DNA of 64,000 bases, from assembly GCA_965112735.1 (NCBI GenBank), contig OZ218958.1:186001-250000 (forward strand). Reading direction: 5' to 3'. Below are positions 1-64,000 of this stretch, piece by piece (position 1 is the first letter of the stretch; each line of letters opens with the position of its first letter). This stretch comes from Phaeosaccion multiseriatum. Taxonomy: Eukaryota > Protista > Ochrophyta, other classes. The notes beneath the pieces were generated by a model. It was given only the letters and a program-made list of their open reading frames with translations. It did not search any database and was not told the DNA's origin. The translations under genes were made by a program, and so were the position numbers.

Positions 1-14
1 CTTCGGTCTCTTCG

Positions 15-398
15 ATGGGTACAATACCCATGACCAAGTTGACGAGCGTTTCGAGTTTATCGAGTGTGTTGGAGCCGCGCAGTTCCAGTTCCAGTGGCCT
101 GGGCGTGCATACGGGTAGTAGTCAAAACCTTCATGAGCATGTGGGCGGGGGCGGCGGCATGGGTGGTATGTTCAAGGGAGAGGGAGTAGGAGGAGGAGGA
201 GGAGGAGGAGGGGCGGGGGGGGGGGGGTTGAGCAGCCTGGGGAGCGGCCTCAGCAAGGGAGGGGGTGGAGGCGTGGGGCAGCTGGGCCTGCTCGGTACCG
301 GCCTGTGCTCTCCCTACAGTTCGGATCTCGTCCATAAGTATGGGGGCTTGGGCGCGGGTGCCAACAGCAGCAGTAGTGGTAACAAGAGAAGCGGCAGT

Positions 399-433
<35 letters not shown>

Positions 434-3400
434 GAGTGGCAGTCCTTTGAGCATCGGTATCGGTCGAGAGGAGGCCATTCGGCGGGAGCAGCGCTTCCTC
501 ACCCTCTTCCTACGCTCAGTGGGTCAGCTCCTCGTCTTTGTGGAGCCCTCCGTGCTCGAGACAGCCCTCCAGGAGAGGAACGACGCTAGCGCCCCCGGGG
601 TGACCGCCGCGGCATCAGCTGCCATCCACAACTCGGACCGAGCGGCAGTGTTGGCATCAGCCCTGGCGGTTGGGGCTCTGATTGCTAACGATCGGGCTGC
701 GGACATGTATCACACCGCCGCCAGGACCACCCTCAAGGCCGTGAGCGACAAGCCCACAGAGAACGTGGCCGCCGCGCTGTGCATACTGGCCTTCTTCTGG
801 CAGTACAAGGGTGAGTGGACGGGGAGGAAGGGGGGGTGAGCGAGACAGTGAATGCCTTTTTTGTCTTCTTGTCTTCTTGTGGTAGTATCGGGTTGAGTGG
901 AAAGGAAGGGGGCGTAAGAAAGTAAGTCAGGGGGGGAGTGAGTCTGTGAGTCAGTGAATTGGTGAGGCAGGAAGGGCGTTTGAGTGAGTGAGTCAGTAGG
1001 GGTATGTGAGTGAGTGAGTGAGTGAGTCAGTAGGGGTATGTGAGCGAGTGAGTCTGGCCTTGTACTGGTGCAACACTGTGGCATGACTGTACAAGGATGA
1101 GTGAGTGAGTCAGTGAGGAGACAAAGGGGAGGGAGAGCGCCTTTGTACCCTGTCTCTCCTTCCTTCCTTCCTCCCACTCTTTCACTCCCTCACCTCTCCC
1201 TTCCATCCTTCCCCCTTCCTCTCTCATCCCTCCCTGCCTCCCTCCCTTCCTTCCTTCCTTCCTTCCTCCACTCTCCCCCCCCCCCCCCCCTTCAGGCGAG
1301 GACGATCAGAAGGAAGCTTACCTCGCCAACGCGCGCATGTGCCGCAGCTTGATCGGGGGGGGGCTCTCCTTCTCCCGCAACCTCGCTCTCTGCCTCGAGC
1401 ACCTGGACTACGAGAAGGAGGCCCACGGAGGCCCACGCCCCGCCGACTGCAACCTCTTCTCCTCTCGGCAGCTGGCCCTCCACACCGTGTCCTGCCTGCT
1501 CAATGCTATGAGTGCGCTGATGGACCCCCTGCAAGGGGAAGGTGTGGCGGAGCTGTACACCAGCAAGCTCAAAGAGTGCGGTGACAGGCTCCAAGCCGAG
1601 TCGGGGGGGGCAGGGGATGGAGGAGGAGGAGGAGGAGGAGGAGGAGGAGGAGGGAGGGTGACTGGTTCTTCCTCTCCCCCGGTGGGCTCGGAGCTGCCGC
1701 TGCTGCTGTGTAGGTCGCTCAACTGCTTCACCCTCGTCATGCTCGGTGAGAGCCTCCTCGCTGCACTCAGTTCACTCACTTTGCTTTGCTTTGCTTTGCT
1801 TTGCTTTGCTTTGCTTTGCTTTGCTTTGCTCGGACCTCACCCCTCTGTGTCAAGCGCCCATTCCCAAACCCATCTCTCTCTGTTGTGTAGGCAGAGCAGT
1901 GTATCTCTATCTCTCTTCCCCTCTCTCTCTCTGTTGTGTAGGCAGAGCAGTGGATCTCTATCTCTCTTCCCCTCTCTCTCTCTGTTGTGTAGGCAGAGCA
2001 GTGGATCTCTATCTCTCTTCCCCTCTCTCTCTCTGTTGTGTAGGCAGAGCAGTGGATCTCTATCTCTCTTCCCCTCTCTCTCTCTGTTGTGTAGGCAGAG
2101 CAGTGGATCTCTATCTCTCTTCCCCTCTCTCTCTCTGTTGTGTAGGCAGAGCAGTGGATCTCTATCTCTCTTCCCCTCTCTCTCTCTGTTGTGTAGGCAG
2201 AGCAGTGGATCTCTATCTCTCTTCCCTCTCTCTCTCTGTTGTGTAGGCAGAGCAGTGGATCTCTATCTCTCTTCCCCTCTCTCTCTCTGTTGTGTAGGCA
2301 GAGCAGTGGATCTCTATCTCTCTTCCCCTCTCTCTCTCTGTTGTGTAGGCAGAGCAGTGGATCTCTATCTCTCTTCCCCTCTCTCTCTCTGTTGTGTAGG
2401 CAGAGCAGTGGATCTCTATCTCTCTTCCCCTCTCTCTCTCTGTTGTGTAGGCAGAGCAGTGGATCTCTATCTCTCTTCCCCTCTCTCTCTCTGTTGTGTA
2501 GGCAGAGCAGTGGATCTCTATCTCTCTTCCCCTCTCTCTCTCTCTCTGTTGTGTAGGCAGAGCAGAGGATCTCTATCTCTCTTCCCCTCTCTCTCTCTGT
2601 TGTGTAGGCAGAGCAGTGGATCTCTATCTCTCTTCCCCTCTCTCTCTCTGTTGTGTAGGCAGAGCAGTGGATCTCTATCTCTCTTCCCCCCTCTCTCTCT
2701 GTTGTCGCTCTGGTGTGCGCCGCTCTCCATTCATTCCGATGCGATGTCATGTCTTGTTCTGTCCGAGGTGTCCTGTAACTGTAACAAGCAAGGTTCCTTC
2801 CTTGTCGTCGTCTCCAGCAAGGCATGCCCTTCCGTCCTTCCTTCCTTCCACTCAAGCACCGCTGTCCTCCTCCTCCTCCTCCTCCTCCTCCCACCCCCAC
2901 CCCCCATTCTATATCACCAACAGGCCGACGAGCCGAGGCCTGCGCCATGCTCTCTCAAGTGGCATCGATCCTCGAAGCGTGCCCACTTGTGGCCAAGGCC
3001 ATGCCTCTGAGCTGGGACGCCACCCTCATCGCTGCCACCCTCTCCTTCCTCCTCGGAGAAACAGAGGCCTATGCACGTATATCTCGTCTGGTGGAGCAGG
3101 CACAGAACACTTCAGCGGCGACCCAGTGGACCTGCCGCCTGCCTGCTGACAAGACGCCCGTGGGGTCTTACCTGAACCACATGTGCCTCTCTTCCAGCAA
3201 CATTTGCAGCATCATTTGCATGGTGGGTAGAGAGACAAGCTGCGGCACCGTAAGCTTCTTCGCCGCCACTCACTTCGGCGGCGGCAGGCAGCAGCAGCAG
3301 CAGCAGCGGCAGTCGGCGTCTCCTTCATCTCGGGGAGGGAACGGGGATGGAGCCGAGGATGGCAAACTGAAACTCGCACTCAGTCTCAACTTGGATGAGG

Positions 3401-4763
3401 AGTCTTTCGAAGTGGGAGGGCAGCAGCAGCAGCAGCAGCAGCAGCGCCAGCACGGACATGTCCACCACCGCAGCCACTCGTCGAGCAGCTCGTCCTCGTC
3501 ATGTTCGTCAGCCTCCTCACATGACTCGCACTCCTCGCATCATCATGAGTACCTCTCTCACCACGCTCACCAGCAGCAGCAGCAGCAGTTGGTGATACAG
3601 CAACAGCAGCACGAGCAGCTGCTGGTGAGCGTGGAGGACGACGACGGCACCAACTGTATCACCAATGGCGATATCATGCGGTCGGGGGCACGCAGCTCCA
3701 GCCCAAAACGACGCATGTCTTGCGCTCTGGACGACGGTACAGGGGGTCAGGACTCCGGGCGCTTCGATCACGACCTTGAAGGAGGGGGGGCACAGAGCTT
3801 CTCGCCGAAGAGGCAGCAGCTCACCGATCGATCGGGTGAGTGAGTGAGTGAGTGAGTGAGTGAGGGAGGGAAGGAGCGAGTGGGGAGGCACCGTGCGACT
3901 GGTGTTGCAGCCACTCACCCACTCTCTGGATGCTTTCCTTCCTTCGCGCTCACGGATTATTACTTTTACCATTGCCGTTTCTGTCTCCTCTAAGCGGCAG
4001 CAGGGGCGGGAGGCTTCCACTCAGGAGGGGGTGGAGCAAGCAACGTTGGAGACCACAGCAGCTTCAAAGTGTTCGGCTGGAGCGAAGATGACGACGACGA
4101 GGATGAACAACACCTCGACGTCATGGGAAGAAAGGCCGATGCACGCGGACAAGGCCGAGGGGATGGCAGCCTCCAACACCAACCAACAGGGGCGGAGGAG
4201 GAGGAGGGGGCGGGCACGCTTCACGGCAGAGGCGGGGCGGCGCGTACTCGGGAGAAGGGGACCGACAGGAGCGGAGGGGGTGACGAGACCACCTTCACTC
4301 CGCAGGTGTGTGTGAGGGCAGGAGGGCTTTGGAGGGCATGCTGGAGGGATATGGGGTCCTGGGAGGGGGGTAGAAGGAGGGTAGTTATGGGCTCGATAGG
4401 AGGAATCACCAAAGAAACTGAAAGTGTTGTGTGTGTGTGTGTGTGGGGGGGGGGGGGGCAGGGTAGAGGGGGGGCAGGAGGGCCTCCCTTTGGCGGCCGC
4501 CGATGCATGGAGAGGCATGAAGGAGCAGCGCTTCCCTTCCCCTTGCTGCCCCTGCCCGCCCGGCTGGCCACTAATTCGTCTCGCTCCTCCTTTGCCTCTC
4601 CGCCTATCCTCCTCACTCCCCTCTCTGTAGCAAATGCGCACATTCAGTCTACAGAGCATGCGGGAGGTGCTTGCCCTTGAACATCAAAAGGAGATGGACG
4701 AGCAGCGAGCAGCAGCAGAAGGTGGTGATACGGCAGCAGCCGCAGCAGCAGCAGCAGCAGCAG

Positions 4764-4794
<31 letters not shown>

Positions 4795-5635
4795 TTCTTC
4801 TTCTTCTTCTTCTTCAGCAGATGGTGATACAGCAGACCTCGAAGGAGATAGCTTCGCCGCGAGTGCCCGCCGCGTGACCATCAACACTCGCGTCAAGCCC
4901 ACCCCCCACGCGTCTAACTCCACCTCGCCCTCCTCGGCACCCTCCTCCGGAGCGGACGCCGCTCTGAGTTTGGGGGACATGTCACACATCACTTCTTCCT
5001 CTTCCTCCCCATCATCATCCACTGCCATCTCTTCGCCGTCTGTGGCAGACTTCGCCAAGGCCGCGAGTGGGAGGACAGTGTCCGTGAAGCTGGAGCCATC
5101 GCTGCAGCACCCCTCCGCCTCTTCGTCGTCATCAGAAGCAGCAGAAGCATCAGCATCAGTACCGTCGTCGTCGTCTTCTCCTTCTTGCTCGCTCCCCGTT
5201 CCTTCACCTCAACCAAGCAGCACCAGCACGAAGACTTCGTCTGCCTCAGCCGCGAGCAGCACCAGTGGCGGTACATCCATGGGTACTCCACAGCTGAACC
5301 GCTTGCTAAAGCACTCGAGCAGTTTCATGCGCCAGCGCAGCCTCGGTAGTCACCGCTCCAGCAACAACATCACCGGCCACGGGCATGGACCGGGCGGCTC
5401 CAGCAAGGAGAACGAATCCTCCATGTCGTCCCTTTTCGGCATGCTTGACGACCAAGACTTGCTCAACGTGCTGGACGATTGGGATGTTGGGGAGAGCGGG
5501 TTGAACGCCACCCTCGAGGCCGTGGGAGCAGAGGAGGAGGAGGATGGGGACGAGGAGGGCCTGCCACGGCCCCCGGGGGGGGCTCACTCTGATCTTGTGG
5601 GGGCGGGGGAGGACAGTGAGCTCAAGGTGCTATAG
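15..5635 (+). CDS. 5'-partial multi-exon low-complexity protein; possibly a Zn2Cys6/fungal-type transcription factor (middle homology region)
   Basis: Phase-consistent GT-AG exons <15-810, 1296-1745, 2924-3835, 3995-4305, 4631-5635 (TAG). Helical region AVLASALAVGALI...ADMYHTAARTTL...PTENVAAALCILAFFW loosely resembles Fungal_trans-type regions; poly-S/Q/G tracts and an acidic C-terminal patch (FGMLDDQDLLNVLDDWD). No DNA-binding domain lies inside the window, so the product is inference. Confidence 0.6.
1873..2704. repeat. Intronic minisatellite, ~51-bp unit, about 16 copies
   Basis: Unit tctctctctctgttgtgtaggcagagcagtggatctctatctctcttcccc; gttgtgtagg recurs at 1882, 1933, 1984, 2035 and onward; lies inside intron 1746-2923. 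Confidence 0.95.
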
Positions 5636-5677
5636 TAGGGCAGTTGGTGGTACGGAGCAGAGCAGAGGAGCACCACA

Positions 5678-5769
5678 TCAACAACCACGACAACATCGAC
5701 GACAACAACGACACAACGACGACGGCAACATCATCCACAACAACAACGATCACGACGACGACGACGACG

Positions 5770-5805
<36 letters not shown>

Positions 5806-5834
5806 GCAGCAGCAGCAACAACAACAACAACAGC

Positions 5835-5898
<64 letters not shown>

Positions 5899-5962
5899 GC
5901 AGAAGCAGCAGCAGCAACACCCAAAACGAAAAAAAAGAAAACAACAACAATATCAACAACAA
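5678..5962. repeat. (CAA)n/(CGA)n/(CAG)n compound microsatellite downstream of the stop codon
   Basis: Long acaacaaca run read directly from the sequence. Confidence 0.95.
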
Positions 5963-6675
5963 CGTCCAAGGGTGCCGAATCATCTCGGAGAGTCGGAACG
6001 GCTCTGCTTCTGCCCATGTGCTTCTGCCATGTGTTTTCTACTGCTTCTGGGCAATGGAGGGCATGCATGGAGACAAAAAGCAGCTAGGATTGTAGGATAG
6101 GATTATGGGAGGGAGGGGGGAGGGAAGAGGGAAGAGGGAAGAGGGGGTTTCAGTGCCGAAGGGCTGGGCTTGTCTTGTCTCCCCTTGTGCAGAGGAGTGA
6201 ACGAGGCCTTGGGCTTGCCTGAGAGCTTGCCCGCCTTTCACGGCCTGTCACCACCTGTCATTGCCTGTCACGGGCCTGTCGGGAGAACAGTACAGCGACA
6301 GTACAGCGACAGTGCAGCGGTACATAGCGATGGTGCGTCTTTCCCTCGCACGGAATTGAGTGGGCGAGGCACTGCCCACTGACTTACTACTGCCCACTGA
6401 CTTACTTGGATTGCATGGGGCAGGGGAGGGGAAGGGGTTCATGTGTGCTGCATCTCTAGAGTAGGGGAGGAGGGAGGGAGGGAGGGAGGGAGACCGGGCA
6501 AGGTAAAGGAATTGGGTCCAGACGACGAGATGAGCGCGAGCCGAGCAATGACAGAGTAATGACAAGCTCTGAAGGGAAGGGGTGCTTCGCTGCTGCCGTG
6601 TGTGTCGATCCAGCCATGTTTGTGTTGTTTGTCAGCCCGGAGCAGGCTCCAAACTCCGTGTGTGTATGTGTGTGT

Positions 6676-6727
<52 letters not shown>

Positions 6728-7084
6728 TTTCTACGTTGGTATGTATGTGTGGACTGGTGGTCGGGAAGACGGGTGCCAAGTCATCAAAGGCACTAATTAT
6801 GAGTCAAAGTGCAAGATAATTATTAAAAAAACTAAAAGTAAGATAGGTAAATACAGAGCGAAACGAAACTGCAGCACGGCACCCTTTACATATTTCTCTC
6901 TCATGTGATGAGAGACAAGAGCAGAGGGCCCTTGTCCGTGTCCAATGCTTTACTCCAGTGCTTTACTCCAGCGCTCTGTCGTCGGCTGCGATGGCCCCCT
7001 CGCATCGAAGCCTCAGGACATCCGAACGCCCCGCCCGCATCAAGGCAGTAGCAGGCTCTGCAGCAGGCTCTACCCTTCCTTGAC

Positions 7085-9389
7085 TTAGGAGGAAGCGGCC
7101 CTACCCTTGGCAAGGGCCTTGACGGTGGCGCCGAAGGTCTTTCCGTGGTGCACGGCAAGCTTCTTCTCAAGCTCAGAGGGCATGCGGCTCCCGTCGGGGC
7201 CGGCGAATGTTCCTGAGGGGTTCGGTAAGTGGTGAGGCAGGAGGGAGGGAGGGAGGGAGGGAGGGAGGGAGGAGGCAGGTTGTCGGCGGGGTGGGGGGGT
7301 GAGGGAGGGAGTGGTGAGGCAGTGAGGGAGTTGCCTTTGGGTTGAGTGAGGGGGTGGGGCAGTGAGGGAGTGTGTTGACTGACTGACTGACTGACTGACT
7401 GACTGACTGACTGACCTGATCCGTATGCCGACCCGCCGTGAACCTCCTCCATGTTCAGGGAGTCGGGGCAGCCGTAGCCCATGGGCACGAAAATCATGCC
7501 TGAGAGAGAGGCACACGGGCAAACGCACACACAGAGAGAGAGAGAAAGAGAGAGAGGGAGAGAGAGAGAGAAAAAGAGTAGAGACAGAGAAAGAGAGAGG
7601 GGGAGAGGGATAAGAGAGAACGAAAGAGAGAGAAAGAGAGTAAGCAGGGCCAGCGAAACACGCCATCTATGCCACTTCCGGTCACGTCTGTCTGCTCTGC
7701 TTTGTATCACCAACGCCTCTACTTTGCTCTGCTCTGCATCACCTTGGTGCGAGAGCTGGGTGATCCATGTCAGCGCCGTCGTCTCCTGCCCCCCTCCTTG
7801 GGAACCCGTGGCTGAGGATAGTGGTATGGGTACACGTAGAGAGAGAGACAGACAGGGAGAGGGGGGAAGGAGATAAAGGATAAGAGAGAGACAGAGGGAG
7901 AGAGAGGGAGGGAGGGGGAGAGAGAGAGAGAGAGGGAGGGAGAGAGAGAGAGGGAGGGAGGGCGAGAGAGAAAGAAAGCATAACAAGATTAGAGAGAGAG
8001 ACAAGAGAGAAGATACGGGAGAGAGAGACAGAAAGGGGGAGGATGAAGCAGTCGGGGTTTGCACTCTTCTCAAAGGCCAAGACAAAAGAGGGGAGGGGAG
8101 GGGAGGGGAGGGAAGGTTGTTCCGAGGTAGATGAGGTACATGGGGTAAAAGAATCTCAAGAATCACTGAAGTATCACGCACGCTCACACGACATGCCCAG
8201 ACTTACAGAAGAAGATGCCTGCAGGCTTGCCAATCAGTGCCCCCTTCATCCAGTGCCCCCCGGTGGAGTCCTGCAGGGAAGGAAGGCAGGCAGGGGGGTA
8301 CAGAGGGGGAGAGAAAGGCATGCGGCCACAGGGAGAGAGGGAGAAAGGGAGGATGAGAGAGAGAGAGAGAAGAGGGGGTCGAGGAAGAAAGGAAAGGCGG
8401 GGGGGGACAAAATCAGGCCTATCCAGCTGTCTGCCCACCCATCTATTGCTCAATTGCCCTTACCCAGAAGGCCTTCATCTGAGCCGCGGCCATGCCGAAT
8501 CGCGTGGGAATGCCGAACATGATGCCGTCGTACTCTGTGAGCGCCGCCGCTGTCGCCACGGGGATCGACTCATCGGCGGCAGGAGCCCCCCTGAGTGTGT
8601 GTGCGTGTGTGTGAGTGTGAGTGTGTGTGTGTGTGCGTGCGTGTGTGTGTGGGCGGGGGGCGGTGTTGTCCATTGCGAGGACAGGGCATAGTGGGGAGGG
8701 AGGTGGAGGGGGTGAGAGAGGAACAAGGACATGAAATGGGCAGAGAGAGAGAACGAGAATAAGACAAGAAAGAGAGAGACACTAGAGAGGAGAGATAGAA
8801 GAGCTGGTGTCTCTTTCAGCTCACTCACATCTTCGCGAGCACCTCTGCGGGCAGCGTCTCAGGCACGCGCATGAGAGTTGCCTCCACATCTCCCTCCTCA
8901 GCAAAGCCTTTGACGATCTCGTCCGCCATGGTCTTGACATGGCCGTACATGGAGTCTGAGGAGGGGGGGGGGCGAGGGAGGGAGGGGAGACGGGGGACGG
9001 GGTGAGGGCGCCCGGACAAGAGCAGTAGTGGATAAGAAAGTGGCGTATGCTCGTCTTAAGTCTGCTGCCCTCATCCCCTTCCCCCGGTCGTCTGAGGAAC
9101 CGAGCCCCTCTGTGCCTGACGTACAGTAAAGGACGAGACTGCGAGACGCACAGAGCATATAGCAGAGAAGCAGGGGGGGGGGAAAAGGGAACAAGGGGTG
9201 GGGGTGGGAAAGCAGAGGGAAGGGAAGAGACCGATCAGTCATGGTGAGAATGGGGTTGGGGCTCCTTCAACTACACACTCCGCCTACTGGGGTGTACGAA
9301 TGCCCCTCATCCCCTCCTCCTCCTCTCCTTATTGCCCATACAATCAATCCGTTAAATCAAGGATCCAAGCGCACTTACATCTTGACCAT
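7085..9389 (-). CDS. wrbA: NAD(P)H:quinone oxidoreductase, flavodoxin-like WrbA/FQR1 family, 8 exons
   Basis: Exons 9389-9379, 9138-9125, 8955-8829, 8590-8464, 8270-8207, 7811-7743, 7499-7416, 7212-7085 splice to MVKILVLYYSMYGHV...YDGIMFGIPTRFG...QMKAFWDSTGGHW...GKPAGIFFSTGSQGGGQETT...GGSAYGSGTFAGPDGSRMPS; all are WrbA signature motifs. Confidence 0.95.
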
Positions 9390-9629
9390 CTTGGACGTGC
9401 TTATCGACGGAGAAGCTCGGGATTGTGCGGGAATGGAGAGTGGGTTGTGGGAGGGCGTGTAGTGGGCGTTCCGGCGGGTAGTGCGGCGAGTAGCTGGGGG
9501 TTAGGGGCTGGCGGGAGGAAGCAGACGAAGTGCAGAAAAGTGCACCAGTTTCAGTTTTAATTTATCTATCGTATCTTCTTTTCTTCTTTCCTTTTTTTTT
9601 GCAATTTTAAAGTACGCCAAATGCAACAC

Positions 9630-9960
9630 TGCGTCAAAGTGCGTCAAAGGGCGTCAAAGGGCGTCAAAGTGCGTCAAAGTGGGTCAAACAGGGGTTCGAA
9701 GGGGTCAATCAGGGGTTCAAACGTTGGCAAAAGGAATCGTCAATTGGCGTCAAATAATAATCACGGGGCGTCAAAACGTCAAAAGTGCCACTCAACCGCG
9801 AAATCACAGAAATTAACAATTTTAATTGATAATTAATTTATTAATTACTGTGATTTCGCGGTTGATTGGCACATTTGACGCCCCCCCCCCCCTCGAAGTA
9901 ATCGTCACTTGGCGTCAACAAAAATCAAGGGGCGTCAAAAGTCAAAAGTGCCAATCACCG
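9630..9960. repeat. GCGTCAAA-rich repeat containing a ~40-bp inverted repeat; partial copy at 42165-42290; probable TE remnant
   Basis: Tandem gcgtcaaag units at 9630-9690; arm 9777-9819 (cgtcaaaagtgccactcaaccgcgaaatcacag) pairs with 9838-9880 (ctgtgatttcgcggttgattggcacatttgacg). Confidence 0.7.
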
Positions 9961-10546
9961 TCTTTCTCCGTGCTCTACAATGTAGCTCTACGGTTCAAAG
10001 TTCCACGGCGCAGCTCTGCTCTAGTTTACAAAAGAGACCACATGGCCTGTTTGTGTATTCTTTATGTGTTTTTGACGACGAGATTCCTGTAAGTGTTTTT
10101 CACACCCCCCCCCCCCCTGCCCCCTCGATACTTTTCCCCACTCTATTTCTCCCCTTTTACTCCCGAATACTCGACAACGATGCAAGCTGCCAAGCTGTTG
10201 ACGAAGTACTTGAGCAGTGGCACGAGCACCCGTGGCCTCCACTTCCTTGACGCACAGCGCGCTCCTCCTTTCCAAGCTCGATGGTGCTTCGCCTCGCCTG
10301 AAAGGATTGGCCGGACTGCAGCTGGTGCGTGTGTCGTGATGTCGCCATGAGCTCTTGCGTGGGAAAAGAGACAGGGAACACTGGAGGGAGGGAGGGAGGG
10401 AGGGGGGGAGGGAGGAAGGGGAGGGAGAAAGGGAGGAATAGAGGGAGGGGAGGGTGTGAGTGAGTGAGTGAGTGAGGGAGGGAGGGAGGGAAGAGAGGGA
10501 AGGAGTCGGAGGGAAGGAGGGAGGGAAGGAGGGAGGGAGGGAGGGA

Positions 10547-10740
10547 TTCGGTCCCTGACAAGGTTCTGAGGCGACCCAGGCCAGAAGCTGGAACCTGGCC
10601 CGCTGGCGAGGCTTGGCAGAGCGGCCTTGGCCCTCATCATTGCCTTATTACATGGCTTTCCCCCAGAACTTGGAACCTGGCCGGCTGGCGCCGCCATGGC
10701 CTTGTCGCTTGGTCGCCTCAGAACCTTGTCAGGGGCCGAA
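10547..10740. mobile_element. 194-bp MITE with 30-bp TIRs, inserted in a (GGGA)n microsatellite
   Basis: Left ttcggtccctgacaaggttctgaggcgacc and right ggtcgcctcagaaccttgtcaggggccgaa (1 mismatch); GGGA on both flanks. Confidence 0.85.
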
Positions 10741-11503
10741 GGGAGGGAGGGAGGGAGGGAGGGAGGGAGGGTGTGAGTGAGTGAGTGAGTGAGTCGTTGA
10801 GGGGGAGGGAGTCAGTGAGGGGGGGAAGGGAGGGAGGAGGGTGGGAGGGAGGAAGTGAGGGAGTGAGTGCCGATGAGTGAGTGAGTGAGTGAAGTAGGGA
10901 GTGAGTGAGTGAGTGAGTGAGTGAGGGAGGCTAACAGAGGGAGGAAGGGCACACACACATACACGCTCAGCCACAGCCCCACACGCACACACACACCACC
11001 ACCACCACCACACACAAACATGCGCGCGCGCACGCAAGTACAGGGGTGCAAAGAATTTGAGAGCGCAGCACCCCAGGCTCCCAGGCAAGGCTAAGCTCGA
11101 GGGGTTGAATGTCTCCATTCAAGAGGGGCTGAATGTCTATTGACTGTTTCCATTCAACTGCACATATAACATGACGCAGGGTCAGAAACAAAAGCGCACC
11201 CCAGTTGAGACTCTCGCGCTGAAGAAAGCAGGAGTTGAAGAGAGAATAAGATAAAGAAAGTAAAATATTGTTTCTTACAAAGGGGGTAGAGCAGGTGAGG
11301 AGGCCGACAGTTCAGTTGAAAGGGGGCCACGCACGCACCCAATCCGACCGGTCGTGCCTCAACAGGCTGTCAAATACTTATTCTATCAAAATAAAAATAA
11401 TATTATTAATTTCTGTTCTACTTCCACTCCTCTCGAACCCCTCCCCCACCTATTCAACACAGCAAAGTGTGTTGTCGCGAGCATCATCACAAACACTCTA
11501 ACA

Positions 11504-14500
11504 ATGCCTGTCATGAAGTCCTCCGTCCTCGCCATGGCCGCTGTGCTCTCCGGCTTGGCCGCGGTTGCCACAGCGCAAGGTAAGGAAGGAGGAGTTGGAT
11601 GGAGAATGTAGCAGAGCGTATAGGGAGAGGATGGGATTGCGACACTGTGCACGTGGGTGGGTGGGGTGCGGGGAGAAGAGCGACCGCTTTCCGTCCCCTC
11701 CCTGCCCGTCGTTGATATCTGCACTGCGCCGCGGAATGGGCAGGCGCTGTGTGTTGGGAGTGGTATGCAGCGCTGATGCAGCGCTATCTTTATTGTGCAT
11801 GTGGTGTTCCCTCCGTCAATCTGACACGTTCTTCAATCGGTCCCTTCGCCGCAATTTAATCGATCCCCACGCTGCAGACTTTGCGGACACTCCTACGTGT
11901 CCAGCGGAGGGACAGTGCTCCTGTAACGAGGGCCAGACTGATTACCTCGTCTCCTTCGGCAAGGCGATCATCGATGTCGGATCTGACAGTGACGGAAACA
12001 GCAACTGTGTAGAGCACTGCAACCCCTTCAACCTGGGTGAGTAGAGACGGGAGGACGGAGCGAGGCGGGGTGAGGCAGGGGCGGTGGGGGCGGCATGTTC
12101 ACTGTTGTGGAGGGTGTGGGTATGTGAAAAGAGGAGAGGCGGCTGTGGCTGTGATGTTCTTGCAGTTGTTGGTGTGTGCGCAATTGTGCGTATGTATTCT
12201 TTGCTTGCGCGGTTGCCCTGTGTGTGTGCCTGCGGCGGCCCTGGCCTGACTCCCTCCCCCCTCTTGCATTGCCTTGCCTGAGCAGGCCAGGACTGCTTCT
12301 CTTGCTTCCTCACTTGCGAGGGTGCCATCAAGTACGAGAACGAGGTGCCCAACGTCAACATTGACCTCGACATTGTGTTCTGTGACCCGGAGGTCGACTA
12401 CCTGGCCGACTGCTTCACGGATCCGCCCACTCCCGCGCCCGTGGTGAGACTTCCTCGTGCTATTGGTATCATGAACTCCTGCTAGTGGCATCCAAGTGTT
12501 CAAGTACCGTACCCATCCCGTGGACGTGTTTGCCCTTGCATGATGCACTCTCCTCACGCTCATTCCCTTGCTCCACGCCTCAGGCGCCCCCCACGGCGGC
12601 ACCCACCGCTCCCCCCACAGTGGCACCAACAGCCCCCCCTACCGCTGCTCCTACGGTGAGTCATGTAAAGGGCGGCAATAAACTGGTGGGGGAGGTGGAG
12701 GAGGAGGCATTGTCGGTCTTCGTGACCAGGAGCAAATTGCTTTGAAACTCACTCACTGTGACCAGGAGTAAATTGGTTTGGAACTCACTATCTTCCGTTG
12801 TCCACCCTTTCCTCCTCGCCCCTCCCCTTCTTGCTATGTCGACTCAGGCGCCCCCCACGGCGGCACCCACCGCTCCCCCTACCGCTGCTCCTACGGTGAG
12901 TCATTGTCGGTCTTCGTGACCAGGAGCAAATTGCTTTGAAACTCACTGTGACCAGGAGTAAACTAGGAGTAAATTGGTTTGGAACTCACTAATATCTTTC
13001 GTTGTCCACCCTTTCATGTCGACTCAGGCGCCCCCCACGGCGGCACCCACCGCTCCCCCCACCGCTGCTCCTACGGTGAGTCATTGTCGGTCTTCGTGAC
13101 CAGGAGCAAATTGCTTTGAAACTCACTGTGACTCACTGTGACCAGGAGTAAATTGGTTTGGAACTCACCAATATCTTTCGTTGTCCACCCTTTCATGTTG
13201 ACTCAGGCGCCCCCCACGGCGGCACCCACCGCCCCCCCCACGGCGGCACCCACAGCCCCCCCTACCGCTGCTCCTACGGTGAGTCATTGTCGGCGTTCGT
13301 GACCAGGAGTAAATTGCTTTGACACTCACTGTGACTCACTGTGACCAGGAGTAAATTGGTTTGGAACTCACTATCTTTCGTTGTCCACCCTTTCCTCCCC
13401 TCCCCTCAGGCGCCCCCCACGGCGGCACCCACGGCCCCCCCCACGGAAGCTCCTGTGGCACCCTGCTGCGCGGCCCTCACTGCCGAGCAGGCTGCAGGTG
13501 AGAAAGGACATGTTAATGAGCGCTCTGCCTCCCGTCTCCGAGGTGTCCGAGTTGACGTGGATGGCCTCTCCCCCGTCTTTCCTCTTGCTGTCCTCCCCGC
13601 CTCCTTTCCTTAGCCCTGGAGGCTGAGTGCCAGACGGTGGTGTGCAACTTGGACTGCGACTCCAGCGACCCTACCTGCGGATACGCTGGCCTGGGAGAGA
13701 ACTGCCAACTCATCGACGACGTCGCCAACACGAGCTGCACGGACGCCCCCACGCCCCCCCCCACGGCAGCGCCCACTGTTGCCCCTACTGTGCCCCCCAC
13801 CATGGCCCCTACGCCCCCCCCCACGGAAGCTCCTGTGGCACCATGCTGCGGAGCCCTCACTGCGGAGCAGGCTGCAGGTGAGGAAGTACATGTTAATGAG
13901 CGCTCTCGAGGCCTCTGAGTTGAATTGGATTGCCCCTCACCTCACCTCCCCACCCCCCCGTCTTTCCTCTTGCTCTCCTCCCCGCCCCTTTCCTTAGCCC
14001 TGGAGGCTGAGTGCCAGACGGTGGTGTGCAACTTGGACTGCGACTCCAGCGACCCTACCTGCGGATACGCTGGCCTCGGAGAGAACTGCCAACTCATCGA
14101 CGACGTCGCCAACACGAGCTGCACGGACGCCCCCACGCCCCCCCCCACCATGGCCCCCACCATGGCCCCCGTGGCACCTCCCACCATGGCCCCCACCATG
14201 GCCCCTGTGGCACCTCCCACCATGGCCCCTGTGGCACCTGTGACCGAGGCTCCTGTGGCTCCCATCACTGTTTCGCCCATCGCGCAGGACTCCACCACGT
14301 GCACGACCCCACCCCTGTGCACCGGCACCGCGGCCGACATGGCCTACCTTGTAAGTGGGGACGGTTACAAACAGTTACACAAACTGACGGAGCGGTCATT
14401 ATACATACGCCAATGACTCATCAATGTGTCCCTCTCTCCCTCCCCTGTCTTGCCTCTGCAGGAGCTGTACAGCAAGTGTATGGTAGTTGATGCTCGCTGC

Positions 14501-15024
14501 TCCCTGGGCGACGACAATGTGCCCAGCCACTGCAACGCCTTCGGAATCGCGCTGAACTGCCGTTCCTGCTTCCAGAACTGCGAGGTGAGACACAAGGGGA
14601 AAGGGGCTCTTTGTTGACTTAATGGGGGAGGAGGGGGCAGGAGACCGGGGGCGTGTGGTGTAGCTAGTGTCGTGAGGGCGAGGGAGGTTGTGAAAGCTGA
14701 CCCTGCCCCCCACCTTCCTTCCCCGCCACCCCCTTCCAGGGAGCAATCAAGTACATGGAGGGACACCCTGGCGCCCCTGAGGATGAGTACTACTTCTGCC
14801 CTTCGAGCAGCGGTTCCTACGCCTCGTGCATTGGAGGAGAGGGAGGAGAGGGATCCGGAACTGGCGGCGACGCCGGCTCCTCTGGCTGCGAGTGCGATGG
14901 CTTCGGCGAGTCCTGCTACGTTGATGACACGTGTGTGGACGGTCTCCTGGGCTGCAACGTCAAGGGCCTCCCCAACTGCCGCTTCTGTGGCTTCGGAGCG
15001 TACGTCAGCATCGCCTGCCCCTAA
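11504..15024 (+). CDS. Secreted Cys-rich modular protein with Pro/Thr/Ala (APPTAAPT) linkers; putative cell wall/surface glycoprotein, 12 exons
   Basis: Signal peptide MPVMKSSVLAMAAVLSGLAAVATAQ; exons 11504-11579, 11878-12036, 12286-12443, 12584-12655, 12848-12895, 13028-13075, 13207-13278, 13410-13497, 13614-13877, 13998-14350, 14462-14584, 14740-15024 are phase-compatible; duplicated Cys modules; ends GCNVKGLPNCRFCGFGAYVSIACP*. Confidence 0.85.
12580..13420 (+). repeat. Tandem exon+intron duplication (~180-260-bp units, 4-5 copies)
   Basis: Repeated cag|gcgccccccacggcggcacccacc...ctacg|gtgagtcat with repeated intron text gtgaccaggag(c/t)aaattg. Confidence 0.9.
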
Positions 15025-15961
15025 CTTTTCGCACCAGACATCCAAAAGTACACATCACCGCCCTTGACTTGCTTGCCTTTTTCAGGTTCAAGTTTTGCTT
15101 TTTGAGCGGTTTAAGCGTAGCATGAGGAAATCGATACACGTATTTGCGTAATTTTTGTCTAATTTATTGAAGCTTTTAATTTTGAGGCAGTGGGGTAGTA
15201 CGGGGTTTATCTCCCCGCCTTCTGAGGGACGGGGAGGGGGGGTTGTGACTCGTGGGAATCAACCTATAGGAAGCAACCTAAGAATTGGGCGGTGCGGTGA
15301 TCAGCAGGTGAAGGAGGGATCATCAGCAGTTTTTACTTTAAACTTCATTTGTTTTAATTAATAATTTCAAATCAGGAAATTAAGTTACCAAAAAGACGCC
15401 CCCCTCGGTGCTCTGTTACCCATGCACCTCCGCATCAACTCTGGCCGGCCGAATGTGGTGAGTGAGTGAGTGAGTGAGTAGCGTGAAGTTGGATGCGTGT
15501 GTCGCTCTTGTCTCTCTATGTCTCTTTCTCTCTCTTCTATTATCTATCGCCTTTGTATCCACATCTCTCTCTATCTATCGTCTTTGTATCCACGTCTCTC
15601 TCTCTCTCTCTCTCTATGTCCATGACTCGCTTCTCTCTTTCTCTCGCCTCCCTCCCTCTCTCGTTCTGTCGCTCTCGGGACGGAAGGCGTGCGGCGACTG
15701 ACTGACTGGCTGGTTGAGTGTTAGGTGTTGGGGGTGTTACTGAAGCGAACAGCTCTCCCCTCCCCGCCTGCTCACCCCCCCTTAGCACGCGTCTCAAATG
15801 CAGCGCCTCAGCAGGGGAGCGAGTCCACGAAGCAAGAAGGCGTTAGCTAGTGGGTCTCTGCTAGTGGGTCATTGCCCACCACCCCCACACCCCTTCCCCT
15901 GCCCCCTGCCCCCTCCCTCCTCTCCTCTCTCTCGCTCTCTCTGCTCTACTTACTGGCAGCT

Positions 15962-17193
15962 TCACTGCTCTGCGCTTTGCTCTCCGCGCGGCGTGCAGGG
16001 ACAGCGAGAGCCGTTACTGACGTTACTGACGTTACTGACGTTACGCTCTGTACGCTCTCCGCTCCATCCCCCACCGGCGGTGACCCCCCGACTCAGCGCC
16101 GCGATACGGCCCCTCCGATCAGGCATGAGAGCCTTCGGCTTGAGGGTCAACTGACGCCACTCTGCCTGGCAGTGGCGCAGCGAGGAGAAGGCCCCAGCGC
16201 GGCTTGTCGTAGCGGCAGCACTGCGGAGGGCTGGGCCGAATGGGTCCCCTTCCCCCCAAGCAGGGCCCGCTGCAGGATGTCTACCGGTGGCCAGGGGTGA
16301 GCCCTCAGCACCAGCAGCAGGAGTGGCAGCAGTTGGTGGTACAGTGGAGCTGGCAGCAGCCCCACGGCCACCGGAGGGCGGTGCTATGGCTATGGGAAGC
16401 GAACCCTTCCAGGCCCGCCGGGGGCGTCGCTCGAAGCAGTACACACCGTCGCCGTCGGAATGCCCCGCCTCCTCCTCTCTTCGGTCTCTGCCCTCCTCCT
16501 CGGTATGGCCGGAGGGTGAGGCGGGGGCTGAAATTGAGACTGCTGCCCCTGCCCCCCGGGGAATGCCCCCCCGGCGAAAGTCCCCCCGGGGAAAGATCCT
16601 CCGGGGAAAGGGCCGCCGGGGAAAGACGCACACTGCGGTCTCGACACCTTGCCGAGTGCCACCTCGCAGTGGTGATGCCTCCTTCGAGTCAGTCTGCTGC
16701 TGCTCATGGTTGATGAACTCATGCTGCTGCTGATGGTTGATGAACTCATGCTGCTCCTCCTCCTCCTCGCCTCGCGACCGCCGGTCCTCCTCCACGCGAC
16801 TGATGCGAGCGCTGGCCCGTGCAAAGTGTTGGCTGAGGAGGAAGCGGGAGATGAGGTTGCTGTCTACCAAACCTTCAACCTGTGAGGGGTGAGGGGAGAG
16901 GCAGAGAGAGGCAGAGAGGAAGGCACACACACGGGCAGGCGCTGAGGGGAAGAGGCAGGCATACGGACAGGGGCAGGCCGCGAGGAGGCAAGTGGCCTCA
17001 CGCAGGCAGAGAGAGGGCAGGGCACTATTGAAGGAGCGCAAGGAGGCTATCGCACGCACACACACACACATACATACATATACACACGTGCACGCACATA
17101 CACACCCATACATACACACGCAAACATGCACACACGCCCATACACACACGCACACACACACACACGTACACACACACCCTCACACACACACCA

Positions 17194-17247
<54 letters not shown>

Positions 17248-20200
17248 TATACACAACCCGTACACACACGCACACATACATACGCCCATCCACACACACA
17301 CACGAGATGTAGAGATGTAGCTTGCTTGCCTCTCTGTACGCCTTGTCGAACAGGTCCCTGCGCCGCCCATACGCCTCCAACCGCCGTGACCCTCTTCTTG
17401 CCTCCGCCCCTCCGCTAAGCCCCCGCTGGGCAGTAGCAACGACCGCACTCTGCTGGCTCCCCAGGGCCGTCTGCTGCCACTGCTGCTTGAGCTGTCTAAG
17501 CTGCCGCACCAGCTCCGTTCGATCCTTGTGAGACAAGTTCACTTCCTGAGGGGCGTCTACTGCAATGAACGTGTTCACCAGCCTCCCCGCCAGCAGCAGC
17601 TGCTCCTGCTCCTGTCTGTGCTGCTGCATCACCAACTGCTCCTGGTCCTGTTTCATAAGGATACCCTCTTCTTGCCCTTGCCTTTGCGTACGGTGGGCAG
17701 GCGGACGTGGGCTTGCTCCGGGGGGGCGCCTTGCAGACTCCTCCTCCTCCTCCTCCTCCTCCTCCTCCTCCTCTCCCTCATCCCATTCCTCCTTCTCCTC
17801 CTCCTCCTCCTCCTCCTCCTCCCTCTTCTTCTCTCCCCCCCCCTCCTCCCTCTCCCCCTCCTTCCAGATGGTCGCGAACTTCAACCTATAAACATCAACT
17901 TCCCTGAGGAACATGAGCAGCTCTGCGCACAGTGCCCCGTCTGCAAAGACGCGAAAGGGCTCAGCCAGCAGGGGCTCGCTACGGATGTTCTTCCAGCAGC
18001 TGAACAGGGCGCGGTGGGGATGGTTAGAGGCGTATGGGCAGCCGTACTGGAAGTGGGCCAGTCGCCATCCTATCTCCTCCGCCTCGACCTCCTCCTCCTC
18101 CTCCTCCTCGGCGGATAGCGGCGATAGAGAAGATGAGCAGTGTCGCACCACTACTCTGTCCCTGCTGCCGCCCCACTTGGCCTCAGCTAACCCCGCAGTC
18201 TGTCCTCTCCTTCCTCCTCGACTCGGAAACCCTACTGCTCCTCCTCCTCCTCCTCCTCCTCTCCTTCTTCGCCTTCTTCTTCCTCCTCCTTCCCCTCCTC
18301 CTCCTCCTCCTCCTCCTGCTCCTGCTCCTGCTCCTCCTCCTGCTCCTGCTCCTCCTCCTCCTCCTCCTCCTCCTCCTGCTCCTCCTCCTCCTCCTCCTCC
18401 TCCTCCTCCTCCTCCTCCTCCTCCTCCTCCTCCACACCGGCACCGGCATCGTGGACAGTCGTGTGCAGCCTCCACGTCGTACTCAGTGTCTATGCAGCAT
18501 GCCATCTGTGACTGTGACAGTGCCAGTACAAGGGACAGTCGCTCCCCTGGACAGATGCGCCGCTGATATCGTGTTGTCTTCCCTCTGTGTCCCCGTACTC
18601 TCCTGTGCACCGCTTTCTCCCCCCTCCGGCTCCCTGAACCAATGCCTTGGCTGATATCTTCGCTACTTCCATCGCCGCTGTCTCGGCCGCTATCGCCATT
18701 GCCATTGCTACCACTATCGCGACTGCTGCCGCTGTCGCTGTCGCTTCCGCTATAACTACCGTTTCCGTGTTGCGACCAAGAACGAGTGGTTGTACAGTGA
18801 ATGCCATACTCGAACTCACACTCGTCGGACGACGCGTGTGGTGCCTTGCTGCGCCGCTCGGCTGGCGGCTTGTTGTTGTTGTTGCGTCGGAGGAAGACCC
18901 GCAGGACCGGCAGGACGTTGGAGAGAAGGAACACAAGCAAGTTGGAGAGGAGGAGGAGGTTGGCCCCCTCCACTAGCCACTTCCTCGCCTTGACCCAGGG
19001 GGACGAGTACTTGACTGCGAGCACAAGGGGGAGGGAGGGAGGGAGGGAGGGAGGGGGATAATAAGAGGAATATGGGGGAGGGGAGGCCCCAAAGCTAAAT
19101 CGGCCGCTTGTCGTGAAGCGTTAGTCACTGTCACAGTTTGGCGTCGGCGTCGGACTCGAATGCTGATGACAATAATGATGTGTGTGGAAAGGAAGGGGTG
19201 GGCAAAGCAAGCGCTTCATCCGAAAGCGATGGGTGGTGTAGCTAGACTCTAGGCTCTAGACCTTATACGACTCACAGTTGGCGATATCAGCGGCGGCCTG
19301 TTCCACCACCACGCGAGCCAGGACGCTCGCGAGGACGAAGAGGCCGCATACCACCAGCAGCTCGGTGCTGACGCTGTACAGGGGAGTCGACCTCGCGCCG
19401 CGGAGCAGGCAGGGGCACACGAATAGCAGCAAACCGCACGTACAGTACACACAGTTCCGCAGCAGGCGGTGCAGGGAGGAGGAGGAGGAGGAGGAGAAGG
19501 AGGGGGAGGACGGGGCGTTCTCCTCTCCTAAGGTGGCGGCGGTGGCGGTGGCGCTGCTGGCAGTGAGGCGGGCAGTGAAGCCGGCAGTGAGGCCGGCAGT
19601 GAGGTCGAACGCTTCTTCCTCCTCGCTGCTGCTGCTGCTGGTGCTACTGCTGATAAGTAGAGTGTTGCTGTCGCTGAACCCTGCAGTCCTGGTGCTAGTG
19701 CTGCAGCCACCGCCGCCTCCGCAGCCGCTGCTGCTACCGTAGAGGAAGGGCAGGGGTGCGAAGGCCACCGCAGCCACGAGCAGCAGGAACAGAATGATGT
19801 AACGCTCCCTGTACAGTGCGGGGGACACTCGCTGGCGCACACATACAAGAGAGTGCAATACCAAGCTTTGGCGGGAAAGAGGGGCGGGACGGGACAGTCG
19901 ATCGACAGTCAGCGGGGGGGCAAGTGGGTCTATGACAGCGGAGGGCAAGGTAGCGAGGCAGAGACAATGGCGCCACACAACAGCAGCCAGATAGAGAGAG
20001 GGAGAGGGAGGGAGAAGGCTCGCTAGAGGAGACAGGGGCCGTCGCTAACCTACATAGCACCCCTTTTCCCCTTTGCCGCTGCTGCCCTTGCCCCCCTTCC
20101 TACCCGCCTCTCTGCAGCGCCACAGCTACATGTAATACACGGTCACACACCCTTTCACTCACTCACGGCCACACACCCTTTCACTCACTCACGGTCACAC

Positions 20201-21598
20201 ACCCGTTCACTCACTCACGGCCACACACCCTTTCACTCACTCACGGCCACACACCCTTTCACTCACTGACACGGCCACACACCCTTTCACTCACTCACGG
20301 CCACACAGCCTTTCACTCACTCACGGCCACACACCCTTTCACTCACTCACAGCCACACACCCTTTCACTCACTGACACGGCCACACACCCTTTCACTCAC
20401 TCACAGCCACACACCCTTTCACTCACTCACGGCCACACACCCTTTCACTCACTCACGGCCACACACCCTTTCACTCACTCACGGCCACACACCCTTTCAC
20501 TCACTCACGGCCACACACCCTTTCACTCACTCACGGCCACACACCCTTTCACTCACTCACGGCCACACACCCTTTCACTCACTGACACGGCCACACACCC
20601 TTTCACTCACTCACCAGTATGCTCTGGCGACGAACACGCCATAGAAGAGGGGTATCTGCGCGAACAGGACCGTCTGGAGTGGCACATCGCTGCGCGGGCG
20701 GTGGCCGAGGAGGGCGGGGGCGACAGTCCACGCCGTGAGCAGGGCCAGCCCAACGAGGTTAGCGGCGCCGCTCAGCAGCTTAGAGAGTAGAGCAGCGGCA
20801 CGCGGGGGGGACAAGGGAGGGAGAGGAGGGCTTAGTCATACAGCCTTAAGAGCTGACACTCTCCCTGCGCGGTGACTGCGCGGTCGATCCTCGCTAAGAA
20901 GTCGGTCTCGTCAGAACAGAGTGAGTGAGTGAGTGAGTGAGTGAGTGAATCGCTGCTTCTTTCCCCTTGTTGGAGACAGGCAAGTGCCCTCATGATGTAA
21001 CCGCCGCCAGAAGGCAGCAGAAGGCGGCAGGCCCGAAGAGGAGAGCAGCTTAATGGCGAGAGGCCGGTTGAGCCCCTCGGACTCGGGGCGTGCGGACACA
21101 CCGTACCGTACCAGGAGGCGGGAGAAGCGCTTCTTCAGCTCCAAGTCATTGCGCCACTTGTAGAGACAGGGCAGGACAAAGCACCAGCCCAGCAGCTCCA
21201 CCGCCCCAACCAGCACGAGCTTGGCAACCGCGACTTGCTCTGCGGGCGGGCGACGAGAGTGGTAGGCAGCAGGTGGGAAGGGGGGGAGAGCAGAGCGGCC
21301 GGTGAGGGAGAGGCAGGCCGGAGAGAGGCAGAGCGAACGCGCGACATTGAAGGCGTCAGTGGACACAGGAAGAAGGGGGTTTGAAGAAATGAACGACCAG
21401 GCATGGATACTCACTCTCAGTGTTGCCCACTCGGCCCACTACTCCTCCCTCTCCGCATCCTCCGCCCCAGACGGCGTCTCTACAGAAAGTCTTCCAATTT
21501 TCATCGAACATGGGCGCCAAGGAGGGAGCCGCTGAAGCGAAGGTTTCATTGGCTGATCCGGGGCCGTCACTGCTAAGGGAATCTTCCCCGTTGCTCAT
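15962..21598 (-). CDS. Seven-transmembrane regulator of G-protein signalling (7TM-RGS)
   Basis: Exons 21598-21415, 21239-21112, 20778-20615, ~20048/19850-19276 (5' junction unresolved), 19014-17330, 16879-15962. Seven hydrophobic segments, then RGS motifs [49 protein letters not shown]|[16 protein letters not shown]. The 3' end is tentative. Confidence 0.8.
20136..20614. repeat. Intronic minisatellite, 26-bp unit, about 18 copies
   Basis: cacggccacacaccctttcactcact repeated, with occasional slightly longer 'actgacacgg' variants; starts at the splice donor of the 7TM-RGS gene. Confidence 0.95.
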
Positions 21599-22101
21599 GG
21601 CAATCTTATCCCCTGACAATCCCGGCGCCGGTGGCCGCCAGTGTGTTGTGGCCTTCTAGTAGCAGCACCTTCCTGTCCCTGACAAAAAACCCAACGACCG
21701 TGCTTCTTCTTTGTCGAAGTACGTATCTTTGCGCATCTTCATCCAGGCCGCCACTAAACGCTACCGGCACTGCGTCTATCACGTCTATGCGTCTAGCACT
21801 GTGTCTCCTCCTCTTCCTCCCACCTCCTCAAGCTGATCCCTTTGCTTGACGTTACAGGCGTAGGTCACTACTGACCGGACTTCCAAAAAAATCACCTCTC
21901 TCCTCTCACGTTCGAACACCGTTCGTTTCATTCAGAATGTGGTCGTTCATGCCATCTGTGAGCTGCCTCTCTCCCCTTCTCCTCCTCGCTCTCCTTCCTT
22001 TTTACACATTACAACTGTATATATTTTTTTCTCTCCTCCTTCGCTTCCTCCCTCTCCTCCCTCGTGCTCGTTTCTCTCTTCTTCTGAGTGGCGACGGGAG
22101 A

Positions 22102-23346
22102 AATGGGGGTAATCTCCTCCTCCTGCTTATTGCAGTCTTCCGTGGGCCCGCCTTCAGCGTGCAAGAGGCTCCCAGTCATCCCAAGTGCGCATGTCCGCTA
22201 AGCTGACTGACGAGCCGCCCAAGCTTATCATCTCGGGCGCCCCCTGCCGGTGGGAAAGGCACCCTGTGCGAGCTAATCACGCAACAGTATGGCTGGCGCA
22301 CCTCAGCACGGGAGACATGTTGCGGGCCGTGAAGGAAGGTACTGCACTGGGAACGCCTACGCAGGGCTTCATGGACAGCGGGAAGCTTGTGCCGGACGAG
22401 GTCATCACAGGAGTGGTAACGGATAGGCTTGCCAAGGGCTGGCTGCTGGACGGCTTCCCCAGGACCAAGGTTAAGGTTAGTCCGTCAATTCAGTCAGTCA
22501 TTCAGTCAGTCGTTCGGTGTGAGCCTCGACAGCAGCTCTACCACTCAGCATGGAACACTTTTAGCCTCTCTTTCTCTTCGTTCATTGCCGAGTCACTGTT
22601 GTGCTGCCCCCCCCCCCCTCCTTCACACACACATGCGCTAGGCCCAGGCCGAGGCTCTGGGGCAGGCTGGAGCGTTGCCCGATGCCTTCATCCTGCTCAA
22701 CGTGCCCGAGAAGGACCTAGTGGAGCGCGTGGTGGGCCGCCGCACCGACCCGGAGACCGGCAAGATCTACCACACCAAGTTCTTCCCCGCGGAGGACAAG
22801 GACGTGGAGGCGCGTCTCGTGCAACGCTCGGACGACACGGAGGAGAAGGTCAAGGTGAGTGAGATTGTCCGATGTCTTGCTCGATATCGACCTGGATATT
22901 GGGCGATATCGTACGATACTATACATTTGATCCGAGTCTATGCTCGACACTTTACAGTGTATGGCGTGGGTCCACCCTTCTCCTCGTCTACCCACCCTCT
23001 CCTCTTCTGGCCACCCCTCTCCTCCTCCACTCACCCTCTACTCCTCTGCTCGCTCCTCACTTCCTTTGTCCACCTCTCTCTTCCTTTGACCACTCGCTCT
23101 CCTCCTCTGTCCACCCCTCTCCTCCTCTGCCCAACCGCTCTCCATGGCCTCCCTTGTCAACGCCCCCCCTCTGCCCACACTCTGCCCACCCCTCCTCCTC
23201 TGCAGGTGCGGCTGGTGGCGTTTCAGAAGCACAGAGACGAGGTGCTGCAGTGCTACGACGAGGGTCTCCGCGTCGAGGTGGACGGCACCAAGAGCAAGGA
23301 TGAGGTGTTCCAAACCATCACCGCCGCCCTGGGCCCGGGGGTGTGA
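22102..23346 (+). pseudogene. Degenerate adenylate kinase copy (P-loop scrambled, presequence deleted)
   Basis: Relative to 36017-37351: an extra C near 22240 and a compensating deletion near 22295 turn [11 protein letters not shown] into [11 protein letters not shown]; MQDCQE is deleted; the signal/transit region is eroded; exons 2-3 are intact. Confidence 0.8.
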
Positions 23347-24685
23347 TTGGTGGAATGAATCATTCATGACCAGTATCACTGCCACGAGGAGTAAAAAGTC
23401 AAAGAGAGGGACTTCCCCATCGCTCATGGCTCTCTGATCTGTCCCTACGCAACTCTGCTGTACTGATTTTACAAAGTGACCAATCCAAATTTAAGCGGGC
23501 TGCACTCGTCGTTCTCTTAAGGTGCTTGTATGAGAGTGAGACAACGGTCCTGAGAGGTGTGAAACCCATCCACAGGATGTTTAACTTCTCAGTATCCCTG
23601 GGGTGGAGGCAATTGAGCCTATACGCCTACAGCATGCTATTGTGGTACCTCTAAATCTATCCACAGGCTTGCAGGGGCAACAAAGGACATTATAGTTGTT
23701 CCAGAGGGTCGCTCGCAGCCGAACAGGGGTCCTTTCAGTCGTCTGTAGCTACTGGGTTTCATTTCCCCTGTGACCTCCTCTTCAGCTGCTGTCTTCAGAG
23801 CGAACGCAATCTCCAACCACTCCATTTCCACCCACCATGGGCTGGCACGGTAGCTGGGCCTGGCCTTCTTTTGGTGCGTCTTACCTCCTTCTTGCTCTTT
23901 CTTTCCTGTCACAAGTATGATGGTTGGATGATGATGGTTTCGTCGCCGCTCCCGTACCTTTAGCTCCCGCGCTTTAATTCAGAGCAGTCACTTACAACCC
24001 GTATCTTTTTTTTCTTCTTCACTTATTGCTTCACGAAAAAAGTTCAATTTTGGGGCGTTGGGGCGTTGGTGGTCGGAGTATTATTCACAGAATCCGTCCA
24101 CGCTTACTCCATCGTGCTGCTATCGACGCATTCTCGATAGCATGCTGTCGGGCCCGGGCATCCGGGCATGCTATCGGCCGCCGGCGATAGCAGATAGCAG
24201 ATAGCGCGTCAGGCAGGGGTCGAGTTTAGCTACCCACGTTGTTGGTGGATCTATAGCGTGTGGCACACTTCCTTCCCCTGGAGACGCACATGGAGTTGCT
24301 GTCGGAGAGTCAGAGTCCCTGAAACAAGAAGGCAAGGACGGTGTCGCTCAGCTCTCTCCTGCTGCAGGTGCTTGACCATGCGGATATCCTGTGCGGAAGG
24401 GACTTTCAAAGATTCGAAGTTCAATTTCTGGGGCGTTGGTGGTCCGAGTATTGTTCACAGAAGCCGTCCACGCTTACACATGTTCACATGATGGATCTTT
24501 AGCGTGTGGCACACTTCCTGCCCCTTTGGGGGTATGAAGTTGCCATCAGAGGGTCAAAGAAACTTGATCCTTGTCAGAGTCCCTGAAACACAAAGGGAAG
24601 ATCTGTGGCTCAGCGCCCTCTCCTGCTGCTAGTCCGGAAGGGACTTGTTACGGCTTCATCGTTTCGCGCCAATTGATTTGAATCA

Positions 24686-27600
24686 ATGGCCATGTCTTAT
24701 GAGCAGCGGCAGCAGTTCAAGCTTCGGGCCGGGGGGCCAGATGTGATGGGCGGTGCGATGCTCCTCTTCCTTCGCTTCTCCACCATGTGCTCCCTCGCCG
24801 CGGTCTGCTTCTACATTGGGATCTACTCCTCGTCGTGGTACAGGGCCCACATCTACGATCGTGATGAGCAGCAATTCTATCTCAAGGAGGGCAAGTTCTC
24901 CTTGCGCAATGCCCAGTAAGTACAGTCTTCCAGAAAGGGAATATGGAAGGAGGGTAGCGATGATGGTGACAGCCACACCGCCAGCAGCAACACGACAACA
25001 ACTGCTTCCTGCCGCGCTGGTGCTGGTGCTGATGCTGGTGGTGGTGGTGGTGGTGGTGGTGTTCTTTTCCTACTTTCGCTGCGGAAGGGCAAGCTGCTTG
25101 TCCTCTTTTCTGAGCCCCATATGCGGCCCACTTGCTTTGTCCGTGCCCGTGCCGTACAGCAATTTCATCATCCTCTTCACCGCGGTGCCCTTGATGGCAG
25201 CCACACTGTTCGGCGCTCTCCACGAGGCCCTTTGGATCAACCGCCGCCTTCGAGCCTCAGCATCTTCCTCGTCCGACTCCGTTGCGTCATCACCGCAGCT
25301 ATCCAAGACGGCCTCCCTGGGCCGAACCTGCAGTGCCGTTCTGCACTACAAGTTAGGACCACTTCTTCAACAACGAGCCCCGTAAGTAGTCACGCCACTC
25401 CCAGTCGCGGCCACCTCTTTCCCCAAAGCACTGGCTAGTGTTCGGTCGGCTCAGTTGCTGTCGGCCCAGCTCACGGCGGCCTTGCTTGTGTTGTTCTTGT
25501 CGTTTATGAACAACACCACAATGAACAGGTGGATCACCGTGGGGAGGCCCTCGTAGCGCTTAGCTGGTTGGCCGCCAACATTTGCATGCTCGTCTACGGA
25601 ACCATTCGCCGGATGGATCGCTTCGAGGCAGGGTCAGGTAGAGGCACAAAGAGCGAGTACCGGCTCCAGGTCGTCGCCTTCCAGTTCGGGGTCGTCTGCA
25701 TGGCGAACATGACGGTGGTCCTTATTCCTGTTTCGCGCTCGAGCCGCCTGCTAACCGGTATGGGAGTGAGTTTCGAGCGGGCGGTGCTATATCACAAGGT
25801 GGTGGGGCATGCGGCCTTGTTGGCCCTGCTGTTGCACGCTGGGCTCTATGTGGTCTACTGGGTCTTGCTCGGAGGTGAGTGAGTGTGAGTGTGCATCGCC
25901 CTATAATTGGAAAGGATCAGGGCGTGAGTGAGCGAGTGCACGAGCAAACGTGCAACAATCTCACTGTTTTGTCTCTTTTGCTCTCTTTCTTTCTTTCTAC
26001 TTTGTCAGGCATCAGCCGGGCGTATGAAGAGTCCGTCCACTGGAAGGGCGGCACCAACATCCCGTTCGGATGGATGACCATGGTCTTCGGCCTGCCTCTT
26101 TGGATCACCTCCATCGCCACGGTCCGCAAGCACTACTACTCACTCTTCAAGGCTGTGCACTGGCTCGCCATCCCCGTCCTCGTCTTTTCGTGCCTGCACG
26201 ACGACAAGGTGGCCTACTTCCTCCTCGGCCCCATGATCATCTACGCTGCTCACGTGGCCACAAGACTCGCGTCATGGCAGGTACATACGCGCACGCCCCA
26301 CGCTACGCCCCCTGCCTCCCCTTTGCATTCCCCACGCTGCTGCTTCCTTCCCTCACTTAATTAATGCCCCCGCCCCGCCCACCAACCCACTCCACTCGCT
26401 TTCTTTGTCCCGTTGTGGCGGACAGCGCTGGAGGTCGTGGCAGACGTGGCCCTCCGTCCGTGGCGTGCTGCGCCTCTTCACCTCGGCCTCCTCCGGCAAG
26501 ACCCAAACAGCAGCAGCCTCAAGCAACAAGAGCAGCGATATCATCCCCAAGCCGCACGTGGTGACGTACCTGGCCGTTCGTGGGGAATACATTGTGCTCT
26601 CCGTCTCTGTGCCCGAGAGTTTTAGCATGCGGGGAGGTGCCTTCGCTTACCTCTCCTGCCCTGGCACCCTCATCGGCCGGGCCAACGAAGCGCACGCCTT
26701 CTCCGTGGGTATGCGAGGAGTACCCCCACACTACCCCCACGACGGCGCCACGTCCTCCTCCGCCGCCTCCGCTCCTTGCTGCACTTTCTACATCAAGAAG
26801 CTGGGCGGCTGGACCGACGCTCTGGCCAAACTGTCTGCGGGCGTGGAGCTGAGCGGCGACCCTTCCTCCCTCCTTGTCGACATGGATGGGCCCTACAACC
26901 AGAGCGGCGTCGCCTTCACCTCGCACGCGGCCCTTGGAGCCGAGCGAGTGGTGCTCGTTGCTGGGGGCAGCGGCCTCGCGTCCTTCCTGTGCTTCCTCCA
27001 AGACTGGAGCCTTGCCGCAGCCGCGGCGGGTGACGAAGGGAGGCTTCTTCCGGAGGTGCATCTCGTGTGGACCACGCGATCGATGCAGGAGATGGAGCTC
27101 CTGGGCGCTGCACTGCCCACCTTCCTCGCGCAAGCTGGGGAGCTGGGCTCGCGCAAGCTGAGCCTGACGCTGCATTGCACTGCCAAGAACCTCGCAAAGG
27201 AGGAGCAGACACTGATGCGAGCAGAGGCGGGCGGAAGTTCCTCGCTGCTCGTGGAGTGGCCGGCCGCCGCTACCGGTGCTACCGGCCGCAGCCCTGTGGC
27301 TCAAGCCTCGTACGTGCCCGCCCTCCTGGACGTGATGCGAACGGCATTCGCTCTGAGCGGCGGCTACGTGGGTGTAATGTTCGCCAACTACGAAGAGGAG
27401 AACCGTGGTGGGCTGCGAGGCTACCACCGAGGGGGGCTCATGGTGGCGCTGACTGCATCGTGGGCAATCGCCTTCCTCGTGTTTTGGGAGCTGGTGTGGA
27501 CGCTGATTCTTCGGCCCTGCTTCTGCCCCAGGCGCCAGACTTCGGCGGCAGCCCGCTCTTCCGGCGCCAGCGTTGCTGACGCCGATGATGCTGCGGTGAG

Positions 27601-27931
27601 TATGACGGCCCCCAGCAACGGCTCGGGTCTGCGCCATGACGAGGAGACCAAGATGGCGCGTCAAGACGAGGAGACCAAGGCCATGGGGCCTGACGACGAC
27701 AAGTTCAAGCAGCACGAGCCCTTCGCCAAGTCTACCGCCCCCGTGCAGCCAGGCCGCCCCGACGTTTGGGAGCTCTTGCGGGCCGAGAAGCGCCTAGCGG
27801 AGGGGGAGGGTCGGCTACGCGTGCGCGTGTTGGCCAGCGGGCCCGACGCCATGGTGAAGGAGTGCGTGCGTGCAGCGAGGGACATTGACTGGAGGCTCTT
27901 TGCCGTGGAGGAGTTCTCCTTCGAGTTTTAG
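24686..27931 (+). CDS. Ferric reductase (FRO family) copy 1, with a 1-nt frameshift in a G run (pseudogene or sequencing error)
   Basis: Exons 24686-24915, 25160-25381, 25529-25874, 26009-26280, 26426-27931; G4 at 25541-25544 versus G5 in copy 2. Confidence 0.8.
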
Positions 27932-28207
27932 GCGGGAGGGACGGAGGGGGGGGGGGGGAGGGAGCCGACCAAGGGCCGAGCGACGCCGGGTTTGCCAAGT
28001 CAACTCAGGTGTAGTTTTAGGGTTATTAGCTAAGAACAACGAAACTATTAGGTGCTGGTCACCGTCCTCCACTACCGCCCATCTCCCCTCCCCTCCGAGT
28101 ATTGTGCGGTGTGTCGCTCTTTCCTGTATTTCTCTCCGTACCCGGTCTTCCCTCCGCTCCAAGAAAGCGGCCCTCGTACTGATCGGAACCCGCGTCCTTT
28201 CTCTCCC

Positions 28208-28652
28208 TCGCTCATTCACTCATTCACTTACGCACACAGTCATGTCACGGGTGCCCTCATACCTCTCTTACTCACTTCGGCACTCACTCATACCTCTCTC
28301 ACTCACTTAGGCACTCACTCACTCACTCACGTCTGTACTTACTCACACACGGTTTGTCTTTTGTACGCATGCACTCACTCACTCACTCAGACACTCACAC
28401 ACAACCCCCCCCCCCCTCACTCCCTCTCTCGCGCACTCACGCACTCGCGCAATCACTCGCTCATTCACTCACGCACTCACGCACGCCACTCACCTACGCA
28501 CTCACTTACTCGCTCACTCACTCACGCACTCACGCACTCACTCGCTGAGTGGCTCATTCACTCACGCACTCACGCACCTCACTCGCTCATTTACACTCAC
28601 TCACGCACCCACCCACCCATGAACTCACGCACGCACACACGCCCTCACGCAC
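28208..28652. repeat. Degenerate (CACT)n/(CACG)n microsatellite field
   Basis: Dense cactcact/cgcact repeats with no credible coding signal. Confidence 0.8.
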
Positions 28653-29164
28653 ATAGCTTCGAATTCCTCCGGGAAGGGGTGTACCTGGACTCAGCGTGTT
28701 GGGCCTGAGCCTCGTAGCTAGTACGGCCCAACACGAATCAGACCCTTCCCTCATGGCGGCGCTATTTGATGACTGACGATGGCACTCATATTGACCCCTG
28801 ACCTGTTTCCGCGTTTCCTGTTTCGGCGGCGCGAGCTGGCCTATTTCCTGTTTCTGGCCGGTTTGGGGGTCTCCACACACGCTGATGTTGAGGTCGACTT
28901 TGAGTGAAAGTCGATCTTCGATATACGAAAGTCGAGACGAAAGTCGACGTGCTAAACCGAAAATCTACCTCTATAAACGAGAATCGATCTCGAATCTGCT
29001 TCCTGTTTTCAAGCTGTTCGGCTCCAGACTGGCCTAGAAGCCTAGGCCTAGAGACGAAATTCGGCCGGCCTAGGGGGGCCGCAGGCCCCCGGCCTAGGTC
29101 TAGAGGGGGCCGCAGGTCCACGGCCTAGGCCTAGTTTTGGCGCAGCCCCCCCGGCCTAGGCCTA

Positions 29165-29551
29165 TCGACCCTGGACAAGATTACGGTGTGCGCCAGCCGT
29201 AACCAGTAATCAGCCCCCGGCCGGCGCAAAATCAGTAATCAGGCCGGCTGGTTGTAAGCAACCAGACCGGCTGGCGCCGGTCATAATCAGTAATCAGGCC
29301 GGCTGCGCCGGCCGTAATCAGAATCAGATGATCTTGTCCAGGGTCGACTCACTCCCTCTCTCCCTCCCTCCCTCCCTCCCTCCCTCCCTCCCTCCCTTCG
29401 ACCCTGGACAAGATTACGGTGTGCGCCGGCCGTAATCAGTAATCAGCCCCCGGCTGGCGCATAATCAGTACTCAGGCCGGCTGGCGCCGGTCATAATCAG
29501 TAATCAGGCCGGCCGGCTGCGCCGGCCGTAATTACTATTCAGATAGGTCGA
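29165..29551. mobile_element. Two tandem TCGACC-ended MITEs (29165-29347; 29398-29551) flanking a (TCCC)n tract
   Basis: 17-bp TIR tcgaccctggacaagat...atcttgtccagggtcga; internal aatcagtaatcaggccggctg subrepeats; the second copy has a damaged right end (ggtcga). Confidence 0.85.
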
Positions 29552-29849
29552 GGCTGTGCTAAGCTAAGATAGTAGAAACGTTAAGGGGTTTGGACTAAGT
29601 ATATGCTGCGCCTATGGTGGGGCGTCAGTGTCCGTATTGATAATATATCTCTACTACTTGCTGATGCAAAGCTTGTGCCCACAAAGAGGAGGGTGAAACG
29701 CTAGAGCCGTTGAACCCCCTCGGGGCGTGCCTAGGAAACCGACATTCTTATTATACCCCAGAATGTGTGACCGGAAACCCTCAGGCAGGACAATCTACCA
29801 CACTACCCCCAAGCGATAGTTCGAGCCAACTGGGAAGTAAGTGTGTTTA

Positions 29850-32800
29850 TCATCTAGTTTGTGTCCGCTTTCGTGTGCGCGCGGAGCGCAGCGGCTTAGT
29901 AGCCGATCGCGTCGTAGTCTTGCGCAGATAGGCTCGGACTGCGCTGATCAACTGCTTGTCCTGATGGTGCTGCAGGTAGGTCTCCAGTAAACGTGGAGTA
30001 TCTTCGTGCAGCGCCTCGATGGGCTCCTCGCTATTCTCGAGGGCGTCAAAGCCACGCCACTTAACAATGACGTGCCATGAATCATCTGCGTGCTTAACGA
30101 GGCCTTCAAAGGCCTCCACCACAAAGTCTTGGGTGTTATACGAAATCTGTTGAAGTACGTCGGTGGTGACGTTAACGTGAGCACCGCAGTAGTAGCGGAG
30201 CCGGCTGATGTGTACCTCATAGGTACGCTTCTTGCCCACAAGCTCCTCCACCTTGTACACGTGTTGCTCAAGGGCTTCAAGCACTCGGCAGGGCCCATGC
30301 CACTTGCCTAGTATCTTGCTTGTAGGCCCTACTGTTGCAACGAGTACGTAGACTCCGACCTGAAACAGCGTCTCGCTGTTGAGCTGCTTAGCTCTGGCCA
30401 AGTCCTGACGATGCTCTGCACCACGTCTGCCACTCATCAACCTCTGGTTGATGCCATCGCGCTTGTGATCGCGGAGGGCAGTCAGTTGGCGCGCCGCCTC
30501 GGCACGCTGCCCCTCCTTCCTCCGATGGAGTTGTGTCGCAAGGGTGTCTCTCTGCGCCGGGATCAGCTGCAGTAACCGAACCTTTTGCAGTCGATCCGCG
30601 TCGTGGATCAAAATCGTGTCGAGAGGCCGCTGTGGCACGTGACCACTGTGCAGCTGGATGGGAGATAGGTTAGACCGACTGCTCTTGTTGGAGCTGTTCT
30701 CAACAGCCTCCATCACTGGCAGTAGCTGCGGCCATGTCTCGGGCGGCTGCCGTAGCTCAGACATCATTGATCTCATGATCTTCTGCAGTGTCTGTACACC
30801 ACGCTCGCCCAATCCTCGACTGTATGGGTTGTGTGCCACCACAAAGTGGTGGTTGCACCGCAAGAGCTGACTTAACTCACGTATCACCTCATTTAGGAAA
30901 TGACTGCCTCGGTCACTCTGCCACCTGGGCACTACGCCATGCTGTGCGAACCAGCGCAACAGACCGCGTGCACACACTCGTGCAGTAGCTTCCAAACATG
31001 GCTCATACATTGACAATGATGAAAAATCATCAAAGATGCACAGCACTTGCTTGACCTGAAGCTTCATGAACCCTTCTGGGGACTCTGCCCATATGACTCC
31101 ATCGCCAATCTTGACGAAGTCAAACCAGATGAGTTGCTGGGGTCCAGTGGCGTGCCATTGAGCTAGCAGGGGGCGAGGCACTCTCTCGCCCTTGCCGTTG
31201 GTGAGGCAGTGGAGACAGTTCTGAACGAGGCTTCGCACGTCCTTGTCTAGCGAGTGCCAAATGAACTTCTCCTTAATAGCACTCAAGGTGTTTGTCTCTC
31301 CCTGATGGCCCATCATACCCTGATGGCCAGTCACACACAGCCTCAGGTGCATGTCTTCCGCCTTGGCTCCCACCGAGGGAATCCAAATGCGGGTGCTGTC
31401 AGCGGGGTTGCTCGTCGGATGGCACGCTCGAATCAACCCGTCGTCGCCAACTGATGAGAGGAGCAGGCGGCGCCCGTTCTCTCCCACCTCCTTGCTAGCC
31501 TGCTGGAGCTCCTGAAGAGCGTCGGCCTGCAGACTGGCAATCTCAGTGGTGGAGGGCCAAGTGAAGTCGTCACACATAGTGTCAAACACTTGCATGGGTC
31601 CAAACTTGCCCAAGGCGAGCACACTAGGGGTGAGGCTCACCGGGTGCGTGTACCGCCTGCTAATGGGGTCGGCCCAATCATGGAGATGACCAGGGAAGTG
31701 GACAATGACATAGTCAAAGCTCTGAAGGCGCACGGCCTGACGCTGCAGCCTGTCCCTCATAGGCTTAGTCATGCCAGGGTACTTGCTGTCGTTGCTCATC
31801 ATGAACGCCAAGTTGCGATGGTCGCAAAAGATGTGCACTTTCTGTGCCCCGACCAAAGCGTACTCGTTCTGGATCAAGCCTCGGAGTGTCGCGTCTCCTT
31901 CCTTGTCGATGGTGGCACGCCTCAGCTCTGCGCCTTCAAAGGCGCCTGAGCCGAAGGCCACCGGGATGTGGTTCATCTCATGTACCGGAAGGCACAGCTC
32001 TTTGGGGTCTATGTATGTAATCATACATCCCCAGTAGAGGTCACTAGCATCTGGGAATACCAGTGCCAGTTTGGTTGGGTCTGGGTGCGACAGCACCGTG
32101 TTCTGTGCAAGAACGCGCTTGATCTGGAAGAAAGCGTCGTCGTGCTCTGTGTCCCACCCCACAGAAGCCAATGGAATCGTCTTGGCCACTGCCTTGGAGC
32201 GCTTGTGCTGATGAGGCTTAGCGTTAGCCTGCCCGAGGGCTTTGTTCAACAGCGCGTTCAAAGGACCCACTAGCTTAGCGAAGTCCTTGATGTATCGATG
32301 AAACCACTGCAGGCTGCAGAGGAAAGTCATCAAATCTCCAGCCGTCTCTGGGGCCGCGAGACTGGTCAGGCCCTGCACTCTGGCGGGGTCATGTCGTGTG
32401 CCGCGTCGGTCGTGCACGCGGCCTAGGAACTTAAGCTCTTTGCCGAAGCGGAAGGAGCTCAATCCTATCTTGATGTTGGCGCTGTGGAGGCGCTTCATCG
32501 TCAGTCGAGTGAGACTCACCATCTCCTCTCCCACCTTTGCCCAGTACGCTACGTTGTCAATGTAGACGGCGTGGGTCTTGCACAACTCTTTGCGAAAGAG
32601 GTGGGTCATCTGGCCTTGGACGTAAGCGCCCGAGTTCTTAGCCCCCTGGGGTACTCGAGTTGGCGTCACTTTGCCATTTGGGAATATATAGGTGTGAGCA
32701 ACTTGGCTCAACTTGCCTAGTGGGAATTGCTAATACATGTCAACCCCATCTATCTCGATGAACCATAGGCAACCCAACATGGAGGCTACGGCGTCTTCAA

Positions 32801-33200
32801 TGTTCATCATCCCAAAATCGACCTTCTGTACCTTTTCATTGACTTCGCGAAAGTCGCAGACGATACGGTACTTGCCTGGCTTGCCGGGTTTGCCCACTGC
32901 AAACGCCGGGCTGCCATGAGCGCTCTGCGGGTTGCTATAACCCAGGCCTTTGTCTATCAACTTGTTGCAAAAGTCATTTACAAAAGCACCCTTTGCGCCT
33001 TGTTGCCTTATGGGGAGACGGGAGCTCGGTACCTTATTGGTAAACGTCACCTCCATTGGCTCTACGTTAGCGGGGCCGTCGCTAAAGAGCAACTCTTCCC
33101 GCCACACGTCGAACTCTAAGAGAGCTTCCATCATTGGCTCTCTCAGCTCCGCAGGGAAATCATGATCAGTGATTGCTTTGTCCACAATGGGACCTAGCAC
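29850..33200 (-). pseudogene. pol: Retrotransposon Pol (RT, RNase H, integrase, chromodomain), interrupted
   Basis: RT motifs YRIVCDFREVN, Y*QFPL (in-frame TAG 32730-32732), PQGAKNS, YIDN; RNase H FPDASD / FCDHRNL / WADPISR; integrase HHCC, SDRGSHF, GLGER, WHGPC; chromodomain VIVKWRGFDALENSEEP. Confidence 0.9.
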
Positions 33201-35035
33201 CTCTCTACGGCGTGCCTCAGAAGGGGGAACTCCTCTGATGGCCCTTGAATAGTATCCGGTACACCTTCACACTCTTCACGGTCTTTATTATTAAGCGGTT
33301 GGCCGCCAATGGCGCTAACCTCTGGTGCCTCTGCACTGGCGACAGGAGGGGGGCTCTCGGCCGCAACCTCCTGCGCTCCTACCCCCAATACTTGCACGGG
33401 GAAGTTGCTTGCCTCAAAATCGGCATAGTCTTGTATGGTCTCAACGCCCATAGAACACACGCTCTTCTCAACACTATGCTGCTTAGTCGGGGCAGCCCCT
33501 GTCGCAGGGGAAGCGTCGTCACGCTCCCTCTGCAGGGTCTCCTCCGACCGTTTCTCGTGCACTCTGTGCAACTGCTCAGTCAAAGACTCCAAGCCCAGTG
33601 CCTTATGCAAAGGCCGGCCCAGAATCAGTCTGCTGCCCAAGCTCTCAAGAACCAATATGGATCTGAACTCCTTGTCCAGCTGCGCTGTACTCACGCTTCC
33701 ATGACTCAGCTCTATCTCAAGGTGACTGCCGCACAACACTTCGTTGGCAGTCACAGGTCCAGCAGCAGTGACGCACTCCGAAGGCTCACAGGCCTCTAGT
33801 ACACCACCACCCTTTCCGACCCACGTGCGAGCCAGGTCACCACCCATGACCATACCCACATCGCATCCGCTGTCAAACAGGGCTTGCGCCGACATCCGCA
33901 CCTCCGGAGTCGTGTCATTCACGAGAACCACGCTCATGCGGTCTCCCGTGAGGTCCATAGCAACTGGCCCTGGCAAAGAAACACCTGCCGCAGCCGAAGA
34001 AGATGAGACGGACGTCACCCCCGGTTTCTTCGCCTCAGCCTTCCTCTGCTCCCATGCCTTCTGTTTCTCTGCCTTGATGCGTTTCTTGTCTTCGGCAGTG
34101 GTTGTAGGGCAGTCGTCAATCCGATGCGGCTTGTCGCAGGCCCAGCACTTCGGAGTACGGGCCTTCTTCAATGGGTTGCTGGCTGTCTCTTTGCCCGCTG
34201 CTGTCTCCTTCGAGGAGGTCTCTGCACCCGTACGCTTTGGCTGCTGCTCCTGCTGCCACTTGCGCTTGCCGCCTGCACCTTTGCCTTGCCCACCACCGCC
34301 CCCCCCGCCGCCTCCAGATGCTCCTTGGTCACCCTTGAGTCCGGGAAGGAAATGTTCGGCCTTACCGCCGATACGCCGTGCTGCCGCTCTCATGGTGGCC
34401 CACTGGCACAAGTGTTTGACGAATTTCTCCATCCACTCCCCGTGATGCTCTCCCCAGTCCTTCTGTCCATCTTTGAACGCGTCCACCAGCATCTTCTCCA
34501 TGCATGGGTCATAATTCTTGACGATGGTGAGTAAGCCTCGCTGCATCCCTTTGGCAGCGTGCTTTCCGTTCGGACCAAGGTAATTCGTATCGGTGGGGTT
34601 CAAGTTCAGGTACTCCTTCCTTGCTGCCGACTCGTGAATCGCGCGAAGGTATTGCTGGCACATATACTGGAGATTGTGCTTGAACTGAAGAGGGTCTGGG
34701 TCGTACTCGATTACCGTCCTCCTGATGATCTCATTAAGAGTGGCGTTGCCGTTGACGTCCTCCCTGCGATTCTTCTTCAACCACCTCTCCAAGTAATCCC
34801 GTACCATCTTGGACGTTAGCTGAGCCTCCGACACTTTATTGGCGATGGCTATTCCAAAACGATGTGCTGGTTCGATGAGCTGCACCATGCTGGGGATATC
34901 CAGCGGCTTGTCCCTATCCCTGAGCGCGGACTGATCGTACTGCAGTAAGAACTCGCTGACGACTTCCGCAGATAGAGGCGTCCGTATCTCCGGATAATGG
35001 GTTGGGTCCCTCATGATGATGCCTTGAACCGCCAT
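33194..35035 (-). CDS. gag: Retrotransposon Gag-protease
   Basis: CCHC knuckle CWACDKPHRIDDC; aspartic protease motif ALFDSGCD and ILGRP. Confidence 0.9.
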   Translation of the reverse strand: MAVQGIIMRDPTHYPEIRTPLSAEVVSEFLLQYDQSALRDRDKPLDIPSMVQLIEPAHRFGIAIANKVSEAQLTSKMVRDYLERWLKKNRREDVNGNATLNEIIRRTVIEYDPDPLQFKHNLQYMCQQYLRAIHESAARKEYLNLNPTDTNYLGPNGKHAAKGMQRGLLTIVKNYDPCMEKMLVDAFKDGQKDWGEHHGEWMEKFVKHLCQWATMRAAARRIGGKAEHFLPGLKGDQGASGGGGGGGGGQGKGAGGKRKWQQEQQPKRTGAETSSKETAAGKETASNPLKKARTPKCWACDKPHRIDDCPTTTAEDKKRIKAEKQKAWEQRKAEAKKPGVTSVSSSSAAAGVSLPGPVAMDLTGDRMSVVLVNDTTPEVRMSAQALFDSGCDVGMVMGGDLARTWVGKGGGVLEACEPSECVTAAGPVTANEVLCGSHLEIELSHGSVSTAQLDKEFRSILVLESLGSRLILGRPLHKALGLESLTEQLHRVHEKRSEETLQRERDDASPATGAAPTKQHSVEKSVCSMGVETIQDYADFEASNFPVQVLGVGAQEVAAESPPPVASAEAPEVSAIGGQPLNNKDREECEGVPDTIQGPSEEFPLLRHAVERC

Positions 35036-36001
35036 GATGTCGCTCCTCCAATCGGTCCGAGAAAATCCTTCTCCAAAGCCTTTCTAAAGCGAGAACTAGT
35101 TCTGTGCTAAGCTAAGATAGTAGAAACGTTAAGGGGTTTGGACTAAGTATATGCTGCGCCTATGGTGGGGCGTCAGTGTCCGTATTGATAATATATCTCT
35201 ACTACTTGCTGATGCAAAGCTTGTGCCCACAAAGAGGAGGGTGAAACGCTAGAGCCGTTGAACCCCCTCGGGGCGTGCCTAGGAAACCGACATTCTTATT
35301 ATACCCCAGAATGTGTGACCGGAAACCCTCAGGCAGGACAATCTACCACAAGGCCTAGGCCTAGAACCGCCGGCCTAGGGAGAAAATATGGCCGGCCTAG
35401 AGCGGGCGTAGGCCGCTCGGCCTAGGGCCTAGAGCATAGGCTTCTAGGCCAGTCTGGAGCCGAAGCTGTGGAAGTCTAAGAAACAGGTCAAGGGCCGATC
35501 TTATCTCCTGAAGATCCCGGCGGCGGTGGCCGCCAGTGTGTTGTGGCCTTCTAGTAGCAGCATCTTCCTGTCCCTGACAAAAAACCAACGGCCGTGCTTC
35601 TTCTTTTTCAAAGTACGTCTCTTTGCGCATCTTCATCCAGGCCGCCACTAAACGCTACCAGCACTGGCTGCGTCTATCACGTCTATGCGTCTAGCACTGC
35701 GTCTCCTCCTCATCCTCCCAGCTCCTCAAGCTGATCCCTTTCCTTGACGTTACAGGCGTAGGTCTACCGGACTTCCAAAAAAATCACCACGGCCCTCTCA
35801 CCTCACATTGAGAGTACACATTATCACATTGAAGACCGTTCGTTTCGTTCAGAATGTGGTCGTTCACGCCATCTGTGATCTCACCTTCAGCACAATCACA
35901 CTTTCAGTTTCTTAGGTGATTCCTAGTAAGTCAATAAATCATCGCACGGGGCTCTCCTTCTTGTTCTTGCCTCCCTCGTGCTCATTTCTCTCTTCTTCTG
36001 A

Positions 36002-37351
<1,350 letters not shown>

Positions 37352-38692
37352 TTGGTGGAATGAATCATTCATGACCAGTATCACTGCCACGAGGAGTAAA
37401 AAGTCAAAGAGAGGGACTTCCCCATCGCTCATGGCTCTCTGATCTGTCCCTACGCAACTCTGCTGTACTGATTTTACAAAGTGACCAATCCAAATTTAAG
37501 CGGGCTGCACTCGTCGTTCTCTTAAGGTGCTTGTATGAGAGTGAGACAACGGTCCTGAGAGGTGTGAAACCCATCCACAGGATGTTTAACTTCTCAGTAT
37601 CCCTGGGGTGGAGGCAATTGAGCCTATACGCCTACAGCATGCTATTGTGGTACCTCTAAATCTATCCACAGGCTTGCAGGGGCAACAAAGGACATTATAG
37701 TTGTTCCAGAGGGTCGCTCGCAGCCGAACAGGGGTCCTTTCAGTCGTCTGTAGCTACTGGGCTTCATTTCCCCTGTGACCTCCTCTTCAGCTGCTGTCTT
37801 CAGAGCGAACGCAATCTCCAACCACTCCATTTCCACCCACCATGGGCTGGCACGGTAGCTGGGCCTGGCCTTCTTTTGGTGCGTCTTACCTCCTTCTTGC
37901 TCTTTCTTTCCTGTCACAAGTATGATGGTTGGATGATGATGGTTTCGTCGCCGCTCCCGTACCTTTAGCTCCCGCGCTTTAATTCAGAGCAGTCACTTAC
38001 AACCCGTATCTTTTTTTTTTCTTCTTCACTTATTGCTTCACGAAAAAAGTTCAATTTTGGGGCGTTGGGGCGTTGGTGGTCGGAGTATTATTCACAGAAT
38101 CCGTCCACGCTTACTCCATCGTGCTGCTATCGACGCATTCTCGATAGCATGCTGTCGGGCCCGGGCATCCGGGCATGCTATCGGCCGCCGGCGATAGCAG
38201 ATAGCAGATAGCGCGTCAGGCAGGGGTCGAGTTTAGCTACCCACGTTGTTGGTGGATCTATAGCGTGTGGCACACTTCCTTCCCCTGGAGACGCACATGG
38301 AGTTGCTGTCGGAGAGTCAGAGTCCCTGAAACAAGAAGGCAAGGACGGTGTCGCTCAGCTCTCTCCTGCTGCAGGTGCTTGACCATGCGGATATCCTGTG
38401 CGGAAGGGACTTTCAAAGATTCGAAGTTCAATTTCTGGGGCGTTGGTGGTCCGAGTATTGTTCACAGAAGCCGTCCACGCTTACACATGTTCACATGATG
38501 GATCTTTAGCGTGTGGCACACTTCCTGCCCCTTTGGGGGTATGAAGTTGCCATCAGAGGGTCAAAGAAACTTGATCCTTGTCAGAGTCCCTGAAACACAA
38601 AGGGAAGATCTGTGGCTCAGCGCCCTCTCCTGCTGCTAGTCCGGAAGGGACTTGTTACGGATTCATCGTTTCGCGCCAATTGATTTGAATCA

Positions 38693-41600
38693 ATGGCCAT
38701 GTCTTATGAGCAGCGGCAGCAGTTCAAGCTTCGGGCCGGGGGGCCAGATGTGATGGGCGGTGCGATGCTCCTCTTCCTTCGCTTCTCCACCATGTGCTCC
38801 CTCGCCGCGGTCTGCTTCTACATTGGGATCTACTCCTCGTCGTGGTACAGGGCCCACATCTACGATCGTGATGAGCAGCAATTCTATCTCAAGGAGGGCA
38901 AGTTCTCCTTGCGCAATGCCCAGTAAGTACAGTCTTCCAGAAAGGGAATATGGAAGGAGGGTAGCGATGATGGTGACAGCCACACCGCCAGCAGCAACAC
39001 GACAACAACTGCTTCCTGCCGCGCTGGTGCTGGTGCTGATGCTGGTGGTGGTGGTGGTGGTGGTGGTGTTCTTTTCCTACTTTCGCTGCGGAAGGGCAAG
39101 CTGCTTGTCCTCTTTTCTGAGCCCCATATGCGGCCCACTTGCTTTGTCCGTGCCCGTGCCGTACAGCAATTTCATCATCCTCTTCACCGCGGTGCCCTTG
39201 ATGGCAGCCACACTGTTCGGCGCTCTCCACGAGGCCCTTTGGATCAACCGCCGCCTTCGAGCCTCAGCATCTTCCTCGTCCGACTCCGTTGCGTCATCAC
39301 CGCAGCTATCCAAGACGGCCTCCCTGGGCCGAACCTGCAGTGCCGTTCTGCACTACAAGTTAGGACCACTTCTTCAACAACGAGCCCCGTAAGTAGTCAC
39401 GCCACTCCCAGTCGCGGCCACCTCTTTCCCCAAAGCACTGGCTAGTGTTCGGTCGGCTCAGTTGCTGTCGGCCCAGCTCACGGCGGCCTTGCTTGTGTTG
39501 TTCTTGTCGTTTATGAACAACACCACAATGAACAGGTGGATCACCGTGGGGGAGGCCCTCGTAGCGCTTAGCTGGTTGGCCGCCAACATTTGCATGCTCG
39601 TCTACGGAACCATTCGCCGGATGGATCGCTTCGAGGCAGGGTCAGGTAGAGGCACAAAGAGCGAGTACCGGCTCCAGGTCGTCGCCTTCCAGTTCGGGGT
39701 CGTCTGCATGGCGAACATGACGGTGGTCCTTATTCCTGTTTCGCGCTCGAGCCGCCTGCTAACCGGTATGGGAGTGAGTTTCGAGCGGGCGGTGCTATAT
39801 CACAAGGTGGTGGGGCATGCGGCCTTGTTGGCCCTGCTGTTGCACGCTGGGCTCTATGTGGTCTACTGGGTCTTGCTCGGAGGTGAGTGAGTGTGAGTGT
39901 GCATCGCCCTATAATTGGAAAGGATCAGGGCGTGAGTGAGCGAGTGCACGAGCAAACGTGCAACAATCTCACTGTTTTGTCTCTTTTGCTCTCTTTCTTT
40001 CTTTCTACTTTGTCAGGCATCAGCCGGGCGTATGAAGAGTCCGTCCACTGGAAGGGCGGCACCAACATCCCGTTCGGATGGATGACCATGGTCTTCGGCC
40101 TGCCTCTTTGGATCACCTCCATCGCCACGGTCCGCAAGCACTACTACTCACTCTTCAAGGCTGTGCACTGGCTCGCCATCCCCGTCCTCGTCTTTTCGTG
40201 CCTGCACGACGACAAGGTGGCCTACTTCCTCCTCGGCCCCATGATCATCTACGCTGCTCACGTGGCCACAAGACTCGCGTCATGGCAGGTACATACGCGC
40301 ACGCCCCACGCTACGCCCCCTGCCTCCCCTTTGCATTCCCCACGCTGCTGCTTCCTTCCCTCACTTAATTAATGCCCCCGCCCCGCCCACCAACCCACTC
40401 CACTCGCTTTCTTTGTCCCGTTGTGGCGGACAGCGCTGGAGGTCGTGGCAGACGTGGCCCTCCGTCCGTGGCGTGCTGCGCCTCTTCACCTCGGCCTCCT
40501 CCGGCAAGACCCAAACAGCAGCAGCCTCAAGCAACAAGAGCAGCGATATCATCCCCAAGCCGCACGTGGTGACGTACCTGGCCGTTCGTGGGGAATACAT
40601 TGTGCTCTCCGTCTCTGTGCCCGAGAGTTTTAGCATGCGGGGAGGTGCCTTCGCTTACCTCTCCTGCCCTGGCACCCTCATCGGCCGGGCCAACGAAGCG
40701 CACGCCTTCTCCGTGGGTATGCGAGGAGTACCCCCACACTACCCCCACGACGGCGCCACGTCCTCCTCCGCCGCCTCCGCTCCTTGCTGCACTTTCTACA
40801 TCAAGAAGCTGGGCGGCTGGACCGACGCTCTGGCCAAACTGTCTGCGGGCGTGGAGCTGAGCGGCGACCCTTCCTCCCTCCTTGTCGACATGGATGGGCC
40901 CTACAACCAGAGCGGCGTCGCCTTCACCTCGCACGCGGCCCTTGGAGCCGAGCGAGTGGTGCTCGTTGCTGGGGGCAGCGGCCTCGCGTCCTTCCTGTGC
41001 TTCCTCCAAGACTGGAGCCTTGCCGCAGCCGCGGCGGGTGACGAAGGGAGGCTTCTTCCGGAGGTGCATCTCGTGTGGACCACGCGATCGATGCAGGAGA
41101 TGGAGCTCCTGGGCGCTGCACTGCCCACCTTCCTCGCGCAAGCTGGGGAGCTGGGCTCGCGCAAGCTGAGCCTGACGCTGCATTGCACTGCCAAGAACCT
41201 CGCAAAGGAGGAGCAGACACTGATGCGAGCAGAGGCGGGCGGAAGTTCCTCGCTGCTCGTGGAGTGGCCGGCCGCCGCTACCGGTGCTACCGGCCGCAGC
41301 CCTGTGGCTCAAGCCTCGTACGTGCCCGCCCTCCTGGACGTGATGCGAACGGCATTCGCTCTGAGCGGCGGCTACGTGGGTGTAATGTTCGCCAACTACG
41401 AAGAGGAGAACCGTGGTGGGCTGCGAGGCTACCACCGAGGGGGGCTCATGGTGGCGCTGACTGCATCGTGGGCAATCGCCTTCCTCGTGTTTTGGGAGCT
41501 GGTGTGGACGCTGATTCTTCGGCCCTGCTTCTGCCCCAGGCGCCAGACTTCGGCGGCAGCCCGCTCTTCCGGCGCCAGCGTTGCTGACGCCGATGATGCT

Positions 41601-41939
41601 GCGGTGAGTATGACGGCCCCCAGCAACGGCTCGGGTCTGCGCCATGACGAGGAGACCAAGATGGCGCGTCAAGACGAGGAGACCAAGGCCATGGGGCCTG
41701 ACGACGACAAGTTCAAGCAGCACGAGCCCTTCGCCAAGTCTACCGCCCCCGTGCAGCCAGGCCGCCCCGACGTTTGGGAGCTCTTGCGGGCCGAGAAGCG
41801 CCTAGCGGAGGGGGAGGGTCGGCTACGCGTGCGCGTGTTGGCCAGCGGGCCCGACGCCATGGTAAAGGAGTGCGTGCGTGCAGCGAGGGACATTGACTGG
41901 AGGCTCTTTGCCGTGGAGGAGTTCTCCTTCGAGTTTTAA
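38693..41939 (+). CDS. Ferric reductase / ferric reduction oxidase (FRO family), intact copy, 5 exons
   Basis: Exons 38693-38922, 39167-39388, 39536-39882, 40017-40288, 40434-41939; heme-binding TM motifs PVSRSS...FERAVLYHKVVGH...LH and RKHYYSLFKAVHW...LH; FAD motifs HAFS and DGPY; NADPH motifs LVAGGSG, HLVWTTR, SGP, EEFSF. Confidence 0.92.
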
Positions 41940-42446
41940 GCTGGAGGGACGGAGGGGGGGAGTGTAGGTGTATGGGCAGGACATCGACATTAGGTATCGA
42001 GAGGGTCGACTTTGGGTTTAATTCGGGACTGTGGGCGGGAGGTTATCGGGTCAGTGACAAGGCCGTGTAGTAGGCAAAGGGGATAAGGACAAAGGACATA
42101 CAGGACATTGGGACAAGGGGAAGGACAGGACATGATTTACGTGATTTTTTTTAGACGAAATTAAGGCGTTTAAAGAGACAAACAGGGCTTTAAAGGGGGT
42201 CAAAAAGGGGAACGTCGTAAATGCAATCGTCATTTGGCGTCAAAAAAAATTCACGCGGGGCGAGTGCCACTCGACCGCGCGAAATCACAGGAGAATCCAA
42301 AAGAAAACCCGTAAGTGACATCTATAGAAAAAGACTGTGAAGGATCCGATGTGGTGCTTCGCGCCATCTGTGAGCTGCCTATCTCGTCCGCTTCCTCCTC
42401 CTTCCTCCTCCTTCCTCTGGGCTTCCTGAGCGTGACGACGGGAGAG

Positions 42447-45400
42447 ATGGGGGCGAAAACGGGGGGCACAGTATTGGCAGCCTCTGGAGGGATGCTTCTG
42501 CTGCTTCTCATCGCAGTCTGCCATGTTGCAACTACGGTGGGCTTTATGCCGTCCTCCACCCCGGCAGTGCTCCTCTCTCAGACGAAGGTCTCGCCAAGCA
42601 ATAACAAGGCCATCATTCAGCGCGCAACAGGCGTTCCCTCTAGGCCCTCCCCTCCACCGACGTTCGCCCGCTCCCGGTCATCCCGAGCGAGCATGAACAT
42701 GTCCACCAAGCTGACTGCCCAACCGCCCAAGCTCATCATCTCGGGCGCCCCTGCCAGTGGGAAAGGCACCCAGTGCGAGTTAATCACGCAGCAGTACGGC
42801 TGCGTGCACCTAAGCACGGGAGACATGCTGCGGGAGGCCGTGAAGGACGGGACTGCACTGGGCACGTCTGCAAAGGGCTTCATGGACAGTGGACAGCTGG
42901 TGCCGGACGAGGTCATCACAGGAGTGGTGACGGATCGACTTGCTATGCAGGACTGCCAGGAGAAGGGCTGGCTGCTGGACGGCTTCCCCAGGACCAAGGT
43001 TAGTCCGTCAGTTGGCCAGTCAGTCGTTCAGTGAGAGGAAAGAGAGGGGGGAAGGGGGATGAGGAGAATACTTCATCGAGCTTAGCCTATCTTTCCCTCA
43101 ATACATTCCCTCCTAACCCCCCCTCCTTCACACACACATGCGCTAGGCCCAGGCCGAGGCTCTGGCGCAGGCTGGAGCGTTGCCCGATGCCTTCATCCTG
43201 CTCAACGTGCCCGAGAAGGACCTAGTGGAGCGCGTGGTGGGCCGCCGCACCGACCCGGAGACCGGCAAGATCTACCACACCAAATTCTTCCCCGCGGAGG
43301 ACAAGGACGTGGAGGCGCGTCTCGTGCAACGCTCGGACGACACGGAGGAGAAGGTCAAGGTGAGCGAGGTATCGGGCTCGAGTGTACAATGCTTGCCAGA
43401 TGCCCTGTGTGTCTGTGTACCTGCATTTTTGGCTGCCCGCCCGACCAATAATTCGTCGCTCCTCCTCCTCTGCTCCACCCCTCTCGTCCTCCTCACTTCC
43501 TCTTCACCTCTCCGTCTCCTCTCCATGACCTCGCTTGTCAACGCCCCTCCTGTGCCCAACCGCTCTTCATGACCTCGCTTGTTTACGCCCCTCCTCTGCC
43601 CACACTCTGCCCACCCCTCCTCCTCTCCAGGTGCGGCTGGTGGCGTTTCAGAAGCACAGAGACGAGGTGCTGCAGTGCTACGACGAGGGTCTCCGCGTCG
43701 AGGTGGACGGCACCAAGAGCAAGGATGAGGTGTTCCAAACCATCACCACCGCCCTCGGCCCGAAGGGAGGGGCTGCCACTACCACCAGTACCACCAGCAC
43801 TTCCCCTGCCCCCGGCCCTGGTGTGGTGAAGACAGCAGCCTCGTTGGCTGCCATCGTATTCGCCGACACCGCCGCCAAAAGACTGTTCCTGAGGCTTGGA
43901 TGGTCCTTTCCGGCGTCCCTGGGGGGCATGCTCGCCCTGTTCGCTCTGCTGCTCGTCCTCTCCTCGGCCAAGTCCACCGCCGGAGCTGCCGAGGGCCTGG
44001 CCTCTTCTCTACAGCCCGGCTCGGCCTTCCTCTCCCGCTGGCTGCCCGTGTTCTTTGTGCCCAGCCTGATCACCCTCCCTCTCAGCCCTGCCCTAAGCGG
44101 GGCGGATGCTGCTCGGCTCGGCGCGGTGGTGGTGGGGGGTTACCTCTTCAGCCTGCTCAGCACCGCCAAGCTGGTGACTCTGCTGAGTGGCGGGGGCAAA
44201 GCTCCAGCAGTTGGTGATACAGCAGCAACAGCAGCAGCAACAGCCCCTGCCTCTGCCTCTTCCTCCCCTCCCCCCCGCGCCTTCTCCAAGACACTGCAAG
44301 GCTCCTTCTTCACCGCTGCAGTGGGCACGGGCTCAGCCGCTGCCGTCATTGCTCGAAGGGCTGCTGAGCCTTCCCTTACTGTGCTGTCCATGCTGCGATC
44401 GGCATGCATGCTCAGCACCACGCTTCTCACTTACACCGTGGGAGTCACCTCCGTGCCCAAGAAGGTGGGGGGGGGGAGGGAGGCAGAGAGGGAGGGAGGG
44501 AAAGAGAGGGGCCGAAGGGGAGACGGAGGGAAGGGTAGATGGGTTGGTCTCGCAGTGAGCTTGTGCCTGTGACTCATGTACTCGTGTACGTACAGCCTCT
44601 CCCCTCTCTGTCCGGCCACGCGCGTCTTATCCCACCCACCCCCTGCCCCTGTATGACTGAATTGCCTCACTACCTATCTGTCCTACTGCACAACCACCTC
44701 ACAGTCTCACTGCCTCACTGCCCCACTGCCCCATCGTACTGCATAGGTCAAGGCCCTGGTGCACCCTTTGGTGACATGCACCGCCCTGACCCTCTCCGCC
44801 GCGCACCTGCTAGCCCGGGCCTCGGGGGTCGCCTCCTCCCTCACCTTCACCTCCGTCCTACAGGTGCTGTACCTGTTGTAACTGTTGTAACTGCAATACT
44901 CATAGTCTCCTCAGAGCCGCACCTTGTAACCCTGTAACCGTCATCTGTAACCGTCATGAGCGCCTCCCCTCCCCTCATCTCCCAACACGTGGCAACACAA
45001 ACAGGGCTATGTGACGCAATCAAAGTGTCCCGTGCACCTCGGGGCCGGAAACATCCTCTTGGGCCTCCTCGGGCCCTCCATCCTCTCCTTCGCCCTCCAA
45101 ATGTACCAGCGTAGGCAGCTGCTCAGAGAGAACCTCGGCAAGGTGCTCGGCGCCACCCTCTACGCCGCTGCGAGTGGGCTCTTTGGAACGGCCGCCCTGG
45201 CGAGGGGTTTGTCACTCAGTCCGTCTCTCCGCTTGTCGGCTCTCTCTCGTCAGATCACCTCACCTCTTGCGCTGGCCATCGCAGGCATGCTGGGGGCGCA
45301 GGCCTCAATGGCGGTGGCTATTGTTGTGGTCACGGGGGTGCTTGGGGCCAACTTCGGTGCCACTCTCCTCTCCAAGGCGGGGTGAGTGAGTGAGTGAGTG

Positions 45401-45557
45401 AGTGAGTGATTGAGTGAGTGCGTGAGTGGGTGGATGAGTGAGTTAGTGAGGCAGTGTAGTGTAGAGCCACAAGGGGGGGGGGGGGTGCTTTGCTTTCTAT
45501 TCTTTACCCAGAGACCGGAGGGAAGAAGGAAACCGTCTCTCTGTCTGTCCGTCTATG

Positions 45558-45598
<41 letters not shown>

Positions 45599-46211
45599 CT
45601 CTCGTTCTCTCTCTCTCTGTGTGTGCCATGAGGAGCGCATCGTGCCGTACGCTTGTTTTGTTGACTTGTTGTATTGATGACTTCAAAGAGTCGAGCGAAC
45701 GGACAAGAAAAGAGTACCAGAGTCGAGGGGCGAAGAGAAAAGAGAAGAGAAGCGACAGAGGACCAGTCGTTGGAGGGAGGGAGGGAGGGACACGAGATTG
45801 ATGCGAAGGGCTCGGACTGATGTCGCCCGCCGCCTCTACTCTGCAACTCCCTCTCCCGTTCTCACAGCCGCCCTTCCCGCGCGTATGGCTCCACTCGCGT
45901 TTCTCCCCACCCGCCTGCCCCCTCCGCCCCCCTCCTCCCTCCCTCTCTCTTCTCTCCTTCCATCTGTACATCTATCCATCTATCTATCTGTCTATGCTTT
46001 CTCTCTCTCTAGTGTGGAAGACCCCGTGGCCCGTGGTCTGGCGCAGGGGGCGAGTGCGCACGGACTGGGCACAGCGGCCATGGTGAATGAGCCGTCCGCC
46101 TTCGCCTTCGCAGCCCTTTCCATGGCCCTCACCGCCACCTTCAGCACCCTGCTCGTGTCAGTAGGGCCCGTCAAGAAACTGCTACTCAAACTGGCCGTGG
46201 GGGCGCCATGA
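42447..46211 (+). CDS. Plastid adenylate kinase fused to a PLGG1-like (LrgA-LrgB) glycolate/glycerate transporter, 6 exons
   Basis: Exons 42447-42998, 43147-43359, 43631-44464, 44747-44863, 45005-45381, 46013-46211. The AK C-terminus runs into the transporter inside exon 3 with no stop. PLGG1-type motifs [68 protein letters not shown]. Confidence 0.9.
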
Positions 46212-46422
46212 GACATGGGACTGATGAGTTGGTTGGTTGAAAGAAGAGAGGGCGTGCTGGCGCCAGAGGGAAGTGCACTTCCTCCCCTCCCCCCCCCGCC
46301 TCCCCTCCCTGGCGCTCGGGACATACATGGCGTTTCAGGAAATGGCAGGGAGGGCTTTACAGTCCACCGCGTGAGTGAGTGTGACAAGTCGAGAAGGTTG
46401 ATAAGAGAGAGTAAAAAAAGAA

Positions 46423-46512
46423 TCGGCTCCAGACTAACCTTAAAAGCCTATGCTCTAGGCCGGCCATTTTTTTCTCCCCTATTTTGGGCCGGGGGGGCTG
46501 CGCAAAAAATAG
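46423..46512. mobile_element. Degraded, uninterrupted relative of the CCTAGG TIR element
   Basis: tcggctccagact...aagcctatgctctaggccggccat...ggccgggggggctgcgc joins sequences that flank the nested insertions at 29130-29160 and 35380-35464 (reverse orientation). Confidence 0.7.
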
Positions 46513-47372
46513 ATCACACGTATTACTATTAGGCAGTTGTGGATGGCAGCAGATGGCGAAAACACCCATAGGAGCAAGTCCCTTTTTTCAAGGCACACGT
46601 CTCGCTGCTTGTTGGCCATTGAAGAGTGTCCGGGAGGTCAGTAGGAGTGAGTTGGACGTCTTCAAAGCTGCGTAGCAGAGGAGGAGCGGCAGCAGCGGCA
46701 GGGGAAGTCCCCGTGGAGCGAAGAAAGCGTCCGCCCCTCAAAAGAGCAACCAAGGCGAGAAAAAGCAGCAGGGGGGAGAAGGGAGAGAGACAGATCCCCT
46801 GAGGGCGAGAGGGGGAGAGAGGTATCGTCTCAGAACGGGACGAAGGACAAGTAGACTTCAAAGTCGCTCTTTGGCCAAGAGAACACGAGCGGAGTGAAGG
46901 CTTGTGGAACGGGACTTGTTGCCGGTATCAAGGTAGGGGCAGGGGAGGAGATGAAGGGGGACTCCTTTCATGAGCCATCGGCTACCGCATCTGGATCTGG
47001 CTCTCTGTGTTTCTTCTCATCCTTCCATCTCATCTCCTCACGCGCCCATGATTCATGTTCGGCACACTCTGTCCTGTTTCGTTCCGGTTCACCTCCTCAT
47101 TCTCCATCTTTGTGGCTTCTCCTTACGCACAGAGCCAAAGAAGCGGAGGAAGGCAGTCCTCTGCCTCAGTTCGAGCACTGTTGAGACAGACAGACGCACA
47201 GACAGAGAGACAGACAGAGCCATCGCGTGTGGCCTCAAAGAAGCCTCCAAAGCTAGCCTCGATTAGTAGGGGCAGCAGCCGTGGTAGGGTAGGGGCAGCA
47301 AGAAGGAGCAGCAGCAGAGGCGCCGGCAGCGGGCGGTACAGTTGCGGCAGTGGCCTGGACGCTGGCACCACC

Positions 47373-49014
47373 ATGTCCAACGATGAGGATGTGTACACGC
47401 GTAAGTTCGGGGGCGGGGGAGCGAGCTCGGCGGAGCAGACCTCGGACCACGACATTGCCGCGGGGGGGATGACCAACAAGAACACTGAGTGGATGGAGTC
47501 CGCATACACATGGGTGAGAGGAGTAGGGGGCCGGAGGGGCACAGAGGGGAACTAGCTGGCTATGGTCGACGGAGCGAGAGGGAGAGGGAGGGCAGAGAGA
47601 ATGGAGAGAGACAGAAGACAGCAGGGAGGCGACACACACAGTAGAGAGCAGCAGGGAGGCGACACACACACAGCAGGCCCTTGTCTCCTCACCTCTTTAC
47701 CCTCTTGGATCCTTACGCCCTTCCCGCCTTACCTCCATGTGTGTGTGTGCGTGGCCTGTGCAGGTGATCTATGTGTGTGTGTGCGCCTGCATCGCCATGT
47801 GCCCCATTGTGACGAACATGCTGAGCGTGTCCGCCGCCACCACTGCCCTCAACATCATTCACGGAGTGGTGAGTGAGTGAGTGAATTGGTGGAACAGAGG
47901 GAGTGTGATTCGGTGCCGACAAGAAAGGGACAGTCAGTGTGTGGTTGTCGGTCTCGATTTATGAAGTAGAGCTAGAGAATAGAAGAAATACTGGTCTCGC
48001 TGACGTTTAGCTTCCCATCCCCTCCCCTTTCTCCCTCCCCTTCCGTTCCTTCCCACCCCCCCCCCCACGATCTTCCTCTCCGAAGGCCACATTCACCTTC
48101 TTCCACTGGATCAAGGGCTCCCCTGACGAGTGGTCTCAGGGCGAGTGGAACGGCTTGACCTTCTGGGAGCAGCTCAACGCCGGCCTGCCCTGGACATCCA
48201 CCAAGAAGTTCCTCATGGTCGTTCCGGCAGTGCTGTGAGTGGAGAGGAGGGAGGGAGGCAGGGGCGGGAGGGAGAGCGAGGGAGGGAAGGAGGAAGGGAG
48301 GGAGGGAGGGAGGGAGGGAGGGAGGGAGGGAGGGAGGGAGGGAGGGAGTTTGCGGCAAGGGGGACAGAGCGGACGGCAAAGGGAGAGTGAAAGAGAGCGC
48401 AAAGAGGAAGCCCTGTGTCACGACTGACAACACCTCACCTCACCCCTCCGCCCTCCCGCCCCACATGCCTCTACTCCTATCTCCTCTCCTCTCCTCTCCT
48501 CTCCTCTCCTCTGTTGTGCTGTGCCCCGCTTTGCTTTACTGTCCCCTCTGCAGATGCCTCATCCCGTGCGTGCTGACTAACTACGACCACCAGGCGCTGC
48601 TGCTCAACGTGCCCGTGTTCGTCGTGCTCATCATCGCCAAGCTTCCCGCCATGCACAGGGTCAGTGAGTGTGTGTATGTGTGTGCGTGTGTGAGTGCGTG
48701 TGTGTGTGTGCGTGCCGTGTGTGTGTGCGTGTGTGTGTGGGTTGTGTGTGTGTGAATGTGTGTGCGTGTGCGTGCGTGTGTGTGCGCCTTCAAAGGTCTT
48801 GTCCGAGAGGGCACTTGCTGTACGTAGGATATTCTCTCTCTCTCTCTCTCTCTCTCTTATCTCCCCCCCTCTCCCTGTCCCTCTCTCGCTCTCTCTCTCT
48901 CTCTCTCTTCATCCTCTCCCTCTCCCTCGATTTCAGGTCCGAATTTGTTCCATCAACGCCACGACGGGCATCGATGACAAGCTAAACGAGAAGCACGCCA
49001 AGAAGTTCGAGTAG
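47373..49014 (+). CDS. ORMDL: ORMDL/ORM1 family regulator of serine palmitoyltransferase, 5 exons
   Basis: Exons 47373-47513, 47764-47868, 48086-48234, 48554-48659, 48937-49014 give NKNTEW...NIIHGVATFTFFHWIKGSP...QGEWNGLTFWEQL...WTSTKKFLMVVP...IAKLPAMHRVRI. Confidence 0.95.
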
Positions 49015-50916
49015 CAGTGAGACTGACTGACTTTTGCTGACTTACGGACGGACCGGCCGGGAGCATGTATGGTGAAATGGTATCGTACCATGGAAGCTTT
49101 TTTGACAAGGAATCTGCACACGTATATACCACGTTGGGGTCAGGGTAGGGTTCTGTGGTCTGCCCGACGCCCCTCCCCCCACCCGCCCAAAGAAGGGACA
49201 TTGGGAGGACAGGGGAGGTGATGGGGCGTCTCTGGGGCAGTCATTCATTGGTGTGGAGAGTGCAGCGCACAAGAGGCCCGAGAGAGAGGGGTAGCAGCAG
49301 CAGTTGGTGATACAGCAGCAGTTGGTGATACAGCAGCAGCAACAGCAGCAGCAGCAGCAGCAGCAGCGGCGGCCGCGGCGGTGGGGTAGCTGTGGGAAGG
49401 AAGAAGGAGGAATTTTGGGGGGGCGGGGGGGGGTAAGTGCGTGGAGGAGCTTTATTTTAATGGGTGGCCGAAGCCTGCCAAGCCAAGGCCAGGGTGGGCT
49501 GAGGGGGCAGGGGGGAAAAGGCAGGGAGAGCGCGGGTAGGGGAGGTGGAAGGGGTGAAACAGAGACGGAACGCACCCAACTGTACAGAGTAGAGATACGA
49601 GTACCATAAGATAATGGAAAAAGGAAAAGGGTATGGTGATGATTCGGGCTTCCTTTCCGTGTCGACTTTGGGCGACTCCCCCTCGGGTACCGACCCCACT
49701 CCCAAGCGATACACACGCACACACACACACTTTTTCAGTTTCTTACAATGTAGTAGTAGATGATTTCTATTAAGTCAATTAACGTCTCTCCCAAGGGACA
49801 ACATTGGCTGTACACTATCCCTGTACACCGTGCACTGGCATAATTGGTAATTGGCGGTCAAGCTAACGTTGTGTGTCATCACCGCCCTCCCACCTCTCTT
49901 GGACGCTTTTTGTACTTGGGCCATGCAGATGCACTGATGGACTGCTCAAGCCCGCCCCTCGCGTGGAAGAGCGTGGAATAGAGTTCCTGCTGCCTTACTG
50001 AATAGAGCTCCTGCTGCCTTGCTGAATAGAGCTCCTGCTGCCTTGCTGCGGCCGACGCCACACCCCAGCGCTGTGCCTGACTGGCCCATGCCGGCTGTTG
50101 TTGTGATAGATATCGACGCTTGTGACCGAGCACTGCATCGAGATACAATATCGAGGTTTCCCGGTGGGTATCGCAACAGCAGTCCTGTGAGCTACTGCCC
50201 TACTGACTGGACTACCTCTGCTGACAGCCTCTGCTGACCTCCTTTCTCTCTCTTCACACATCACATCGCATGCGCAGGCACTGGAGCCGCAGGAAACCCC
50301 CAAACAGGACAGCAGAGCAGCAGGACAAACAAGTGCAGGACAGCAGGACAATAACAGCAGGACAGCAGAGCAGCAGGACAAACAAGTGCAGGACAGCAGG
50401 ACAGCAGGACAATAAAAGCAGGACAGCAGCCAGCCGACGAGGCCAATGACGTCACACCTGATCAGCCCAGGCTTGCAGAGGCCAGGCCTTGAGCGGGCAT
50501 GAGCAGGCGTCTCCTTGCGGCACTCTTGCACTAAGAGGAGGAGAGTGGCCTCCCATGTTCGTTGAACTGAAACTGTGCAGCAGCACTCCCTCCCCACCCT
50601 TGATGGACCGGCCAAGTAAACACTCGTGTTTGCTCCATCAGCAGGGTGTGTGTGTGTGGAGGAGTGTGGTGAGGAACAGACCACCACAGCACCCCTTCGC
50701 TTCAGCTGCAGTGCGGCAAGGGCACCGCAAAGGAAGAGAGAGAGACGTGTGCGGTACAGCCAAAGGTCTCTGCTTGCCTGCTTGCCTGCTTCCCCCATCC
50801 CTACTCCTCGGCTGCCTTGCCCCGATGATCCAAGGACCTCGAGCCAATGCACGCACGCACGCACGCACACACGCACGCAATTGTGAGGTCGGCCCCGGCA
50901 CTTGATCAAAAACAAA

Positions 50917-53900
50917 TCAGGATGGCCCGGGGTACGACCCCCGGGGCAGCAGCAGCAAGTAGCACGTCAGCGCCACGGCCATGCTCGCGGCCGCTGTAGG
51001 CGCTAGTCTGCGCCCTGCACCCCCCTCGGGATCTCCGTTTGCCCCTCGGGGAGTGATTTCCGCGTTGTCATCTTCATCTCCCGCTACCGACTCGTCCGTC
51101 GTCGTCGTCGTCGCCTCTGAGGGTGCTGGTGAAGGACCAGCCCCTCCTTCTCCTCCTTCTTCCTCTTCTTCTTCCTCTTCTGGTCCTTCTTCTCTGGGAG
51201 TGCTTGTCGGTGAAGGCGGCACCGGGCTGGGGGGCAAGGTGTCTCCTGCGCTCAAAGCCGAGCAGCAGGTGGCGTTTTAGGCGGCGATACAGCAGCAGCA
51301 GCAGTTGGTGATACAGTAGTCGGAGTTAGGGGAGATGTCGAAGCTCTTCAGTTGCTGAGGGAAGACAAAGAAACGCACGCGCCTTTCTCAGACAGAAAGA
51401 CACACCCACACACACAGCGAGAGAGAAAGACACACACCACACACACACATCCACACACATCCACACACATGCACTAACCCGCCGCCGTCGTCGGAGGATC
51501 TGGCCGAGGATTGAACGGCGCGTACACACTGGGGCAGAACTGATCCATCGTCACAAGGGGGAGGCGCGCCCCGTCTTCACATTCGCCCGAGGCCGTAAAG
51601 GCACAGCCGTCCCCGGAACAGTCGTCGTTGAGGTTCGACCGGCTGCAACATTCGCAGTCATATCGGCACAGCTCGACGGGCTGCTCGGAGAGGGAGCATG
51701 CCGAGCCAGGCAGCCAGGCGGAAGAGGAGCACGGGCATGTGGAAGGGTTCGACGGGTCCGCCACTGGGAAGGCGAGAGGGACGGGGGGGGGGGGGGAAGA
51801 GGTGGGGGAGGGAGGGAGGGAGGGAGGGAGGGAGGGAGGGAGGGAGGGAGGGAGGGAGGGAGGGAGGGAGGGAGGGAGGGAGGGAGGGAGGGAGGGAGGG
51901 AGGGAGGGAGGGAGGGAGGGAGGGAAGGAGGGACGGAGGGAGGAAATGAGACGGAGGGAGGAAATGAGAGGGCGGGAGAAGGAGTGGGAGTGGCGGAGGC
52001 CCGCCCAGAAGTGGAAGGGAGCAAAGACATGCCTGAATACAAGGTGGTGATGAGTGAGGACATGCCTGAATGCGGGGTGGTGATGAGTGAGGAGGGGGGC
52101 AGGGCAGTTACGCATGCTTTCTTTCGCTCTAATCTCTCTCCCTCACTGTCACACGTCCCCCCCAGGGGTCTCTCCCTCCCCGCGTCTCACTTTGTCCATC
52201 CTCCGCGCAGGACTGGAATACGGACAGCCGACAGCCTCTGTTGTAGTGCCTCCACCACGCCTCCCCCTCCGGGTTCGGGGTGTAAGTCTCGGTCTGACAA
52301 CCGTTCGAGCCCACCACCTTTGGACACAAGAGAGAGAGGGGGGGAGGGAGACGGAAGAGAGGAGGAGCAATGAGTGAGTGTGGCAGTCAGTTGACCCTCG
52401 GCTTGAGGAAATAAGTGCATTGTTCTCAGAGCAGTGCACGCCTCTATCCACAACAAGCGAGGCGCACCTGCCCTACTTCTTCCCTCCCTCCTCCTCCTCC
52501 TCCTCCTCCTCCTCCTCCTCCTCCTTCTCCTCCTCCTCCTCCTCCTCCTCCTCCTCCTCCTCCTCCTCCTCCTCCTCACCTCCTCCTCGCACTCCGTATC
52601 ACGGGCCTCATCGGCTTTGCAAGCCTGCGATACAACGCGCTGGAAGATGGCGTGATTGACAATGTGCGGAGAGTGCCCGAGGATGTCCGCAGGCCGGTTG
52701 GGCGATGAGAGACCCGCGGTGCCTTCCAGGTTGAGGTACAGCACTTCGTTCTCCGCCGCCAGCTGTGAAAGTCGACATTGGAGCCATTGTGATGGGGGTG
52801 GGTGGGTGGGTGCGTGCATGGGCCAGTGAGTGGGTACGTGGGGGGGTATGGGTTGCTGCTGAGTCGGTCCAGGAGCGGTCCTTTGTACGCTTTGATGTTG
52901 ACTATGGAGGCCGCACACACACACATACATACACATACATACATACGCATACAAACAAATATAACATACACACAAACACACCCATGCACACACACATGCA
53001 CGCACACCCACACCCACCTAGCCACACACACACACACACACACACAGATGCACACCCACGCACACACACACACAGATGCACACCCACGCACACACACCTC
53101 CTGTATGATATCGTCCATGCGATTGAGGAAGTCCCCCCTCCTCCTCACCCCCACCATGACGGGCACGGCGTTGGGCATGTCCTCGACGAGCCGCTCGAGC
53201 ATAGCGGAGTACTTGTCTCGGAAGTAAGAGAGTGCTGCTGTCCTTCCCTCCTCTCCCCGCCCGCGGAAGGCTCGCACCTCGGCGCTCTCGGGGGAGGGGA
53301 ATGTGTTGCAGGCGTTGTCCTTGCCGGTGATACATAGATCGTACCTAAGGTGTGCGTGGGAGGGAGGACATTGTGAGTGTCAGGACGGGCGTGTGGCACA
53401 GCGTGTCAGTGTGTGAGTCAGTCAGTCTGTCAGTCAGGAGGGCAGCACGACAACTCCTCTTTCCGCGCTTTCCGTGGCAGCCCACGCCGAAGCCGAAAGG
53501 AGACGGGACACAATGACAGAGAAAAGAGTTTGCACCCTCCCACACACACACACCTATGTGTGTGCACACATGCACGTACCAGTAGCCGACATAGATGACC
53601 ACGTAGGCTCTGTCGTCAAGTCTACCCGCCGCCTGCAGCAGGTCCAGTTGTTGGTGCATCATGCCCGGAGACACAGTTGCCACGGTCACCAGGCTCACGA
53701 CCCCTGCCTGCCGCTCAGCTTGGCTGCGAGACAAGACGCCCTCACAGGCGGGGGTAAGGTACTCGCTGGCCTCTCTGTCCACAACCCCCGACTCGGAGTC
53801 GCTTAGCACGAGCTTCAGGCAGTCGTCCATGGGGTCTCTCTTGCCGCGGGGCCGCCCCTCGAAGGCCCACTGCTCGTAGTCAAGGTCCATGTCGTAGCGG

Positions 53901-55151
53901 AAATCCATCTGAGGGAGGGTGGGAGGGAGGGGGGGAGAGAGAGAGGGAGAAGGGGAGGAAGAGAGAGAGGGAGGGAGGGAGAGGTAAGGCAAAGGGGGGG
54001 GGGGACGGAGAAACGGAGAGAGGGACAGGAAGGTGAGCCACATCCTTGCTTTAAGTCCGTTTGGGTCACTTTGGCAGTGAGGACGAATGCACTGAAACTG
54101 TGCGCTGCTCACTCACCCAGGGAAAGACGCTCACAGGCACCGTCTGCAGAGCCGAAGACCCGAAGAAGTACACGGTGTCTGGCGGGGAACGCACACGCAC
54201 CAGCGCACACAGACGCACGAGGAGGAGGAGGAGGAGGAGGAGGAGGAGGAGGAGGAGGAGGAGGAGGAGGAGGAGGGCCTGAGGTTTATATGGCACCCGC
54301 AAGCTGAGTCACGCCTACCGCCTCGATGTCTTCCCCACGACATCTCTCTCACCGATTCTTTCGTCGACGAGGCACTGCACCACCTCCTCCTGCGTGTAGT
54401 AGTGAAAGTGGCACGTGTGCTCGCCTGCAGAGAAGAGAGGAAGGAAGGGAGAGAGGAGGAAGGAAGAAGGAGGAGGCATGAGGACAGAGACAGACAGTGA
54501 CGAGAGCCCTCCCTTCATCCCCTCTCTTTCTGTCCCTCTCTTTCTGTCCCTCTCTCTCTCTGTCCCCCCCCCCCCCCTCTCTCCTTCTCTCTCTCTGTCC
54601 CTCTCTCTCCCTCTCTCTGCCGATCTGTCTACCCTCGGGGCTCAAGCTCGAATCCCTCGCTGCGCTGCCCAACATAAGATATTCATCCGATACATGAGAC
54701 TTGTTGCTGCTCACTATAAGATATTCATCCGAGACTTGTTGCTGCTCACCCGTGAGCTCAAACGTGTTGCATATCTCTGTGCCTTGATCATCCACATTGC
54801 AGCGGTACTGCCCTGCGTCGGCCGTGTTGGCGCAGCGAGGAGTGCAGCCTTCTCGAAGGTTCGGCTCCGGCACCACCGCCGCAGTCTCATCTTGCCCTGT
54901 GGCGTGGCATGGGGCAGCAAGCAACGAAAGCACGGAAGTCAGAGCGACGGCTGCCATACCAGAACGGTAGTTGATCAGCGGCGGGTAGTCCAGCGATAAT
55001 CACCCCCCCCTCTCATCGTCGGGGTCAGTAATGGACCCCTCCCCCCCCCAGTCGTGCATTGGGAGTGGCGTAGCGGGGACTGCTCACCTTCAACCCGCTG
55101 GAGGCGAAGCAGGGCGCCGACGATGACGACACACACCACGACGAACTTCAT
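50917..55151 (-). CDS. Secreted SGNH/PC-esterase-like protein, paralog A, with Cys-rich domain, Pro/Thr/Glu stalk and possible GPI signal
   Basis: Signal exon 55151-55088; PEPNLREGCTPRC; CHFHYYTQEEVVQC; VYFFGSSAL; VVIYVGYWY; DILGH...NHAIFQR; hydrophobic C-terminus AAASMAVALTCYLLLL. The gene is clear from paralogy; the family is inference. Confidence 0.7.
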
Positions 55152-56792
55152 TCTAGTCCTGCTACCTCTCACGGGAGCTGCTGAAGACGTGCGATACCTC
55201 GCCAACACCCTCACCGCTCGTCAAGCATACACCCTCTCATCTCCGCATCTGGTTCTCTATCATCGGCTTATCTCTTGCGCTCTGTTCTCGCGTGGCGAAG
55301 AGTGCGGGAAGATGTAGTGCTAAAAAGTGGAAGAACCCTGGCCCGCTTTAACGTAAGAACCGTAAAATGCACACCTCCCTGCAGTGCACGACTCCTCTCT
55401 TCTCTCTCCTAAAGCGTGGGCCAGCACACCATGGGTCGGACTGTGGATTAAGCGATTCGGGCAATTGCCCAAAATTACTCTTAGGTGGATTCCAGATGGC
55501 ACTTCGTGGCGGGACCAGTGGCATCGTGGAGCATATGCTACGACGAGCGAAATGGGAGCGAGAATGGGGCTTGGCTATGGGTGTGCTGTTGCTATCGATC
55601 GTTCAGCAGGGTGCTATCTGGCTGCCATCGCCGGCAGCCGAAGCTGAACAATCGCACACTTTTGTTGCCGAAAGGCGGGTGGAGCGGCCGTGGCTGCTTG
55701 CTGCGCTCTCGTGCCTGCTGCCTCGCGTGTGGCCCTCTCCATGCGGCCTTCCGTCATCGCTTCGGGGAGCGTACTTTCTGCCATCGACATTGGGCCGCCA
55801 GTGTCAGCTGTGAGCCGACGTGCCGTATGCCCTTGCCCGAGCCATAGAGCATGCAGGAAGTGGCGTGTCAGGGTCGATCAGGACTAGGAGTGAAAGGGGA
55901 GACCGGGCGGGAGAGAGCGCCAGCAGTCAGGCAAGGTGTGCTTTCTGTTTTTCTCCTATTCCATGGGCAACGTTACGCGGCGTGTCATGTGCTTTTCTAT
56001 GGGCAGGAGGGTGCGTCAGCCCGGAGGGGGGGTTGCGGGTGCTGTAGGGTGGATGACAGTGGATGACAGTGGATGGCAGTGGATGGCAGTGGATCTGATA
56101 TCGGCACGTGCCCACCTGCATGGTGCAGGACCCCCTTGCTGTTGACAATTTCGTGGTAGCGCGTCAGAGCCGAGCATGGACATGCCCCCCGACAACAAGC
56201 TTCAGTCGACCATGGACAAGAAGGTTCACAGAACTCACAATTTTGTCGGGTGCCGAACGGCACCCACAGGGGAGAGAGTCTACAGAAAGCGCCAGAGAGT
56301 GGTTATTGCATAAACCCTAATTGTATTTCTTTCTAATTTTAATATTGATTCTTACTTGTACCTCCTCCGACGCACTATTCGCGAAGAGATAGCTGAGAGT
56401 GCGTGGGGTGGGGGGTGGGATGGGGTTGAGGTGCGGATGGCCGGAGAAAACGAGGAGGAAGGAGGAGGTACAGAACAGTCAGTAGAAAGGCGGCTTCCTC
56501 TCATGAATTCCCGAATAATGAGCGAGGTGTGGAGCAAAATAGGGGGGGAGAGGAGGGAGGGAAGAATATGTTTCCCTCCAAAACCTCAACCTCTGCCTTC
56601 CATTAAACTACAACCCAAAAGTAATCTTCGATCTTCGGGTTTGAGAAAGAGCCCCCGAATCCGTATCACGGTGCCTGTGCGCAGGGACTGCTCCCACTGT
56701 TGCTCTGCTCCCTCTTGCTGTGTAGGTGCACAGGGAGGAGGTAGATAGAGAGGAGAGAGAGTCGAGGGAGGGAACTGAAGGTGCCGAACAAC

Positions 56793-59700
56793 ATGGCCCC
56801 TTCAAGCTTACAGGCAGCTCTCTTTGGGATGCTGTTCGCCAAGAACCTCCAAGGTGAGCGGCAGGGGGGAAGGGAGTGGGCGCACTTGAAAGGGAGAAGG
56901 AAAGAGGGGCTGGTGAAGTCTACCGGGATGGAACAAGGATATATAGTCCCCTGTGGCTGGGCTCACAGGCTCCCTGTCTCCCAGCACTGCCTGAAGAATA
57001 GTAGGGGCTTCGCTTTTGTACGAGCCTCAAACAGGAGTCTCAGAAAGGAAAGCGGCGGCAGCAGCAGCAGCAGCAGCAGCAGCGGCAGCGGCGGCGGCGG
57101 CGGCCAGGAGGCCCCGTCTCCTCGCCTCCATGCCCTTGTGCCCTGCGTGGGCTGAGCAACGCTTCACACTTGACCTGGACTGGTCCCTTTCTGGCCCCCT
57201 GCTTGCCCACCCTCCTGCTCCCCTCCATGATGTACCCCCCCTCAGTGAATGGGATTGAAGTCGTGTCCGTCATCCCCGAGCCCAACATCAGGGGGGGCTG
57301 TACCCCGAGGTGTTCCAACACCGACGACGTGGGCCTCTACCGATGCGACACCGACATCAACGGAAACAGCCTCTGCAACACCTTCGAGCTCGAGGGTGAG
57401 CCCTCCTCTCCCTCTCTCTCGCACACAAGTCATGGGGGTAGCCTTAACCTTTTCTTGCCTTTTCTTGTCTGTCAGGCGAGCACACGTGCCACTTTCACTA
57501 CTACACACAGACGGAGGTCGTTCAGTGCATGGCGGAGAAACGTGAGTGACACCTCTGGTCCTCCTGCAGGAGGCTATAGACACATTCTTTTGAAGGGTAA
57601 AGGGCCCTGCGTGTGCACGTTATGCCCTCCCTCCGCAGGCTCTCTGCCTGTCCCTCCGTCGATGCCCCCTCCTCCCCTCAGGGGGGCACTTTTGTCTCAT
57701 CCTCTTCCTCTCCCCATCTCTCTTGCTCTCTCCAACTCAGTCTCCCACCCCTCCCCCATCTTGTCCATCACACCTTGCCAGACTCTGTCGAAGGCGAAGC
57801 CCCGTACTCGCTCATCGTGATGGGCTCCTCCCTCCTTATGGGGGGCGTCTACGCCACCTTGCCATGGGTGAGTGAGGTGGGGTGGATGCGAGGAGCTCGA
57901 CTCTTTCGTCTTGAACACTGTTCACAAGATAGTCAACCCCCCCCCCTTCACGCAGTCCTCTAAAGAGGGGTGGCAGCCTTATGCATACCTTAAGAGGGGC
58001 GCTCACAGAAAGGAGCCACGCGCTGTTGCTCTCCCTGAAATGTGGAAACATCGACGGGAGCGAGCGAGGGGAGGCGAACAGCACAATCAGCCATGTACCC
58101 TCTCTCGCGCTCTGTGGCTCCCGCTGACCGGCCCCTCGTATACGCTCCTCCTCACCTCTCTCTCTCCTTTGTGTATTCGAACAGCTCGACTTTCAGTTCG
58201 AGACGGACTTCGACTACCAAACCTGGGTGTTCGACTCGCCGCCAGATCCATCCATCAGCCAAAACCCCATGGACATCTGCGCGCAGATGGTGCTGGATGT
58301 CAACGGATTGGTGGATAAGAAGGCCGAGGTCAACTACCAGGCAGGCTGCATGCAGGTGGGTTTTGGTGAAGGTGGCGTGCTTGTTCTATCTGAGGAAAGG
58401 TATAGTGCTTCCCGTGTATGTATCACCGTTAATGAGTTCGCCCCCTCTCTCTCATTCTCTCCCTCCTCCTCCCTCTCCCCCATTTTTGCCTTCTGGCCCG
58501 CCCACCCCGGCGTCTGTCGCCACCTCTGCCTCCGCAACAGGTGTACGAGCACAGCCTCGGTGGCGATGGTTCCTTCCTGGGTGACGCAAGCATTGTGTGG
58601 TCCTCCGCTCTGTCGCCGGACATGCTGGACCTTCAACTGGACATACTCGCGGGTGCAGGACGCCGGAACGACCATGGTGACATGGTGATTTACATCGGCC
58701 TGTGGTATTTGCTTTGATGCTTTGAGAGCAGAGGGTGGTGGAGCGGTCGGTGCGCCCTTGTTCCTGGAAATAGAATGCATCGTGTTCAACGAATCCCCAG
58801 CCACCCCAACTCCTTCCTTCCCCCTGCCTCCATGACCCCCCCCTTACCCCTGCTTCTTCTCCTGCGATAGTCCTGTCCTCTTGTTGCCTGCCCGAACATC
58901 GAACATCCTGTCGTCTTGCCTCCCCTCCCCTCCCCTCCTCCACACCGCCCAGGTATACCTTCTGCTTCCAGGGGCTGCAGTGGGCGTGTAACGCTCAATT
59001 CGAGGGCGCCACTCTGCAGGCCTTGAGCTCGGAGCCGTTTTCCGTGCAGACGGAATATTTCGAGACCAAGCTCACGGCGGTGGTGCAGCGCATCGTCACC
59101 GACTTCCCCAACCTCGACCTCACCCTCTCCGGCCTGAGGAGGTACTCCGAGTACACGAGAACTTTCGATGACGTCATTCGACAAGTAAGTGTAGAGGGGT
59201 TGGAACGGTCCCAGTTTCCTGGACACCTTCAGTTTCTTGAGTTGGGGGGGGGGGGGGGGCTGGACAATTTTATTTGCTTGAGCGTACGGTGACGTATGCG
59301 TGTGCGTACTTGCGTGCGTGCGGATGGGCGGATGGGCGGGCGAGCGGGCGGCTGGATCGCAGGAGAAGCCTCCTCTCTTCCTCTCTCCTTCCCCGCCTCA
59401 CTCGTCCGCCCCTTCCCCTCCCTCCCAAGATTGCTGCGAACTTCGGCCTCAGCTACCTCAACCTGGATGGAACGGCACAGGGCAGGCCCAACCAGCCCTT
59501 CGAGCTCGACGGTCACCCCTCCGCTATGGTGAACCATGCTATGTTCCAGCGCCTCATGTCTTCAATCTGTGAGGGCAGCAGCATCGCGGAGCCACGGGAG
59601 TGCGAGGAGCAGGTGAGTGAGTGAGTCAGTCAGTCAGTCGGTCAGTCGGTTGGTCAGTGCAGGCAGTGAAGCGATGCAAAGAGTTTAAGACTGTTCTAGA

Positions 59701-61537
59701 GGGAGAGAGGAGTGGCGTGGCGTGTTCGTCAGGCGTGCAAGTCAGTCAGTCAGTCAGTCAGTCAGTCGGTCAGTCAGTCACTCAGTCAGTCGCGCTGTGA
59801 TGCATCGCACCTCCTCACGTCTGCACCCCCCCCCTCCCCCTTGAACACACGCCAACTCACCAACTCATGCACTCGCCAGGTGGTTGGATCTCCCGGCTGC
59901 CAAAGCGAGACTTACAGCGACAACCCGGACACCCGAGAGTGGTGGGACCAATACGACCGTGGCTGCATCTACGAGGCTTTTACATCCCCTCTCACTGGCG
60001 ACACACCCCCACCCACCCCCACGGGGACGAGTCCCCCTACGTCGAGCCCCCCCACGCTCCCCCCCACGCCGGAGATCAACGACCCGACGTGTCCCTTTGG
60101 GGCGCCCAATGTCTTCGTCAACCCCGGGGTGGAAGGCAGCCTCGCCTCGTGGGAGTTCTTTGCGGCTGGTTCTGTGGGCTCTATTACTTACGTGAGCGAA
60201 GGTGATGGTGGGGCGCGCTTTACCATCAACACACCCGGGAGTTCGGACTGGCAGATGCAAATTTATCAAGTGCTTCCCATTTCGGAGCTGACGCTGGGCG
60301 AAACCTTCACTGTGAGTTTCGACATCACCGCCGACGCCAACCGGCAGATCACCACCTTCATTCAGCAGTACGAGGCCCCGTACTCGCCCTTTGTGAGTGC
60401 TCCTTGTATCGTTGGCCCCACGGTGTCCACATGCACCGTCAGCGCGACGTTACGACCCTCGCGTCCCCCGTCAAGTTCGGGGTTCAAGGCGCCTTGTCCA
60501 ACGTCGACTTTACGATGCTTGGGGGTTTGTTGTGCCGGGCTGATGGAGCCCCCACTACTCCGGCACCTGTACCTGCCACTGAAGCACCTGTACCGCCAAC
60601 TGTGGCCCCAACCGTAGCACCAACACCACCTCCAACTGAAGCGCCGGTAGCGGAGACGGAACCGCCAACTGTGGCCCCAACAGTAGCACCAACACCACCT
60701 CCAACTGAAGCCCCGGTAGCGGAGACGGAACCGCCAACTGTGGCCCCAACCGTAGCACCAACACCACCTCCAACTGAAGCGCCGGTAGCGGAGACGGAAC
60801 CGCCAACTGTGGCCCCAACCGTAGCACCAACACCACCTCCAACTGAAGCGCCGGTAGCGGAGACTACTCCCTCTCCTGTCCCTGCAGGGAGGACGTGCAG
60901 CGACGGCAGCACGGGGGTCCTCGTCAACACGTACTTCGACGAGGGGCTCTCTGGGTGGACCGGGTACGTGAGGTCTGGCAGCACTCTGGTGGCCTCGTTT
61001 GTCGCCGCAGACGGCGCGGTGACGTTCGACATCGAAGCTAGGGGAAACAGAAGAGACGACATGCGGGTGAGTAATGACAACGGGGCTTTGTTCCGTTTCG
61101 GCGTGATGCAGAGTGTCACTCTCCCTTCCTTCGGGGTTTGGCGCCACCATCCTGCCTTCCTGTCTGCCCTGCGTGCCCATCTTACCACCCCCTTCTGCTG
61201 GCTCTCACACAACCCCGGCGTTCCTCCGCCCCCCGTCATCCTTCCCCAGCTGTACCAAGCGGTGCCGAGGGCGGACCTGGAGCTGGGGTCCACCTATACC
61301 CTCTCGTTCACCCTCCGTGCCGTGTCCGAAAGGGACGTCCAATTGTTGGTTGGACTCCAAGACAGCCCAAGATCATACTACGCCCGCCAGAGGGTCACCA
61401 TCAACTCCCAGGAGGCCGTTTACACGCTAAGTACGGAGGTGTTCGACGCGGGTGCGGCCATTCTGTTTGGCGTCGAGGGGGGGCGGGATGATGTCAACTT
61501 TACCGTGGAAGACGCCCTGCTGTGCCCGGGAACCTGA
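56793..61537 (+). CDS. Secreted SGNH/PC-esterase-like protein, paralog B, with two CBM4_9-like carbohydrate-binding modules; 1-nt frameshift at ~60444
   Basis: Same exon series as paralog A (PEPNIRGGCTPRC; CHFHYYTQTEVVQC; IVMGSSLL; VIYIGLW; ELDGHP...NHAMFQR; GCQSETY...WWDQYDRGC); modules NPGVEGSLASW...WQMQIYQ...LGETFTVSF and NTYFDEGLSGW...LYQ...LGSTYTLSF. Confidence 0.75.
60593..60866 (+). repeat. Coding tandem repeat, 69 bp x4 (PPTVAPTVAPTPPPTEAPVAETE linker)
   Basis: Four near-identical units between the two CBM-like modules. Confidence 0.95.
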
Positions 61538-62570
61538 GCTACCACTGCCTCCTCCCTCCCTTCTCTCCCTCCGGGGCGCAAATAGCTGTGGGCCTTGGAC
61601 AAGGATATTGTATACTGGATCTGTAAGGCGCAGTTCGATACCGCTCTCATAGCCTTATCACTCGCCTGCTTATGTATCTTTTACAAAGGGTCTGGCTAGA
61701 CGAGGAGGAGAAAGGGGGCCAGCAGCAGGCGTTGCTTGTTGTTGCTCGGTGGTGCGGGTGCCAGCCAAGTATGAGCAATGGCGCGGGCTGACGGGGCTAG
61801 CTAGGGCAGGCTCAGAGAGAGGGACGGAGTGACCAAGCAATCTGTACAGTAGTAGTAGTAGGGAGTAGAAGAAGGAGAAGAGGGAAGAAGGAACAGGGGC
61901 AACCAGGGGAAGGGTTGGGGGGGTTTAGGATCAGAGTTGTCCAGAGAGACAGAGGGTGAAATAGCGCCTGTCCTAGCCAGGCATGACTGAGAGTTCAGCA
62001 ACACCTGCGCAGGAGGAGGCGGGAGGCAGCGAGGGAGGGGAGGCCGTCTGGAGCGCAGCAGGCAGGTGCGCAGATGGGGCATCTCCCTTATCTCCTTGCG
62101 TAGGAGTCAGCCCAGGGAGGAGGCCGTTTGAGAGTAACATGTCGGCCTCTGTGCCGTAGCGTGCCCACATGCCTTCGCCAGGCAGGGACCGGACTTCCTT
62201 CTTGTACAGTACTGAGAGGGGGGGGGGGGAGGGAGGGACATTCCGATAGCTAGCTCAAAGCACCACCCCCCCCTATCCTACGGCCCTACAGACAATCCGA
62301 CACATCCTCCTCGGCGTATCATAGACGTACAGTACAGTGGGAAGGTGTGTGAGAGAAGTGAGGAGTGTGAGAGGGAAGGAAAAATGAAAAAGGCGGGGAA
62401 AAAAAGAGTTTCCGTTTCATGGCGGCGCCGCCAAAATTTATAAATTTATCATTTCTTCCAAGGGCGGGCCGATGTGTGGGGCCACATCACTTTAAGAAGC
62501 TTTCATGGCAGGCTTTCCTTAAAACGCAACAGGAAGCGGTTCAAGGGGCAAAGAGCAACACTGCGGGGAG

Positions 62571-64000
62571 ATGGCGACGTTCTCCTTCGCAGCGTTCCTG
62601 CTGCTGTTGCTGGCGCCCAAGAACTTCTACGGTAAGATAAGGAGTCACGGGGAATCCTCCTGCGTGCTTGAGGTGCAGTGACGAGGACGCAGATCTGTCG
62701 TTGGCCTTTCGTGCCCTCTCCGTCTCCCAGCTCTGCAGAATACGGCCCTAGGACAAGATGTGGTCTCACAAATGGAAACCAAACCGAGCAACCTTCCTTC
62801 GTGTAGATAATCGTGTGCCCCTGTACCCTCCCTCCTCCTAAGAGCTACGCTTCTAACACACCTGGCCGGCTGGTTCCTTTCTGACGCCCTGCTTGGCCAA
62901 CCTCCTGCTCCTCTCCTTGTTCCCTCCCCTCCTTAGTTGATGCTGGGGTCGAACTCGTTGCCGATATTCCCCAGCCCAACCTTCGGGGGGGTTGCACACC
63001 GCGCTGTTCGAACACCGTCGATAATGGCCGGTACAGATGCGATGTTGATGTCGACGGGAACAGGCTCTGCAACACTTTCGAGCTCTTGGGTAAGCCCTTC
63101 TCCTCTCTCTCTCTGTCTGTCTCTGTCTCTCTCTTTGCCTGGAGAGGCGCTCCCTCCCTGCACCCCACCTTGACCGTCGCCTAAGTCATATGACCCGTCC
63201 GTTGTTTGTGTTTGCTTGCAGGGCCGCACACGTGCCACTTTCACTACTACACTCAGAGCGAAGTCGCTCGGTGCATGGCGGAGAAACGTGAGTTACACCT
63301 CTGGTCCTCGCTGTGGACATACGTCTTTGAGGGGTTGAGGGCTCTGCTTGTGCAACTCTCGTCCTCCCCAGGCCCCCTCCCTCTTCCTCACCCTTAGCTC
63401 CTTCTCCACCTCCCTCTCTCTCTCTACCTCTCTCCCATATCTCTCTCTTTGTCTCTCGTCTGACCAGGCCCCCCTGGTCAAAGGGCCCCCTTCAACTACA
63501 TGGTGTTTGGCTCCTCCATCCTCATGGGCACGCTTTTTGCCGCCGCACCGTGGGTGAGTGAATTGGCATTCCAGCTGGAGCGCTTTGTCCCTACATTTCA
63601 AAGATGCTGTGCGGTTTCGTCCGACAGGGAGGTGTCCCTCCCTTCCTTGAACAGCCCTTCCCAATCTAATGCCAAACCCAAGGAGGGGCAGCCCTTCCCA
63701 ACCCAATGCCAAACCCAAAGAAGGAGCCACGCGCAAGTGCAATCCCGCACCGACCCACCCTCTGCCGCTCCGTGGCGGGCCCCTGCTGACCGACCCGTCG
63801 TCGCTCCTCCTCACCTCTCTCTCCCTCCTTTATGTATTCGAACAGCTCGACTATCAGATTGACTCTGATTTCGACTATCAAGACTGGATGTTCGACTCGC
63901 TGCCACCAGGCTCCATGCCCGAAAATGTCATGAACAACTGTGCGCAGCTGGTGCTGGATATCAACAACGGCGTGGTGGATAAGAAGGCCGACTTCAACGG
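62571..64000 (+). CDS. Secreted SGNH/PC-esterase-like protein, paralog C (3'-partial)
   Basis: Exon 1 62571-62631 MATFSFAAFLLLLLAPKNFY; then PQPNLRGGCTPRC, HTCHFHYYTQSEVARC, MVFGSSILMGT, DFDYQDWMFD; same intron positions as paralog B. Confidence 0.75.

Follow-up and report, generated by a model that had tools for sequence, protein, structure and literature searches.

An adenylate kinase joined in frame to a PLGG1-type LrgAB transporter in Phaeosaccion multiseriatum, with counterparts in other algae

The gene at 42447-46211 on the forward strand of the window (the whole stretch of 64,000 nucleotides of Phaeosaccion multiseriatum DNA that was analysed) raises the question of whether an adenylate kinase (AK) and a PLGG1-type transporter are really encoded as a single polypeptide and, if so, how the fusion arose and what it might do. 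The six exons of the gene, which are listed in Table 1, give a spliced sequence of 2292 nt coding for 763 aa, with GT and AG at the borders of every intron and a single, terminal stop codon. The protein consists, in this order, of a predicted bipartite plastid presequence, a complete long-LID AK, a linker of about 25 residues rich in T, S and P, and the LrgA and LrgB modules. The AK C-terminus, the linker and the LrgA helices are all located in exon 3, within an uninterrupted ORF (43535-44572). Residues 73-761 of the spliced protein are collinear with the P0163 protein of Nannochloropsis oceanica (49.8% identity over 693 columns), and this alignment confirms both the short exon 4 and the junction of exons 5 and 6, which is in phase 2. 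The six-exon model proposed in the initial annotation was thus borne out, as was its placement of the AK/LrgA junction within a single exon; the intact P-loop and LID, the T/S/P linker and the AK-LrgA-LrgB architecture that it described were likewise confirmed by the profile matches and motifs presented below.

Table 1. Positions of the fusion gene, its exons and the neighbouring AK copies in the window
Feature	Position	Strand	Content	Best matches
Fusion gene	42447-46211	+	six exons	
Exon 1	42447-42998	+	presequence (about aa 1-90) and N-terminal half of AK; P-loop, TGDMLR, LLDGFPR	ADK, E 1.6e-33; 1ZAK, 1.8e-30
Exon 2	43147-43359	+	AK core and long LID with RSDD	1ZAK, 1e-21
Exon 3	43631-44464	+	C-terminal helix of AK (to about 43762), T/S/P linker (about 43763-43835), LrgA module, low-complexity loop between LrgA and LrgB, start of LrgB	LrgA, 5.6e-8
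Exon 4	44747-44863	+	39 aa, early LrgB helix	collinear with the intronless L001 ORF, P0163 and P0232
Exon 5	45005-45381	+	LrgB core	LrgB, 4e-23; TIGR00659, 1.7e-14
Exon 6	46013-46211	+	LrgB C-terminus (DPVARGL ... AHGLGTAA) and stop codon	LrgB, 2.5e-9
AK copy A, pseudogene	about 22103-23346	+	exon 1 with frameshifts and deletions	exons 2-3 identical to copy B
AK copy B, intact and stand-alone, predicted plastid AK	36017-37351	+	exons 36017-36478, 36647-36859 and 37211-37351; 271 aa	

Pfam profiles were run exon by exon, and the database searches were made with single exons and with homologues. A search with the ADK (PF00406) and LrgB (PF04172) profiles had been suggested in the initial annotation, and both were found on the exons. 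ADK was detected in exon 1, and weak matches to ADK_lid and ADK were obtained in exon 2, where the low score is due to the shortness of the exon piece. LrgA (PF03788) was detected in exon 3 with 33.1 bits against a gathering cut-off of 28 (exon residues 89-181), and LrgB in exons 5 and 6 with 82.4 bits (profile positions 47-156) and 37.3 bits (profile positions 161-210), respectively; profile positions 1-46 are accounted for by the collinearity with P0163 and P0232, in which LrgB is matched over positions 1-209. LrgA and LrgB are therefore carried by one polypeptide, as in PLGG1-type translocators. All the AK signature residues are present, namely TGDxLR, LLDGFPR, GRR in the LID, RxDD and the C-terminal R.

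The N-terminal presequence was judged by eye against the ochrophyte ASAFAP-type rule. A signal-peptide-like hydrophobic core (aa 3-38) is followed, at the predicted cleavage site, by a Phe (FMPSS) and then by a transit part rich in S, T, P and R. By this reading the presequence is of the ochrophyte bipartite type rather than a plant-type transit peptide, and plastid targeting is predicted. The same arrangement of a signal peptide and a Phe can be observed in the PLGG1-like protein of Choristocarpus and in other members of the family.

Two further AK copies, both overlooked in the initial annotation, are present in the window, making three copies with near-identical exons 2 and 3 inside 22 kb. 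The AK domain of copy B is 98% identical to that of the fusion gene and its presequence is of the same type, and copy B ends with GPGV and a stop codon at the point where the fusion gene continues into the linker. Owing to the lesions in exon 1, copy A has lost both its signal peptide and its P-loop. The similarity of both copies to the fusion gene ends at 43762, that is, at the AK/linker border and three codons before the stop of the stand-alone gene; the same position is also the expected break point of an assembly chimera or of a very young local fusion. The AK moiety of the fusion gene and the neighbouring stand-alone AK show 93-99% DNA identity, parts of the introns included. Exon 2 has almost the same sequence in all three genes, and exon 1 of the fusion gene is 93% and 87% identical to those of the other two copies, with differing introns. 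Among the copies, the intron interiors have diverged past alignment while exons 2 and 3 are almost identical. Such diverged introns beside near-identical exons indicate gene conversion, and the high identity therefore does not date the fusion. Judging from these comparisons, the AK moiety of the fusion gene appears to evolve in concert with the neighbouring stand-alone AK, through tandem duplication and gene conversion.

The end of the similarity at 43762 bears on the mis-join near 43760 that the initial annotation had named as a possible refutation of the fusion. An assembly chimera would consist of a third stand-alone AK copy wrongly joined at this position to an internal part of another gene of the PLGG1 type, and both the clustering of the three near-identical copies and the coincidence of the repeat boundary with the domain border are compatible with it. 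We nevertheless consider it extremely improbable, for the fusion copy differs from both other copies in exon 1 and in its introns and so does not represent a collapse of repeats; the reading frame passes through the join without a stop; the LrgAB part has neither a presequence nor a plausible start codon of its own; and the collinear architecture extends across the junction in dozens of organisms, including in transcriptomes and in an intronless ORF.

Among the sequences fetched from databases, 48 distinct proteins with the ADK-LrgA-LrgB order were found. They originate from Nannochloropsis, Microchloropsis, the chrysophytes/synurophytes Ochromonas, Dinobryon, Epipyxis and Mallomonas, Chromera velia and metagenomes, and some of them are derived from transcriptomes; Pfam searches of example proteins confirmed both the AK and the LrgAB domains. 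The MMETSP transcriptome ORFs P0165, P0173 and P0420 represent single fused mRNAs in relatives, and the locus L001 encodes AK2, LrgA and LrgB in one uninterrupted, intronless ORF of 1926 nt. Over the full length, the window protein is 40-50% identical to the fused members (40-42% for those of chrysophytes), and its exon 3 aligns through the junction with P0002, P0012, P0107 and P0146 (query residues 2-271). The best identities to the window gene are 54% for the Choristocarpus LrgAB and 50% for the Nannochloropsis fusion. The contig is of algal and not of human origin. The named fused proteins, among them N. oceanica P0163, Microchloropsis salina TFJ81903.1 / A0A4D9CWJ8 and Chromera A0A0G4HF20, are annotated merely as "adenylate kinase". 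The architecture, for which the initial annotation had proposed a search across ochrophytes, is thus not peculiar to this genome, since it ranges from eustigmatophytes to chrysophytes and also occurs in Chromera. As to the earlier statement that no characterised protein of this kind was known, no description of an AK-LrgAB fusion was found in the literature searched (PLGG1 or LrgB with adenylate kinase, ochrophytes), but the architecture itself is widespread in public databases. We conclude that the fusion is a real and conserved PLGG1-type variant, common to many golden-brown algae, that seems never to have been studied.

The evolutionary origin of the fusion in the window was analyzed using trees of both parts. 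The nearest LrgAB relative is the protein P0006 of the brown alga Choristocarpus (SH-aLRT 94), which is unfused and has a bipartite presequence of its own; the two genes have the intron position of exon 6 in common, and no AK exons were found in the 2.2 kb upstream of the Choristocarpus gene, which is all that the contig holds. Unfused LrgAB proteins are also present in Pedinella, Fibrocapsa, Chrysochromulina and Vitrella. On the LrgAB tree, proteins with and without the AK are intermingled, and the starred branches require at least four changes. These observations, together with the 93-99% identity to the neighbouring AK, the common presequence and the end of the similarity at 43762, would fit a young, lineage-specific fusion, in which a tandem AK copy came to lie before a PLGG1-type gene that carried no kinase and, after the loss of its own stop codon, supplied a presequence in place of that of the transporter, independently of the fusions in eustigmatophytes, chrysophytes and Chromera. 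We regard this scenario as doubtful, because the identity of the AK moiety gives no date where gene conversion is indicated, the sister group of the window and Choristocarpus proteins contains the clade of fused eustigmatophytes, and the length of the linker in the window is within the range of the family. Moreover, although the backbone of the AK-domain tree is unresolved and the AK domains cluster by lineage, a single clade of all ochrophyte fusion-associated AK domains was not rejected by the AU test (p-AU 0.61, for a group picked post hoc from the tree).

With respect to the kinase, the P-loop and the R.DD motif are among the motifs that are each retained in at least 70-90% of 37 fused sequences, and the NMP-binding and catalytic Arg/Asp residues as a whole are found in 70-100% of 37-39 fused homologues, with invariant Arg and Asp columns in the alignment (A3), and the pN/pS of the AK against copy B is about 0.29. 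Since the catalytic motifs are conserved across the fused family, the AK domain of the window protein is probably an active enzyme.

The LrgAB part of the window protein shares 35-45% identity with unfused eukaryotic LrgAB relatives, among them the red-algal P0010 (38.7%, E 9e-84), which is named "Plastidal glycolate/glycerate translocator 1" in UniRef. The LrgAB tree groups the window protein with eukaryotic LrgA-LrgB proteins that include this PLGG1-named one, and no land-plant PLGG1 was found by name among the results of the word-based homologue search or among the named tree members. The term "photorespiratory glycolate/glycerate transporter" used in the initial annotation is therefore overstated, being an assignment by homology at this level of identity; the bacterial LrgAB relatives carry pyruvate. 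A sequence search of the PDB returned no relative of the LrgB core, and a Foldseek comparison of the AlphaFold LrgAB model with the PDB gave nothing below E 0.1, with a TM of at most 0.37. The AlphaFold model of the LrgAB domain has a pLDDT of 90.7. The topology deduced from Kyte-Doolittle windows and from the AlphaFold helices was ambiguous, because the helices are short and discontinuous, so that the AK is only presumed to lie on the stromal side.

The pTM was 0.67 for a model of the AK2-LrgAB fusion versus 0.87 for LrgAB alone, and the AK was not confidently docked on the membrane domain. The spacing between the AK "VDG" and the LrgA "FPSS" is about 61-102 residues in most members of the family and 68 in the window protein, and these spacers are poorly conserved. 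Judged by these models and alignments, the AK seems to be tethered flexibly to the transporter and not to form a rigid gate on it. The coupling of carboxylate flux to the stromal adenylate state that was proposed in the initial annotation is speculative.

Taken together, we consider it likely that this is a nuclear gene of a photosynthetic stramenopile-type alga, and that it encodes one polypeptide, predicted to be plastid-targeted, in which a short linker of low complexity connects a competent chloroplast-type long-LID AK with a PLGG1-type small-carboxylate transporter of the plastid envelope. The AK domain, trailing the transit peptide through the import machinery, would reach the stromal face, and a membrane-anchored kinase (2 ADP <-> ATP + AMP) would thereby be held beside the transporter. 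It could keep the adenylates balanced for the ATP-consuming reaction by which the carboxylate is trapped after import, possibly that of glycerate kinase or of pyruvate phosphate dikinase, an enzyme that makes AMP. A further step, in which the AK controls or energises the transporter, so that the local AMP/ADP/ATP ratio determines the exchange of carboxylates across the envelope, seems unlikely; if true, plastid metabolite transporters coupled to nucleotides would be a class not recognised before. Equally improbable, in our view, are a gating of the transporter by an AK that is catalytically silent or serves chiefly as a regulatory sensor of adenylates, and a proteolytic cut in the linker after import, which would leave the two halves to act independently. 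The conservation of the fusion, which suggests a functional linkage, and the low-complexity and probably exposed linker are in agreement with such schemes, but the strong conservation of all the catalytic motifs is more easily reconciled with an active enzyme than with a sensor alone, AlphaFold gave no confident placement of the AK against the membrane domain, and the tandem AK domains in several lineages suggest enzyme dosage and not a single allosteric site.

PLGG1 has a key role in photorespiration, and efforts to engineer crop photosynthesis target it; to our knowledge, no structure of it exists, and the drive and regulation of its transport have not been established. The retention of the AK fusion across several algal classes, sometimes with two kinases, argues that adenylate balance and the movement of carboxylates at the plastid envelope are functionally linked. 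As Nannochloropsis has the fusion and is genetically tractable, this link is directly testable. If the AK did control or energise the transporter, the fusion would also be a Rosetta-stone clue to the regulation of the stand-alone PLGG1 of plants. The automatic annotation as "adenylate kinase" hides what is likely the main PLGG1-type transporter of the fusion-bearing algae, and thereby affects metabolic reconstructions of ochrophyte plastids. More speculatively, the occurrence of the fusion in eustigmatophytes, chrysophytes and Chromera could also serve as a rare genomic marker of an ochrophyte origin of the chromerid plastid.

The known systems for comparison include the bacterial LrgAB/CidAB proteins (TIGR00659, CidB/LrgB family), which are reported as holin/antiholin-like proteins and as pyruvate transporters; their LrgA and LrgB modules are homologous, with weak similarity, but they form two separate small subunits without a kinase domain, whereas the window protein combines both modules and a kinase in one polypeptide. 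Among solved structures, both AK exons best match the maize chloroplast adenylate kinase 1ZAK, which has the same P-loop, GAPASGKGT, and a long LID without the zinc-binding Cys cluster. Whereas 1ZAK is soluble and stands alone, the C-terminal helix of the window AK continues into the linker and the membrane domain. The other ADK-LrgA-LrgB proteins agree with the window protein in domain order, collinearity, AK motifs and linker length; however, two tandem AK domains are fused in one polypeptide in Nannochloropsis, Chromera and several chrysophytes, while the window gene has one, and its extra AKs are separate neighbouring genes. Finally, Arabidopsis PLGG1 / AtLrgB (At1g32080) is a plastid glycolate/glycerate translocator according to Pick et al. 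2013, as cited in PMC9546453 and PMC4368765. The window protein resembles it in having LrgA and LrgB in one polypeptide, a predicted plastid targeting and a multi-helix membrane domain, but differs from it in the additional N-terminal adenylate kinase of 210 residues with its linker, and in a bipartite presequence (signal peptide and Phe) of the kind expected for a four-membrane plastid.

The window, with a GC content of 58%, contains spliceosomal introns and algal genes, and nothing in it pointed to human DNA. The six exons of the fusion gene, in which adenylate kinase (AK) precedes LrgA and LrgB, have GT..AG at all borders and join into a reading frame of 2292 nt (763 codons) whose sole stop is terminal. 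In a Pfam search performed exon by exon, ADK was matched in exon 1 (E 1.6e-33), remnants of LID and ADK in exon 2, LrgA over the cut-off in exon 3 (33.1 bits), and LrgB in exons 5 and 6 (82.4 and 37.3 bits). NCBIfam was concordant (adenylate kinase and CidB/LrgB family), and the nearest solved structure to each AK exon was the maize chloroplast enzyme 1ZAK. The exon model and domains of the initial annotation, including the ADK and LrgB families that it had proposed to check, were thereby reproduced. As it had also claimed, the AK/LrgA junction lies inside one exon: exon 3, within an unbroken ORF (43535-44572), contains the final AK helix, the linker ([22 protein letters not shown]) and the initial LrgA helices. 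The N-terminus consists of a hydrophobic signal-peptide core, a Phe (..HVATTVG/FMPSS) and a hydroxylated basic stretch, which we take to be the bipartite signal for four-membrane plastids known from ochrophyte plastid import. The introns of the gene carry simple repeats; intron 3 starts with a purine-rich stretch similar to window positions 51797-51941, a (GAGT)n run starts at the exon 5 donor, and a (CT)n run is present in intron 5.

Features of the fusion gene and its surroundings (window coordinates)
Feature	Position	Strand	Description
Fusion gene, exons 1-6	42447-42998, 43147-43359, 43631-44464, 44747-44863, 45005-45381, 46013-46211	+	AK-LrgA-LrgB
Simple repeats in fusion-gene introns	44461-44535, 45383-45420, 45555-45600
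Copy B	36017-37351	+	intact stand-alone plastid-targeted AK gene; three exons, 271 aa
Copy A	about 22103-23346	+	AK pseudogene
Segmental duplication, about 6 kb	21900-27952 and 35970-41960		99-100% identical over long stretches
508-aa ORFs	26405-27931 and 40413-41939		ferric-reductase-like; NAD-binding domain PF08030
LTR retrotransposon	29554-35350		between the two duplicated units
Direct repeats (LTRs)	29554-29802 and 35102-35350		249 nt, identical
pol ORF	29850-32711	-	RNase H and integrase zinc-binding domains
Tandem array	20086-20666		period 26-28 nt; about 16 or more overlapping register copies
ORF	60404-61537	+	weak match to carbohydrate-binding module CBM_4_9 (E 6.6e-7)

Exon 3, in which the junction lies, was searched against 1.84 billion representative proteins, and several of these align unbroken from the AK C-terminus into LrgA. 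According to Pfam, the junction-spanning matches are ADK-LrgA-LrgB proteins, part of them with two ADK domains. A wider search and cluster look-ups named as family members the Nannochloropsis oceanica 'adenylate kinase' (P0163; 997 aa, two ADK domains) and proteins of Microchloropsis salina (TFJ81903.1), Ochromonas spp., Mallomonas, Dinobryon spp., Epipyxis and Chromera velia (A0A0G4HF20). Among the proteins fetched, both AK and LrgAB are present, in the same order, in 48 distinct ones. The MMETSP transcriptomes contributed several members, which shows that relatives make single fused mRNAs; on L001, a Nannochloropsis-like metagenomic contig, the second AK, LrgA and LrgB share a single intronless ORF of 1926 nt. 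The window protein is collinear with its fused homologues across nearly the full mature length (50% identity to eustigmatophytes, about 40% to chrysophytes). A splicing or annotation artefact is excluded by this collinearity with fused proteins elsewhere, by the fused transcripts and by the intronless ORF.

Double AK domains occur in Nannochloropsis, Chromera and several chrysophytes. In these members (P0163, Chromera P0203, P0152-P0157 and L001 4832-7926) both domains are mutually closest in each lineage, a pattern which implies that internal duplication occurred repeatedly or that the domains evolved in concert. The window offers a parallel, except that there the AK pair resides in one polypeptide, whereas here the AK copies adjoin the fusion gene.

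The AK part of the fusion gene occurs twice more upstream, as copies A and B, which the initial annotation had overlooked. Copy B has a presequence of the same kind and an AK domain whose protein sequence is 98% identical to that of the fusion AK, and terminates with GPGV-stop where the fusion gene reads on. Copy A is a pseudogene, in which exon 1 frameshifts and deletions (one insertion and one deletion of 1 nt, deletions of 3 nt and 18 nt, and larger ones) destroy the signal peptide and P-loop; its exons 2-3 show no difference from those of copy B, and this identity is suggestive of gene conversion. When the fusion gene is compared with the stand-alone copies, identity amounts to 95-100% in exons 2-3 and the neighbouring intron ends and to 87-93% in exon 1, and the intron interiors are no longer alignable. 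Such a mosaic of conserved exons and diverged introns indicates gene conversion, and the high identity of the copies therefore gives no date for the duplication. Over 215 codons, the fusion AK and copy B differ by 11 synonymous and 10 non-synonymous changes (pN/pS about 0.29). Each duplicated unit of about 6 kb comprises one AK copy and one 508-aa ORF, and the identical LTRs of the retrotransposon inserted between the units suggest that its insertion was recent. For most other long ORFs of the window no Pfam match was obtained.

The similarity of the stand-alone copies to the fusion gene stops at 43762, exactly at the AK/linker border. Although a repeat end coinciding with a domain border could point to an assembly chimera mis-joined at this position, the fusion copy is distinct in sequence and hence no collapsed repeat, the reading frame continues across the join, the LrgAB part lacks a start codon and a presequence of its own, and the collinear architecture is found in many organisms; we consider a mis-join highly improbable.

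A 106-row tree of LrgAB sequences places the brown alga Choristocarpus as sister to the window protein (SH-aLRT 94). Its LrgAB protein is unfused, with its own signal peptide and FAP motif, and the two genes have intron positions in common at window residues 572/573 and 697/698. The next clade contains an unfused protein of the dictyochophyte Pedinella together with the fused eustigmatophytes; the fused chrysophyte proteins make up a clade of their own with strong support, and Chromera (P0203, ADK-ADK-LrgAB) is paired with an unfused LrgB-like protein of its relative Vitrella brassicaformis (P0270). Some metagenomic rows that count as "unfused" are fusion genes in truncated form, since they start inside the AK C-terminus. 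The AK tree has an unresolved backbone, and its domains are grouped by lineage, the fusion AK and copy B being nearest kin, like the domain pairs of double-AK proteins. A young local re-invention of the fusion from the adjoining AK gene is conceivable here, but we regard it as rather unlikely. A constrained tree joining all ochrophyte fusion-associated AK domains, a group picked post hoc, was not rejected (p-AU 0.61). We favour a single old fusion followed by losses, a reading with which the data are compatible. An ochrophyte origin of chromerid plastids has been proposed (PMC4603697), and a fusion common to Chromera, eustigmatophytes and chrysophytes might bear on this question.

When the window protein was aligned with 36 fused homologues, the P-loop, [35 protein letters not shown] and the C-terminal Arg each proved to be retained in 70-100% of the sequences, and in a second alignment the Arg and Asp residues form invariant columns. 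Conservation of this kind is characteristic of active adenylate kinases of the long-LID type. Between the AK "VDG" and the LrgA "FPSS" motifs lies a low-complexity, poorly conserved spacer; most family members have one of about 61-102 residues, and that of the window protein (68 residues) is typical. The membrane domain alone was modelled confidently by AlphaFold (pLDDT 90.7, pTM 0.87), and the Nannochloropsis second AK domain with LrgAB showed good local confidence and a pTM of only 0.67; the models favour a tether over a fixed complex.

The gene encodes, in one polypeptide, a plastid-type signal, an intact kinase and a complete LrgA-LrgB domain. Because AK directly follows the transit peptide and precedes the first membrane helix, it would be expected to enter the stroma before the membrane helices arrest in the inner envelope; basic residues around the first helix are consistent with a stromal side for AK. 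It may then act as a membrane-anchored equilibrator (2 ADP <-> ATP + AMP) beside a carboxylate transporter. Glycerate imported into the chloroplast is trapped by an ATP-dependent glycerate kinase. Pyruvate, the compound carried by bacterial LrgAB-type systems, is consumed by pyruvate phosphate dikinase, an enzyme that releases AMP and relies on adenylate kinase in C4 chloroplasts. Either context could provide a rationale for a kinase at the transporter.

No description of a fusion between PLGG1, LrgB or a glycerate translocator and adenylate kinase was found in the full-text literature outside subscription journals, including reviews of algal plastid transporters and an ochrophyte plastid-proteome paper listing chimeric proteins; in public databases the combination is present solely as "adenylate kinase". 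The initial annotation had named no characterised protein of this architecture; the fusion is no peculiarity of this genome. The ADK-LrgAB fusion is a real, conserved and uncharacterised architecture, of which the window gene is one more member. Its functional meaning is conjectural; in a tractable alga, the fusion gives direct experimental access to the energetics and regulation of PLGG1. For the membrane domain, no similar solved structure was found by sequence or by fold. Compared with known systems, the membrane part corresponds to a LrgA-LrgB protein of the type of PLGG1, the plant plastid glycolate/glycerate translocator, and the kinase part to a chloroplast-type AK.
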